From the NCBI GenBank assembly GCA_035541035.1, contig DATLFO010000104.1, forward strand, positions 1-46,413: 46,413 nt of DNA. The letters are read 5' to 3'. Positions 1 through 46,413 of the stretch are shown here, piece by piece. A model generated the notes under the pieces. It saw nothing but the letters and a program-made list of their open reading frames with translations. It was not told where the DNA came from and ran no database searches. The first letter of the stretch is position 1; each line of letters begins with the position of its first letter. Source of the stretch: Actinomycetota bacterium (GTDB taxonomy: Bacteria > Actinomycetota > AC-67). The position numbers were made by a program, and so were the translations under genes.

Positions 1-1
1 C

Positions 2-553
2 TTCCTGGCGATCCCGTACATGGTCTGGCGAGCGCTCGGCCGCCGCGATCAGAACGCGGCGCTGCTGCTGATCCTGTTCGCGCCGCTGTATCTGCCGTGG
101 CTGGTCACGACGCGGCCGTTGTTCCTGTTCTACATGACACCTGCGGTGCCGATCCTGGCGTTGATGGTCGCCCACATGGTCGACCGCATCACCGAGGAGA
201 TGCGGGCATGGCAGCTGACCGTGATGTTCGCGTTGATGTTCACGCTGCCGTTCGTGCCGCTCTACATCCAATGGCTGCACGCGGGCCGCACCTCGCACCT
301 GCTCTACAAGATCCCGGCGCTCGCGGTGATCTTCCTGGTCGCCAACGGCATCGCGACCCTGCTCGCCTACACGCCCAAGCCACGGCGGCTGATCCTGGTC
401 TACGGCGGGCTGGTGCTGGCGATGTTCGCCTACTTCTACCCGGTGCTCGCCGCGGGCCACATCCCCGACGGCGGCACCTTCGGGTGGCGCAAGCACATGT
501 GGCTGCAGCGCGACTGCGGCCAGCAGGGCATCTTGCTGACCTGCTGGATCTAG
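2..553 (+). CDS. C-terminal portion of a GT39/Pmt-type protein O-mannosyltransferase (5' end upstream of the window)
   Basis: The frame is open from the window edge (FLAIPYMVW...), so the listed ATG at 20 is internal. The polytopic hydrophobic tail ending ...YFYPVLAAGHIP...WRKHMWLQ...CWI resembles the PMT C-terminal 4-TM module. GC3 is high. Confidence 0.55.
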   Translation, partial: FLAIPYMVWRALGRRDQNAALLLILFAPLYLPWLVTTRPLFLFYMTPAVPILALMVAHMVDRITEEMRAWQLTVMFALMFTLPFVPLYIQWLHAGRTSHLLYKIPALAVIFLVANGIATLLAYTPKPRRLILVYGGLVLAMFAYFYPVLAAGHIPDGGTFGWRKHMWLQRDCGQQGILLTCWI

Positions 554-638
554 GTCGCCGTGAAGGTCTGGTGATCCGGGGACCGGCGGGGGCGCGTCGC
601 TCGCTGCACGGCTCTGACCTGCAAAAAGGCCCTAGAAA

Positions 639-669
639 CGGATCGGGGCCGGAAACCCGGCCCGATCCG
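639..669 (+). terminator. GC-rich stem-loop downstream of the Pmt gene (terminator-like, no U-tract)
   Basis: CGGATCGGG-G-GCCGG AAAC CCGGC-CCCGATCCG forms 9+4 bp with one bulged G. It lies about 85 nt after the stop at 551-553. Confidence 0.35.
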
Positions 670-712
670 TCCTGGCGAGAGGACTGGCCCCTATTTCGCC
701 GCCCCCTTGCCC

Positions 713-749
713 GATTCCTCCCATCCGGGCGGAAATTTGGGGAGGAATC
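713..749 (+). promoter_or_regulatory. 10-bp inverted repeat pairing an anti-SD-like TTCCTCCC with an SD-like GGGAGGAA in the ceramidase leader
   Basis: GATTCCTCCC (713-722) and GGGAGGAATC (740-749) are perfect complements separated by 17 nt. The structure ends 27 nt before the ATG at 777. Confidence 0.3.
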
Positions 750-776
750 TTTCGCGAGATCCTCGAATCCGTTTCC

Positions 777-3125
777 ATGACCTCACACCGCGCATTCCGT
801 GCTGCCGTGCTCCTCTTGATGGCCTCCTTTTTCGCCATGCCGCTCAAGGCCCAGGCCGACCCGTGCGCGGCCGTGCTGTGCGCCGGAGCGGCCACCGCCG
901 ACATCACGCCGCCGGTCACCACGCCGCAATGGGGCTACACCAACCGGCAGGGCCTGCTGTTCTCGGCCTCCGGGGTCCAGTCCCACATCACCGGCGGCAA
1001 CCCGGCGGGCGTGGCCCAGGAACGGTTCGTTCGCGACAAGACCAACGGCGAGATCGAGCTCTACAACAAGGAGTTCGTCGCGAGCCGCGGCATCCATCTG
1101 CGGCTGCAGGCCAACGCCTTCGTCATTCAGGGCGCCAACGGGCAGCGGGTCGCGGTCGTGCAGGCCGACCTCGGCGGCATCCCGGGCGAGCTGCATAAGG
1201 CCGTCGCCAAACGCATCGCCGCGGTCACGGGCATCGCCGAGTCGCACCTGCTGATCAGCGCGACCCACACGCACGGAGGGCCGGGCGGCTTCTTCCAGTA
1301 CCAGGGCTACGCGCTGCTCGGCGGCGACGAGTACGACCCACGCGTGTTCGATGCGGTCGCAACGGGTCTGACCAACGCGGTCGTGACCGCCTACAACATG
1401 CTCGCGCCCGCCAAGATGGCCTCGACCCGGATCGCCGCGCCGGGCGCGAACCGCAACCGCCGCGTGGCGCAGTGGTGCCGCAACCCCGAGGCGCTGTGCA
1501 ACGGCACCACGCCCACACCCGCCTCGCCGCCCGCGCACGACGACGACACCACGGTATTCCGCATCGACACCGCGACCGGCCTGCCGCTGGGCGTGCTCAC
1601 GCAGTTCCCAGCGCACGGCACGGTCGGCGGCGACGGGAACCTGCTGTTCTCGGGCGACAACCAGGGCTGGGCGACGCGCAAGGTCGTCGAAGGCATTCGC
1701 GCCGCCTCCGCGCCTTTGCCGGACGGTCACGTGATCGTCAACGCGCTCGTCAACGGCGCGCAGGGCGACGTGTCGGCCGTGGGTTCGGGCTTCAACCAGT
1801 ACGCGTCGATGGAGGACGCCGGCATGCGGCAGGCCGCGCCGGTCCTGTCGGCCTGGGCCGCGCTCAAGCCGGCGCTGCGCACCGACGTGACGGTGGACGC
1901 GCGCTTCGAGCATGTCTGCTTCTGCGGCCAAAGGATCGACGACGAGTTTCTCTACGACGGGCCGGCGATCGACAAGCGCGACCCGATGTGGGATCGCGTC
2001 GCCCCCTACGCCTCGCTAGGCGCGACGATCGTCAACGGCCCGAGGACCACGCCGGTTCCCACGCCCGCGCAGGGCAACAAGACCCCGGGCCTGGTGGGCG
2101 CGGGCCTGGTGCCCTCGATCGTGCGCCTGCAGACGCTTCGAGTCGGTGACGTGCTCTTCGCCTCGATTCCGGGCGAGGCCAACGTGCAGGTCGGTCGGCG
2201 CATCGTGAACCGGCTGATGTCGCTGCCGGGCCGTCCGTGGAGCACGGTCGTGATCGGCGGGCTCGGCAACGACTACATCTCCTACTTCGTCACGCCCGAG
2301 GAGTACACCGCGCAGGAGTACGAGGGCGGCTTCACGCTGTTCGGCCCGCAGTCCTCGCCGCTGATGGAGCAAGAGCTGACGCGGCTCGCCCGCGCGATGA
2401 TCGCGGGCGTGCCGGTCGCGCCCTGCGATCCGTCCGTGGACGCGGGCGACTGCCTCGAGCATCTCGCGCATCCCGACACCACCGCGGCGGCCGTCACGCC
2501 CGTCGCGCCCGACCTGGGCGGCAGCGCGGCCGTGGTAGCCGCGGCCACCGGCACCGCGCGGCTGTCGCACGCGTCGATGGTCTGGCACGGCGGCGGACCC
2601 ACCGCCGAGTGGCGGCCCGGCGCCGACCGCGTCGCGATCGAGCGGCTCGACGGATCCGAGTGGGTCGACGTCGCCGGTGACGCGGCCGGCGGCGCTACCA
2701 CGATCCGCTACGAGAAGATCGACGGCAAGCACACCTGGATGACGGTCTGGGACGTGCCCGCGGACGCCGCGGCCGGCCGCTACCGCTTCCGCGTCGAAGG
2801 CCGCACGGCGACCTCGCCGTTCACGTTCTCGCCGTATCTGCTGACCTCCGAGTTCGACGTGCTCGGCTCGAACGCGATGGCGGTGACGGTGACGAAGGGC
2901 TCGTCGTGGACGGTTCGCGCGACCTACCCGGTCGATCCCGCGGTCTCGTTCCGTATCCGTCCGCTCGTCGCCGGGACCGCGACGCTGGTCGTGGTGCGCG
3001 GCGGCGTCGAGACGACGCTGACGGCGGCCATGAGCGGAGGGGTGGCGAACTTCGCGCTCGAGGCCGGGGACACGCTGGTGGGCGCGAGCGTCGTGGATGC
3101 GCACGGCAACACGGGTGCCGCATGA
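777..3125 (+). CDS. Secreted neutral/alkaline (non-lysosomal) ceramidase family protein with a C-terminal extension
   Basis: Signal peptide MTSHRAFRAAVLLLMASFFAMPLKAQA. The ISATHTHGGPGG motif is typical of the neutral ceramidase N-domain. The 782-aa length fits the family plus an extra Ig-like tail. Confidence 0.75.
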   Translation: MTSHRAFRAAVLLLMASFFAMPLKAQADPCAAVLCAGAATADITPPVTTPQWGYTNRQGLLFSASGVQSHITGGNPAGVAQERFVRDKTNGEIELYNKEFVASRGIHLRLQANAFVIQGANGQRVAVVQADLGGIPGELHKAVAKRIAAVTGIAESHLLISATHTHGGPGGFFQYQGYALLGGDEYDPRVFDAVATGLTNAVVTAYNMLAPAKMASTRIAAPGANRNRRVAQWCRNPEALCNGTTPTPASPPAHDDDTTVFRIDTATGLPLGVLTQFPAHGTVGGDGNLLFSGDNQGWATRKVVEGIRAASAPLPDGHVIVNALVNGAQGDVSAVGSGFNQYASMEDAGMRQAAPVLSAWAALKPALRTDVTVDARFEHVCFCGQRIDDEFLYDGPAIDKRDPMWDRVAPYASLGATIVNGPRTTPVPTPAQGNKTPGLVGAGLVPSIVRLQTLRVGDVLFASIPGEANVQVGRRIVNRLMSLPGRPWSTVVIGGLGNDYISYFVTPEEYTAQEYEGGFTLFGPQSSPLMEQELTRLARAMIAGVPVAPCDPSVDAGDCLEHLAHPDTTAAAVTPVAPDLGGSAAVVAAATGTARLSHASMVWHGGGPTAEWRPGADRVAIERLDGSEWVDVAGDAAGGATTIRYEKIDGKHTWMTVWDVPADAAAGRYRFRVEGRTATSPFTFSPYLLTSEFDVLGSNAMAVTVTKGSSWTVRATYPVDPAVSFRIRPLVAGTATLVVVRGGVETTLTAAMSGGVANFALEAGDTLVGASVVDAHGNTGAA

Positions 3126-5248
3126 GACGGCGTCTGCTGGCCGCGCTGCTGGCGCTCGCCGCGATCGCACCGGCAAACGCGTCGCGCGCCGCGACCGTGG
3201 TGGCCGACGAGGACGCGTTCGTCCGGTTGAACGGCAGCTTCCTCGTGATCGGCAACGATCTGATCGAACGCTTTTGGACCCTCGGCGGCGAGACGGTTTC
3301 GGTGACTACGCACAAAGGGGCGTTCACCGGCGGCTGGTCGTCGGATACGCAGTTCGGCACCGGCGCACCGGATCTGTGGAGGATCCGGGCGTGGTCGGCG
3401 TCGCGGCGGCCTGCCGGCGGCGTCGAGCTGCGCATGCGCATGGCCGGCGCGCGTCCCTACGAGATCGAGCGCATCGCGCGCGTGCTTCCGGGCGTGAGCG
3501 CGGTGCGCATGGAGACGATCGTGCATGCCGGCCCGGCGCCGGTCGTGCTGCCCGGCTACACGTTGGAATCGCTGTCGAACCCGCTCAGCGCGCCCGCCGC
3601 GCGCGCGATCAACTTCAGCGGCGGCGCGGACTGGCGGCCCGCCTACGACTATCGCCGCGACACCGTGGGGCCGCAGTTCGACGCAAACGCCGAGTGGCTC
3701 GAGACCGCCGACGGCGGGCTCGGCCTGCTGATGCAGCGCCGCAACTATCTGTCCTCGCGCATGCAATGGTCCGGGCATCGGGCGCGGGCGACCGTGGACC
3801 TGTCGCACGACAAGGCATACCTCGGCCCGTTCGAGGAGATCCGCCCCGAGGGCGGGCATCCGCCCGCCGCGCCCGCACGCACGCGAACGGTCGAGCCGTT
3901 CCGCCCGCTCGCATTGGAGCCGGTGATCGTGGCGATGGGCACCGGTCCCGACGATCTGACCTGGCAGGCGCACCGGATGCTGATGAGCGACGTCGCCCCG
4001 TATCCGCGCACGATCAACTTCAACACCGACCGGGTGCGCGGCGCGCCGTTCGAGCTCGGCGCGCGCGACGGCGTGGGACTGCCGCAGTTCAACCAGCTCT
4101 GGCCCGTTGCGAAGGCGATGGGCGTCGAAACGTTCGTGCTCGACGACGGCTGGCAGCTCTACAACGGCGACTGGCTCGAGCCGGACGCCGCGCGCTGGCC
4201 CAACGGGCTCGAAGAGCCGCGCGACATCTTGGAGGCCAACGGGATGCGGCTGGGCCTGTGGATGGCGCCCGGCTCGTTCCATCCGCACTCGAATGCATGG
4301 AAGGCCGATCCCGAGGCGACCTGCCTGCCGGTCGGCGCCGGCACCGCCGCCTACAACGCCGCGTCACCCAACACCGGCAGCAACGCGGCCGGGATCGGGG
4401 TGTGGGACTTCAACGCGCCGCTCGCCGGCGAGCTTCGCCGATACCGCGACAAGCTCGCCTCCGAGATCGCGACGCTGAGGGCGACGTTGCGCCCGACCGA
4501 GTTCAAGTTCGACTTCCTGGTATGGCTCGACTGCGCGTTCGGCACGATGTACGAGCAGCGCGACGCGTTCTTCGACGAGATTGCCGCCCTGTCCGGCACC
4601 TTCCCGGGAACCGGCTTCGGCATGGACGAGACCAACGACTATCGCAGCTTCCCGTACGAGTCGATCCTGTACGGGCCGACCTGGTTCCAAAACGGCAACC
4701 CATCGCAGGATGCCGTGCTGCACAACGTGTGGACCATGGCCCCGTACGTGCCCGGCTTCACCATCGGCCAGGCCGCCACGATTCGTCCGGGCGACCCGGC
4801 GGCCGTGATCGACGAGAAGATGGCGGCCGCGCTGACGTATCACATGACCTTCTGGACCGACATCCGCGAGCTGGCGGGCGCGACCGCGGTCACCGACCGC
4901 GTGCGCGTGTGGACCGACTTCGCCAAACAGCACCGGATGACGAACGGCTTCGCGTATCCGCTGCTGTCGGATCCCCTGGGCCGGGCGTCGTGGAGCGGCA
5001 TGCAGCCGTGGGACGCCGAGACGCACAAAGGCATGGCACTCCTGTTCCGCTTCGACTCGCCGAACGCGACGCAGACGGTTTCGCTGCGTGGGTTGTCTGC
5101 GTCGACGACCTACCGCCTGACCGACGTGACGCCGACCGAGGCGTCGTTCGTCGTGGGCGAGTTCAGCGGCGCGGATCTGATGGACGGCATTCCGGTCACC
5201 ATCGCGCAGACCCGCGGCGTGCGTGTGCTGACGATCGATCCCGCCTAA
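3122..5248 (+). CDS. Secreted GH36-like (clan GH-D) alpha-galactosidase-type glycoside hydrolase
   Basis: The ATG at 3122 overlaps the ceramidase stop (ATGA). Signal peptide MRRRLLAALLALAAIAPANASRAA. FVLDDGWQ and KFDFLVW motifs are typical of the GH36/GH27 catalytic barrel. The upstream in-frame extension from 2906 lies inside the ceramidase gene and is Arg-rich junk. Confidence 0.65.
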   Translation: MRRRLLAALLALAAIAPANASRAATVVADEDAFVRLNGSFLVIGNDLIERFWTLGGETVSVTTHKGAFTGGWSSDTQFGTGAPDLWRIRAWSASRRPAGGVELRMRMAGARPYEIERIARVLPGVSAVRMETIVHAGPAPVVLPGYTLESLSNPLSAPAARAINFSGGADWRPAYDYRRDTVGPQFDANAEWLETADGGLGLLMQRRNYLSSRMQWSGHRARATVDLSHDKAYLGPFEEIRPEGGHPPAAPARTRTVEPFRPLALEPVIVAMGTGPDDLTWQAHRMLMSDVAPYPRTINFNTDRVRGAPFELGARDGVGLPQFNQLWPVAKAMGVETFVLDDGWQLYNGDWLEPDAARWPNGLEEPRDILEANGMRLGLWMAPGSFHPHSNAWKADPEATCLPVGAGTAAYNAASPNTGSNAAGIGVWDFNAPLAGELRRYRDKLASEIATLRATLRPTEFKFDFLVWLDCAFGTMYEQRDAFFDEIAALSGTFPGTGFGMDETNDYRSFPYESILYGPTWFQNGNPSQDAVLHNVWTMAPYVPGFTIGQAATIRPGDPAAVIDEKMAAALTYHMTFWTDIRELAGATAVTDRVRVWTDFAKQHRMTNGFAYPLLSDPLGRASWSGMQPWDAETHKGMALLFRFDSPNATQTVSLRGLSASTTYRLTDVTPTEASFVVGEFSGADLMDGIPVTIAQTRGVRVLTIDPA

Positions 5249-5297
5249 CTTTTCCCCTGTGCACGGCTCAAGGCTCAACCACCGATCGGGGTCTTCG

Positions 5298-6374
5298 CTA
5301 CGCGCGGCGCATCACAAAGTCGAGGACGATCGGCACGATCATCATCGCGGCGAAGGCGGCGGCGCGCAGGCCCTTCAGCGGCTTGGGCGGGCGCAGGCCC
5401 GCTCCCAGCACGTCGCCGGCATGCGGGGCTCGCACCACGCCCCACGGCGCGAGCGCGGCCTCGGCCTGAACGCCGTTGCGGGCGCGCAGCATCAGGCCGC
5501 GCGCTTTGCGGGCGTTCGACGACCGGATCGAGCGGCGCTGCAGCAGGAAGAAGCCGGGCGAGCGCTTCGGCAGCTGCATCTCGCGGGTGAAGACGATGGC
5601 CATGTTCGGGATGTCGATCTCGTTGTACAGGAACAGCGGCAATGCGGATCCGTCCCCCGAGTACAGGTAGCCGTGCCTGCCGCGCGGCTCGGGCACGGGC
5701 TTCGATCCGACGGTCGCCCAGCCGGCCTCGTGCTCGGCCGGCTCGGGCGCGTCCGAATTGGACGCGTCAGGATCGGGCGGCGGCGTGGTTTGCGGAAGCT
5801 GATACGGCACCTGTGCGGGCACCGGCTCCCACGGGTTGCGGCCGTGGCGGTCCAGCGCGTCGGCGAAGACCGCCTCGGGAAGCTCGCCTTCGATGGCGAA
5901 ACGGTGGTTCTTGTTGAAGGGGATCATCGGGCGGTCGTCGAGCGCGACGAGCTTGACCGCCTCGCGCGGCACGACCATCGGCTGCGACCATTCCGGCAGC
6001 GAGATCGTCATCGTCTGCGAGCCGACCGTGACGACGCAGGTCTCGCGATCGGCGCGCAGCCAGAAGTAGGCCGCGAACCCGAACCCCACGAGCGCCACCG
6101 TGATGCCGGCGATCTCGGGCACGGCCGAGTCGGAGGAGCCCATGAACGAAAGGATGAGCTCGATCAGCGTCATCGCCCCATACGCGATGAAGCCGCCCAC
6201 CAGGCCCCCGACCGCGAAGAGCACGGCGATCACCTTCGGGCTGCGCGTGCCTCGCGGCGGCACGATCGGGATCGCCCCGCCGGGCGCGACGGTTGGCGCG
6301 GCAGGCGGCGGCGCCGGGGCCGCGCGCAGCGGCACCGGCAACATCATGTCGTAGCCGTCGCTGGTCCAGGTCAT
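5298..6374 (-). CDS. Hypothetical membrane protein (Pro-rich N-terminus, two central TM helices, C-terminal TM)
   Basis: Long high-GC3 ORF with hydrophobic segments VIAVLFAVGGLVGGFIAYGAMTLIELIL and AGITVALVGFGFAAYFWL. The start is uncertain: ATG 6374 (MTWTSDG...) is preferred over TTG 6434, which would leave only 17 bp to the divergent SDR gene. Confidence 0.5.
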   Translation of the reverse strand: MTWTSDGYDMMLPVPLRAAPAPPPAAPTVAPGGAIPIVPPRGTRSPKVIAVLFAVGGLVGGFIAYGAMTLIELILSFMGSSDSAVPEIAGITVALVGFGFAAYFWLRADRETCVVTVGSQTMTISLPEWSQPMVVPREAVKLVALDDRPMIPFNKNHRFAIEGELPEAVFADALDRHGRNPWEPVPAQVPYQLPQTTPPPDPDASNSDAPEPAEHEAGWATVGSKPVPEPRGRHGYLYSGDGSALPLFLYNEIDIPNMAIVFTREMQLPKRSPGFFLLQRRSIRSSNARKARGLMLRARNGVQAEAALAPWGVVRAPHAGDVLGAGLRPPKPLKGLRAAAFAAMMIVPIVLDFVMRRA

Positions 6375-6451
6375 TCCCTTGTGTATCGGTCGAAATCCGG
6401 CGGACTTGAACGATAGGATGGCGCCCGCCACCAACCTTTTTAGGAGCGTTC

Positions 6452-7222
6452 ATGAACCTGCAAGGAAAGACCGCGCTGGTCACGGGCGGTGCATCAGGCC
6501 TGGGCCGCGCGACCGTCGAGACGCTGCACGCGGCCGGCGCGAACGCCGTCATTGTCGATCTGCCGCATGCCCCCGGCGACGAACTCGTCAAGAATCTTGA
6601 CGAGCGTGCCGTCTTCTCCCCTGCCGACGTCACCAACACCGAAGAGGTCCAGGCCGGCATCACGGCGGCCGTCGAGCACTTCGGCGGCCTGCACATCGCG
6701 GTCAACTGCGCGGGCGTCGGTTGGGCCGCGCGCACGTTGTCCAAGGACGGTCCGCACGATCTGGGTGTGTTCTCCAAGGTCGTCGAGGTCAATTTGATCG
6801 GCACGTTCAACGTCATCCGTCTCGCGGCCGCGCAGATGGCCTCGCAAGAGCCGGCCGCCGGCGACGAGGAGCGCGGCGTGATCGTCAACACCGCATCGAT
6901 CGCCGCCTTCGACGGCCAGATCGGCCAGGCCGCCTACAGCGCATCCAAGGGCGGCGTGGTCGGCATGACCCTGCCGATCGCGCGCGATCTGGCACGGATG
7001 AAGATTCGCGTCTGCACGATCGCGCCCGGCACGTTCGACACGCCGATGCTGGCCGCGCTGCCGCAGGAGCATCGCGACGCGCTCGCGGCCGCGATTCCGA
7101 ATCCGTCGCGCCTGGGTGATCCGGCCGAGTTCGGCGCGCTCGTCAAGCACATCTGCGAGAACAGTTTTTTGAACGCCGAAACGATCCGTCTGGACGGCGC
7201 GCTGCGGATGGGGCCGAAGTGA
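6452..7222 (+). CDS. Short-chain dehydrogenase/reductase, 3-hydroxyacyl-CoA dehydrogenase type-2-like
   Basis: TGGASGLG cofactor motif and YSASKGG catalytic motif. AGGAG sits 7 nt upstream of the ATG. Length is 256 aa. Confidence 0.85.
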
Positions 7223-8544
7223 TGCCGGACATCGGCGCGCTCCTGCCGCAGATCCGCGCGGACCTGGAAGAGCTGGTCCGCATCCCGTCGGTCAGCGCCG
7301 ACGGCTTCGACCCGGCGCACGTGCGGGCATCCGCGTCCAAGACCCTCGAGCTGTTCGAAGCCGAAGGGCTCTCCACCGAGCTGCTCGAGATCGACGGCGC
7401 ACATCCCGCGGTGCTGGCCACGTTTCCCGCGCCCGCCGGCGCGCCGACCGTGCTGCTCTACGCGCATCACGACGTCCAGCCGCCGGGCGAGGAGTCCAAG
7501 TGGACGTCGCCACCGTTCGAGCCCACCGAGCGCGACGGGCGCCTGTACGGACGCGGCACCGCCGACGACAAGGCCGGGATCATGGTGCACCTGGCCGCGA
7601 TCCGCGCATTCGAAGGCACACCGCCCGTCGGGCTGACCATCCTGATCGAAGGCGAGGAGGAGACCGGCAGCGAGCATCTCGGCGCGTTCCTGTCGGCATA
7701 CGGCGACCGGCTGCGCGCGGATGCGATCGTGCTGGCCGACAGCGGCAATTGGCGCATCGGCGAGCCCGCGCTCACCACGTCGCTGCGCGGCCTGGTCGAT
7801 TGCGTCGTCGAGGTGCGCACGCTGGATCACGCGGTGCACAGCGGCATGTACGGCGGGCCGATCCCGGACGCGCTCACGTGCTTGGCCCGGCTGCTTTCGA
7901 CGCTGCACGATCCCGACGGCAACGTCGCCGTCGGCACGCGAGTGCATGGCAGCGCCGATCCGCTCGACCTGACCGAGGACGAGCTTCGCGCGCAGGCGGG
8001 CGTGGCGGACGGCGTGCGGATGATCGGCGGCGGCGCGCTGACCGAGCGGCTGTGGGCGCGGCCGGCGATCAGCGTGCTCGGCATCGACGCGCCCACCGTG
8101 CAGGCGGCCTCGAACCAGCTCGTGCCCGTCGCGCGGGCGAAGATCTCGATGCGGATCGCGCCCGGCGACGATCCGTCGCAGGCCTTGGACGAGCTGGTCG
8201 CGCATCTCGAACGCAACGCCCCGTGGGGCGCGAAGGTCACCGTCCGTCGCGGCAGCACCGGCCGGCCGTACGCGCTCAAGGCCGACGGCCCCATCTACGA
8301 GGCGGCCCGGCAAGCCATGACCGAAGCGTGGGACGGCAAAAAGCCCGTCCACATGGGCGTGGGCGGATCCATCCCGCTCGTCGCAGCGTTCGCGGATCGG
8401 TACCCGGACGCGGCCATCCTGCTGACCGGAGTCGAGGATCCCGACACGCGGGCCCACGGCGAGAACGAAAGCCTGCACCTGGGCGAGTTCGCCCGCGCGA
8501 TCCGCGCTGAGACGCTGCTGCTGGAACACCTCGGCGCGCGGTAG
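7219..8544 (+). CDS. M20 family dipeptidase/metallopeptidase
   Basis: [22 protein letters not shown] and [10 protein letters not shown] motifs. The start (GTG 7219 or ATG 7222) overlaps the SDR stop. Confidence 0.85.
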
Positions 8545-8650
8545 CGACCAAAGGCACGCCGAAAGAACGGCCAAGGGCCGTCGGGATGCATGGTGATCGT
8601 CCGCGGCTCGGCGGCCGGAGCGTTGCCCGCTCACCCGGCCGCCATTCGTT

Positions 8651-8760
8651 CGCCGCCCTCCCGATGCATCGACGCCCGAAATTCCGGGTTCGGCAAACGG
8701 GGCGAATCCGGCAAGTGATCGGTTGAAGGTCCCGATCGAGGCCCACTCATAACCGGCGGA
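8651..8760 (+). ncRNA. Candidate structured leader with partial collinear resemblance to the ydaO/c-di-AMP riboswitch
   Basis: It lies in a 264-nt intergenic region upstream of an M23 cell-wall hydrolase. Blocks GAAAUUCC, ACGGGGCGAAUCC, AAGUGAUC and CCCGAUCGAGGCCCACUCAUAACC occur in the order of the ydaO consensus blocks. They are enclosed by a possible P1 helix, CGCCG (8651-8655) / CGGCG (8754-8758). The match is imperfect. Confidence 0.3.
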
Positions 8761-8771
8761 GATCTCGCGCG

Positions 8772-8800
8772 TTGACTTCCGTGACGGCTCCCCGACAATA
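8772..8800 (+). promoter_or_regulatory. Candidate sigma-A type promoter TTGACT-17 nt-ACAATA
   Basis: -35 TTGACT at 8772-8777 and -10 ACAATA at 8795-8800 with 17-nt spacing. This would place the transcription start within a few nt of the GTG at 8809, giving a near-leaderless mRNA. Confidence 0.3.
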
Positions 8801-8808
8801 GGACCGCT

Positions 8809-9975
8809 GTGAAACGACATCTCGTCATCTTCTTCGCGATCGTGGCCGCGCTCGGCGCGGTCATGCCGGCGCGCGCCCAATCCGACCGCCTCGAGGAGGC
8901 CCGGCGCAAGATCCGCCAGTACCAGGACACCTCGCTGGTTGGGCTGCTCCGCGCGGCCGACGACAAGCGGCGAGCGATCGAGGAGTCGATCGCTCGGATC
9001 GAGCGTGAGATCGTGGACGTGCAGAAGCTGATCGACCTGTACAAGCCCGAGCTCGAACGGGCCAAGATCGAGCGCGACCTCGCCTCGCAAGCCGTGATCG
9101 CAGCGACGGGCGCGTACAAGAACAGCAGGTTCATGCTCGGAGCCAACGCGCTGTCGATGTACGCGACCGGGCAGTTGCCCGAGATGTTCGTGCTCATGGG
9201 CACCGGCGACATCAGCGACTACGTCACCGCGCGCGTCTACATGGACACCGTCGTGGACTCGAGCTCGCGCGTCGTGGACGGCTTCCGACGCTCGCGCGAC
9301 CGGCTCGAGAAGGAAAAGGCCCGCGTCGAGACGCAGACCCAGGCAATCCTGGATCGCGGTACCAAGCTCGAAGCCGAACGGGCGCGCCTGGTGAAGCTCG
9401 CGGAGTCGAAGCAGAAGATCGCCCAGGACCTGGACGCGGCCAGCGCCGCGCGCGAAGAGGCGATCGCGGCGATCAAGTCCGATCCGGCCGGCTTCGACAG
9501 CATCCTCGCCTCGTACGGCTCGGCGACCGAGGCGATCCGTATGCTCGTCGTCGCGGCCCAGCGCGGACAGCCCGTCCAGGATCCCGAGAAGGCCGCGGTG
9601 TGGGTTCCGGTCGATGGCCGCGTGTCGTCGAAGTACGGCTGGCGCATCCATCCGATCTTCGAGAAGCGCTCGTTCCACACCGGCACCGACATCGCCGCAC
9701 CCTACGGCGCGGACGTGCGCGCGGCCTCGCCCGGCACGGTCGTCGACGTGGTCTACCTCGGCGCGTACGGGCTCGTCGTGGTCGTCGATCACGGGTTCTC
9801 GCTCGCCACGATGTACGCGCACCTCGCTCGCTCGCTCGTTCATCCGGGTGAGCGCGTGCAGGCCGGTCAGGTGATCGGCAAGGTCGGATGCACCGGCTGG
9901 TGCACGGGCCCGCATCTGCACTTCGAGGTCTGGAGCCGCGGAAACCCGCAGAATCCGCAGGCCTGGGTCTCCTAG
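8809..9975 (+). CDS. Secreted M23 family metallopeptidase with an N-terminal coiled-coil region
   Basis: Signal peptide MKRHLVIFFAIVAALGAVMPARAQ, then a long heptad-like region. The C-terminal LytM motifs HTGTDIAAPYGADV and GPHLHFEV are present. Confidence 0.85.
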   Translation: MKRHLVIFFAIVAALGAVMPARAQSDRLEEARRKIRQYQDTSLVGLLRAADDKRRAIEESIARIEREIVDVQKLIDLYKPELERAKIERDLASQAVIAATGAYKNSRFMLGANALSMYATGQLPEMFVLMGTGDISDYVTARVYMDTVVDSSSRVVDGFRRSRDRLEKEKARVETQTQAILDRGTKLEAERARLVKLAESKQKIAQDLDAASAAREEAIAAIKSDPAGFDSILASYGSATEAIRMLVVAAQRGQPVQDPEKAAVWVPVDGRVSSKYGWRIHPIFEKRSFHTGTDIAAPYGADVRAASPGTVVDVVYLGAYGLVVVVDHGFSLATMYAHLARSLVHPGERVQAGQVIGKVGCTGWCTGPHLHFEVWSRGNPQNPQAWVS

Positions 9976-10032
9976 AGCGCCATCCGGAACTCACCGGCAC
10001 CGCCTTTACCGCTCCGCTAGGCTCCGCGGCGC

Positions 10033-11013
10033 ATGAACATGCGCGCGGCGATCTCGCAGCGGCCCCACGCGGCCCGCGTCGCGCTCGCGCTCGGCCTGGT
10101 GTACATCGTGTGGGGATCGACCTATCTGGCCATCCGGGTTACGGTCGAAACGATTCCCCCGCTGCTGTCGGCCGGCGTTCGCTTCCTGACCGCCGGCGCG
10201 ATCCTGTACGCGTTCGCGATCCGCCGCACGCCCAAGGACGAGCGGCCGACACCGATTCATTGGCGCTCCGCCGCGATCGTGGGAACCGCGTTGCTGCTCG
10301 GCGGCAACGGCGGGGTGGTGCTCGCCGAATCGTGGGGCGTGCCCAGCGGCATCGCAGCGCTCCTGGTCGGCACCGTGCCGCTGTGGATGGCGCTGATCTC
10401 GTGGGTCGCGTTCCGCGACAAGCTTCCCGCCGTCGGCATCGCCGGCTTACTCGCGGGATTCACCGGCGTCGCGATCTTGGCCAAGCCGAGCGGCGACTTT
10501 CCGCTCGCGGGGTCGCTGCTGATCGTGCTCGCGGCGCTGATCTGGTCGTCGGGATCGGTCTACGCGCAGCATGCGCCGCTGCCGCCCCGCCCGTTCCTGA
10601 CGACCGCGATGGAGATGCTCACCGGCGGCGCGTCGCTGCTGATCGTGGGGCTGTTGCGCGGCGAGGCCGCGGGCGTAGACCTCGCGGCGTTCAGCGGCCG
10701 CAGCATCTCGGCACTCGTGTACCTGATCTTCGTCGGTTCGCTCGTCGGCTACTCGGCGTACATCTGGGCGCTGCACAACACCCGCATCTCGCTGGTGAGC
10801 ACCTACGCCTACGTGAATCCGGTGATCGCGGTGATCCTGGGTGCGGCCATCCTGAGCGAGCCGTTCAGCGCGCTGGATCTGATCGCGGGCTCGATCATCG
10901 TCGGCTCGGTCGCGTTGATCGTGGCGGCCAAGAAGCCGACCCCGCCGGCGAGCCCGGCCGATGCTCCCCCACCGCCGGACGAGGCGATCGAGGCACAGCC
11001 CGCACGAAATTGA
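10033..11013 (+). CDS. EamA/DMT superfamily transporter
   Basis: About ten predicted TM helices in two EamA-like halves (LVYIVWGSTYLAIR...). The C-terminal tail is Pro-rich. Confidence 0.8.
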   Translation: MNMRAAISQRPHAARVALALGLVYIVWGSTYLAIRVTVETIPPLLSAGVRFLTAGAILYAFAIRRTPKDERPTPIHWRSAAIVGTALLLGGNGGVVLAESWGVPSGIAALLVGTVPLWMALISWVAFRDKLPAVGIAGLLAGFTGVAILAKPSGDFPLAGSLLIVLAALIWSSGSVYAQHAPLPPRPFLTTAMEMLTGGASLLIVGLLRGEAAGVDLAAFSGRSISALVYLIFVGSLVGYSAYIWALHNTRISLVSTYAYVNPVIAVILGAAILSEPFSALDLIAGSIIVGSVALIVAAKKPTPPASPADAPPPPDEAIEAQPARN

Positions 11014-11025
11014 GAATCATTCTCA
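11011..11025. promoter_or_regulatory. Fur-family (Zur/Fur-type) 7-1-7 operator
   Basis: Perfect palindrome TGAGAAT-C-ATTCTCA, 21 nt upstream of the ZIP transporter start. It overlaps the EamA stop codon and resembles the Fur/Zur 7-1-7 boxes (TGAtAATnATTaTCA / TGAaAATnATTtTCA). Confidence 0.6.
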
Positions 11026-11045
11026 CCTAGTGGTACGCTTGCCCC

Positions 11046-11813
11046 GTGCAAGCATTCGGAGCCGCCTCCGCCTCGGTCTGGGCATGGTCGCTGCTGTCGG
11101 TCACCGGCATCAGCGCCATCGCGCTCGTCGGCGGCTTGACCTTTCTGCTGCGCGAGCAGGTGCTGCGGCCGGTCGTGCTGCTGCTGGTGTCGTTCGCGGC
11201 CGGCGCGCTGCTCGGCGACGCGTTCATCCATCTGATCCCCGAACTCGCGGAAGAGGCCGGATTCGACCTGAGCCTGTCGCTCCTGATCCTGGCCGGCGTC
11301 GGGGTGTTCTTCGTCATCGAGAAGGTCCTGCACTGGCACCACGCCCACCTCCCGACCGAGGAGGTCATCCACCCGGTCGCGTGGACCAATCTGATCGGGG
11401 ACGGCATTCATAACTTCATCGACGGCACCTTGGTCGCCGGCGCGTTCCTGACCGACACCAAGCTCGGGATCGGCACCGCGATCGCGGTCGCGCTCCACGA
11501 GATCCCGCAGGAGCTCGGCGACATGGGCATCCTGGTCCATGCCGGAATGAGCAAGAAGCGGGCGCTGCTGCTCAACCTTTCGACCGCGCTTGTTTCGCTC
11601 GCCGGCGTTGCGCTCGCGTTGCTGCTCGCCGGAGCGGTCGATGATCTGTCGCGCATCCTGCTTGCCTTGACCGCGGGCGGCTTCGTCTACATCGCGGGCT
11701 CGGATCTGATCCCCGAGCTTCAACGCGAGACGCGCATCCCGACCGCCATCCTCCAGCTCACCGGCCTCAGCCTCGGCGTCGGGCTGATGGCCGCGCTTAC
11801 CTTGCTCGAGTAG
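11046..11813 (+). CDS. ZIP family divalent-metal (zinc/iron) permease
   Basis: HEIPQELGD signature and about 8 TM helices. GTG start with no SD. A TACGCT -10-like hexamer at 11034-11039 would put the transcription start at about 11046, so the gene may be leaderless. Confidence 0.85.
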   Translation: MQAFGAASASVWAWSLLSVTGISAIALVGGLTFLLREQVLRPVVLLLVSFAAGALLGDAFIHLIPELAEEAGFDLSLSLLILAGVGVFFVIEKVLHWHHAHLPTEEVIHPVAWTNLIGDGIHNFIDGTLVAGAFLTDTKLGIGTAIAVALHEIPQELGDMGILVHAGMSKKRALLLNLSTALVSLAGVALALLLAGAVDDLSRILLALTAGGFVYIAGSDLIPELQRETRIPTAILQLTGLSLGVGLMAALTLLE

Positions 11814-11930
11814 CTTCGCCCGATCCGCCACGCTTTGGGGCGGTAACCTGAGGGCTGCCCCACTCGTTGGACCTGTTGAGGAGCCCTCGCCTCACCAGCG
11901 ACGCGCGCGCCGACCGAAGGGGAACGTCTT

Positions 11931-14084
11931 ATGAGCAGGCTTTACCGGACCGCAGCAGGCGTCGCGGCTCTCATCGCGATCGGGCTCGCGCCGATCACCG
12001 TGCCCGCATCCAAACCGCCGAAGCACGCGGCGATCCGCTTCGCCCCGAACGTCGTCGTCGATCCCGCGCGCATGGGCGGCGAGCCGATCATGGTCACCGA
12101 CTCCACGGGCAACATCTATATCTCTTCGATCATCGGATTCTCGAACCACACTTCGTTCCTGTGGAAGAGCGAGGACGGCGGCGAGTCCTTCGACCTGCTG
12201 CGCGTCCCGCTGCCCGCCATCCAGCGGCCCGACTTCACGCTCGGCGGCGGCGACACGGCGCTGATCGTCGGTCCGCCCGCGCCCGGCTACAAGGACGATA
12301 CGTTGATCTTCATCGACCTGGAAGGGCTCGCGTCGTTCGGCACCGCGACGACCTTCGACGGCGGGAATACGTTCGTCAACGACAACGTCTTCGCCTCCGG
12401 CGACCAGCCGCTGGGCGACCGGCAGTGGGGCGGCCACTGGCGCGACAAGAACGGCGTGGACCACTACTACAACTTCTTCAACGGCCTGTTTTCGCCCGAC
12501 AGCGGGACCAGCACCGCCTCGTACGCAATCATCGAGACCACCGATTACGGCAAGACGTGGAAGGACTGGAAGCGCAACGTCGTCACCACCCCGGGCCGCT
12601 CCCGGCCGGGCCCCCTATTCGTGGATCCGGACACCGGCGACCTGATGCTGACGTGGACGATCAACCGCAGCGGCACCGGCGGCGCGGGCTTCACGCTGTG
12701 CAATCAGCTCAAGCGATGCGAGGACACGATCATCGCCGAGATGCCGAGCTACGACACCAACAATACGTTCGTGACCGGCGCCCGCGACCGGCAGGGCAAC
12801 CTGTACGTGGCATGGTCGGCGATCCCGCGCGGCGAGCTGGATCCGGCCGAGGTCCCGACACGCATCTACCTGTCGAGCTCGCGTAACAAGGGCCGGACCT
12901 GGACCAAGCCGGCCGTGGTGTCGGGCAACCTGGGCGCCGCGTCGATGCCCTCGATCGTGGCGGGCGACAGCGGCCGCGTCTCGGTCGTGTACTACGGCAC
13001 GCCCAAGCAGGGGAACCCCAACGACAACGCCGGCCCGTGGCACGTCTACATGAGCCAGAGCCTCAACGCGCTCGACGCGAAACCTTCGTTTACCCGCGCG
13101 CAGGTCACCGACCACACCAACCACATCAACCCGATCTGCACGATGGGACTGGGCTGTACGCTCGACCCGAACCGCCGCGACGACCGGAACCTTATCGACT
13201 TCCTGTACGCGGCGATCGGCAAGAACGGCGAGACGCTGGTCACCTACGGCGATACCGCGCATCAGATCGGCCCGAACCCGCCGGCGTCGTCGTCGATCAC
13301 GATGTTCGCCAAGCAGATCGAAGGCCCGAGCCTGTATGCGAGCGTCGGCGAGCTGACGCCGCCCGAGCCCGACGTGCTTCCCTATTCGGGCGGCCAGAAC
13401 CGCGTCTCCAGCTATTGGGCGTCGGCGGTGCCGGACAACTGGCACGCGGACTTGGTCAAGGACGTTCCGTTCCCGCGTCACGGTCCCGGCGGACCGGGGC
13501 CGCAGAATCCCAGCCTGGACATCACCAGCGCGTGGCTCGAGGCCGCAGGCCCGAACACGATGCGGGGAACGATGATGCTGCGAGACACGTTCAGCGTGAA
13601 GATCCCCCAGCCCTACACGAACAACTTCTACATGTTCTGGTGGTGGAGCAAGAACAAGGTGCACTACGCCGCCGCCGAGGTCGGCCCCGCCGAGTACGGG
13701 ATCAGCCAGACCGAGGACGCGATCTCGGACTGCTATGCGGGCGAGCCGTCGTATTCGAACCCGGCGAGCGCGCGATGGGCGCTCTACGTCGCGGCTGCCG
13801 TGCCCCCGCCGAACGTGACGCGCATCGACTGCCACCTGGACCTGCTGACCGGCCGCCTCACGATGGACATCCCGCTGGACGCGGTCGGAGCCGGCATCGG
13901 CGACACGCTCTACTCGGTGACGGCGTCGTCGTCGGCGATTCACATTCCGAACATCGCGTTCAATGCCGTAGCGAATCTGCCCGACGAGGCCGACGCGGTC
14001 TCGCCGTTCACCTACAGGGTCGGCTCGATCCGCCAGCAGACCACCAAGCTCCTGCGGCCTCCGCCGCGCAGCAAGCGCCGCTAG
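11931..14084 (+). CDS. Secreted BNR/Asp-box repeat beta-propeller protein (sialidase-like fold, function unknown)
   Basis: GAAGGGGAA SD and an N-terminal signal/TM segment. Asp-box-like motifs are SEDGGESF, TTDYGKTW and SSSRNKGRTW. I did not see an RIP catalytic motif. Confidence 0.65.
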   Translation: MSRLYRTAAGVAALIAIGLAPITVPASKPPKHAAIRFAPNVVVDPARMGGEPIMVTDSTGNIYISSIIGFSNHTSFLWKSEDGGESFDLLRVPLPAIQRPDFTLGGGDTALIVGPPAPGYKDDTLIFIDLEGLASFGTATTFDGGNTFVNDNVFASGDQPLGDRQWGGHWRDKNGVDHYYNFFNGLFSPDSGTSTASYAIIETTDYGKTWKDWKRNVVTTPGRSRPGPLFVDPDTGDLMLTWTINRSGTGGAGFTLCNQLKRCEDTIIAEMPSYDTNNTFVTGARDRQGNLYVAWSAIPRGELDPAEVPTRIYLSSSRNKGRTWTKPAVVSGNLGAASMPSIVAGDSGRVSVVYYGTPKQGNPNDNAGPWHVYMSQSLNALDAKPSFTRAQVTDHTNHINPICTMGLGCTLDPNRRDDRNLIDFLYAAIGKNGETLVTYGDTAHQIGPNPPASSSITMFAKQIEGPSLYASVGELTPPEPDVLPYSGGQNRVSSYWASAVPDNWHADLVKDVPFPRHGPGGPGPQNPSLDITSAWLEAAGPNTMRGTMMLRDTFSVKIPQPYTNNFYMFWWWSKNKVHYAAAEVGPAEYGISQTEDAISDCYAGEPSYSNPASARWALYVAAAVPPPNVTRIDCHLDLLTGRLTMDIPLDAVGAGIGDTLYSVTASSSAIHIPNIAFNAVANLPDEADAVSPFTYRVGSIRQQTTKLLRPPPRSKRR

Positions 14085-14093
14085 ACGGCTATT

Positions 14094-14136
14094 CGGCCCG
14101 GTCCGAGCGAACACACGTTCGTTCGGGTCCGGGCCG
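14094..14136 (+). terminator. Long imperfect hairpin immediately after the BNR gene (terminator-like)
   Basis: CGGCCCGGTCCGAGCGAAC-ACAC-GTTCGTTCGGGTCCGGGCCG forms about 18 bp with one mismatch, one bulge and one G-U pair. It starts 10 nt after the stop and is followed by ATTT. Confidence 0.5.
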
Positions 14137-14174
14137 ATTTGCCCAGCCTCGGCTGCGGCGGCTACAAATGCCCC

Positions 14175-15203
14175 GTGGCCAAAGCCATTCGCGGCCCGCG
14201 TATTCCGCGCCGCTCCTTCCCCCGAGGACGCATTTTTCGTGCGTCGCTCGTGCTCGCGCTCGCCCTGTCCGCCTTCGGATTGATGCCGCAGACCGCACAT
14301 GCCGCCTCGACCAAGCAGAAGCTCAACGCGATGGCGAACCGCATCAACCGGCTGCAATCCGCGCTTGCGACCAGCGAGCGGCGTGCCGCGTCCATGAACA
14401 AGTCGATCGCTTCGGCGAGCTCGCGGCTCAAGGCCGCGCGCGCCGGCATGACCGCGCTCACGCAAGGCTTGTACATGAGCGCGTTCGACGAAACGACGGC
14501 GCTGCTGGCCGCCGAATCGGTCGCCGAGTTCGGCGAGCGGGTCGCGTTCGCCGAGCATCTGCAGTCCGGCCAGAAGGACGTGCTCGAGCGCGTCGCGATC
14601 GCGCGCACCCAGCTGGAGCGCCAGCGCAAGGCGCTTGCCGGCGTGCTCGCGAAGCAGAAAGAGCTGCTGAAGAACCTCAACAAGGAGCAGGCCGCGCTGG
14701 CGAGCGAGTTCCGCAAGGAGCAGCAGCGGCTGGCCGCGATCGAGCGCGCGAAACGCGCCAAGAACCGTCAGCGAGCCTCCCGTGCGGACGCGCCCTCGCT
14801 GATCTCCGGCACGGGCCCGTTCCGGGTCTGTCCGGTAGATGAGCCACGCGCCTACTCCAACGACTGGGGCGCGCCGCGCAGCGGCGGCCGGAGCCATGAG
14901 GGAACCGACATCCTGGCCCCGCGGGGCACGCCGATTCGCGCGCCGTTCGACGGCACCGTGAAAGCCAACAGCTCCGGACGCGGCGGCAAGCAGGTGCGCG
15001 TCTACGGCTCGGAAGGCTACGTGTTCAACGCGCACCTCGACCGACATGCGGGCGTATCGGGCTTCGTGAAAGCAGGCACCGTGATCGGGTACGTGGGCAA
15101 CTCGGGCAACGCCAGCGGGGGCCCGACGCACAACCATTTCGAGTGGCATCCGCGCAACGGCGGCGCGGTCAATCCATTCCGCTACTTGAACAAGGTCTGC
15201 TAA
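14175..15203 (+). CDS. Secreted M23 family metallopeptidase with a coiled-coil region (second copy of this architecture)
   Basis: Signal-like LVLALALSAFGLMPQTAHA, a coiled coil, then HEGTDILAPRGTPIRAPFDG and GPTHNHFEWHP. The listed ORF start (TTG 14139) lies next to the terminator hairpin, so GTG 14175 is preferred. The start remains uncertain. Confidence 0.8.
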   Translation: MAKAIRGPRIPRRSFPRGRIFRASLVLALALSAFGLMPQTAHAASTKQKLNAMANRINRLQSALATSERRAASMNKSIASASSRLKAARAGMTALTQGLYMSAFDETTALLAAESVAEFGERVAFAEHLQSGQKDVLERVAIARTQLERQRKALAGVLAKQKELLKNLNKEQAALASEFRKEQQRLAAIERAKRAKNRQRASRADAPSLISGTGPFRVCPVDEPRAYSNDWGAPRSGGRSHEGTDILAPRGTPIRAPFDGTVKANSSGRGGKQVRVYGSEGYVFNAHLDRHAGVSGFVKAGTVIGYVGNSGNASGGPTHNHFEWHPRNGGAVNPFRYLNKVC

Positions 15204-15268
15204 CCCCCCGCGCGCCGGGACCCCGCCGCACCATCGCGTACGCTAACGCTCCCTGAAAGGAGCCGGCG

Positions 15269-16408
15269 TTGCTGATCGTGGAGTTGGGTCTGGTGATCCT
15301 AGGCCTATCCGTCCTGGCTCGGCTCGCGCTGCGCATCGGGATCCCGCCGATCCCGCTCTACGTCATCGCCGGCCTCGCCTTCGGCGACGGCGGCCTGCTG
15401 CCGCTGGTCACCACGCAAGAGTTCATCCGCATCGGCGCCGAAATCGGTCTGATCCTGCTGCTGTTCATGCTCGGTCTCGAGTACCCCGCCCGAAAGCTGA
15501 TCGGAACGCTCAAGCACGCGCCACGCAGCGGCGGTCTCAACATCGCGCTGAACTTCACGCCCGGCTTCGTGGCCGGCCTGCTGATGGGATGGGCGCCGCT
15601 TCCCGCGGCGTTCCTGGGAGGCGCGACCTACGTGTCCTCGTCGGGCGTGGCGGCGCGCCTCATCGAGGATCTGCGCATCGGCCAGGAAGAGCGAACCCCG
15701 ATCGTGTCCACGCTGATCCTGGAAGACCTCGCGATGGCGATGTTCCTTCCCACGATCGGCGCGTTCCTGATCGGCGGAAGCGCGGCCGGCAGCCTGATGA
15801 TCGCGGTGAGCGCGGTCGCCATCGTGATCTTGCTCCTGCTGTTCGCGCTGCGAGCCGGCACCGGCGTGAGCCGTCTGGTCTTCGCCAACGCCGACGAGCC
15901 GCTGCTCCTGTCGATCCTCGGCTTCGGGCTGCTCATCGCCGGCATCGCCGAGGTCGGGCAGGTGTCGGCGGCAGTCGGGGCGCTCGTGGCGGGCATCGTC
16001 ATCTCGGGTCCGGCCGCGCAGAACGTGCGGCCGCTGCTGAGCCCGATCCGCGACCTGTTCGCCGCGATCTTCTTCGCCTTCGTCGGCTTCAGCATCGACC
16101 CGGGCCAAATCCCCGGCGCCTTGCCGGTCGCGTTGCTGCTCGCCGGGATCACGGGAGCGACCAAGTTCGTCGCCGGCTGGAAGGCCGCCGAGTGGGCGGG
16201 TGTGCCGTGGCCGCGCCGCTCGATCGTGGGTGCGACGCTGCTGGCGCGCGGCGAGTTCTCACTGGCGATCGCCGGTCTCGCCGTCGCGGCGCGCGTGCGT
16301 CCGAACCCGGCGCCGATCATCGCGACGTACGTGGTGATCATGGCATTGATCGGGCCGGTCGTGGCGCGCATCGTCTCGATCCGGGTGCAGCGCGCCGAAG
16401 CGGACTGA
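15269..16408 (+). CDS. Cation:proton antiporter (CPA2/Kef-like membrane domain, no KTN domain)
   Basis: AAAGGAG sits 7 nt before the TTG start. 379 aa, polytopic, with a Na+/H+ exchanger family N-terminus LGLVILGLSVLARLALRIGIPPIPLYVIAGLAFG. Confidence 0.8.
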   Translation: MLIVELGLVILGLSVLARLALRIGIPPIPLYVIAGLAFGDGGLLPLVTTQEFIRIGAEIGLILLLFMLGLEYPARKLIGTLKHAPRSGGLNIALNFTPGFVAGLLMGWAPLPAAFLGGATYVSSSGVAARLIEDLRIGQEERTPIVSTLILEDLAMAMFLPTIGAFLIGGSAAGSLMIAVSAVAIVILLLLFALRAGTGVSRLVFANADEPLLLSILGFGLLIAGIAEVGQVSAAVGALVAGIVISGPAAQNVRPLLSPIRDLFAAIFFAFVGFSIDPGQIPGALPVALLLAGITGATKFVAGWKAAEWAGVPWPRRSIVGATLLARGEFSLAIAGLAVAARVRPNPAPIIATYVVIMALIGPVVARIVSIRVQRAEAD

Positions 16409-16413
16409 GTCGC

Positions 16414-16629
16414 TTAGCGCGAGGCTGCGCCGCGGATCTGCAGCGATCCCAGCAACGTGCGTGACGATTCGGCGATCTGCGCCACCGCCCGCTCGAACGC
16501 TTCCGCGTTGTGCGGCGCGGGCGCGCGGAATCCACTGATTTTGCGCACGAACTGGAGCGCGGCTGCCTCGATCTCGTCGTCGGTCGCGACGACGGCGCCG
16601 TCACGAAGGGTCTTGATGCTCCTGCACAT
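16414..16629 (-). CDS. DUF2277 domain-containing small protein
   Basis: MCRSIKTLRD...DDEIEAAALQFVRKISGFRAPAPHNAEAFERAV matches my memory of the conserved DUF2277 N-terminus (MCRNIKTL...IRAAALQYVRKISG). Confidence 0.7.
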   Translation of the reverse strand: MCRSIKTLRDGAVVATDDEIEAAALQFVRKISGFRAPAPHNAEAFERAVAQIAESSRTLLGSLQIRGAASR

Positions 16630-16811
16630 GCCGCGATTCTAGGGCTCGCGGCCGCCTACCGCGTCGCCGCCGTTTGGTACGGTCGCGTCATGGGCCGAGG
16701 TGAACGCTTTCTGGCGGCATTTCGCCGAGGGCCCGGCCGTGCCAGGGGCCTCTTCCAAATAAACGAAGCACGCGACCGGATGGCCAGCGCAGGCTGCCTG
16801 ACGTGCATGCG

Positions 16812-16837
16812 AGAGGAGGCGCCAGGGCGCCTCCTCT
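16812..16837. terminator. Perfect GC-rich palindromic hairpin downstream of the hydrolase pair
   Basis: AGAGGAGGCGCC-AG-GGCGCCTCCTCT gives a usable stem of 10-11 bp. It lies 20 nt past the minus-strand stop at 16857 and has no U-tract. Confidence 0.45.
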
Positions 16838-16856
16838 ACGCGTACGGCGGCTCGGG

Positions 16857-18278
16857 CTACAGAGACGAGTTCAGAGCACCGCCGACATTCGCCATGCCCG
16901 CACGACGCATGTACTCGGCCTTTCCTTCCGGCAGCAACGTGCCGGCGGCGAGCATCGCGTCGAGTGAGGCCTCGAACTGGGTCAGGTAGGCGCCGGGCGT
17001 GGGATACAAAGCCGCCAGCGTCGCGGCATCAAACACCTTCGTCACGCCGGTCAGCGGCGCGGCGCCGCCCGCGGCGCAGGGCTCGCCGGTCGCCGGCACG
17101 CCCCCCGCGTAGTAGGTCGCGATCGGCGCGTCCAGCAGCGCCGAGCGCACCCCGCCCTTCATATTGCCGTGATCGTCGTAGACCCGGCCGTTCGCGTCGC
17201 GCGCCGCGCGCGGCTGCGGCGCCGGCGCGATGCCGGTGCGGATCCAGTCGTCGAGCGCAACCAGCGCCGCGCCCCAGATCGGCCCGGCGAAGAAGTGGTT
17301 GTAGATGCCGCACGATCCGGGCGGAAGCTGGTAGCCCCAGGCGCCCGCGTCGTCGGAGTCGAAGATGTTCGCGCTCCCGTTCGAGTGCGCATAGGCGAGC
17401 ATCGCCCAGCGATAGTTGTTGCTGTAGCCGGTCGTGTGCGCGGGCCCGACCAGTTCCCACAGACGGAACTGGCCGCTGTCGGGCGCGACCTGCGAGGTTC
17501 CGATCTCGGACTGGCTGTTGAGCCACAGCACCGGCGCCACGTCGCGTCGCACGCTCCCGGCCCCCGACACCTGCGGCTGGAAGCCGTCGAAGACCCCGGA
17601 GTCCTCGTGCCAGCCGTTGATGTAGGTGTTGAGACGTCCGGCCGACTGCGAGGCGCCCATCGCGATGCGGCGCTGCACCAGCGGCCGCAGATCGCCGAGC
17701 ACCGCGCTGTCCAGTGCCGCTTCGGCCGCCTGTTGGTAGATGTCGAACGAGTAGGTGTCGCCCGGATGCGACAGCGACTGGTAGCGGACCGGATCCCACT
17801 GCTTGAGCGCGATCGGGCTGGCCTCGATCGAAAGAAGCTGCGCCGCGACGCTGATGTAGGCATATCCGCGGCTGAAGACGGTCTGCCAGTAGTTCTGCCA
17901 GGTCGCGTCGTGGTCGTGCGGGATGGTGACGTTGTTCCACTCGAAGACCAGCGTGCCGTTGAAGTCCTGCGCGTTGGCCGGACGGCGAACCAAGAATCGC
18001 GACGTGTACGCGGCGCTCGTACCGGTCTTGTTCGGGCCCGAATATGCCGTGCCGCCGTAAAAGAACTCCTCTTCGACCCAGCCGGCCGGCAGCGGCAGCA
18101 GCGACTCGCCATAGGGACGGCCGGAGCGCATCCCGACGCCGTGCGGGATCGGCCCTTCGACCACCGGCTGCGACACCGTGGGGCTCGGCTGGACGCCCGA
18201 TGCCCGCGCCGCCCCGCTCCCGCCGAGCGAAGCCAGCATCGCGCACGAAAGCGCAGCCGCAACAAAACGAATTCTCAT
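16857..18278 (-). CDS. Secreted alpha/beta hydrolase domain protein (Abhydrolase_10-like), paralogue A
   Basis: GGAG sits 9 nt before ATG 18278. Signal peptide MRIRFVAAALSCAMLASLGGSGAARA. Family-typical EEEFF, FNGT..EWNNVT and HPGDTYSFDIYQQAAEA motifs, plus a GASQSAG nucleophile-elbow-like motif. Confidence 0.75.
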   Translation of the reverse strand: MRIRFVAAALSCAMLASLGGSGAARASGVQPSPTVSQPVVEGPIPHGVGMRSGRPYGESLLPLPAGWVEEEFFYGGTAYSGPNKTGTSAAYTSRFLVRRPANAQDFNGTLVFEWNNVTIPHDHDATWQNYWQTVFSRGYAYISVAAQLLSIEASPIALKQWDPVRYQSLSHPGDTYSFDIYQQAAEAALDSAVLGDLRPLVQRRIAMGASQSAGRLNTYINGWHEDSGVFDGFQPQVSGAGSVRRDVAPVLWLNSQSEIGTSQVAPDSGQFRLWELVGPAHTTGYSNNYRWAMLAYAHSNGSANIFDSDDAGAWGYQLPPGSCGIYNHFFAGPIWGAALVALDDWIRTGIAPAPQPRAARDANGRVYDDHGNMKGGVRSALLDAPIATYYAGGVPATGEPCAAGGAAPLTGVTKVFDAATLAALYPTPGAYLTQFEASLDAMLAAGTLLPEGKAEYMRRAGMANVGGALNSSL

Positions 18279-18292
18279 GCGAGTCACTCCTG

Positions 18293-19723
18293 TCAGCCGA
18301 TCTTCGGCAAACCGTAGGTGGCGGCGCGGCGCATCAGGTCAGCGGCGCCTTCCGGCACGATGTTTCCGGCCGCCAGCGCCGCGTCCACCGCGGCCTGCAG
18401 CCGGCTCAGGTAGTCGCCGGGCGTCGGATACAGCGCCGCGAGTTTCGCGCCGTCGAACACCTCGGTCATGCCGGTGAGCGGAAGCCGGCCCCCGGCCTGG
18501 CTGCACGGCGTCGGGTTCGATGCGCCGCCGCCGTAGTAGGTCGCAATGGGCACATCGATCACCGGGGAGCGCACCCCGCCGAGCAGGTTGCCGTGCTCGT
18601 CGTAGGCGCGGGCGCCGTTCACCCGCAACGCGCGAGGCTTCGGCGCCGGCGCAACCCCCGTGCGAACCCAGTTGTCCAGCGCGACCAGCGCCGCGGACGC
18701 GACGTAGCTCAGCGGATAGTAATTGCGGTTGTTGCACGTGCCGGCGATCAGCTGCGACCCCCAGTTCCCGTGTGCTTCTTCGTCGTAGGGGTCGCCGCTG
18801 ACGCCGTTCGAGTGGGAGTACACGTACACGGCGTTCTCGTACGACGAATATTCGTTGGTCGTGTGCGCGGGGCCTGCGACCTCCCACAGGCGGAACAGGC
18901 CGCTGTCGGCGGGGACGTCGGTGTTGCCGATCTCGGACGAGGAGTTGAACCACAGCACGGGCGCCACGTCGCGGCGTACGCTGCCCGCGCCCGAGACCTG
19001 CGGCTGGAAGCCGTCGAAGACGCCGTGGTGCTCCTGCCAAGTGTTGATGTAGGTGTTGAGGCGTCCGCCGGACTGCGACGCGCCGAGCGCGAGCCGCCGC
19101 TCGACCTTCGGCCGCAACGATCCGAGAACCTTCGGATCCAGCACCGCCTCGGCGGCCTGCGAGAAGATGTCGAACGAGTAGGTGTCGCCGGGATGCGACA
19201 GCGTCTCGTATCGCACCGGATCCCATTGCTTGAGCGCGAGCGGGCTTGCCTCGATCGCCAGCAGCTGCGCGGCGACCGCGACGTAGACGTAGCCGCGGGT
19301 CATGATCGTTCGGTGCATCGGCAGCCACGACACATCGGTGTCGTCCGGGACCGTAACGTTGGTCCAATCGATCAGCACGGTGCCGTTGAAGGCGGCGGGA
19401 TCGGCCGGCCGGCGAACCAGGATGCGCGACGCGTACGGCGTGGTGCGGGCTCCCGTCGGGGTCGAGGCGGCGGTGCCGCGGAAGAAGAACTCCTCCTCGA
19501 CATACCCGTTGGCCAGCGCAACCAGCGAGGTGCGGTACGGCTTTCCCGTTCGAATTCCGACACCGTGAGGAATCGGGCCTTCCACGACCGGTTGCGCGAC
19601 GATGGCGCTGGGCTGCACCGGCCACGACGGGCTCGTGGAGCCAGGGGCGGCCACTCCGAGCGTCAAGGCCAGAGCGAGGGCGGAGGCGATCAGGCGAATG
19701 GCTGGGACGGCTGCGGAGGGCAT
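18293..19723 (-). CDS. Secreted alpha/beta hydrolase domain protein (Abhydrolase_10-like), paralogue B
   Basis: AAGGAG sits 7 nt before ATG 19723. Signal peptide MPSAAVPAIRLIASALALALTLGVAAPG. It is collinear with paralogue A over its full length (HPGDTYSFDIFSQAAEA, GASQSGG). Confidence 0.75.
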   Translation of the reverse strand: MPSAAVPAIRLIASALALALTLGVAAPGSTSPSWPVQPSAIVAQPVVEGPIPHGVGIRTGKPYRTSLVALANGYVEEEFFFRGTAASTPTGARTTPYASRILVRRPADPAAFNGTVLIDWTNVTVPDDTDVSWLPMHRTIMTRGYVYVAVAAQLLAIEASPLALKQWDPVRYETLSHPGDTYSFDIFSQAAEAVLDPKVLGSLRPKVERRLALGASQSGGRLNTYINTWQEHHGVFDGFQPQVSGAGSVRRDVAPVLWFNSSSEIGNTDVPADSGLFRLWEVAGPAHTTNEYSSYENAVYVYSHSNGVSGDPYDEEAHGNWGSQLIAGTCNNRNYYPLSYVASAALVALDNWVRTGVAPAPKPRALRVNGARAYDEHGNLLGGVRSPVIDVPIATYYGGGASNPTPCSQAGGRLPLTGMTEVFDGAKLAALYPTPGDYLSRLQAAVDAALAAGNIVPEGAADLMRRAATYGLPKIG

Positions 19724-19770
19724 GATGTGTCTCCTTGGGGGGCGTCCGAGTAGCTCACACATATATTCCG

Positions 19771-19838
19771 TGAAGGAAAGCGCTGCCCCTTTGAAGGAAA
19801 ACCGAATTTTGGAACGAAAGATTGATCGAAATGATCAA
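19771..19838. promoter_or_regulatory. Divergent control region: two TGAAGGAAA direct repeats plus a TTGATC-N5-GATCAA palindrome over the PucR start
   Basis: TGAAGGAAA occurs at 19771-19779 and 19792-19800, a 21-nt period. The palindrome TTGATCGAAATGATCAA lies at 19822-19838. This is the locally most AT-rich stretch of the window. Confidence 0.4.
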
Positions 19839-21036
19839 AGCAGAGCCCGAAGCTCCCGTGTGGACCGTTCGTGCCCCGAAAGGCTGGGCTCCCGTGGCCG
19901 AGGTCTGCCGTACGGTCTTCGACGACATCGCGGCCGTCACCCTGCGCATCAACGGCATCATCGAACGCTCGATCCGCGACTTCGCACCGTCCGAGAGCCC
20001 GTTCACGCACGAGGACCGGTTCCGCTCCTCGCGAGGGATGATCGCCGGCTTCTTGCAGGCCGTCGCCGAGAACCGCGACATCCACGAGCGCGACATCGCC
20101 TTCGCCCATCTGGTGGGACAGCAGAGCGCGCTCAAAGGATTCCCGCTGCCGCCGCTGATCGACTCGCTCTACACCGCCTACCGCGAGGTGTGGGCCGAGC
20201 TGGTGGCCGCCGCAGGCCGTGCGCCCGGCACCGCGGACGAGCTGCTGCGAGAGGCCGGCGCGACGATCTGGGAGCGGATGCACGCGCTCACCACCGCCGT
20301 CACCGCCGGCTACCACCGTCAGATGCCGCGGCCCGAAGCGCTCGAGATCCGCATCGCCGGACAGTTCGTGAAGGCGATCGCGACCGATCCGGCATCCGAG
20401 GAAGCGCGGTCGCTGGCCATCGACCTCGGCTTCAATGCGGAAGGATCGTTTCGCGTCGCGGCCATCGCCGAGCCGGCCGCCGCGGTCGAGGCGTCGCGCC
20501 GGATCGCGCGCGCGGCACAGATGGCGGGAGCCGTCGCGATCGCCGCGGCTCGGGGCGGCGCGTCGGTGCTCGTCGTGCAAGGCATGCGCGAGGACGACCT
20601 CGCGGCGCTGATCGCCCGAGAGGCATCCGAAGCGCCGGCGGGCATGAGCTTGACCGCCGAGTCGATCGGCGGCATCGGCGCGGCGCTGACGCAGGCCGAG
20701 TGCGCGCTACGCCTCGCGGGGCACGGGGGCGGCCTGCGCCGCTTCGCCGACGAATGGTTTCTGGCCGCGCCGCTGATCATGCGCGAGGACATGGAGCGGC
20801 TGCTGCGCCCCGCGATCGAGCTGTGCCGCAGCAAGCCGCATCTCGCCTCGGCTGTGCGGGCGTTCTCAGCGCACGGGTTCTCCCTTGCGGCGGCCGCCGG
20901 AGAGCTGGCCGTGACCCAGTCCACGGTCCGATACCGGCTCAAGCGCTGGCACGCGATCACCGCATGGGACCCGTGGACGTTCCACGGTTTGGCGAACTCC
21001 ATCCTGGCCTTCGAGCTGGCCGGCACAAGCCGATAG
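19822..21036 (+). CDS. PucR-family transcriptional regulator
   Basis: The C-terminal PucR-type HTH is AAAAGELAVTQSTVRYRLKRWHAITAWDP. The start is TTG 19822 or ATG 19831. Confidence 0.75.
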   Translation: MIEMIKAEPEAPVWTVRAPKGWAPVAEVCRTVFDDIAAVTLRINGIIERSIRDFAPSESPFTHEDRFRSSRGMIAGFLQAVAENRDIHERDIAFAHLVGQQSALKGFPLPPLIDSLYTAYREVWAELVAAAGRAPGTADELLREAGATIWERMHALTTAVTAGYHRQMPRPEALEIRIAGQFVKAIATDPASEEARSLAIDLGFNAEGSFRVAAIAEPAAAVEASRRIARAAQMAGAVAIAAARGGASVLVVQGMREDDLAALIAREASEAPAGMSLTAESIGGIGAALTQAECALRLAGHGGGLRRFADEWFLAAPLIMREDMERLLRPAIELCRSKPHLASAVRAFSAHGFSLAAAAGELAVTQSTVRYRLKRWHAITAWDPWTFHGLANSILAFELAGTSR

Positions 21037-21166
21037 TCCCCTCGGCGGCCAGCCGCGGGAGGAACGCGGCAGCCACGGCATAGCGACGCCGGCTGCGGCT
21101 GCTCTGCTCGGCCCCAGCGTGGGCCGGCCCAATGATCTCCTGGCCACCCCGCGCTAAGATGCATTC

Positions 21167-21192
21167 GACGGCCGCCGTTTCCGGCGGCCGTC
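21167..21192 (+). other. Perfect 11-bp stem-loop between the PucR and VIT1 genes (terminator or leader element)
   Basis: GACGGCCGCCG-TTTC-CGGCGGCCGTC lies 131 nt after the PucR stop and 63 nt before the VIT1 start. Confidence 0.4.
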
Positions 21193-21254
21193 GCGCATGT
21201 ACGGCATCGCGTCAAGGGATCCTTTCACCGGATCTCAAGGGGGCAGACGAAACG

Positions 21255-22400
21255 ATGGCAGGCCACGTGGTGGAGAAACAGGCCGATCCGAAGACGCTCG
21301 CCGAGTGGAAGCATCACTGGCGCGACGAGTCCGACGCGGCGTTCCTGTACGGCGTGCTCGCCGACGTCGAGACCGACGAGCGCCGCCGCGAGTTCTTCCG
21401 GCGCTTCGTCGAGCTGGAGACCCGCCACGTCGAGGCCTGGGCCGACCTGCTGCGCCGCAACGGCGTCGAAGTCGGCAAGCTCGCCAAGCCCACCGCGCGC
21501 ACGCGCCTGACCGCGTGGCTCGCCCGCCGCTTCGGCCCCGCCTTCCTGCTCAACATGCTGCACCGCCAGGAGGGCCAGGAGGTCCGCACGTATCTGAAGC
21601 TGCACGAGTCCTCACCCGCGGGCCGCGCGAAGGACACGGCGCTCACGCTCGCGCAAGAGTCGGCCGGCCACGCCGAGGACCTGCGCAAGATGTCGTCGGG
21701 CGACGGCGAGTCGTGGCACCGCACCGGTGCGGGCGGCATGCTGCGCAACGTCGTTTACGGCTTCAACGACGGGCTGACCGCGAACTTCGGGCTGGTCGCC
21801 GGCGTCGTGGGCGCGTCGGCGTCAACGTCGGATCACCACAACGTTCTGGTCGCGGGCATCGCCGGCGTCGTCGCCGGGGCGATGTCGATGGCCTCCTCGG
21901 GCTACCTGGCCGCCAAGAGCGAGCAAGAGGTACACGATCACGAGATCGCGCTGGAGCGCCAAGAGATCGAGCTGATGCCCGAAGCGGAGGAGGAAGAACT
22001 CGCGCTGATCTACGAAGCGCGCGGCATCGAGCCCGAACGCGCGCGCAAGCTCGCCGCCGACGTGATGCGCGATCCGGAGCGCGCGCTGGAAGAGAAGGTG
22101 CGCGAGGAGCTCGGCATCGGCGAGCCGCACACCACGCCGGTCAAGGAAGGCGCGCTCACCGGCGTCGCTACCGCGATCGGCTCGTTCCTGCCGGTGTTTC
22201 CGTTCATGGTCTTCGACGGCGTGACTGCGATCTGGGTTTCGTTCGTGGTCGCGATGGCCTCGCACTTCGGCGTCGGCGGCATGCGCAGCGTCTTCACCGG
22301 CCGCGGCCTGATCCGTAGCGGCATCGACATGTTCATCGTCGGCCTCGGTGTCGCCGTCGCCGGCTACTTCGTCGGCGAATGGATCACCGAGCTGCTGTAG
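21255..22400 (+). CDS. Ferritin-like domain fused to a VIT1/CCC1-family iron/manganese transporter
   Basis: AAGGGGG SD before ATG 21255. The N-terminal four-helix ferritin-like region is WRDESDAAFLYGVLA...ETRHVEAW. The VIT1 signature is VYGFNDGLTANFGLVAGV, followed by C-terminal TM helices. Confidence 0.8.
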   Translation: MAGHVVEKQADPKTLAEWKHHWRDESDAAFLYGVLADVETDERRREFFRRFVELETRHVEAWADLLRRNGVEVGKLAKPTARTRLTAWLARRFGPAFLLNMLHRQEGQEVRTYLKLHESSPAGRAKDTALTLAQESAGHAEDLRKMSSGDGESWHRTGAGGMLRNVVYGFNDGLTANFGLVAGVVGASASTSDHHNVLVAGIAGVVAGAMSMASSGYLAAKSEQEVHDHEIALERQEIELMPEAEEEELALIYEARGIEPERARKLAADVMRDPERALEEKVREELGIGEPHTTPVKEGALTGVATAIGSFLPVFPFMVFDGVTAIWVSFVVAMASHFGVGGMRSVFTGRGLIRSGIDMFIVGLGVAVAGYFVGEWITELL

Positions 22401-23172
22401 CGCGCTTGCGGAAGTAGGTCCAGCTGGTTTCGTTCGGCTGGGTGAACTCGCGCGGGGCTTCGGCGAACTGCGGACCGCCGGCTTCGATCTCGTCGCGTAC
22501 GAGCGGCGGCAGATCCGTGTAGCCGCCGGCGAGCTTGGCGCCCCGGCCGTGATAGACCAGCATTCCGGGCCGATCCCCCATCCACATCCACGGCAGCCAC
22601 GGACCCAGTCGCGTCCACGACACCTGGCTCGGCACGTCCGGGTTGGATTCGTCGTCCACGTGGCTTCGCTTGCAAAAGAACTGGAACAACTCGGCCGCCT
22701 GATACAGGTCCGACTGCGAATTCTCGGGGAATTCCGCGCGCGGCAGCGGCGACGGATAGGCAAGGAACACGTCCACGTTGAAGAATAGGTCGTCGCCGGC
22801 CTGGCTGACGGGAACGTTCCACGGCCCGTAGTGGCCTTGCAGGCGCATCTGCTGGTTAACCGGGTCGTTCCAGATGTGCAGCACATCGACGCTCTCTTGG
22901 TTGAGCGGGTTGTCGAATGTGCGCAGGATCTCGCCGGTGCGAAGGTCGGTGTAGAAGACCGCCTCGCGGGTCAGCAAGTCGTAGCCGCCGTCGGCCTCGA
23001 CCACGCGCGAGACGTTATAGCCCTCGAAGCCGAAGAGCGGCCGGCCGCGCTCGCCGGGCAGCCATGCGTGGGTCGTGCCCTTGAACCAGGTGACGCTGTC
23101 GCTGCCGTCCAGCGACGAGCGCACGCGCAGGAACGCGTCCATGTTCTGCTTCGGATCGGTCAGGTCCACCAT
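22384..23172 (-). CDS. DUF1838-like hypothetical protein
   Basis: ATG 23172 (MVDLTDPKQNMDAF...) overlaps the upstream stop by 1 nt (TGATG). The part of the listed 394-aa ORF upstream of this lies out of frame over the neighbouring gene. The family name is from memory only. Confidence 0.55.
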   Translation of the reverse strand: MVDLTDPKQNMDAFLRVRSSLDGSDSVTWFKGTTHAWLPGERGRPLFGFEGYNVSRVVEADGGYDLLTREAVFYTDLRTGEILRTFDNPLNQESVDVLHIWNDPVNQQMRLQGHYGPWNVPVSQAGDDLFFNVDVFLAYPSPLPRAEFPENSQSDLYQAAELFQFFCKRSHVDDESNPDVPSQVSWTRLGPWLPWMWMGDRPGMLVYHGRGAKLAGGYTDLPPLVRDEIEAGGPQFAEAPREFTQPNETSWTYFRKRATAAR

Positions 23173-23615
23173 CACACGACCCGCGTCTCGTCGATGATCG
23201 AACGCTGGAACAGCACGCCGTCCTTGAACCAGTGCCACGTGCGGGAGCGGTTCTGCGCGGCGTCGTCGAGCGAGATCATCTCGTAGAGGTAGATGCCGGG
23301 CGACTGCACGTAGACCCAGTGCAGCACGATCGTGCGGTCGTCCACCTCCCACGCGTGCCCGTTGATGCGGTCGGTGTCGAACCAGATCTTGCGGTCCTTG
23401 TACGCCGCGGGAAACTCGATCGTTTCGGTCCGTCCGTCGTCCCAGGTGTAGTCGTTGACCTGGTAGTAGGGCGGGTCCCCGCTTTCGGGGAACGAGCACG
23501 TGAGATGCGAGCGGTGACGATCGGTGACGGTCCCGTCGCGCGCGATGACGGTGTAGGTCCCCTCCCACTCGCCTTCGTGCCGCGCGAGCAGCGGCATCTC
23601 GTCCTTGATTCCCAT
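23172..23615 (-). CDS. Hypothetical 147-aa protein (Trp/Tyr-rich, probably a beta-barrel/calycin-like fold)
   Basis: GGGGAGG SD, high GC3, and translational coupling to the DUF1838-like gene. LLARHEGEWEGTYTV is an N-terminal motif reminiscent of lipocalin-like barrels. Confidence 0.55.
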   Translation of the reverse strand: MGIKDEMPLLARHEGEWEGTYTVIARDGTVTDRHRSHLTCSFPESGDPPYYQVNDYTWDDGRTETIEFPAAYKDRKIWFDTDRINGHAWEVDDRTIVLHWVYVQSPGIYLYEMISLDDAAQNRSRTWHWFKDGVLFQRSIIDETRVV

Positions 23616-23687
23616 GAAGACCGGCCTCCCCGAGCGCTACGCGTGCCGGGATCTTGATCCATTCCGGGGAACCGAGTCAACGCCCGG

Positions 23688-25103
23688 TCAGCGAAGATGC
23701 GGGTACCACCACGGGTCGGGCCGTTGCGCGTCGCTGATCAGGAAGGCCTGCCGGCGGCCGAAGCGTCGCAGCGCTGCCGGGCCCATCCGCGACCCGCCCA
23801 TGCCGCTGAAGTTGAACGAGCTCTTTTCGCCGTCGTAGACGAGCGCGGTCAGCGCGGCGTCGTTGATCGAAATCCCGCCCGCGTCGATGCGGCGTGCGAC
23901 GCCGAGCGCCTCATCGGCGTCACCGAACACCGCGCCGCTGAGGCCGTACCGCGTGTCGTTGGCAAGCCGGACTGCCTCGTCGGCGTCGGTGAAGGACATC
24001 ACCGGGATGACCGGCCCGAACGTCTCTTCGGTCATGACCTTCATCTCGTGCGTCACGCCGGTGAGCACGGTCGGCTTCAGGTACGAGCCGCCGCCGTGCT
24101 CTTCGATCTCGCCCCCGGTGTGCGCGGTCGCGCCGCGCGCGAGCGCGTCCTGCAGGTGCGCGGCGATCACCTCGATCTGCTTCGCGGCGATGATCGGCCC
24201 GATGTCGCCGGCGTCGGGCTCGGGAACGGCCAGGCGCACGCTCTTGGCCTTGTCCACCAGCCGATCTACGAAGTCGTCGAAGACGGACTCGTGCACGTAA
24301 ACGCGCTCGATCGACTGGCACGACTGACCTGCGTTCGCGGTCGAGCCCCACAGGATCGCGCTCGATGCCCGGTCCAGGTCCGCCGACGGCAGCACGATGG
24401 CCGGATCCTTGCCGCCGAGCTCGAGGAACGCGGGGATGAACCGTTTCGCGGCCCGGGCGGCGATCTTCGTGCCTGTGGCGACGCTGCCGGTGAAGCAAAC
24501 GACATCGCTTCGGTCCACGATCGCCTCTCCGGCCGAGCCGTCGCCGGCGACGATCGCGACGACGTTCTCCATGGCCGGGACCGTGGCGACGGTGGCGGCG
24601 AGCGGCTCGATGAAGCGCGGCGCGATCTCGCTCGGCTTGATCACCACCGCGCAGCCCGCGACGAGCGCGGGAACCGCGTCGATCAGGGCGAGCAGCAGCG
24701 GGAAGTTCCACGGGCTGATCACGCCCGCGACCGGATACGGCCGCATGCCCTGCTCGAGGTCGATACCCGGGATTGATGCGGGCCGGCGCTCGGTCCCGGC
24801 GAGCAGGTCGGGCGCGAGGGAGCACCAACGCTCGATCATGCGCAGCGCCGCATCGACTTCCATCTCGGATTCGACGCGGCGGCCGGTATCGGCCATGAGC
24901 GCCGCGGTGATCTCGCCCCGCGCCATGCCGATCGCGTCACGCCAGCCGTTCAATGCGGCGGTACGAACGTCGAGCCCGCCCGCTTCCCACACGGCCTGCC
25001 CGTCGCGGAGCCGCAGGGCAAGCTCGTCGAGATCGTCGGTGGACGGTGGCTCGAACGAGTAGTCGCTTCGGCCGGTCCGCGGGTTGCGTACGTCGATCGC
25101 CAT
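23688..25103 (-). CDS. NAD(P)-dependent aldehyde dehydrogenase
   Basis: ELGGKDP (catalytic Glu) and NAGQSCQSIERVYV (catalytic Cys). The start is set at ATG 25103 (MAIDVRNPRTG...). The 114-codon upstream extension in the ORF track overlaps the CN-hydrolase gene. Confidence 0.85.
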   Translation of the reverse strand: MAIDVRNPRTGRSDYSFEPPSTDDLDELALRLRDGQAVWEAGGLDVRTAALNGWRDAIGMARGEITAALMADTGRRVESEMEVDAALRMIERWCSLAPDLLAGTERRPASIPGIDLEQGMRPYPVAGVISPWNFPLLLALIDAVPALVAGCAVVIKPSEIAPRFIEPLAATVATVPAMENVVAIVAGDGSAGEAIVDRSDVVCFTGSVATGTKIAARAAKRFIPAFLELGGKDPAIVLPSADLDRASSAILWGSTANAGQSCQSIERVYVHESVFDDFVDRLVDKAKSVRLAVPEPDAGDIGPIIAAKQIEVIAAHLQDALARGATAHTGGEIEEHGGGSYLKPTVLTGVTHEMKVMTEETFGPVIPVMSFTDADEAVRLANDTRYGLSGAVFGDADEALGVARRIDAGGISINDAALTALVYDGEKSSFNFSGMGGSRMGPAALRRFGRRQAFLISDAQRPDPWWYPHLR

Positions 25104-25110
25104 GATGCCG

Positions 25111-26139
25111 TCAGATGATTCCTTCCCCATCGAGCCGCTCGATAACGGCTTTCTGGGCATCGAGGAACCAACCGCGGCCGGGCTCCTTGCCGTCGCCGAG
25201 CCCGTTGGGCGCGAAGTGCTTCGCATCGGCGTACGACGAGGCGTAGAGATCGAACCGGCTGCGGGCGAGCATGTTGCCCATCCCGGGACGGCGCCGCGCG
25301 CGACGCAGCGACGCAAGCTCGACGGGCGCGGCGGCGACCATCGACTCCCCCGGGCCCGCCTCGATGAGCACGCGGCCTTCGTAATCGACGATCTGCGATT
25401 TGCCGTCGGTGGAGTCGCCGGGGATCGGCGAGCCTTCAATGCCACCGGTGTTCGCGCTCACGACGAAGGCCATGTTCTCGATCGCTCGCGCGCGTTTGGC
25501 CACGTCCTTGATCGTCGCCTGCGGGCTCGACGCCTCGGACGTGGAGTGGCAGAAGACCTCGGCGCCGCGCATCGCCAGACAGCGCGCCACCTCGGGGAAC
25601 AGGATCTCGTCGGAGGCGATGCACGCGAGCGTTCCGATCTCCGTGCGAAGGACCGGGAACAGCGAATCGGCGCCGTAGACCTCAAGGTACCGGTCGAGCA
25701 CGTCGTGCGGCGTCGGGGTCATGAACGAGTTCAACCGCCGGTAGCGCAACGCGAGCGCACCCGACGGGTCGAAGATCAGGCACGATTGGAAGTACAGATC
25801 CGGAAACGCCGGGTCCCGCTCGTAGAGGTTCGCGGCCAGGTACAGGGTATTCGCCTGCGCGATCGCGCCGAGCGCCTCCTCCTCGGCGCCGTCCTTGTCG
25901 ACCGCAACGCATTCGCGCCACTGATCGAACGCCTCGCCGGCCGGATGGCCCGTCAGCACGTACTCGGGAAGCACGACCAGCCGGGTGTCGGGACCGGTGA
26001 ACGCCACGCTCGCCGCGACCTGCTTGCCGATCCGGGCGATGGCGGCGCGGATGATGATCCGGCCCTGCGCCGGGTCGTCCACCCCCGAGAGGGCCCTGCA
26101 GCGTGCCTGCAGCGCAAGCGCGCGATACGACTCTTCCAC
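25111..26139 (-). CDS. Carbon-nitrogen hydrolase (nitrilase superfamily) protein, atypical
   Basis: LVVLPEY (Glu), GTLACIASDEILFPE (Cys) and RAIENMAFVVSAN motifs are present. The expected YRK motif reads YRRLN. Confidence 0.7.
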   Translation of the reverse strand: MEESYRALALQARCRALSGVDDPAQGRIIIRAAIARIGKQVAASVAFTGPDTRLVVLPEYVLTGHPAGEAFDQWRECVAVDKDGAEEEALGAIAQANTLYLAANLYERDPAFPDLYFQSCLIFDPSGALALRYRRLNSFMTPTPHDVLDRYLEVYGADSLFPVLRTEIGTLACIASDEILFPEVARCLAMRGAEVFCHSTSEASSPQATIKDVAKRARAIENMAFVVSANTGGIEGSPIPGDSTDGKSQIVDYEGRVLIEAGPGESMVAAAPVELASLRRARRRPGMGNMLARSRFDLYASSYADAKHFAPNGLGDGKEPGRGWFLDAQKAVIERLDGEGII

Positions 26140-26186
26140 CCGGGGCCCCCTTGTCGATGCGACGATGGTCCATGATATGAAACAGG

Positions 26187-26993
26187 GTGGGCGCCGGGAA
26201 GGGGGATCGCGTCATCGACACACCGGTGGACATCAGGGTTCGTGACCGCGTCGCCTTCCTGACGCTGTCCCGTCCCGAGGCGCGCAACGCGATCGACGAG
26301 GCGATGCTCGAAGCACTGCCGCCCGCGTTGCGGCGCGTCCGAGACGACCCCGACGTGAAGGCGCTCGTGATCACCGGTGCCGGTGACGCCTTTTGCATCG
26401 GCCTCGACATCGACCTGCTCGAGCGTGCATTCGACGACCCCGAGTACTTCCGCGATGTCCTCGAGCGCTTCAAGCGGATCCTCGGCGACATCGAGGCGCT
26501 GCCCGTTCCCGTCGTGGCGGCCGCCAACGGCCTGACCCGCGCGGGCGGGTTCGAGTTGATGCTGTCATGCGACCTGGCCGTGGTCGCGGCCGAGGCGCGC
26601 ATCGCCGATCATCACCTCGCCTTCGGGATCGTGCCGGGCGGCGGCTCGACGCAGCGGCTGCCTCGCAAGATCGGCGAGCAGCGGGCCCGCGAGATCATCT
26701 TCACCGGGCGCTGGCTGACCGGGGACGAGGCCGCGCACTACGGCCTTGCACTGCACGCGGCTCCGCTGACGCGGCTGGGGGATGCGGTCGAGGACGTGGT
26801 CGCGCCGCTCCGCCACCGGTCGCGAACCGCGCTGGCGGCCACGAAAGCGGCGATGAACGAAGGTGCATCGCTGCCGCTGGTGCAAGCCTTGGGGGTCGAA
26901 ACCGACGTCTTTATGAGGTACCTGACGAACGACCCGCACGCCGCCGAAGGGTTCCGCGCCTATCGGGAAGGACGTGATCCGCAATGGCCCTAG
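26187..26993 (+). CDS. Enoyl-CoA hydratase/isomerase (crotonase) family protein
   Basis: VAFLTLSRPEARNAID, VITGAGDAFCIGLD and AAANGLTRAGGFELMLSCD motifs. The start is uncertain (GTG 26187 or a downstream GTG). Confidence 0.8.
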   Translation: MGAGKGDRVIDTPVDIRVRDRVAFLTLSRPEARNAIDEAMLEALPPALRRVRDDPDVKALVITGAGDAFCIGLDIDLLERAFDDPEYFRDVLERFKRILGDIEALPVPVVAAANGLTRAGGFELMLSCDLAVVAAEARIADHHLAFGIVPGGGSTQRLPRKIGEQRAREIIFTGRWLTGDEAAHYGLALHAAPLTRLGDAVEDVVAPLRHRSRTALAATKAAMNEGASLPLVQALGVETDVFMRYLTNDPHAAEGFRAYREGRDPQWP

Positions 26994-27439
26994 AGATCTC
27001 CAGCTTCGAGGCGTTCGCGCCGGGCACGTCGTTCACTACGCCGTCTCTGCACATCGACGAAAGCGATGCGGCCGAACTGATCCGCATCGGCGGCTACGTG
27101 CATCCGCTGTTCACCGACCCGACCTATGCGGCCGATAGCGTTTTCGGCCGCTCACCGCTTCCGGGCGAGGCGGTGCTGCATGCGATGGGCGGACTCGCCG
27201 AACGCTCGGGCCGGTTCGACGAGTCCGTCGTCGCGTTGCTGGGCTTCGACGCCGTGCGCTTCCACGCGCCCGCCTTTCCCGGCGACACGCTGCACATGAG
27301 CGTCGAGGTGATCCGGCGCGAGGCGCGGCCCAACGGCAAGCGCGGAGAAGTCGTGATGGCGTGGCGTTGCCGCAACGAGCGCGGCGAACTGCTCTGCGAT
27401 GCGACGGCGCGAATGCTGTTTCGTCTGCCTCACGCGTAG
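26984..27439 (+). CDS. MaoC-like (R)-hydratase / hot-dog fold protein
   Basis: 151 aa with a typical MaoC dehydratase layout (...YVHPLFTDP...GDTLHMSVEV...). It overlaps the crotonase stop by 10 nt. Confidence 0.7.
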   Translation: MALEISSFEAFAPGTSFTTPSLHIDESDAAELIRIGGYVHPLFTDPTYAADSVFGRSPLPGEAVLHAMGGLAERSGRFDESVVALLGFDAVRFHAPAFPGDTLHMSVEVIRREARPNGKRGEVVMAWRCRNERGELLCDATARMLFRLPHA

Positions 27440-28011
27440 AGCGGCGCGGAGATGTCGAACCATTCGACGTCGGAGCACAGCGATTGCCATTCGGCGAACA
27501 GCGCTTGCATCTCGGCGGGCATCTCTTTCTTCTCGCCCGCGCGGGCTTCGGCTTCGGTGGTGAACCAGTCCACGATGTGGATGCGGTTGCCGGGAAGCCA
27601 GACGGTCATGTGGCCTATAAGGTCGGGCCGCAGGCCGGCGAACTGATCGAACTTCTCTTCGATCGCTTCGTAGGCCTTCCGGTCTTTGACCGTCGCGCGC
27701 ATCATCTGCACGAAGCCTGCGTCGCCTGATCCTTCCTTCGGCATGTCCACGTCTTCGGACTCCAGGAACTCTGCGGGGCCGGCCAGCATCTTTTCGAGCT
27801 GGTTCCACCGGGCCGTTTGCTCTTCGCTGGCCGAGTTCTTCATCGCCAGCTCGCGGTTTTCGAACCGTGCGGCGATCAGCAGCTCGCCCTTGGTGGTGAT
27901 GCCGCCGGTCGCACCCAGAAATCCTTCGGCCGTCGCGTCGCGCTGCTCTTGCCATGCGCTGTTGATGCCGTCCGCGTCCGCGACCTTCGCGCGAATGATC
28001 TGTACGAACAT
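27430..28011 (-). CDS. Hypothetical protein with two ABM-like (dimeric alpha+beta barrel) repeats
   Basis: Internal duplication: [12 protein letters not shown]... at aa 1 and [12 protein letters not shown]... at about aa 99. GC3 is high. Its 3' end overlaps the convergent MaoC gene by 10 bp. Confidence 0.55.
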
Positions 28012-28068
28012 CTCGCCCCTCCTTCGTCGATCCCTCGGGTCGATCCTCCGCCCGCGCGGCGTGGGAAG

Positions 28069-28239
28069 TCAACTCGCTCTGGGGGTGACCTCTTTGTCGA
28101 TCCGGGCACCGCTGCGGTCACGTTCGATCTCGAGGTCGAACAAGACCTGCAGGTTGATCCAAAAGCGGTCGGACGTGCCGAAATAGCGCGCCAGGCGAAG
28201 CGCCGTGTCGGCCGAGATCCCTCGTCGGATGCGCGCCCC
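28069..28239 (-). pseudogene. higA: C-terminal fragment of a HigA-type (XRE HTH) antitoxin
   Basis: This frame reads (A)[54 protein letters not shown]. That matches the conserved second half of HigA antitoxins (...[26 protein letters not shown]...). There is no start codon and the N-terminal half is missing. Confidence 0.7.
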
Positions 28240-28481
28240 TCACGCCATCGAAAGCAGATCCGCCATTGATCGTTGATCCGGATGCTGTACTGACCCGATC
28301 GGTCGCCCTTGAGCCGCTCCAAACGATTTCCCGGCGGAACCTTGAGGTCCTCCAACGTGTTGGCCGCGTCCAGCATCCGGAGCCGGCGCAAAGCCGGCCG
28401 CTGCACGTCGGACCCGAAGCGCTTGACACGCTCGCGCCGGTACAGGCGTTCGGTGTCGCGATCCTTGAAGCTTTCGATCAT
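28224..28481 (-). pseudogene. higB: HigB-type (RelE/ParE superfamily) toxin lacking its last ~10 codons, fused out of frame to the higA fragment
   Basis: [82 protein letters not shown] is a typical HigB. The expected ...DVEIVDYH* end is absent. The frame instead runs on for 201 aa through the higA remnant into the next gene. Confidence 0.7.
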
Positions 28482-28566
28482 GACGCATAGGAACGACCTC
28501 CGTGAATACCGTCAAGCGTTAGGCTGGCGACCTTTGACCGGCTCCGCTCGCTCCGGGTATCAATAG

Positions 28567-28583
28567 GCGGAACGTCGTTCCGC
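28567..28583. promoter_or_regulatory. Perfect 8-1-8 palindrome upstream of the LLM oxidoreductase gene
   Basis: GCGGAACG-T-CGTTCCGC ends 11 nt before the ATG at 28595, just upstream of the GGAGA SD. It is also about 90 nt upstream of the divergent higB start. Confidence 0.4.
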
Positions 28584-28594
28584 TAGGAGAGACA

Positions 28595-29605
28595 ATGCAG
28601 CTGTCGTACGGGCCGTGGGGAGCGTCGCTCGACGAAGTCGTCGCGGCCTCGAAGAAGGCGGAAGACGCGGGCTTTTCACGGGTCTGGTTCGCCGAGCTCC
28701 ATCGCAGCGCGTTCGTTCCCGCCGCGGCCGTGGCAACCGCGACCACGCGCATCGGCGTGGGCACCGGGATCGCGCTCGCGTTCGTGCGCTCCCCGATGAC
28801 CACGGCGCTGGAGGCGATGGACACCGACGAGCTGGCCGGCGGCCGGTTCGTGCTCGGGATCGGCTCCGGCGTGCAGCGGCTCAACGAGAGCTGGCATAAC
28901 GTGCGCTTCGGCAAAGCCGTCGGCCACACCCGCGAGACCGTCGCGATCATCCGCCGGTTCATCGCCGAATCGCACCGCGGCGGATCGATCGAGGTCGACG
29001 GCGAATACGAACGGATGAGGCTGCGCGGCTATCAGCGGCCGTTCCCGCCGCAGCGCGAGCAGATCCCGGTCTATCTCGCGGCGGTGGGCGACGCGATGAC
29101 GCGGCTCGCCGGCGAGATCGGCGACGGCTGGCTCGGCCACGAGCTGGGATCGCCGCGGTATCTGGCGTCGGCGATCCTGCCGAACCTTCAAGCGGGCCTG
29201 TCGCGCGCGGGACGCGACCGGCGGTCGCTGGACGTCGTCGCCTCGGCCTGCTGCGCGATCGACGGCGACGGGCGGCTCGCCAAACGCTGGATGGCCGGCC
29301 TGGTCGCCTTCTACGCGACCGTGCGAACCTATGGCGAGTTCTTCGCTTTCCACGGCTTTGCCGCCGAAGCGGCCGCGGTGCAGGAGCGGTTTCGGGCCGG
29401 CGACGAGGCCGGCATGGTCGAGGCGGTGCCCGATGAGATGGTGGACGCGTTCGCGCTCGCCGGCACGCCCGACGAGGTGCGCGCCAAGCTGAAGGAATAC
29501 GACGGGATCGCCGACGGCATCAAGCTGTCGCCCCCCACGCATCTGGTTCCGGCCGAGGTCACGCGCCACTGCCAAGCCACGATCCTGGAGCAGCTCGCCC
29601 CATGA
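28595..29605 (+). CDS. Luciferase-like monooxygenase (LLM) class oxidoreductase, probably F420-dependent
   Basis: GFSRVWFAELH...RIGVGTGIALAFVRSPM...RFVLGIGSG fits the LLM TIM-barrel family. A GGAGA SD is present. Confidence 0.8.
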   Translation: MQLSYGPWGASLDEVVAASKKAEDAGFSRVWFAELHRSAFVPAAAVATATTRIGVGTGIALAFVRSPMTTALEAMDTDELAGGRFVLGIGSGVQRLNESWHNVRFGKAVGHTRETVAIIRRFIAESHRGGSIEVDGEYERMRLRGYQRPFPPQREQIPVYLAAVGDAMTRLAGEIGDGWLGHELGSPRYLASAILPNLQAGLSRAGRDRRSLDVVASACCAIDGDGRLAKRWMAGLVAFYATVRTYGEFFAFHGFAAEAAAVQERFRAGDEAGMVEAVPDEMVDAFALAGTPDEVRAKLKEYDGIADGIKLSPPTHLVPAEVTRHCQATILEQLAP

Positions 29606-30699
29606 ACGCGATCAAGCCCGCGTCGTTTCCCTGGTTCGAGTACGCGCGCTACACGTTCTCGCTCGGCCTCGAACACGCAGGCCGCGTGTGGCTCAGCGGC
29701 CACAGTGCCTCCGAGTACGACGCGCGCGAGGAACGCATCGTCGTCAAAGGCGGCATGGAGCAGCAGACCCGCACCGCCTACGCCAAGATCAGCGCGATCC
29801 TGGAGGCGGCCGGCCTGACGCTGGGCGACGCGACCCGCGTCGTCGAGTACGTGACCGCGAAAGGCATGGACCACTACGCCGAAGCGCGCGCGGTCCGTGA
29901 AGAGCTGTTCGGATCCGCGCAGCCGGCGGTGTGCACCGTCGTGGTCAACAGCCTGCTGCGTCCCGCCGCGTTCATCGAGATCGAAGTGACCGCCGGCGGC
30001 GGCGAGGACGACGGCATCGTGTACCTGCCCTCGATCGCCGCACCCGAGGCGGGCGAAGATCTCGTCGCGCAGACCGAGGCCATCTTCGACAAGGCCGCCG
30101 CGCTGCTCGCCGATGCCGGTCTGGGAATGGACTCGATCGTCAAGACCGTGGACTACACCACGCCGCGAACGCTCGCCGGCTACAAGCGAACCGGCCGCGT
30201 TCGCAAGGACCGGCTCGGGCCCGTGTATCCCGCGGCGGCGGGCATCCTGATGTCGCGGCTGCAGACGCCCGGCACGCTCGTGTCGATGGACATCACGGCG
30301 TCACGGCATCAGTCGGAGACCGTCAATCCGGGTTGGGAACGCTACGCGAAGCTCACCTACTCGCCCGCGGTGAAGGCCGGGTCGATGCTGTTCATGAGCG
30401 GCCAGGCCGCGCTCGATCCCGCGACCGAGCAGGCCGTGCACACCGGCGATGTCGCCGCGCAAGCCGAGTACACGTATCAGAACATCATCGAGGTCCTGAA
30501 GGCAGCCGGAGCCGGCCCCGAGAACTTGGTCAAAACCATCGAGTACGTCACGCCTGCCGGGCTCAAGCGCTACCGCGAGGTCGCCGCCGTCCGCGAACAG
30601 CTGCTGAAACAGCCCTACCCCGCCAGCACCGGCTGCATCTGCGAGACCCTCCTCCGCCCCGAATTCGAAATCGAAATCGACCCGCTCGCCATCCTGTAA
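29602..30699 (+). CDS. Three tandem RidA/YjgF/Rid-family domains in one polypeptide
   Basis: ATGA overlap with the LLM stop. There are three repeats of the helix-strand module (QQTRTAYAKISAILEAAGLTLGDATRVVEYVT / AQTEAIFDKAAALLADAGLGMDSIVKTVDYTT / AQAEYTYQNIIEVLKAAGAGPENLVKTIEYVT). There are also three C-terminal P...hEIEh motifs. Confidence 0.8.
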   Translation: MNAIKPASFPWFEYARYTFSLGLEHAGRVWLSGHSASEYDAREERIVVKGGMEQQTRTAYAKISAILEAAGLTLGDATRVVEYVTAKGMDHYAEARAVREELFGSAQPAVCTVVVNSLLRPAAFIEIEVTAGGGEDDGIVYLPSIAAPEAGEDLVAQTEAIFDKAAALLADAGLGMDSIVKTVDYTTPRTLAGYKRTGRVRKDRLGPVYPAAAGILMSRLQTPGTLVSMDITASRHQSETVNPGWERYAKLTYSPAVKAGSMLFMSGQAALDPATEQAVHTGDVAAQAEYTYQNIIEVLKAAGAGPENLVKTIEYVTPAGLKRYREVAAVREQLLKQPYPASTGCICETLLRPEFEIEIDPLAIL

Positions 30700-30746
30700 C
30701 GGCGCACGCGAATCCGTTCACCGGACGCTCTTTGGAGAAGTGGCCG

Positions 30747-31577
30747 TCAGCCGAGGATCATCACGGTTGCGGTCATCGATGCCTTGATGGTGCCGTCTTC
30801 TACGAGCGGCTCGGCGTGGCGGGCGGCTACCTCGCGCAGCCGGATCGCCGTAGCTTCGTCGAGCTCCGCAAGCTCGGCCGCGATACCGGAGGCAACCAGC
30901 GTGTCGAACGCTCCGGGGAACCCTTCCTCGATGATGGCGGGCAGCGTCACGGTCCGGGCGGTGACCGATTCGAATCCCGCGGCTTCGGCAGCCGACGCGG
31001 CCGCGTCGCCGTAGAACGAAAACGGACCCGTGTAGCGCGTGGCCATCTCCTGGCCGAGCACCTCACGGATCGCCTCGTAGAGAAAATGGAACGCTTGCTC
31101 GGACACGTGGGTCCATGTCGCGACGCCTGCGCGGCCGCCGGGCCTGAGCGCTCGCCGCATCTCGGCCAGCGACGCGACCGGATCGGGAAAGAACTGCAGC
31201 CCTTGCTGGCACGTGATCACGTTGAACGACGCGTCGGAAACCGGCAACGGGGCGGCGGGCGCTTCCATCCACTCGATCGGAGCAAGACCGGACGGCAGAT
31301 CCTTCTCGCGGCCCAGCGCGATCATCGCCGGCGAGATGTCGGTCGCAACGACCCGGCCGGCGGGCCCCACCGCCTGAGCGAGCAAGACCGCAACCGTGCC
31401 CGGCCCGCAGGCCACGTCGAGGGCCGCTTCGCCGGGATCGGGATCGAGCCGGCCGACCAGATCGCGCGCCCACGGCTCGAACAAGCGAGCGATCACGCGA
31501 TCGTAGACCTGCATCGCATCCCGTGACGCGCCGGCGAACGCGGCGCTCCATGTGCTTCCTTCTACGCTCATCGCCAC
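30747..31577 (-). CDS. Class I SAM-dependent methyltransferase
   Basis: The LDVACGPGTVAVLLA motif I is followed by VVATDISPAMI. The protein is 276 aa. Confidence 0.8.
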   Translation of the reverse strand: MAMSVEGSTWSAAFAGASRDAMQVYDRVIARLFEPWARDLVGRLDPDPGEAALDVACGPGTVAVLLAQAVGPAGRVVATDISPAMIALGREKDLPSGLAPIEWMEAPAAPLPVSDASFNVITCQQGLQFFPDPVASLAEMRRALRPGGRAGVATWTHVSEQAFHFLYEAIREVLGQEMATRYTGPFSFYGDAAASAAEAAGFESVTARTVTLPAIIEEGFPGAFDTLVASGIAAELAELDEATAIRLREVAARHAEPLVEDGTIKASMTATVMILG

Positions 31578-31728
31578 CCCCTTCCCCCCGGGACGTCTCG
31601 CACAGGCTAGCCGACCGGGCCGGAAGATTCTTTCTAACGAAAGTGTCGAGGCGCACGGCGGTCCGAAACGCGAAGCAGGCGGCGATCAACTCCGCGAACG
31701 CGAAGAGATCGGCCGCCTGGCCGCGTTG

Positions 31729-31800
31729 CTACCGCCTGGAGAAGCCCCATCCTCCTCCGAGGATGAGCAACACCACTAGCACGATCAGAACGGTCCGCAC
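31729..31800 (-). CDS. Candidate 23-aa hydrophobic small membrane peptide
   Basis: GGAAGGAGA SD at 31807-15, 6 nt before GTG 31800. Translation is V(M)RTVLIVLVVLLILGGGWGFSRR*. It is too short for the ORF track and sits in a 374-nt intergenic region. Confidence 0.4.
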   Translation of the reverse strand: MRTVLIVLVVLLILGGGWGFSRR

Positions 31801-31951
31801 GATGGGTCTCCTTCCGTCACGATGAACGTTCCGCTCCTTGCCCTGTTCGAAACCACGCGACTCGCGGAAGGGAACTACGGACCGCGCGTGAGCGAGTCTC
31901 CCCCGGCTGCATGATCGCCTCCGCGCGGCCCGCTGCTAGGTTCGGCATACC

Positions 31952-33325
31952 GTGACGGCCGCGGACATTTCCGCCGCGTTGGTGGCGCTAACCATCGTCA
32001 TCGGGTCGGCGCACGCGATAGGTCAGGTGATGGAGCGCCTGCGCCAGCCGCGGCTGATCGGCGAGATCCTGGCCGGAGTGCTGCTCGGACCGTTCGTCTT
32101 CGGCCGGGTCGCACCCGCGGTGACCCGCACCGTGTTCGGCGGCGACGCGGCCGATGACACGACACGCATCGTCATCGAGTTCGTGTCCTGGCTGGGGCTG
32201 CTGCTGCTGATGTTTCTGTCCGGCAGCGAGGCCCGCCGCGTGCTCGCACGCGAGAACCGGCGCGCAACCGCATGGCTATTCGGTCTGGGCACGCCGCTTC
32301 CATTCGTGGCGGCGCTCATCGTGGGATCATGGATCTCGCTCGACGGGCTCGCCGGGCCGTCCGGCAGCCGCGCATCCGTGCTGTTGATCCTTGCCGCCGC
32401 CGCGACAGTGATGTCGATCCCGGTGATCTCGCGCATCTTCCACGACCTCGGGATCCTGGGAACGCGCTTCGCGAGCCTGGTGCTCAGCGTCGCGATCGCC
32501 GAGGACATCGTGCTGTGGGCGGTGCTGGCGATCGCGACCGCGCTGGCGGCATCCGGCGCGGGCGCGGCCGGCGGCATCGCGACCCACGTCGCGGCGACCG
32601 TCGCGTACCTGTTCGCCGGCGTTGCGGTCGCCCCGGCGCTGGTCAAACGATTGCACGACGCGCGATGGAACTCGCTGGCGACCGCATCACCCGTCCGGTA
32701 CGCGGTGCTGCTGCTGCTCGTCTACGGGAGCCTGGCATCGCTGATGAACGTGAACCTGGTGTTCGCCGCGTTCCTGGCCGGCTTCGGACTGGTCGGCGGA
32801 CGAGAAGGCGCATCGCGGGAACGCTTCGCCGTGCCGCTGGAGGCGATCACCAGCGTATCCACGGCCGTGTTCGTGCCCGTCTACTTCGTGGTGGTCGGCT
32901 CGCAGCTGCAGCTCGGACATCAGTTCGCGCCGGTCATGCTGGCGGTCTTTCTGATCGGCTCGACCATCGTGCGGGCGGCCTCGGTCGCCGGCGCGGCGAA
33001 GCTGGCCGGGTTCGCGCCACTGGACCGGATCAATCTGGCGGTGACCTGCAACGCGCGCGGGGGCCCGGGCATCGTGCTGGCCAGCATCGCGTTCGAGGCC
33101 GGCATCATCAACGGCCGCTTCTTCACCACGCTGGTCCTGACCGCGATCCTGACGTCACAGTTCGCGGGAGCCTGGCTCGCGTGGGTTCTGCGCCGCGGAC
33201 GGCCGCTGCTGTCGGACGACCATGCCGGCCCGGAACGGCACGAAGCATCCGCGTCGCCGCTCTCCGGGCAGGGGCGCGGCCCGCAGCGGACGGCCGTCGA
33301 GCGCCGACGACGGAGACAGCGCTGA
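31952..33325 (+). CDS. Cation:proton antiporter (Na+/H+ exchanger family)
   Basis: 457 aa and polytopic. The N-terminus ...RLRQPRLIGEILAGVLLGPFVFG is typical of the CPA family. Confidence 0.8.
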   Translation: MTAADISAALVALTIVIGSAHAIGQVMERLRQPRLIGEILAGVLLGPFVFGRVAPAVTRTVFGGDAADDTTRIVIEFVSWLGLLLLMFLSGSEARRVLARENRRATAWLFGLGTPLPFVAALIVGSWISLDGLAGPSGSRASVLLILAAAATVMSIPVISRIFHDLGILGTRFASLVLSVAIAEDIVLWAVLAIATALAASGAGAAGGIATHVAATVAYLFAGVAVAPALVKRLHDARWNSLATASPVRYAVLLLLVYGSLASLMNVNLVFAAFLAGFGLVGGREGASRERFAVPLEAITSVSTAVFVPVYFVVVGSQLQLGHQFAPVMLAVFLIGSTIVRAASVAGAAKLAGFAPLDRINLAVTCNARGGPGIVLASIAFEAGIINGRFFTTLVLTAILTSQFAGAWLAWVLRRGRPLLSDDHAGPERHEASASPLSGQGRGPQRTAVERRRRRQR

Positions 33326-33420
33326 ACCCACGTTTCCCGGCGCCGTCGGCAGCCTCCGGATGTGACGGAATCGGCATCCGTCGTCGAAGATGACGGGCGA
33401 GCCGACGGGGAGGAGACGCC

Positions 33421-33813
33421 GTGTCCGAGGATCTTGCTGCCGCGTACTGGCAGGAGTTCGCGGAGCGCAACGCGCTGCGAACCGGCACCAAAGAGCAGAA
33501 GCTCGAATACCAAACGCGCGTCTTCCCGGTCGAAGACGGCATCGCGACACGCATCGACGACGATGACCCTGCCCTGCTGGCCGATATGATCTCGATCGCC
33601 GAAGCGGCGCCCGACGACGAATCGCGCGGCATGTTCGGCGCCGGCATCCTGTGGGAGTACCTGTACAACACCTCGGACAAGAACGCCGCCGCGATCGCCG
33701 ACGCCGCCAAGAATCATGGCGCGTTCCTGGACGCCCTGCGCGCCGCGTTCGCCGGCTGGGACGGCCTCGGCTCGTCCATGAAGCAGAACCTCAAACCGCT
33801 CCTCGACGGATGA
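33421..33813 (+). CDS. Hypothetical acidic helical protein (130 aa)
   Basis: Strong SD GGGGAGGAG 5 nt before GTG 33421, and high GC3. I could not place it confidently in a recognised family. Confidence 0.55.
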   Translation: MSEDLAAAYWQEFAERNALRTGTKEQKLEYQTRVFPVEDGIATRIDDDDPALLADMISIAEAAPDDESRGMFGAGILWEYLYNTSDKNAAAIADAAKNHGAFLDALRAAFAGWDGLGSSMKQNLKPLLDG

Positions 33814-33820
33814 CCTCGCC

Positions 33821-35278
33821 GTGGATCTGCTGACGCCCGTCGGCGGGATCGCCGCCGTCCTGGTCGGGGCTGCGCTGGTCGCGGGCCTAGTCGAGCGCGG
33901 GCCCATCTCGTTCCCGATCATCTTCCTGGGCGCCGGCCTGATCCTGGGTGACGGCGTGACCGGCGCCGTTCACATCGATCTGCACGCCCCCATTCTCGAG
34001 ATCGTCGCCTTCGTCACCCTGGCGCTGGTGCTGTTCTTGGACGCGGTCCGGCTGGAAACGAAAGAGATGCGCCGCGACTGGCTGATCCCGGCGCTGACGC
34101 TGGGCCCCGGCACGATCTCGGTCATCGCCTTGGTCGCGACCGCCGGCGTGGTGCTGCTGGACCTGAGCTGGACGGTCGCGTTCATCGCCGGCGCGGCACT
34201 GGCATCGACCGACGCGGTCGTGCTGCGCGACGTCCTGCGAGACAAGCGCATCCCGGGACCGGTACGCCGTTCGCTGAGCATCGAAGCCGGAACGAACGAC
34301 GTGATCGTCCTGCCACCCGTGCTGATTCTGGCCACGGTCGCCGCGGCCAAGGCTGCGACGGCAGCGGACTGGGCCTGGTTCGGCGTGCAGCTGTTCCTAA
34401 TCGGCCCGGCAATCGGCGCTGCGGTGGGCGCGGGCGGCGCGTGGGCGATGTCGCGAGTGGATCGCCGCACCCCGGTCCGGACCGAATACCAAGCCCTCTA
34501 TGGCGTCGGTCTGGTACTGACGGCGTTCACGCTCGGCGAGTGGCTCGGCGCCGACGGCTTCCTGGCGTCCTTCGCGGCGGGTGCCGCGGTCGCGCTGACC
34601 AACAACGATCTGTGCGAGTGCTTCCTGGAGTTCGGTGAAGTCGTCGCCGAGATGGCGATGCTGCTGACCTTCGTGCTCTTCGGCGCGGTCCTGTCACCGA
34701 TGCTCGGCGAGACCGTCGGTCCCCCCGTGCTCATCTTCGCCGCGTTTACGATCTTCGTCGCGCGGCCGCTGCCGCTACTGTCGGTGCTGTCGATCCGGCA
34801 CACCGAGCTGAGCCATCCCGCGCGCGCGTTCATCGCCTGGTTCGGCCCGCGCGGGCTCAACTCGCTGCTGCTCGCCCTGATCGCCGTGGGCGCCGGCGTT
34901 CCCAACGGCGAGCGGCTGTTCGCCATCATCGGCGTCGTGGTGGTCACGTCCGTGGTCCTGCACGGCGTCTCCGCCACGCCTCTGTCGGCCTGGTACGGCC
35001 GCAGCGTCGAGCGCACGACCCAGCCCGAAGAACGGCATGCGACCGCAACCGGCCTGTTTATCGCCGATCCCGCATCGCAGCAGCGGATCTCGGTGGACGC
35101 GCTGGCGACACTGCTGGCGTCCGCGGATCCGCCGATCGTGCTCGACGTTCGTTCCCGGTCCGCATTCGAGCAGTCGGACGCGCAGATTCCCGGAAGCATC
35201 CGGCTGCGTCTGAACGAGATCGACGCGTGGGCCGAGCATCAGACCAAGGACCGGCTGGTCGTTCTGTACTGCACCTGA
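33821..35278 (+). CDS. CPA1-type cation:proton antiporter with a C-terminal rhodanese domain, interrupted by an in-frame TGA
   Basis: An about 400-aa polytopic exchanger domain (FGPRGLNSLLLALIA) is followed by rhodanese-like ...PPIVLDVRSRSAFEQSDAQIPGSIRL...DRLVVLYCT. The frame then stops at TGA 35276-35278, in mid-domain. Confidence 0.8.
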   Translation: MDLLTPVGGIAAVLVGAALVAGLVERGPISFPIIFLGAGLILGDGVTGAVHIDLHAPILEIVAFVTLALVLFLDAVRLETKEMRRDWLIPALTLGPGTISVIALVATAGVVLLDLSWTVAFIAGAALASTDAVVLRDVLRDKRIPGPVRRSLSIEAGTNDVIVLPPVLILATVAAAKAATAADWAWFGVQLFLIGPAIGAAVGAGGAWAMSRVDRRTPVRTEYQALYGVGLVLTAFTLGEWLGADGFLASFAAGAAVALTNNDLCECFLEFGEVVAEMAMLLTFVLFGAVLSPMLGETVGPPVLIFAAFTIFVARPLPLLSVLSIRHTELSHPARAFIAWFGPRGLNSLLLALIAVGAGVPNGERLFAIIGVVVVTSVVLHGVSATPLSAWYGRSVERTTQPEERHATATGLFIADPASQQRISVDALATLLASADPPIVLDVRSRSAFEQSDAQIPGSIRLRLNEIDAWAEHQTKDRLVVLYCT

Positions 35279-35416
35279 ACGAACGAAGCCTCGAGCGCCC
35301 GGGGGGCGCTCATCCTCGCCAAGCACGACATTCCCGCAGCCGCGCTGGTCGGCGGCTGGAATGCGTGGGCCGCTACGCAGCCGGTCGAGCCGATCGTGCA
35401 CGAGCCCGCCGGCTGA
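35279..35416 (+). other. In-frame continuation encoding the remainder of the rhodanese domain (possible Sec read-through segment or pseudogenised 3' end)
   Basis: 45 sense codons read TNEASSARGALILAKHDIPAAALVGGWNAWAATQPVEPIVHEPAG, then TGA. GC3 is high. The hairpin GAGCGCCC-GGG-GGGCGCTC lies at 35293-35311. Confidence 0.6.
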
Positions 35417-35450
35417 TCGTGATCTGCGGTGCCGTCGTCGCGCTTCGGCG

Positions 35451-37484
35451 CTACGACAGCACCGACAGAAACGTTCGGTTCGGGGAACCCAATCCTGTAT
35501 TGGTGTCGTAGCCGCGGCGGGGCGGGTTCGACAGGAACTCTTGGTAGGTTTTGAGTACCACCGTCTGGCCCTGCGACGCGTCCGTCGCGTTGACCCACTG
35601 CCGGCGCACCTCGGCCTTGACGCCCGGAATCTCGACGATGTCGCGGAACGCCGCCGGCTTGGTGCGCGACAGCGCGTACAGCGCCGGATTCACGAACCCC
35701 GCCGCCTTGCCGCTGCGCTGGTTGACCAGCGTCAGCATCGCGCCGAACAGGGCCGTGGACGCGGTATCGGCGTTGATACGGCGCTCCGCGTACTTGACGG
35801 TGCCGTCGGGATAGGTCTGCGTGTAGCCGATCATCAGGCCGGTCTCAGCATCGCCGTTGACCGCGATGTCGGGCACGGTCCGGCCGTGCGTTCCGTCGCT
35901 GCGCTGCGACAGCAGATACGGAACAGAGCGCCGCTGATAGTCCGGCTGCCCGTAGATCGCGCTCCGGCCGCCGCCGCTTCCGCGGAACGAGCCCGCCGAC
36001 GGATCGGACCATGCGCCGTCGCGCAGGACGCGATGCGTCTTGGCCCAGCCCATCTCGCCGAGGTATGCATCGCCGCGGCCGAGGATGAGGCTGGTCGCGC
36101 CGACGGCGGTCACGAGCGGGTTGTGCGCCGGAAACGACACCGAGGGATGCGCCGGGATCACCGGAACGTTCGGCACGACCACATCCGGCTCGCCCGAGAA
36201 CACCTCGAGCTCGCCGGTCTCGTAGGCGTTGAAGTACGAGTTGTCACCCAGATCACCCGATGCGAACAGCAGCGAGATGCCGGTCGCGGCCGCCTGCTCG
36301 GCGGCGCGGTCGATGGGCGCGGTGTCGCCGGGCGTGACGAGCGCCTCGCTCACCGCGTACCAGCCGTTGACGATCACGTTTCCATAGTGCTGATCCACCG
36401 CGAGCAGCGTCGCGTTCGGCAGGTCCATCGAGGACGTGGAGCCGATGTAACGCAGGTCGGCACCCGGCGCGATCGCGCGCATGGTCTCGAAAAGCATCGC
36501 CGCCTGGACCGCCCACACCGCCGGCCGCAGGAACGATCCCGTCGGATCGTTCGGCGTCTCGTAGGCGCCCGGATACGAGAATTGGCGGAACTGCTCGGGC
36601 CGCAGCGCCGGGATCCGGTTCCGCTTCGACCACGTGTCGATGTCCGACGGCAGGCTCCGGATCGCGTGCGAGCCGATCATCACGATCGTCTGCCCGCGTC
36701 CGTCGACCTTACGCGCGTGCAGCGTATCGGCGCCGTAGGCCTTGCGAAGGCCCGCGACCGACACGCTGCATCGAACCGCGGGATTGGTGCGCCCGTACGC
36801 GGGCGGTGCGCCGCGATCGAGCGTGGCGCCGTCGTAGGCGGAGCAAGGCGCGGCGTAGGCCACGTAGGACGGCGGACGCGCATCCGCCGGGTTGGCGGGC
36901 GTCTCGGGCACGACGGGCGGGTCCTCCACGCGGCTCGGGCGAAACAGCGCCGAAGCCTCGTCGAGTCCTCGGATGGTCAGGCCGAGGCCGGCGAGATGCG
37001 CGGGAAGCGACGGCGCGCGGTCGGGTGCGCGCAGCGTCATGCCGCCGACACGGTAGGTCGACAGCGTCACGCCGAAGACGCGCTCGATCTGCGCGGCCGT
37101 GCCGCGCGCCGGCACCACGACGCGATTCAGCGGCATCCGTCCGACCACCAGCCCCTGCGAGCGCAGCCACGAAACCACCGCATCGACGGTCGCGGACGCG
37201 GGCGCGAACCGCGCGCGGAACTTCTCGCTCGTCAGATACGCCCGGTACGACGGCGAGGCGGGATCCGACACGGCGCGGACCAGCCGCGACACCGCGGCGG
37301 GATCGCGCCACGGCAAGATCAGCTCGACGCGAACCTCGCGGGCCGGGTCAACGCGCGCGACACGCGCGGAGGCCACCGCCCAGGACGGCACGAGCGACGG
37401 AAACGATACGGGGGCGGCCGCCTGCGCCGGGAGCAGCCCGGCCGCCAGGATCGACGCCGCGAGAAGCAGCGGGAATCGTCTCAT
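35451..37484 (-). CDS. Secreted sedolisin (peptidase S53) family homologue with pro-kumamolisin-type propeptide, apparently non-catalytic
   Basis: A signal peptide is followed by a pro-domain (SPSYRAYLTSEKFRARFAP...). LLFASGDLGD (oxyanion Asp motif), AIAPGADL and the C-terminal GYDTNTGLGSPN are family-typical. The GTSxxxP Ser motif reads ADTASTA, and no ExxxD is seen upstream of AIAPGA. Confidence 0.7.
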   Translation of the reverse strand: MRRFPLLLAASILAAGLLPAQAAAPVSFPSLVPSWAVASARVARVDPAREVRVELILPWRDPAAVSRLVRAVSDPASPSYRAYLTSEKFRARFAPASATVDAVVSWLRSQGLVVGRMPLNRVVVPARGTAAQIERVFGVTLSTYRVGGMTLRAPDRAPSLPAHLAGLGLTIRGLDEASALFRPSRVEDPPVVPETPANPADARPPSYVAYAAPCSAYDGATLDRGAPPAYGRTNPAVRCSVSVAGLRKAYGADTLHARKVDGRGQTIVMIGSHAIRSLPSDIDTWSKRNRIPALRPEQFRQFSYPGAYETPNDPTGSFLRPAVWAVQAAMLFETMRAIAPGADLRYIGSTSSMDLPNATLLAVDQHYGNVIVNGWYAVSEALVTPGDTAPIDRAAEQAAATGISLLFASGDLGDNSYFNAYETGELEVFSGEPDVVVPNVPVIPAHPSVSFPAHNPLVTAVGATSLILGRGDAYLGEMGWAKTHRVLRDGAWSDPSAGSFRGSGGGRSAIYGQPDYQRRSVPYLLSQRSDGTHGRTVPDIAVNGDAETGLMIGYTQTYPDGTVKYAERRINADTASTALFGAMLTLVNQRSGKAAGFVNPALYALSRTKPAAFRDIVEIPGVKAEVRRQWVNATDASQGQTVVLKTYQEFLSNPPRRGYDTNTGLGSPNRTFLSVLS

Positions 37485-37524
37485 ACCCGGGACGATTCGA
37501 CGCCGCTCGCCCTGCTCCTTCCCG

Positions 37525-37992
37525 CTACAGGCGCAGCGGCTTGATCGGTGAGCCGATCAGGGACGGGTCGGACCGCCAGTCGACGCCGGGAACGTCGATG
37601 TAGAGCTCGATCTCGTTGCCGTCGGGGTCGGCGATGTAGAGGCTGTGGGTGACGGTGTGGTCGCTCGCGCCCTGAATCGGGACGTCGTTGTCCTGGAGCT
37701 TCTTGACGACCTCGCGCAGCTCGTCGTCGCTGTCGCCCACCTTCAGGCCGAAGTGGTACATGCCCACGCGCCGGCCTTCGGGGAGCGGCGCCGCGTTCTG
37801 GCCGACCTCGAGGAGCAGCAGCTCGTGGTGGGTGCGGCCGTTGTCGGCCGAGAAGGCCGCGACCGGGATCCGGCTCGGCTCGTTCGGATCGGGCAGGATC
37901 TGCCGCCACCCCAGCACGTCGCGATAGAACCGTACCGACCGCTCGATGTCCCGCACGTATAGCACCACATGTCCGAGCTCTTTGACCTGCAT
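37525..37992 (-). CDS. VOC (glyoxalase/bleomycin-resistance/extradiol dioxygenase) family protein
   Basis: LGHVVLYVRDIERSVRFYRDVLGW... and ...HSLYIADPDGNEIELY are the typical paired beta-alpha-beta-beta-beta modules. Confidence 0.8.
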   Translation of the reverse strand: MQVKELGHVVLYVRDIERSVRFYRDVLGWRQILPDPNEPSRIPVAAFSADNGRTHHELLLLEVGQNAAPLPEGRRVGMYHFGLKVGDSDDELREVVKKLQDNDVPIQGASDHTVTHSLYIADPDGNEIELYIDVPGVDWRSDPSLIGSPIKPLRL

Positions 37993-37995
37993 GCC

Positions 37996-38544
37996 TCATC
38001 GCCTCCTGCGGAAGCAAACGATAGTATGGTCGTCAACTATTCCCACGGCCTGCATGAAGGCGTAGCAGATGGTCGGGCCGACGAACCGAAATCCTCGCTT
38101 GGCCAGCGCCTTGCTCATCGCGATGCTCACCTCGGTCTTGGCCGGCAGCTCGTCGAGTCTTTCGAAGCGGTTTACGACCGGCTTGCCCTTCGTGAACGAC
38201 CACACGAAATCGCTCAGCGGCTCCTCGAGCGCCAGGATCGCGTTTGCGTTCGAGATCGTGGACTCGATCTTCGAACGGTTCCGCACGATCCCCGGATTCT
38301 TCATCAGCCGATCGACGTCGCGCTTGCCGAAGCGCGCGACGGCGACGGCATCAAATCCCGCGAACGCCGCGCGGTAGCCCTGCCGCTTGTTGAGGATCGT
38401 GTTCCACGACAGGCCCGCCTGCGCACCTTCCAGCGTGAGCATCTCGAACAGGTGCACGTCGTCGCGCGACGGCACGCCCCATTCGTCGTCGTGGTAGGCG
38501 ACCATCAACTCGCTGCCGCCCTCCGCCCACTCACATCGCTTCAT
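37996..38544 (-). CDS. tag: DNA-3-methyladenine glycosylase I
   Basis: MKRCEW...YHDDEWGVP...LFEMLTLEGAQAGLSWNTIL...FVGPTICYAFMQAVG are hallmark Tag motifs. The protein is 182 aa. Confidence 0.9.
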   Translation of the reverse strand: MKRCEWAEGGSELMVAYHDDEWGVPSRDDVHLFEMLTLEGAQAGLSWNTILNKRQGYRAAFAGFDAVAVARFGKRDVDRLMKNPGIVRNRSKIESTISNANAILALEEPLSDFVWSFTKGKPVVNRFERLDELPAKTEVSIAMSKALAKRGFRFVGPTICYAFMQAVGIVDDHTIVCFRRRR

Positions 38545-38581
38545 CGAGGCGATGATACGCCGCAGCGCCGGCCGGCCGGCC

Positions 38582-38926
38582 TCAGTCGCGGCGGAAGCCG
38601 ACCGGCACGGGCGGGTCGGTGAACATCGCGGTGTCGAGGAACTCCCACCAGTCCTCTTGGCTCACGCGCTCGGACTCCCAGCCTTCGTCGGCCTTGAGCG
38701 TGCCGAGCGCGGCACGGTAGGCACCCCACGCGGCCTCGTCTTCGAACGCGGCCCAGTTCTCGAGCACGTAGACGCCGCCGACGATCGAGTAGTACCAGCG
38801 GACCTCTTTGACCATCGGCAGGTCGCGGTAGAACCACTGCTCGCGCGCCTCGAGCCAGGACCAGAACTCCTTCATGTTCTCGCGCGCACGACGCGCGAGC
38901 CGCATTCGGTACCGCAGATAGATCAC
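38582..38926 (-). CDS. Hypothetical Trp-rich 114-aa protein (possibly a ferredoxin-like alpha+beta fold)
   Basis: ATGA overlap with the cupin stop, and high GC3. No family was recognised. Confidence 0.5.
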   Translation of the reverse strand: MIYLRYRMRLARRARENMKEFWSWLEAREQWFYRDLPMVKEVRWYYSIVGGVYVLENWAAFEDEAAWGAYRAALGTLKADEGWESERVSQEDWWEFLDTAMFTDPPVPVGFRRD

Positions 38927-39552
38927 ACCTCACCCCCGAACGTCCGGACGAAGCACGGCCCGCCGCACGCCGGCAGCGGATCGCCGGCGACGACGAAAGC
39001 GTACGCGGCCTGCGTCAGATCGAACAGCTCCGCGGTGACGGCCGCGGGCGCGCCGGCCTCGACGCTCTCGGCCAGCCAGGCCGCGTCGCGTTCGCCTCGG
39101 CGCAGCCGTCGCGCCAGCCTGTTTCCGAGCGGCGAGGGCTCGACCGTATGCGCGGCATCGTCGTGCAGAGACCCGAACATTGTTTTGACCATCGGCGTCG
39201 GAGCGCCGGACTCCGAGGTTTCGCGCCACCGGGCCGGGCCGTCGAAGCGCGCGAACACCAGGCACTCTTCGGCGGCCTCGGTCCAGGAGCGCACCGACCC
39301 GGCCGGCACGTATCCCCAGTCGCCCGCGCGATACGTCACACCGCTCATGTGCAGGACGCCGCGGATGACGACGAGCTCCTCGGCGGCCTCGTAGAAGCCG
39401 GATACCGGCCGCGACCAGCCCGCCGGGAAGCGCACGAAGAGCGTCTGCGCGCGTGACGTCTCGTCGCTGCGGAGCCGAACGATCGGTACGGGCGCGGTGC
39501 CGCCGGGAATGGGGAACTCGGTCCAGCCGGAGACCGATTCCGGCGTGATCAC
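38923..39552 (-). CDS. Cupin domain protein (ChrR-like cupin)
   Basis: GTG 39552 overlaps the upstream stop (GTGA). The cupin core is LFVRFPAGWSRPVSGFYEAAEELVVIRGVLHMSGVTYRAGDWGYVPAG. The upstream part of the listed 317-aa ORF lies out of frame over the heme-oxygenase gene. Confidence 0.6.
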   Translation of the reverse strand: MITPESVSGWTEFPIPGGTAPVPIVRLRSDETSRAQTLFVRFPAGWSRPVSGFYEAAEELVVIRGVLHMSGVTYRAGDWGYVPAGSVRSWTEAAEECLVFARFDGPARWRETSESGAPTPMVKTMFGSLHDDAAHTVEPSPLGNRLARRLRRGERDAAWLAESVEAGAPAAVTAELFDLTQAAYAFVVAGDPLPACGGPCFVRTFGGEV

Positions 39553-40259
39553 GGGTGGTGGGCCGCGAGATCGCTCATGAGCTGCTCGGCCTCTTCGACG
39601 GACACGTGCCGCAGGCCGAAGTCGGCGGCCAGCTCGTCGGTGAAGTCGATCTGGTGCTGCCAAGCGCCGTTGACCTCGTCCACGCAGCGTTTGATCTGAT
39701 CGTCGTCCAGCGGCATCGAGTTCATCTTCTCGTGGTAGGACTTCAGGAATCCGCGCGGGTCCTCGATGCGATCGAAGCGGAAGAACGCGGTTCCCTGCTC
39801 GTCGAACCCGTAGGCCTTGTTCATGATCCGCAGGTTGATGCGCTGCGCGAGCACATTGCCGAGGTATCGCAGCCATTGGTGCGGCGCGAACGCGGGCGGA
39901 AAGCGATCGATCGTCGAGCGGATGGCGGCGACGTAGGACTCGGTCTGCGGCGACGGCTTGACGCGGTCACGCCAGTCCTCGCCCGCCAGGAAACGCATGT
40001 CGGCGTCGATGGCGGCACTGCGGTGCAGCTCCGGCGTGTGCATGCGGCCCACGACCGAGTCGTCCTTCAGGGCCTCCGACGTCTCCTCCAGCGCCGCGTA
40101 GATGTAGGAGAGCCGGCCGAGATACTCGATGTAGGCGTCCTTGGGAAGCTCGGCCTTGAAGAACACGACCATGAAGGGCCGGCGCTCGGCGGCACGATGG
40201 ATCTCGGCGCTGTCGCGCATCAGGGATTGCCACAGCCCGGGCTCGTCCCGCTCGCTCAC
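39549..40259 (-). CDS. Heme oxygenase family paralogue with a degenerate distal-helix motif
   Basis: GAGGAG sits 6 nt before GTG 40259. A proximal-His context (SAEIHRAAERRPFM) is present. The canonical RYLGDLSGGQ reads RYLGNVLAQR. Confidence 0.65.
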   Translation of the reverse strand: MSERDEPGLWQSLMRDSAEIHRAAERRPFMVVFFKAELPKDAYIEYLGRLSYIYAALEETSEALKDDSVVGRMHTPELHRSAAIDADMRFLAGEDWRDRVKPSPQTESYVAAIRSTIDRFPPAFAPHQWLRYLGNVLAQRINLRIMNKAYGFDEQGTAFFRFDRIEDPRGFLKSYHEKMNSMPLDDDQIKRCVDEVNGAWQHQIDFTDELAADFGLRHVSVEEAEQLMSDLAAHHP

Positions 40260-40336
40260 CGCTGCCTCCTCGGGTTCAAGATAGGGGTCGGGCGCGACCA
40301 CCCCGCCGACGGCCGCGCCCCGACCCTGCGTCGATC

Positions 40337-41047
40337 CTACGCCTGTGCGGCGACGAGATGCTTATCGCCGAGAAGCGTCGCGAGCTCGATGTTGTATTCG
40401 TAAGCGACCATGACCTCTTCAATAATGAGCTTTTTGGTGGCCGCGTCTACCGGGAGGTCATCGAGGATCGAACGGTATTGCTGCTTGAACTCGGCGGCGT
40501 CGCCGATCTCGGCGAAGTCGTAGTAGGTCAGGCCTTCGCCGTTGAGCTTCCACGCGTCGCGAAGCGCCGCCGCGATGAACAGGCCGCCGGAGAGGTCGGC
40601 CATGTAGCGCACGTAATGGTGCGCGACGAACTGCGCAGGGGATGCGTTGTTGATCCGGTCGCAATACTCCTGGACGACCGGCAGGATCGGATAGGTGCCT
40701 TTCCAGTCCGGGCCCGCGAAGAACGCCGCGTCGGCCGCGACGTGCTCGCGCCGGTACAGGTCCTTGAAGATCACGCGCGAGGCGACCGGATCGTCGAGCA
40801 TCTGCTCGGTCTTGGTCTCGAGCGCGTCGTAGATGTACCAGGTCTGCGCGAGCAGGTCGGCGTAGCCTTCCTTGCTGACGGTCGCTTTGACGAGCGACTG
40901 CTCGAACGGAGAGTACTCGGCGCGCTGATGGTCGCCCCAGGACTCGCGGCGCATCACGCGAGAGAACGGCTTCGTTGCGATGGCTTCGTCGACCTTCTCG
41001 CCGAGGCGAGTGGACGCCTCTTCGACGCGCTTGAGGATCTTGGACAT
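40337..41047 (-). CDS. Heme oxygenase (biliverdin-producing type, HmuO/HO-1 family)
   Basis: GGGGGAG sits 7 nt before ATG 41047. Proximal-His context GDHQRAEYSPF and distal helix VAHHYVRYMADLSGG. Length is 236 aa. The upstream part of the listed ORF overlaps the IclR gene end. Confidence 0.75.
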   Translation of the reverse strand: MSKILKRVEEASTRLGEKVDEAIATKPFSRVMRRESWGDHQRAEYSPFEQSLVKATVSKEGYADLLAQTWYIYDALETKTEQMLDDPVASRVIFKDLYRREHVAADAAFFAGPDWKGTYPILPVVQEYCDRINNASPAQFVAHHYVRYMADLSGGLFIAAALRDAWKLNGEGLTYYDFAEIGDAAEFKQQYRSILDDLPVDAATKKLIIEEVMVAYEYNIELATLLGDKHLVAAQA

Positions 41048-41129
41048 GACCTGCTCCCCCTGGGAGGCCGGGAACGCCAGCATTGAGTGGCTTCTTTGCG
41101 ACGATCTGTCGTCAACGGTATCGGGTTCG

Positions 41130-41164
41130 CGACAACCCGTCAAGAACATAGTGACGGATTGTCG
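41130..41164. promoter_or_regulatory. Imperfect 13-bp inverted repeat in the heme-oxygenase promoter region
   Basis: CGACAACCCGTCA (41130-41142) and TGACGGATTGTCG (41152-41164) have one mismatch. They flank the AT-richer spacer AGAACATAG. The element lies between the IclR stop and the HO start. Confidence 0.35.
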
Positions 41165-41172
41165 GAAAAAGC

Positions 41173-41946
41173 CTAGGGCCGGTAGCCCAGGCGGCGGGAG
41201 AGCCGGTCCGTTGCGTCCAGAAGCTTCTTGGCCAGGTCGGTGGCCTCGCCGCGGAAGCGCTCCAGCGGGCCGCACACACTGATCACGGCCGCAGGCTTGC
41301 CGTCGTGGGAGAAGACCGGAGCGGCCACCGAGCCGGCTCCCTCCATGCGCTCCCCCAGCGACATCGCGTAGCCGCGATCGCGGATGTCCTTGAGCTCCTT
41401 CGCGAGCGCCGAGCGGCTCGTGATCGTCAGTCCGGTCAGCCGCTCGAGCGGCTCGGTCAGGTAGTCCGTCTGCTCATCCTCGTCGAGATAGGCCAGGAAG
41501 GCCTTCGAGGAGGCCCCCGCATGCAGCGGAACGCTCAGCCCGAGCTGCACCACCATCTTCACGTCGCGGTCGGGAGTGACCTGATCGACGTAGACCCGCC
41601 GGTCGCCCGTGCGCAGCGACAAGGTCGCTGTTTCGTGGGTCTCGCGCGAGAGCGCTTCCAGCACCGGCCGGGCCACACGCGGAACCTCCGTGCGGTTCAC
41701 GAACGCAAGGCCGAGGTGCAGAGCACGCGGCCCGAGGGTGTAGCGCCGCGACGCCTCGTCGAGCTCGATGAAGCCCTTGGCCCGGAAGCTCGACAGGATC
41801 CGGTAGACGACGGCCTTGGACAGGTTTAGGGCTTGCGCGATCTCGGTGACGCCGAGCGTGGGCTCGTCCGCGTCGGCGAACAGCGCCAGCACGTCGGCGG
41901 CTCGCTCGATCGCGACGATCGTCTGTCCCTGCGCCTCACGCGCCAT
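41173..41946 (-). CDS. IclR family transcriptional regulator
   Basis: The N-terminal wHTH is IERAADVLALFADADEPTLGVTEIAQALNLSKAVVYRILSSF. The C-terminal IclR effector domain reads ...GAGSVAAPVFSHDGKPAAVISVCGP. The start is set at ATG 41946 (MAREAQG). Confidence 0.85.
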   Translation of the reverse strand: MAREAQGQTIVAIERAADVLALFADADEPTLGVTEIAQALNLSKAVVYRILSSFRAKGFIELDEASRRYTLGPRALHLGLAFVNRTEVPRVARPVLEALSRETHETATLSLRTGDRRVYVDQVTPDRDVKMVVQLGLSVPLHAGASSKAFLAYLDEDEQTDYLTEPLERLTGLTITSRSALAKELKDIRDRGYAMSLGERMEGAGSVAAPVFSHDGKPAAVISVCGPLERFRGEATDLAKKLLDATDRLSRRLGYRP

Positions 41947-42051
41947 GATCGCCAGCGTACCGCACAGCGAAACGAAATCGAAACGCCGTTTCGCGTCGCC
42001 GTTCGTACCGTCGACGTGCGGCGGATGCCGGAGAGGGGCCGGGGGCCCCGG

Positions 42052-42119
42052 ACCCTGTGCAACCAAGTTGCAATGAAGGCGCGACGGGGGGCCAGGGCTG
42101 TAACTTGGTTGCACAGGGT
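42052..42119. repeat. Perfect 18-bp inverted repeat with a 32-nt spacer between the hydantoinase and IclR genes
   Basis: ACCCTGTGCAACCAAGTT (42052-42069) and AACTTGGTTGCACAGGGT (42102-42119). Each arm contains a nested half-palindrome, TGCAAC-N3-GTTGCA. Confidence 0.7.
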
Positions 42120-42179
42120 TCCCTAGGGACTCCCCCGGGCTCGAACCGGCGGCACGCGCGGGATCGGCTGCGCGAAAGG

Positions 42180-43610
42180 CTAGGTCCGGCGGAGGTAAAG
42201 GCCTGGGAAGTCATTGGCGATCTCGCCCTGTCGGTACATCGGGATGCCGCGTACGAGCGTGGCGGCGGGCCAGCCGCGCACGGCGACCCCGCTGAAGGGC
42301 GTGTGGTCCTGCGCGCTGCGGCAGAGCTCGGGCGTGACGATCTGCTCGAGCCCGACGTCGATGATCGCCAGATCCGCGTCGGCGCCGACGGCGATCGTTC
42401 CCTTACGCGGATACAGGTTGTAGGTGCGCGCGGGTGCGGCGGAAGCGACCTGCGCGATGCGATCGAGCGGGATGCCGCGCTTGTGATGCCCTTCGCTGAT
42501 CAGCACCGGATACAGCAGCGCGGTGCCACCGAAGCCGGGCAGCGCCGGCCACAGGTCCTCGCCCTTGGACTCCTCCATGCAGCAGGCGTGATCGGACGCG
42601 ACGGTGCCGATGCGGCCGTCGGCCAGGCCCTGCCACAGCGCCTCGTTGTCTTCGGCGTCGCGGATCGGCGGGTTCACTTTGCCGCCGAGCCCCTTCCCTT
42701 CGAGCATCGCCACGTTGAGCGCGAGGTGATGCACGGTCACCTCCAGGTTCGCGTCCAGCCCGTAGCGATGCCGCACCTCGTTCGCCTTGTCGAGCGCTTC
42801 CCCCGACGACAGATGCAGAAAGTTCGTTCGCACGTGCGTCGCGTCGGCCAGCACGCCGGCCTCTTCGATCGAGAGCTGCTCGGTCAGGGGCGGCCGGCCC
42901 GCGGCGTACTCGGCCAGGCCGCGCACCGAAGGATCCTGCTTCGCGCGCTCGATGAACACGCGAAGCAGCTCGGCCTGCTCGCAGTGCAGCGACAGCGAGA
43001 TACGTCCGTCGTGTGCGAGATCCGCGGCCGAGACCGCCTCCATGATCTCGAACAGATGACCGAGGTCGTACTCCTCGGACATGGTGTAGCCCTTAGCGTC
43101 GCGCGAGTCGGCCGACAGGTTCAGGCCCTTGTAGAACATGTAGTACTTGAAGCTCGCCACGCCCATCTCGGAGACCAGCCACGGGATCTCGGCGATGTGC
43201 TCGGCCGTCATCGGCGCCAAGTGAAAGCCGTAGTCAACCTTGGCGTGACCGTCCACGGCGGCGAGCACCTCGGGGAAGATCTGGCGATACGGGCCGGTCT
43301 TGTTCAAATAGTGGCTGCCGGTGCGGAAGTACGAGATCACCGTCGTGACGCCACCCACCAGCGACGAGGTCGTCTCGGATTCGGTGTCCTCGGTCAGGCC
43401 ACGGTAGATGCCGAGGTGATAGTGCGAGTCCACCGCGCCGGGGAAGACGTGCTTGCCGCGCGCGTCGATGGCCTCGTCCGCATCACCCGGCCCGAGGTCG
43501 CCGGCGATCGACGCGATCCGTCCGTCCTTGATCGCGATGTCGCCGCGGACCTCACCGACGAACGGAATGACCAGCGTTCCTCCGGTTACGACGACGTCGT
43601 AGCGGGCCAT
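42180..43610 (-). CDS. Cyclic amidohydrolase (hydantoinase/dihydropyrimidinase family)
   Basis: The metal-ligand motifs DSHYHL, FKYYMFYKG (carboxylated Lys position), LHCE, HLSS and ASDHAC are all present. The start is at ATG 43610 (MARYDVVVTGG). The remainder of the listed 1032-aa ORF is an out-of-frame run through the PrpD gene. Confidence 0.85.
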   Translation of the reverse strand: MARYDVVVTGGTLVIPFVGEVRGDIAIKDGRIASIAGDLGPGDADEAIDARGKHVFPGAVDSHYHLGIYRGLTEDTESETTSSLVGGVTTVISYFRTGSHYLNKTGPYRQIFPEVLAAVDGHAKVDYGFHLAPMTAEHIAEIPWLVSEMGVASFKYYMFYKGLNLSADSRDAKGYTMSEEYDLGHLFEIMEAVSAADLAHDGRISLSLHCEQAELLRVFIERAKQDPSVRGLAEYAAGRPPLTEQLSIEEAGVLADATHVRTNFLHLSSGEALDKANEVRHRYGLDANLEVTVHHLALNVAMLEGKGLGGKVNPPIRDAEDNEALWQGLADGRIGTVASDHACCMEESKGEDLWPALPGFGGTALLYPVLISEGHHKRGIPLDRIAQVASAAPARTYNLYPRKGTIAVGADADLAIIDVGLEQIVTPELCRSAQDHTPFSGVAVRGWPAATLVRGIPMYRQGEIANDFPGLYLRRT

Positions 43611-44962
43611 GGGACCGTCACCTCTCCTTCGCGCAACGCGCGCTCGACCGCGTCCGCGCCCCCTTCGGACAGCACGCGGGACGCGTTGTCGCGGAACTTC
43701 CGCGCGACCTCGTCTTCGGACAGCGGCCGTCCCGGGCCTCCGCGGTTCTGCAAGACCTTCTGCTCCAGATCCCGGCCGTCGCGGGTGCGCACGCGCACGA
43801 TCGCGGGAAGCTCGTCGGGATAGATCGCGTCGCACGCGGGGTCGGCGACGATCTCGATCCGCTGCATCAGCGCGCGCCGGTCCGGATCGGCCGCGAGCGC
43901 ATCGGTGAAGTCGTCCAATCCGAGCCCGAGCCCCCCGCCGCCGTGCAACGCGGCCGCGACCGCGTACGGCCCCGAGAACTGCGCCTGGTAGCCGGTCGCG
44001 GGCGCACGCTTCGCGTTTATCGGCTCGCCAATGGTGCGAACGGCCGGCGCCGCGACGCCGACCGTGATCGATTCGACGTCCTCCGGCTTCAAGCCCGCGT
44101 CGCGCAGCGCGATGGCCGCGTCGATCGCGGCGTGGGTGAAATGGTTCGCCGGATACGGCTTGAAATGAAGCCGGCGGATCTCCCATTCGCCGGGCGCGTG
44201 CAGCGGCGCCTCGTCGAACTCGCCCGACAGCCACGCCTGATAGAAGCCGAAGCGGCCCTCGAACGCCGTCGGCGCGCCGGTGATGCCGCGCGAGGCCAGC
44301 AGCGCGGCGGTCACGCCCGCCTGCGCGGCCCAGCCGCAGTGCAAACGCTTCACGGTCCCGCCCGCGCGGTTTCCTTCCAGCACGCCCGAGCCCATGCTGA
44401 CCGCGATCCCGAGCGCATGCGCGATCCCGTCCGCGTCCAACCCGAGCAGCCGGGCCGATGCCGCGGCCGCGCCGAGCGCGCCGCAGATCGAGGTCGCGTG
44501 CTGGCCGCGCTCGAAGAACATCGACTGCCTTCGCGCCGTGTCGTAGCCGGCCATGCCGGTGCGGATGCAGATCTCGATCCCCGCCGCAACCGCATCGGCG
44601 AACGCGTCGCGCGAGGCGCCAACCCGCTCGGCCACCGCGAACGCCGCGGGCACAACGGAGGCCGACGGATGAAGGATCGACGGCAGATGCGTGTCGTCGT
44701 AGTCGAGCGAATGCGCCAGCACACCGTTGGCGAACGCGGCGCTCGTCATCGGCAGCCGCTCGCCGCCGCCGAACACCGACGACTGCGCGGCGCCCCCTTG
44801 CTCGCGCAGCATCGCGATCAGGGACTGCGAGGTGTCCAGCGGTAGCGCCGCGACCGCGACCCCGACCGTGTCGAGCACGTGCAGCCGCACGGCCGCAAGA
44901 ACGCCGGCCGGGACCGCGGGCGCGGCGGCGAACGCGCCGAGTCGCGCGGCGGCGGTGCTCAT
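43586..44962 (-). CDS. MmgE/PrpD family protein (2-methylcitrate-dehydratase-like)
   Basis: ...NGVLAHSLDYDDTH...LHPSASVVPA...GGTVKRLHCGWAAQAG...FKPYPANHFTH are typical PrpD-family motifs. ATG 44962 overlaps the cyclase stop (ATGA). Confidence 0.8.
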   Translation of the reverse strand: MSTAAARLGAFAAAPAVPAGVLAAVRLHVLDTVGVAVAALPLDTSQSLIAMLREQGGAAQSSVFGGGERLPMTSAAFANGVLAHSLDYDDTHLPSILHPSASVVPAAFAVAERVGASRDAFADAVAAGIEICIRTGMAGYDTARRQSMFFERGQHATSICGALGAAAASARLLGLDADGIAHALGIAVSMGSGVLEGNRAGGTVKRLHCGWAAQAGVTAALLASRGITGAPTAFEGRFGFYQAWLSGEFDEAPLHAPGEWEIRRLHFKPYPANHFTHAAIDAAIALRDAGLKPEDVESITVGVAAPAVRTIGEPINAKRAPATGYQAQFSGPYAVAAALHGGGGLGLGLDDFTDALAADPDRRALMQRIEIVADPACDAIYPDELPAIVRVRTRDGRDLEQKVLQNRGGPGRPLSEDEVARKFRDNASRVLSEGGADAVERALREGEVTVPWPATTSS

Positions 44963-45768
44963 GCGCCGACGACCGCGAGCGGCCGAACCGGCGATCCGGT
45001 CCCGCCGACGATCTTGAGCGGCGCAAGCACGAACACGAACTCGTGCACGTCCGCCGCGGCCAGCTCTTCCAGCGCGAGCGTTTCCATGATGTGGATGCCG
45101 TGTTCGACCAGGAGCACGCGATGAGCGGGCAGCAGCGCGTGTCCCGCGCCGGCCGGCAAACGCTCGAACGCGATCGAGTCGGCGCCCGCGGCGCGAATCC
45201 CGCGAGAGGCCAGCCATTTCGCGGCCTCCTCGCCCGGACCGGGCACGCCGGTCGCGCGGCCGACGTAGGCGTCCGCATCGGGCCAGCGGCGCCCCCAGCC
45301 GGTCCGGATCAACGCGACGTCGCCTTCGCGAAGCGACACCTCGCACGCTTCCAGGTCCGCGGCCGTGACCTCGTACGCCGGATCGCACGCGTCGATTCCG
45401 AGCGCGCGCGGAACGTCCAGCAGCACGCCGCGGCAGACCCACGGCGCGACGGTCTCGATCCCGTGGACCGAGAACCGGCCGCCGACCGACGCCTCCGCCG
45501 CATCGTGCCCGCCGAACAGCTTGCCGTCGTGCGAGACGTGCGCGAGCGCGTCGATGTGGGTGCCGACGTGGCCGCCGGTGACGATCATCTCGTTGGCGGC
45601 GCTGCCACCGTCGGCGCGTTTCATGTCGCCGTGCCGGCGCACCAGCGCCATCCGGAACTCGGGATGGTTCGGCGACTGCGGCATGCCCGCGAACATCTCG
45701 CGGCCCAGGTCGAAGATGCGCACGCCTCGCGCGACCGCATCCAACAGCGGATCAGGCAACGACGCCAC
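44959..45768 (-). CDS. Putative cyclase family (kynurenine-formamidase-like) metal hydrolase
   Basis: ...IFDLGREMFAGMPQSPNHPEF...GGHVGTHIDALAHV... matches the cyclase-family HxGTHxDxPxH-type motif. The start is uncertain; GTG 45768 overlaps the CoA-transferase end by 17 nt. Confidence 0.7.
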   Translation of the reverse strand: MASLPDPLLDAVARGVRIFDLGREMFAGMPQSPNHPEFRMALVRRHGDMKRADGGSAANEMIVTGGHVGTHIDALAHVSHDGKLFGGHDAAEASVGGRFSVHGIETVAPWVCRGVLLDVPRALGIDACDPAYEVTAADLEACEVSLREGDVALIRTGWGRRWPDADAYVGRATGVPGPGEEAAKWLASRGIRAAGADSIAFERLPAGAGHALLPAHRVLLVEHGIHIMETLALEELAAADVHEFVFVLAPLKIVGGTGSPVRPLAVVGA

Positions 45769-46413
45769 GCTCCCGAAGCTCGGCGATCCGCTCGGCCGGC
45801 ACGCCGATCGAGCCCAGCACCTCGTCGGTGTCGGCACCGAGAGCACGTCCCGTCCAGCGGATCGATCCCGGCGTGTCGCTCATCCGAAACAGCAGGTTCT
45901 GCATGCGAACGGATCCGAAGTCCTCGTCCGGCACCGGCGTGATCATCTCGGTCGCGCGCACGTGCGGGTCGTCCATCAGCCCGGCTACGTCGTAGACCGG
46001 CGCGATCGCGGCCTGTGCGGCCTCGAACGCATCGATCACCTCGTCGCGCGTTCGCTCGGCGATCCACGCGGCGACGTAGCCGTCGAGCAGATCTCCGTGC
46101 CGCGCGCGGCCGACGCCGGTGGTGAACCACGGCTCGTCGCACACCTCGGGATGGCCGACCAGCTCCATCACACGGCGCGCGATCGTATCGGCCGACGTCG
46201 AGATCGCAACCCAGGTTCCGTCCTTGGTCTTGTAGACGTTGCGCGGCGCGTTGTTGTCGCTGCGGTTGCCCCGGCGCGGCTGCACCTCGCCGAGCTGGTC
46301 GTAGACGATCGGCTGTGGCCCGAGCACGGTGACGATCGGCTCGAGGATCGAGATGTCGATCTGCTGTCCGGTTCCGCCGCGCGCGTCGCGGTGATACAGC
46401 GCCATCATCACCG
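45752..46413 (-). CDS. Family III (CaiB/BaiF) CoA-transferase, C-terminal part (5' end beyond the window)
   Basis: ...ALYHRDARGGTGQQIDISILE...APRNVYKTKDGTWVAIS...DDPHV...GADTDEVL are typical CaiB-family motifs. The frame is open to the window edge. Confidence 0.75.
   Translation of the reverse strand, partial: VMMALYHRDARGGTGQQIDISILEPIVTVLGPQPIVYDQLGEVQPRRGNRSDNNAPRNVYKTKDGTWVAISTSADTIARRVMELVGHPEVCDEPWFTTGVGRARHGDLLDGYVAAWIAERTRDEVIDAFEAAQAAIAPVYDVAGLMDDPHVRATEMITPVPDEDFGSVRMQNLLFRMSDTPGSIRWTGRALGADTDEVLGSIGVPAERIAELRERGVVA

Follow-up and report, generated by a model that had tools for sequence, protein, structure and literature searches.

Rhodanese-fold selenoproteins are known in which selenocysteine (Sec, U) lies two residues past the canonical active-site cysteine. 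The curated family NF041203 (rhodanese_LYCAU) is of this kind, with the motif L-Y-C-x-U and both Sec and Cys forms. A 2026 review lists such proteins as 'rhodanese-like form 3, CxU', and the NF041203 model of 126 positions is consistent with a free-standing protein. The Sec-containing transport proteins known so far are mostly concerned with metal or metalloid handling (PMC13188914). A literature search found no published antiporter-selenoprotein fusion, in agreement with the first-pass annotation of this DNA, which was aware of no such fusion to a Na+/H+ exchanger. The antiporters PaNhaP (4cz8/4cza) and MjNhaP1 (4czb) have no C-terminal domain. NhaP2 (NF003714-6) carries a TrkA_C domain, and all three are without Sec.

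The locus described here lies in the window, i.e. the whole 46,413-nt stretch of Actinomycetota DNA that was analysed. A GTG at 33821 opens a reading frame (33821–35278) that ends ...VVLYCT and then TGA. The same frame continues as TNEASSARGALILAKHDIPAAALVGGWNAWAATQPVEPIVHEPAG for 45 codons up to a TGA at 35414–35416, with a GC3 of 0.89 as compared with 0.88 in the gene body. We propose that this is a single gene, in which an NhaP/CPA1 monovalent-cation:proton antiporter would be joined through a short disordered linker to a C-terminal, presumably cytoplasmic, rhodanese-like domain. The TGA at 35276–35278 very probably encodes Sec in a 531-residue selenoprotein (Table 1). In bacteria, a SECIS hairpin brings SelB-GTP-Sec-tRNA(Sec) to a ribosome that has halted at UGA; here, an mRNA hairpin 14–16 nt downstream would play this part, and translation would stop at the next UGA, which no hairpin follows. 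The first-pass annotation had described an antiporter frame that enters a rhodanese domain, meets TGA and then stays open for 45 high-GC3 codons, and all of its coordinates were correct on re-check.

Table 1. Features of the proposed selenoprotein gene (positions in the window)
Feature	Position	Strand	Basis
Predicted selenoprotein gene, complete, 531 codons plus stop; Sec would be residue 486	33821..35416	+	Translation, Pfam, homologues
Na_H_Exchanger transmembrane domain, residues 17–390	33869..34990	+	Pfam PF00999, 130.5 bits vs gathering threshold 26.2
Rhodanese-like domain, residues 426–518; annotation broken by the TGA	35096..35374	+	Pfam PF00581, 40.8 bits vs 22.2
TGC, Cys484, the canonical active-site Cys of rhodaneses, closing beta-strand VVLY	35270..35272	+	PDB alignment, AF2 model
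In-frame TGA, read as putative Sec486, second position of the CxU motif	35276..35278	+	Orthologue comparison
Candidate SECIS hairpin	35293..35311 (family-wide core 35295–35309)	+	Fold, conservation, RNAalifold
Predicted true stop TGA, without downstream hairpin	35414..35416	+	Translation

Taken alone, the window is unremarkable. A run of 45 stop-free codons is expected by chance in about 40% of cases at its GC content of 69%, and the 71-nt hairpin region folds no better than its shuffles (z = +1.46). The single-sequence features are thus not above chance, and the significance comes entirely from comparative data. No other in-frame TGA candidate was found within the window; of the two that were flagged, one came from neighbouring genes in a common frame and the other was an artefact of the antisense strand. 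This is a weak negative, since the filters of the scan missed the known TGA at 35276 too. A database search returned no record encoding the window's own truncated protein.

Orthologous loci from 80 species-representative genomes were compared at this codon. TGA stands at exactly the same position in 55 of them, spread over Actinomycetota, Chloroflexota, Acidobacteriota and Armatimonadota and including the cultured Thermalbibacter longus CFH 74404 (L020). Together with the window, these 55 make up the set of 56 Sec-form genes used below. Among 17 non-Sec loci that were compared, the codon is TGC or TGT in 13, TGG in three and GGG in one, the last within a divergent loop. The three TGG loci are from Dehalococcoidia and form one derived clade with a remodelled loop (WHRESSS). 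A similar picture was given by the best database proteins: 75 of the 120 (56–87% identity) end exactly at ...YC[TS], and the other 45 continue with Cys. In these 45 full-length homologues Cys is invariant at the TGA column (Cys487, YCTCPxE), the active-site loop reading YCTCPNEASS/YCTCPDEASSGR, and the motif at the TGA of the orthologues is [LAT]-Y-C-[TSAN]-U. The first-pass annotation had expected Cys at this position from a remembered homologue motif, LYC-x-C-P-N-E-A-S, and had asked whether related genomes share the TGA; the motif matches, and the shared TGA is followed by an open and conserved frame. The Sec form appears to be prevalent across Chloroflexota, Actinomycetota and Acidobacteriota, and is probably ancestral.

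Several lines of evidence concern the segment beyond the TGA, which had been recognised earlier as the missing remainder of the rhodanese domain. The Pfam Rhodanese match runs across the TGA, and in BLASTP the window aligns with a Cys homologue (P0025) at 49% identity over 102 ungapped residues spanning it; that recognition was right. All 56 Sec-form genes (56/56) keep this segment in frame. Its codon entropy is 1.3–1.5 bits at position 3 and 0.6–0.9 bits at positions 1 and 2, a pattern of variation from which we conclude that the downstream sequence is translated. Among the aligned Sec genes, no start codon is conserved in the codons that directly follow the TGA (CCG/ACG...). The final stop is itself TGA in 25 of the 56; TGA therefore works as a regular stop in these genomes too.

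The perfect hairpin seen in the first-pass annotation, GAGCGCCC-GGG-GGGCGCTC, is present, starts 14 nt after the TGA and has a centroid energy of −16.4 kcal/mol. Its description as SECIS-like stood in so far as a conserved SECIS core is found; the 8-bp stem and GGG loop turned out to be a local extension of a family-wide core with a 5-bp stem and a 5-nt CGKGY loop. The core pairs, counted from the first base past the TGA, are G17–C31, C18–G30, G19–C29, C20–G28 and C21–G27. Nucleotides +16 to +31 after the TGA (AGC GCC CGK GYG GCG C) are near-invariant in 56/56 Sec genes, synonymous sites included. In this segment, the Ser codon is AGY in all 56 (background 30%), the Ala codon GCC in 52/52 (background 39%) and the Arg codon CGT in 41/56 (background 10%). 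An intact core stem is kept by 54/56 Sec genes but by only 2/17 non-Sec loci. When a fixed segment was folded, the mean MFE was −10.0 kcal/mol for Sec genes and −5.8 kcal/mol for non-Sec loci (p = 3e-6). This difference came from the fixed-register analysis; a free search for the best-MFE hairpin near each TGA was too noisy to separate the groups (Sec −16.8, Cys −16.1).

RNAalifold predicted the same stem. Compensatory U–A pairs keep it in two orthologues (L015 and L018, by pair counts), and covariation is slight, three of the five core pairs never varying. Support for the hairpin therefore comes from synonymous-site invariance and not from compensatory change. The same observation bears on the possibility, foreseen in the first-pass annotation, that the hairpin is merely a by-product of the coding sequence for SARGAL. 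It is not, since the synonymous freeze is confined to TGA-bearing genes and the non-Sec orthologues are mostly without the hairpin. A search with covariance models, which had also been suggested, gave no Rfam match at gathering or permissive thresholds; Rfam holds no model for this SECIS.

Some details of the hairpin may be added. The 5-bp stem is short. The loop of the window (GGG, widening to CGGGG when the closing pair is open) is without the U found in 41/56 relatives. A stem longer by two pairs (columns 18–19 with 35–36) was considered and rejected, these positions being unpaired in 44/56 and 27/56 Sec genes; the longer stem is specific to the window and to a few relatives with TCG...CTC.

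The active-site loop of the window reads, as inferred, L-Y-C484-T-U486-T-N-E. Cys484, invariant in alignments A1 and A3, aligns with the active-site Cys of the rhodanese proteins 2hhg (FYCAGG) and 3o3w (YCWGP). In the AF2 model of a Cys homologue (P0007), residues 420–528 form a folded domain with the Cys following the strand 480–484. The first-pass annotation had placed the TGA at the rhodanese active-site Cys itself. It is indeed in the active-site loop, but the canonical Cys is Cys484 and the TGA comes two residues later, giving CxU. Among NCBIfam models, the C-terminal domain is matched best by NF041203 (E = 1e-23); against a cutoff of 115 bits, the full protein scores 81.4 bits and the domain on its own 83.5 bits. 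Being below the cutoff, the domain thus belongs to a related subfamily rather than being an equivalog. The second-best match is ChrE (NF033833; E = 2e-12, 47 bits, cutoff 120).

The membrane domain carries the CPA1 ion-site motifs ASTD (T130–D131, 34208–34213) and TND (N159–D160, 34295–34300), both invariant in alignment A1, which align with GATDP and IFND of PaNhaP (4cza). The TD residues (TM5) and ND residues (TM6) are reported to bind the ion in the PaNhaP structure paper. With these motifs intact and invariant, the transporter looks functional. Foldseek with the AF2 model of P0007 gave PaNhaP and MjNhaP1 as top matches (TM ~0.74 on target). A profile search of the membrane domain against the PDB matched NhaP at E = 3e-13, and phmmer with this domain against the PDB gave no match at 1e-5. 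The NhaP2 equivalog models NF003714-6 all scored under cutoff (147.6 vs 355, 145 vs 309 and 101 vs 471). No conserved gene neighbour was found in 71 loci, the best non-self cluster occurring in 6/71; operon context thus gives no clue to function.

The TGA might have arisen through a recent nonsense mutation, making the gene a pseudogene, or through a sequencing or assembly error in the contig, the alternatives named in the first-pass annotation. One substitution separates TGA from TGC or TGT, and the open frame behind it is, as calculated above, ordinary at this GC content. The recurrence of the same codon in independent species genomes of four phyla, and at the ends of the 75 truncated proteins, nevertheless rules out both, and with purifying selection on the downstream frame they need hardly be entertained. 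A real stop would yield a 485-residue antiporter with a rhodanese stub, and the 45 codons would be untranslated or encode a separate small peptide. Gene callers and the NCBI annotation do give such a 485-residue 'cation:proton antiporter', and under selenium shortage partial termination at a Sec codon is to be expected. As the regular end of the protein, however, the TGA would cut the rhodanese fold inside the active-site loop, and the segment that completes the fold lies downstream, in frame in every Sec-form gene, with coding periodicity and with no conserved start codon just after the TGA. The Cys-form homologues, moreover, are continuous proteins, and we regard a real stop as very improbable.

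Another possibility is that UGA is read through with Trp, Cys, Arg or Gly in place of Sec, inserted by a suppressor tRNA or a near-cognate one and maybe with the hairpin as a stimulus, or that the codon is reassigned locally. The window could be taken to favour this, as tblastn with E. coli SelA, SelB and SelD and a search with ARAGORN found no selA, selB, selD or tRNA-Sec in its 46 kb, and so could the Trp codon of the three Dehalococcoidia orthologues. Extended over the window and all 80 loci, the same search turned up just a single tRNA-Sec and a single selA fragment, which lie near orthologues: in L046 a tRNA-SeC gene sits 4 kb downstream, and in L036 the start of selA is about 10 kb upstream, with Pfam SelA above its gathering score. 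The Trp forms are confined to the one derived clade with its altered loop. The residue that stands in for Sec is overwhelmingly Cys, which marks Sec/Cys pairs. The same genes use TGA as a normal terminator, and the nearest curated family, NF041203, is a selenoprotein family that shares the motif. The position of the hairpin and its G-containing apical loop also agree with the rules for bacterial SECIS elements that Zhang and Gladyshev reportedly formulated in 2005. Read-through of this kind is accordingly considered unlikely.

Given Sec at residue 486, Cys484 and Sec486 would probably form a redox-active pair, acting as a selenenylsulfide or as a persulfide/perselenide carrier. By analogy with known gated exchangers, our preferred functional reading, put forward tentatively, is that the rhodanese domain might sense oxidants, electrophiles or reactive sulfur species and gate the antiporter. 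Alternatively, the protein may be a membrane-tethered catalytic sulfurtransferase or reductase. Within the preferred gating reading, a selenium-based Cys-x-Sec sensor could directly gate a CPA1 K+(Na+)/H+ antiporter as a single-polypeptide analogue of glutathione-gated KefC, a proposal that we regard as rather speculative. If true, pH and ion homeostasis would be tied to selenium and redox chemistry through a Sec on the regulatory tail of a monovalent-cation/proton exchanger, and under the gating reading the superfamily of cation:proton antiporters would gain its first selenoprotein. The cultured T. longus makes direct tests possible.

Recognition of the Sec codon also has consequences for annotation. 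The Sec-form records that were checked (the 75 among the best 120 matches and one NCBI MAG record) are all cut at residue ~485 and named plain 'cation:proton antiporter', whereby half of the rhodanese domain and the selenium site are lost. Reading the codon as Sec corrects these records, and it brings a frequent selenoprotein to phyla of soil and the subsurface, for which few descriptions of selenoproteomes exist. The SECIS (AGCGCCCGKGYGGCGC) is very uniform and makes a convenient key for searches, and the SECIS set is a natural test set for SelB recognition outside proteobacterial lineages.

In comparison with the prototype SECIS of E. coli fdhF, the putative element likewise lies inside the coding region, shortly 3' of the UGA, and has a GC-rich upper stem and a small G-containing apical loop. 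It differs in its unrelated sequence, the lack of an evident bulged U and of an Rfam match. Its apical loop, with GU in 41/56 relatives, starts 21–22 nt after the UGA, and this GU is about one codon farther from the UGA than G23/U24 of fdhF. With NF041203 the domain has in common the rhodanese fold, the position of Sec and the occurrence of Sec and Cys forms, but here the matching region is residues 415–521 of a 531-residue fusion, forming the tail of an antiporter and not a free-standing protein. ChrE, a rhodanese-family chromate resistance protein, scores far under its cutoff, and the likeness is probably generic to single-domain rhodaneses; we know of no Sec form of ChrE.

As to the membrane domain, the fold and the TD and ND motifs of PaNhaP and MjNhaP1 are kept, whereas here a 13-helix antiporter is followed by the rhodanese tail. 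In this arrangement of a CPA membrane domain and a soluble C-terminal domain, the protein resembles KefC (8by2), SOS1 and SLC9C1, which were among the Foldseek matches. These transporters set an example of K+/H+ exchange that is gated through thiols or electrophiles; in KefC, the KTN domain responds to glutathione and glutathione adducts. These proteins carry a KTN domain, a CNBD or an autoinhibitory helix, in place of which the locus described here has a rhodanese domain with a predicted Cys-x-Sec motif, which may have a gating role.

Re-reading of the sequence confirmed the ORF, the TGA and the open downstream frame at the coordinates described in the first-pass annotation. The GC3 of the 45-codon extension (0.89) is about equal to that of the gene body, and the TGA-bridged protein matches the Pfam families Na_H_Exchanger (residues 17-390; 130 bits) and Rhodanese (residues 426-518), the latter match crossing the TGA. 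The chance of 45 stop-free codons in 69% GC DNA was calculated as ~40%, folding of the 71-nt hairpin region did not surpass that of dinucleotide-shuffled sequences (z = +1.46), and an Rfam search returned no match. In this one sequence, without comparison to others, these features are not above chance. Three distinct Na_H_Exchanger (PF00999) genes are present in the 46-kb window. No conserved gene neighbours of the antiporter-rhodanese gene were found among 71 orthologous loci, the small ORF preceding it included; this ORF has no Pfam match.

Positions of the antiporter-rhodanese gene, its predicted recoding signals and adjacent genes
Feature	Position	Strand	Remarks
Na_H_Exchanger gene	15269-16408	+	
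Na_H_Exchanger gene	31952-33325	+	~500 bp upstream of predicted selenoprotein gene
ORF, 130 residues	33421-33813	+	GC3 0.85 (coding-like); ends 8 nt before predicted selenoprotein start codon
Na_H_Exchanger gene (antiporter-rhodanese)	33821-35416	+	predicted selenoprotein gene
Antiporter-rhodanese ORF	start GTG 33821	+	ends ...DRLVVLYCT, then TGA 35276-35278
TGC, Cys484	35270-35272	+	read in sequence
In-frame TGA	35276-35278	+	first stop of ORF
Hairpin GAGCGCCC-GGG-GGGCGCTC	35293-35311	+	14 nt after TGA
Predicted true stop TGA	35414-35416	+	closes 45-codon same-frame extension TNEASSARGALILAKHDIPAAALVGGWNAWAATQPVEPIVHEPAG
Pro-kumamolisin/sedolisin-type peptidase gene	35451-37484	-	convergent; 3' end 34 nt (35417-35450) from predicted true stop

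The TGA-bridged protein was searched against 5.8 billion proteins, and the best 120 matches were bimodal. Seventy-five (56-87% identity) are ~485 residues long, every one ending exactly at ...YC[TS]; the other 45 have 518-542 residues and read YCTCPNEASS, YCTCPDEASSGR or YCTCLNEGTAAR, both cysteines of this CxC motif being invariant in these full-length homologues. At the DNA level, loci from 80 species-representative genomes were compared; the motif was located in 72 and not located in 8. A TGA occupies the column of the window's TGA in 55 of the 80, with carriers in the Actinomycetota (Thermoleophilaceae, Rubrobacter, Nitriliruptorales, Acidimicrobiales), Chloroflexota (Dehalococcoidia, Thermomicrobiales, Ktedonobacterales, Caldilineaceae, SAR202), Acidobacteriota (Thermoanaerobaculia) and Armatimonadota. 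One of the carriers, Thermalbibacter longus CFH 74404, is in culture. The frame after the TGA stays open for 34-63 more codons in all 55, with the conserved pattern PxE[AG][ST]SAR[AV]A...GG[FYL]xAW. The 17 non-Sec loci compared have TGC/TGT (13), TGG (3, related Dehalococcoidia) or a divergent loop (1, L023). Entropy 3' of the TGA is 1.3-1.5 bits at the third codon position and 0.6-0.9 bits at the first two, and this concentration of variation indicates a translated sequence under purifying selection. The rhodanese domain of the window aligns without gaps over the TGA with the full-length Cys homologue P0025 (49% identity, 102 residues).

TGA is an ordinary terminator in the TGA-carrier genomes, and 25 of the 56 extended genes (the 55 loci and the window's gene, itself among the 25) terminate at one. 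A nonsense mutation or sequencing error in the window and a reassigned code are thus ruled out by the conserved TGA, the Sec/Cys column with its CxC counterpart, the third-position coding signal and the TGA stops. The TGA at 35276-35278 very probably encodes Sec; this interpretation, proposed in the first-pass annotation, is supported by the conserved UGA, the Sec/Cys pair, downstream translation and a Sec-specific hairpin (see below).

When the membrane domains were placed in a neighbour-joining tree, Sec forms occurred throughout, broadly along taxonomy. Cys forms are seen in a clade rich in Anaerolineae, in a pair of acidobacterial sequences and in a single genome of the Nitriliruptoraceae, and the Trp forms make a single Dehalococcoidia clade; Sec therefore looks prevalent in the family and is probably its older state. 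The Trp loci (L038 ~11450, L047 ~11450, L055 ~1482) have TGG at the Sec column in a remodelled loop, YC[ST]WHRESSS, which suggests that redox function was lost or changed in that clade.

Within the 56 TGA-bearing genes, a near-invariant AGC GCC CGK GYG GCG C is found at +16 to +31 after the TGA. Synonymous choice in these codons is frozen well above the background usage of the same genes: Ser is AGY in 56/56 (background 30%), Ala is GCC in 52/52 (39%), Arg is CGT in 41/56 (10%) and the next Ala is GCG or GCA in 56/56 (53%), with third-position entropy down to 0.56 bits in the six hairpin codons. The core is a 5-bp stem (G17-C31, C18-G30, G19-C29, C20-G28, C21-G27, numbered from the TGA) with a 5-nt loop, CGUGY or CGGGY, and RNAalifold predicted exactly this stem. 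Three pairs are invariant, one has G-U variants, and the remaining one shows two compensatory U-A changes (loci L015 and L018), two wobbles and two breaks; covariation is slight, so that the case for an RNA element rests on synonymous-site invariance. The 8-bp stem with GGG loop originally noted in the window is present, arising from the variant CGG GGG followed by CTC, which adds one pair on top and two at the base, but the putative SECIS core is now redefined as the shorter stem and wider loop. A bacterial SECIS model was reportedly put forward by Zhang and Gladyshev in 2005; the hairpin fits it in position, since its stem begins 14-16 nt 3' of the UGA and its loop, which contains G, begins at +22.

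All five core pairs are kept in 54/56 Sec genes versus 2/17 non-Sec orthologues (those with two G-U pairs), and the mean MFE of a fixed segment is -10.0 kcal/mol versus -5.8 kcal/mol (Mann-Whitney p = 3e-6). Cys forms usually read AGC GGN CGN GTN TCG (SSGRVS) here. The hairpin tracks the TGA, as a Sec-specific RNA element would, and is not the mere by-product of SARGAL coding that the first-pass annotation had considered. In the Cys forms L012 and L014, the segment at +16 to +33 after the TGC (AGCGGKCGKGT.TCGCG) still allows five standard pairs in SECIS register, two of them G-U, and may be a decaying relic of an earlier SECIS after a Sec-to-Cys change.

Neither selA, selB, selD or tRNA-Sec nor any other tRNA gene was found within the 46-kb window. 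Sec machinery was also searched for within 10 kb on each side of each orthologue. A Thermoanaerobaculia MAG (L046) has a tRNA-SeC (anticodon TCA) ~4 kb downstream of its Sec-form gene, where tRNA-SeC and a divergent tRNA-Ala adjoin (9669-9744 (-) and 9821-9918 (+)). In a Ktedonobacterales MAG (L036), a selA N-terminus (…VINATGVIINTNLGRAPL…; 1-390 (-); Pfam SelA, 35 bits, gathering score 22.8) runs off the locus edge, ~10 kb upstream of the Sec-form gene. By the established bacterial pathway, SelB-GTP-Sec-tRNA(Sec) would bind the hairpin and insert Sec486, and translation would then end at the hairpin-less UGA at 35414-35416.

The membrane domain is a CPA1/NhaP antiporter. The family profile aligned with PaNhaP (E = 3e-13), matching ASTDP to GATDP and GTND to IFND, and T130-D131 and N159-D160 are invariant in the family alignment. 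Scores against the NCBIfam NhaP2 equivalog models were far below cutoffs, so the transported cation was not assigned. An AlphaFold model of the Cys homologue P0007 (mean pLDDT 82) shows helices at 2-399, a disordered linker (401-415) and a folded domain (420-528); its best PDB matches were PaNhaP and MjNhaP1, followed by the tail-regulated CPA proteins SOS1, SLC9C1 and KefC.

The C-terminal domain is a rhodanese domain. In the alignment and the P0007 model, Cys484 stands at the end of the central strand, in the column of the active-site Cys of rhodanese proteins from the PDB, and Sec486 follows two residues on, immediately before the next helix (U-P/T-x-E). The active-site motif is accordingly read as CxU, with Sec in its second place rather than, as first assumed, replacing the canonical catalytic Cys. 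Cys484 and Sec486 probably form a redox-active pair, acting through a selenenylsulfide or as a persulfide/perselenide carrier. KefC and further CPA proteins regulated by their tails are the analogy on which we tentatively favour a sensor gating the antiporter, a possible though doubtful role; the tail could instead be a membrane-tethered sulfurtransferase or reductase, an alternative that gains from the fact that most selenoproteins are catalytic. The present data favour neither role.

The best NCBIfam match of the tail is NF041203 ('rhodanese_LYCAU, rhodanese-related (seleno)protein'; E = 1e-23), but at 81-83 bits the window's protein is under its cutoff of 115, and the 126-position model is consistent with a free-standing protein, whereas the window's domain is the tail of an antiporter. 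In public annotation, the gene in the MAG locus L083 (10001-11458; NCBI GCA_035553855.1, DATMJO010000163.1) is called as a 485-residue 'cation:proton antiporter' ending at the TGA, with no gene on the 3' extension. The next called gene, a convergent alpha/beta hydrolase, ends only 98 nt on, so the true 3' end of the selenoprotein would approach or overlap it. NCBIfam release 20 has no model of the fusion, and full-text literature searches found no description of an antiporter selenoprotein. Five rhodanese forms with Sec are set out in a table of a 2026 review on prokaryotic selenoproteins, form 3 having the CxU motif and NF041203 and being ascribed to Zhang & Gladyshev 2005, and the review lists as Sec transport proteins the mercuric transport protein, E1-E2 ATPase, YeeE/YedE, Sao ABC components and the SO_0444 efflux protein; it nowhere uses the terms antiporter, exchanger or NhaP (PMC13188914). 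Both the way Sec is decoded and the CxU rhodanese module are already known; what appears undescribed is the fusion to a CPA1 antiporter, the breadth of the family and, among the records checked, its consistent mis-annotation.

Follow-up and report, generated by a model that had tools for sequence, protein, structure and literature searches.

Few oxygen-activating enzymes have been studied as thoroughly as heme oxygenase (HO), whose GDLSGG distal helix is regarded as near-universal. In PigA/HemO of Pseudomonas aeruginosa, shifted propionate-binding basic residues re-seat the heme and change the meso carbon that is cut (beta/delta); PigA is a proven oxygenase and keeps the glycine-rich distal helix. 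The HO-like pseudoenzymes of the PfHO and plant HO2 type are not known to carry the proximal His. In HO-1, R183 and Y134 contact the heme propionates, and the substitution D140A turns the enzyme into a peroxidase while G143H renders it inactive (PMC5623701). Equivalent basic residues together with a Tyr hold the propionates in LepHO, presenting the alpha-meso carbon (PMC5542595). PfHO binds heme without degrading it (PMC3488054; PMC11634067). Literature searches returned no description of the HO-B subfamily reported here, nor of paired HOs with the accessory genes that accompany it.

The locus lies in a 46,413-nt stretch of DNA from an uncultured soil bacterium of the Actinomycetota (the window). 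Its four ORFs are present on the minus strand where a preliminary description had placed them, and comprise a tandem pair of PF01126 proteins of 236 aa each, a ChrR-like bicupin and a 114-aa dimeric alpha+beta-barrel (DABB) protein:

40337..41047, minus strand: HO-A, 236 aa; PF01126 match of 160 bits over profile positions 3-201 of 204; aligned to HO-1 structures
39549..40259, minus strand: HO-B, 236 aa; PF01126 match of 140 bits over profile positions 5-199 of 204; aligned to 1we1 and rat HO-1
38923..39552, minus strand: ChrR-like bicupin, 209 aa; Cupin_7 and DUF4437 matches; AF2 model and Foldseek search
38582..38926, minus strand: small DABB/NIPSNAP-like protein, 114 aa; AF2 model and Foldseek search

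The profile matches bear out the tandem HO-family pair, and across the 3.1-Mb genome PF01126 matches HO-A and HO-B only. For HO-A, the public gene call gives 248 aa from an ATG at 41083; we favor the ATG at 41047 because orthologs measure 233-236 aa and a GGGGAG ribosome-binding site is found there. The stop codon of HO-B and the start codon of the bicupin gene overlap in GTGA, as reported earlier. The overlap between the bicupin and small-protein genes, previously given as ATGA, also reads GTGA, and the start codon of the small protein is GTG. The order HO-A/HO-B/bicupin/small protein is kept in most of 13 distinct loci of uncultured Actinomycetota, with protein identity down to ~43%, in line with the co-conservation proposed for the four-gene module; the bicupin is absent from one locus (L005). 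All carriers are uncultured MAGs of related lineages and the synteny counts are thus not independent. The best reading of the gene order is one conserved, jointly regulated operon with predicted co-transcription.

HO-A and HO-B belong to the same fold family as the canonical enzymes (HO-1, HmuO, Synechocystis HO-1) and share with them the proximal His, Tyr58 and Arg136. The nearest solved relative of both is Synechocystis HO-1 (1we1, E ~4e-34). We compared residues among 8 HO-A proteins, 79 HO-B proteins and canonical HOs, using HO-1 numbering throughout unless stated otherwise. In HO-A, the proximal His, D140, G143/G144, K/R18, Y134, K179 and R183 are present in 8/8 clade members. Its earlier designation as canonical holds for the proximal His, D140 and G143/G144, but not for Gly139, which is replaced by an Ala that is invariant in the clade so that the distal motif reads ADLSGG instead of GDLSGG. 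Lys22->Trp and Met34->Glu are likewise clade-invariant. With His25, Asp140, Gly143/144 and the propionate anchors in place beside the lineage-specific Gly139Ala, HO-A most likely performs the classical opening of heme to biliverdin, CO and iron. The gene is under constraint (dN/dS = 0.109). A low GC3 in its 3' part had been taken as a hint of foreign origin. The dip is real for the last ~50 codons (0.70-0.73); over the whole gene GC3 is 0.86 and equals that of the neighbors. Moreover, HO-A orthologs accompany HO-B throughout the lineage. Foreign origin was therefore dismissed.

HO-B differs far more from the canonical enzymes. It aligns without gaps with Synechocystis HO-1 and rat HO-1 over the distal helix in HMMER, where RYLGNVLAQR stands opposite RYLGDLSGGQ, corresponding to D140N, S142L, G143A and G144Q. 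The replacement of Asp140 by Asn and of Gly143/Gly144 by Ala/Gln, noted before, is thereby upheld: proper alignment does not restore DLSGG, and the residues read GNVLAQ. The description of this motif as destroyed is the wrong word, since the new motif is fixed in ~80 relatives. Position 140 is N in 70 of the 79 relatives, Y in 7 and M in 1; position 144 is Q in 73/79, position 142 is L and position 143 is A or G. The proximal His that had been recognized in this copy is confirmed as His21 (aligned with His25) and is kept in 79/79 relatives, and H25, A28, E29, F33, Y58, R136, G139 and F166 are all unchanged across the family. The distal segment WLRY-G is invariant and the distal helix is the best-conserved stretch of the family alignment.

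Besides the canonical distal pattern Gly139-Asp140-x-Ser-Gly143-Gly144, HO-B lacks the residues that hold the propionates (K18, Y134, K179, R183). The anchors K18, K179 and R183 are all absent: K18 is replaced by F, L or M, K179 by L or F, and R183 by H in 78/79 proteins, while Y134 is W. In turn, an Arg-Arg pair has been gained five and six residues past the proximal His (R26-R27 in HO-B numbering), with N30R in 78 and S31R in 74 of 79 proteins. Set against canonical HOs, HO-A is thus marked by Ala139, and HO-B by GNVLAQ, the loss of K18/K179/R183/Y134 and the gain of R30/R31. Residue positions, viewed together with the HO-1 and PigA structures, suggest a rotated seating of the substrate. The idea of re-seating is the same as in PigA, but HO-B alters the distal helix too; this comparison is at the family level. 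Like the pseudoenzymes of the PfHO and plant HO2 type, HO-B is an HO-fold protein that was retained although catalytic residues were lost. Unlike the PfHO type, it has the proximal His in 79/79 members and shares an operon with an active-looking HO.

The HO-B motif is rare. Of the 150 best HO representatives in a set of 1.84 billion proteins, GDLSGG is found in 121, which makes the HO-B motif exceptional: its main form GNVL[AG]Q occurs in 0/150, and GNVGGR, which is also present in deep HO-B branches, in 1/150. The relatives of HO-B (~80, 79 of them full-length) all come from uncultured Actinomycetota and keep the new motif. HO-A and HO-B form separate clades with support of 99 each and are not recent duplicates. 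The two clades are of comparable size (~76 and ~82 clusters), many contig sizes are common to both, and HO-B is nearly always paired with HO-A in the lineage. HO-B is under purifying selection (dN/dS = 0.145), every relative has an intact reading frame, and its substitutions are the same and fixed across 43-87% identity. By sequence, the HO-B pocket is rebuilt and highly conserved, with no sign of decay.

In 12/12 loci examined upstream, the HO-A promoter lies beneath a triple palindromic operator, yGACr-N3-yGTCG. In the window its sites, to which no strand is assigned, are:

41149..41167, no strand: operator site 1, yGACr-N3-yGTC palindrome, PWM score 20.4, position conserved in other loci
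41127..41145, no strand: operator site 2, PWM score 23.5, overlapping the -35 element TTGACG (41138-41143)
41096..41114, no strand: operator site 3, PWM score 21.5, just 3' of the -10-like TACCGT (41115-41120)

The PWM was trained without this genome, on other genomes only, and site 2 is its top match in the 3.1 Mb. Sites 1 and 2 are spaced by 22 nt and sites 2 and 3 by 31 nt, compared with 22 and 31-33 nt in other loci, and a -10 TAnnnT can be read 17-18 nt past TTGAC in most loci. The genome holds one other triple operator cluster, upstream of hemE-hemH, and in two cultured actinomycetes, Nocardioides soli and Nonomuraea soli, the operator precedes canonical HO genes. In locus L027, where HO-B lies 4 kb from HO-A, HO-B has its own triple operator. 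Judging from the genes downstream of it, the operator would be heme-responsive and act by repressor logic. The -35 TTGACG/-10 TACCGT promoter beneath three operator sites would then drive a repressor-controlled heme-catabolic operon, which may form part of an actinobacterial heme-oxygenase regulon. A candidate regulator that we weighed is the TetR gene adjoining hemE-hemH (contig C125), whose best solved relative is RutR; in four related genomes its orthologs lie near neither hemE nor a copy of the operator. Another TetR gene, which has one operator site (C374), gave no informative match. The HrtR-type operator hrtO presumably resembles the motif of the HO operon and serves as a lead only.

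The accessory proteins do not resemble known heme-degrading or metal-dependent enzymes in their key residues. For the cupin, the ChrR-like assignment made earlier is backed by weak Cupin_7/DUF4437 matches and by the structural model: AF2 predicts an all-beta protein of two barrels (pLDDT 90), and the best Foldseek matches are 3o14 and 2qdr (E 2e-8, TM ~0.63-0.65). This two-barrel architecture is common to ChrR-type cupins and DUF4437 bicupins (3o14, Maqu_0586; 2qdr, Npun_F5605). ChrR anti-sigma factors have an N-terminal zinc-binding anti-sigma domain, whereas the operon bicupin is without a helical N-domain and corresponds to the Cupin_7 part only. Metal-dependent cupin dioxygenases carry the His/Glu motifs G(X)5HXH(X)3-4E and G(X)5PXG(X)2H. 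Both are missing from the bicupin, and an alignment of 11 orthologs contains no conserved His; a role as metal-dependent dioxygenase was rejected on this ground. The bicupin gene evolves faster than the other three in the operon (dN/dS = 0.275).

The 114-aa protein proved to be Trp-rich and alpha+beta as described (9 Trp in 114 residues, predicted alpha+beta barrel). Its AF2 model (pLDDT 88) has a beta-alpha-beta-beta-alpha-beta fold that Foldseek matches to HapK, NIPSNAP Atu4242, OAC and ABM proteins (TM 0.5-0.65). The fold is thus like that of NIPSNAP/ABM/DABB proteins (HapK, Atu4242, OAC, SnoaB, IsdG/IsdI), but the sequence has no significant match to any family: the window protein gave no Pfam match, including none to NIPSNAP (PF07978), which reached only E ~0.08 in 3/22 relatives. 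The N-terminus MIYLxYRM is conserved in these 22 relatives. IsdG/MhuD-type enzymes use a catalytic Asn/Trp/His triad in which the His ligates the heme iron. Since the operon protein contains neither His nor Cys, ligation of this type is impossible and IsdG-like heme degradation was ruled out; IsdI appears at rank 46 in the fold search with the DABB model. The protein is ~70-90% identical across actinomycetes and present in cultured ones without any HO pair, so that the idea of an HO-specific partner had to be given up. Both accessory proteins, the bicupin without a metal site and the DABB protein without His or Cys, may serve in ligand handling or be cofactor-independent.

Upstream of the operator, two further features mark the border of the operon:

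41173..41967, minus strand: IclR-family regulator, Pfam match
41171..41192, minus strand: terminator-like hairpin plus T-run at the end of the IclR gene, between IclR and the HO promoter

The IclR gene had been taken as context of the operon. The hairpin parts it from the HO promoter and the neighbor is not conserved: it is absent beside the HO pair in six loci (L002, L005, L023, L024, L026 and L028), and in Nonomuraea soli the IclR ortholog lies between the small protein and an amidohydrolase, in company with the hydantoinase/PrpD/CoA-transferase cluster. IclR as regulator of the operon was rejected on the same lack of conservation and because its own upstream 21-nt inverted repeat (42052-42119) is unrelated to the HO operator. 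The IclR gene is more likely part of the upstream hydantoinase/PrpD/cyclase/CoA-transferase cluster than of the HO operon. HO clusters have recurrent neighbors in varied arrangement, namely CoA_transf_3/PrpD/Cyclase/Amidohydro_1/IclR, MC_hydratase/MaoC, HpcH_HpaI, three RidA genes with LLM and ECH, and CN_hydrolase with Aldedh; all these genes are also in the window. The window contains no other promoter with an operator, and neither it nor the genome, hemE-hemH apart, holds further operator clusters. A regulon joint with the neighboring catabolic genes was ruled out on this basis, with a single site in L027, between ECH and CN_hydrolase, as the only instance. Supply of a bacteriophytochrome chromophore was likewise discarded, as the 88%-complete genome encodes no PHY domain and no ferredoxin-dependent bilin reductase.

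How might the two HOs divide the work? The reading we prefer, and consider about evenly poised between right and wrong, is that HO-A opens heme while HO-B is a neofunctionalized tetrapyrrole-binding paralog with altered chemistry in a heme-regulon operon. The invariance of the proximal His, Glu29, Tyr58, Arg136, Gly139 and an aromatic pocket suggests that HO-B binds a His-ligated tetrapyrrole. The substrate would probably be seated differently since the anchors have given way to hydrophobic residues and His and a new Arg-Arg pair has appeared. With distal Asn/Gln in place of Asp/Gly-Gly and the substrate re-seated, HO-B would most likely catalyze a different step instead of repeating the work of HO-A: it might cut at another position, act on a different tetrapyrrole or oxidize the HO-A product further. 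Heme binding with different chemistry is what the residue pattern points to, and the role beyond simple biliverdin production that had been proposed is plausible given purifying selection on a rebuilt and conserved pocket. A possible, if doubtful, alternative is a pseudoenzyme, in which HO-B binds heme or bilin for HO-A without catalysis as chaperone, buffer, sensor or product carrier. PfHO and the other known pseudo-HOs lack the proximal His that HO-B keeps, although this His and the retained hydrophobic pocket are also what a binder would need, and the near-constant pairing with a catalytically equipped HO-A fits such a role. Mutation of Asp140 or Gly143/Gly144 abolishes HO-1 activity (PMC5623701), their loss is equally expected of a non-catalytic binder, and PfHO offers a precedent of an HO-like protein that binds heme without degradation (PMC3488054). 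Against a binder, the propionate anchors have gone, which one would not expect of a simple heme buffer. Conservation in the family also peaks in the distal helix and new Asn, Gln and Arg-Arg residues are fixed, which exceeds the needs of simple binding. Outright decay has virtually no claim on our belief: replaced catalytic residues are all that would suggest a functionless duplicate, and the low dN/dS, the intact frames, the same substitutions fixed over 43-87% identity and an own operator where HO-B stands apart from HO-A refute it.

HO-B could also be a second biliverdin-forming isozyme, used in different conditions or with a different electron donor, in which Asn140/Gln144 functionally take the place of Asp and Gly. 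Two HO isozymes occur in other bacteria, the 140-bit PF01126 score is strong, the distal hydrogen-bond network (His25, Tyr58, Arg136, Gly139) is kept, and Asn140 might still organize distal water. We nevertheless judge this unlikely, as three propionate anchors are lost together, the main HO-B motif occurs in none of the 150 best representatives, and the sharing of one operator and usually one predicted transcript argues that the two genes are not differentially regulated. Distinctly improbable in our estimate is a wider role of the operon as entry module of a pathway from tetrapyrroles to central metabolites. HO-A would open heme, HO-B and the accessory proteins would cut further methine bridges, and the hydantoinase-like imidase, cyclase-family hydrolase, CN-hydrolase, LLM plus RidA, PrpD and CoA-transferase would act on the resulting pyrrolic imides; mesaconyl-CoA-type hydratases and the HpcH/HpaI lyase would then pass methyl-substituted dicarboxylates to central metabolism. 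The HO cluster does lie beside such catabolic genes repeatedly and in differently arranged loci, as in the window, the DABB protein of Nonomuraea sits inside a hydantoinase/PrpD/CoA-transferase cluster, and the L027 operator site falls between two genes of the set. In addition, chemical breakdown of heme and chlorophyll to maleimides, e.g., hematinic acid, is known (PMC7318184, PMC10343206). Yet the operator is on no other promoter in the window, the island genes occur in cultured actinomycetes without the HO pair, the neighborhood may be inherited gene order among related carriers, and a pyrrole or imide substrate is demonstrated for none of the enzymes.

HO-B represents a natural, strongly conserved subfamily in which the iron ligand is kept, the distal helix replaced and the carboxylate-binding residues moved, a pattern that points to heme chemistry so far undescribed. 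Together, HO-A and HO-B make a natural test case for how the HO scaffold sets regiospecificity and decides between oxygenase and other chemistry. The triple operator points to an undescribed heme-related regulator common to the HO genes of culturable actinomycetes and to hemE-hemH. If the link to the amide- and imide-hydrolyzing neighbors were true, the operon would bear on how soil bacteria recycle the carbon and nitrogen of tetrapyrroles.

A whole-genome search of the 3.1-Mb, 88%-complete genome finds two heme-oxygenase (HO) family genes (PF01126), HO-A and HO-B, which lie in the following array:

41173-41967, minus strand: IclR gene
40337-41047, minus strand: HO-A (PF01126, 160 bits)
39549-40259, minus strand: HO-B (PF01126, 140 bits)
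38923-39552, minus strand: cupin of 209 aa, with a GTG start overlapping the HO-B stop (GTGA)
38582-38926, minus strand: small protein of 114 aa, with a GTG start overlapping the cupin stop (GTGA)

The IclR gene and HO-A are separated by a 125-nt spacer, and 77 nt, including the ribosome-binding site GAGGAGG, lie between HO-A and HO-B. The preliminary description had correctly reported the overlap between HO-B and the cupin gene, while the second overlap, given there as ATGA, reads GTGA. Its hint of a foreign origin of HO-A, drawn from low GC3, is not indicated because the dip (0.70-0.73) is confined to the last ~50 codons and the GC3 of the whole gene is 0.86, similar to its neighbours.

Gapless HMMER alignments with Synechocystis and rat HO-1 place RYLGNVLAQR of HO-B against RYLGDLSGGQ, which bears out the replacement of the distal motif proposed earlier. 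We gathered 83 relatives of HO-B and about 76 of HO-A, the named ones all from uncultured Actinomycetota, and mapped them onto HO-1 numbering. His25, Ala28, Glu29, Phe33, Tyr58, Arg136, Gly139, and Phe166 are retained in 79/79 HO-B sequences, and the distal-helix segment WLRY-G is invariant across the family alignment. In the same 79 sequences Asp140 is replaced by Asn (70), Tyr (7), or Met (1), Gly144 by Gln (73), Arg183 by His (78), Asn30 by Arg (78), and Ser31 by Arg (74). Fixed as well in the family are Phe, Leu, or Met at Lys18, Trp at Tyr134, Leu at Ser142, Ala or Gly at Gly143, and Leu or Phe at Lys179. The dN/dS of HO-B against its closest relative is 0.145. Judged from the sequences, the HO-B active site is rebuilt and under selection, not ruined. 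Among the best 150 HO representatives from 1.84 billion proteins, GDLSGG occurs in 121, GNVL[AG]Q in none, and GNVGGR, a form also present in deep HO-B branches, in one. The top matches in this representative library (P0324, P0325, and P0326; 985, 796, and 532 aa) carry 2-4 tandem canonical HO domains.

HO-A belongs to a distinct clade, all members of which have RY[LM]ADLSGG (Gly139 to Ala), Trp at 22, and Glu at 34; the next-best matches are ordinary Microbacterium-type HOs reading GDLSGG. Maximum-likelihood phylogeny recovers HO-A and HO-B as separate monophyletic groups, each with support 99, that are not sister to one another; HO-A is placed closer to ordinary actinobacterial HOs.

The gene order HO-A/HO-B/cupin/small protein is present in eight compared loci (L001, L004, L006, L023-L026, and L028), and contig ends interrupt the module in L002 and L007. 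L005 has the module without the cupin, L003 has neither cupin nor small protein within 1.7 kb after HO-B, and L027 reads HO-A-cupin-small protein with HO-B 4 kb apart. In an even sample of the phylum, HO-B-type genes occur in 9/401 genomes, eight from the window's own family (this genome included) and one from another family; these carriers are kin, and the counts are not independent events. HO-A adjoins HO-B in every sampled carrier whose flank is present, and the small protein is found in 8 of the 9 carriers and in no other sampled genome.

The small protein has no match in Pfam or NCBIfam. Its AlphaFold model (pLDDT 88) is a beta-alpha-beta-beta-alpha-beta barrel, with a predicted fold nearest to HapK, NIPSNAP proteins, olivetolic acid cyclase, and ABM-type cofactor-free oxygenases. 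IsdG ligates heme iron through His; since the small protein contains no His or Cys, IsdG-type ligation is ruled out. It is strongly conserved (about 70-90% identity) and also occurs in cultured actinomycetes without the HO pair. In Nonomuraea soli (L008), a small protein-IclR-amidohydrolase cluster is divergent from PrpD-cyclase-CoA-transferase, and these genes share 56-61% identity with those upstream of the window's IclR gene. The CoA-transferase/cyclase/PrpD/hydantoinase-like operon at 42180-46413 is, with IclR, conserved in this species. In Nocardioides soli (L009) the small protein gene comes after a DUF1838 gene, and DUF1838 also recurs beside the small protein or HO cluster at L026:16079-16732 and L027:6623-7414. 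With its two barrels, the cupin resembles ChrR/DUF4437 proteins (model pLDDT 90; top fold matches 3o14 and 2qdr); it has no conserved His among 11 aligned orthologues and the loosest constraint of the operon (dN/dS 0.275).

Repeatedly found near the HO cluster are CoA-transferase/PrpD/cyclase/amidohydrolase/IclR genes, mesaconyl-CoA-type hydratases, HpcH/HpaI lyase, a triple-RidA and LLM pair, ECH/MaoC, CN-hydrolase with aldehyde dehydrogenase, DUF1838, VIT1, and Liv-type ABC transporters. The same set is present in the window, which suggests a link of the cluster to amide/imide catabolism. Tight co-regulation with these neighbours is argued against, since those in the window share no operator. 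The block at 23688-30699 (aldehyde dehydrogenase, CN-hydrolase, ECH, MaoC, LLM monooxygenase, and triple-RidA fusion) recurs beside the HO cluster in the differently arranged loci L025-L028, with one HO-type operator site between ECH and CN-hydrolase in L027. A VIT1-family iron transporter with an N-terminal extension of ~220 aa is encoded at 21084-22400, and L028 has another VIT1 gene (15765-16702) in the vicinity of its HO cluster. Directly upstream of HO-A in L028, the gene at 5215-7227 closes an operon for a Liv-type ABC transporter; its 670-aa product fuses an ABC ATPase to a PucC/MFS-type membrane domain, and proteins of the PucC family are associated with the handling of tetrapyrroles. 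L024 carries a ferrochelatase gene (3574-4512) behind one resembling mesaconyl-CoA hydratase, ~3 kb upstream of the HO pair.

All HO-A promoters examined carry the palindrome yGACr-N3-yGTCG(tgA), most of them three times, at intervals of 22 nt and then 31-33 nt. The middle copy overlaps the TTGAC -35 hexamer and the last comes after the TAnnnT -10 element. A weight matrix trained on other genomes only, with the window and its close relative L001 left out, places the window's middle site first in the 3.1-Mb genome (23.5 bits) and the other two third and seventh. Clusters of at least two sites number three genome-wide:

HO-A promoter of the window: three sites
Contig C125, 3196-3258, spacer separating hemE-hemH from a RutR-like TetR gene: three sites
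Contig C223: weak pair

The C125 cluster, outside the window, is thus the sole other triple cluster, and its surrounding genes are:

1206-2096: hemH
2111-3118: hemE
3303-3908: divergent RutR-like TetR

In four relatives, the orthologues of this TetR lie near neither the operator motif nor hemE. In G218, another genome of the family, two sites precede hemE, and the detached HO-B of L027 comes with a separate triple operator (27.5, 18.1, and 21.4 bits). A terminator-like hairpin ends the IclR gene just ahead of the HO promoter. From this hairpin and the operator distribution, we therefore infer that the HO operon is its own transcription unit inside a heme-oxygenase/heme-synthesis regulon. Between the hydantoinase-like and IclR genes, at 42052-42119, two 21-nt arms 26 nt apart form an inverted repeat (95% complementary) whose sequence is unrelated to the operator. 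A lone operator-like site (8812-8830, 17.5 bits) where an M23 peptidase gene begins may be due to chance.

No phytochrome or bilin reductase gene is found in the 88%-complete genome. Of the family's 21 genomes, 19 encode ALAD (hemB), only 6 hemE, and only 5 ferrochelatase. Because several carriers of the HO pair, a same-genus genome among them, lack both hemE and ferrochelatase, the pair may act on scavenged heme. The same gap in these carriers hints that the lineage scavenges heme or makes it by another route.

According to published work on HO-1, D140A yields a peroxidase and G143H is inactive, and Tyr134 and Arg183 hold the heme propionates (PMC5623701); in Leptospira HO the equivalent R8, K167, R171, and Y123 do so, an arrangement that presents the alpha-meso carbon (PMC5542595). 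We give roughly even chances to a heme-catabolic operon under repressor control, in which HO-A would open heme and HO-B would be a neofunctionalised paralogue binding a His-ligated tetrapyrrole, with re-seated substrate and altered chemistry. The main rival, in which HO-B binds heme or bilin without catalysis, is possible but rather unlikely, and an ordinary isozyme forming biliverdin as a second enzyme is improbable. A decaying duplicate is excluded by the conservation data. A role of the operon as the entry point to complete tetrapyrrole mineralisation is likewise improbable, and could hold alongside either altered chemistry or non-catalytic binding by HO-B. Our literature searches found no publication describing the HO-B subfamily or the four-gene set.

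The operator is absent from the Microbacterium-type HO loci examined. Three sites lie upstream of an ordinary HO gene of Nocardioides soli, one upstream of its second HO gene, and two upstream of an ordinary HO gene of Nonomuraea soli; these operator-bearing genes (L029, L030, and L031) are of the ordinary GDLSGG type. Since they carry the same operator in cultured actinomycetes, the undescribed putative regulator could be hunted in culturable strains.
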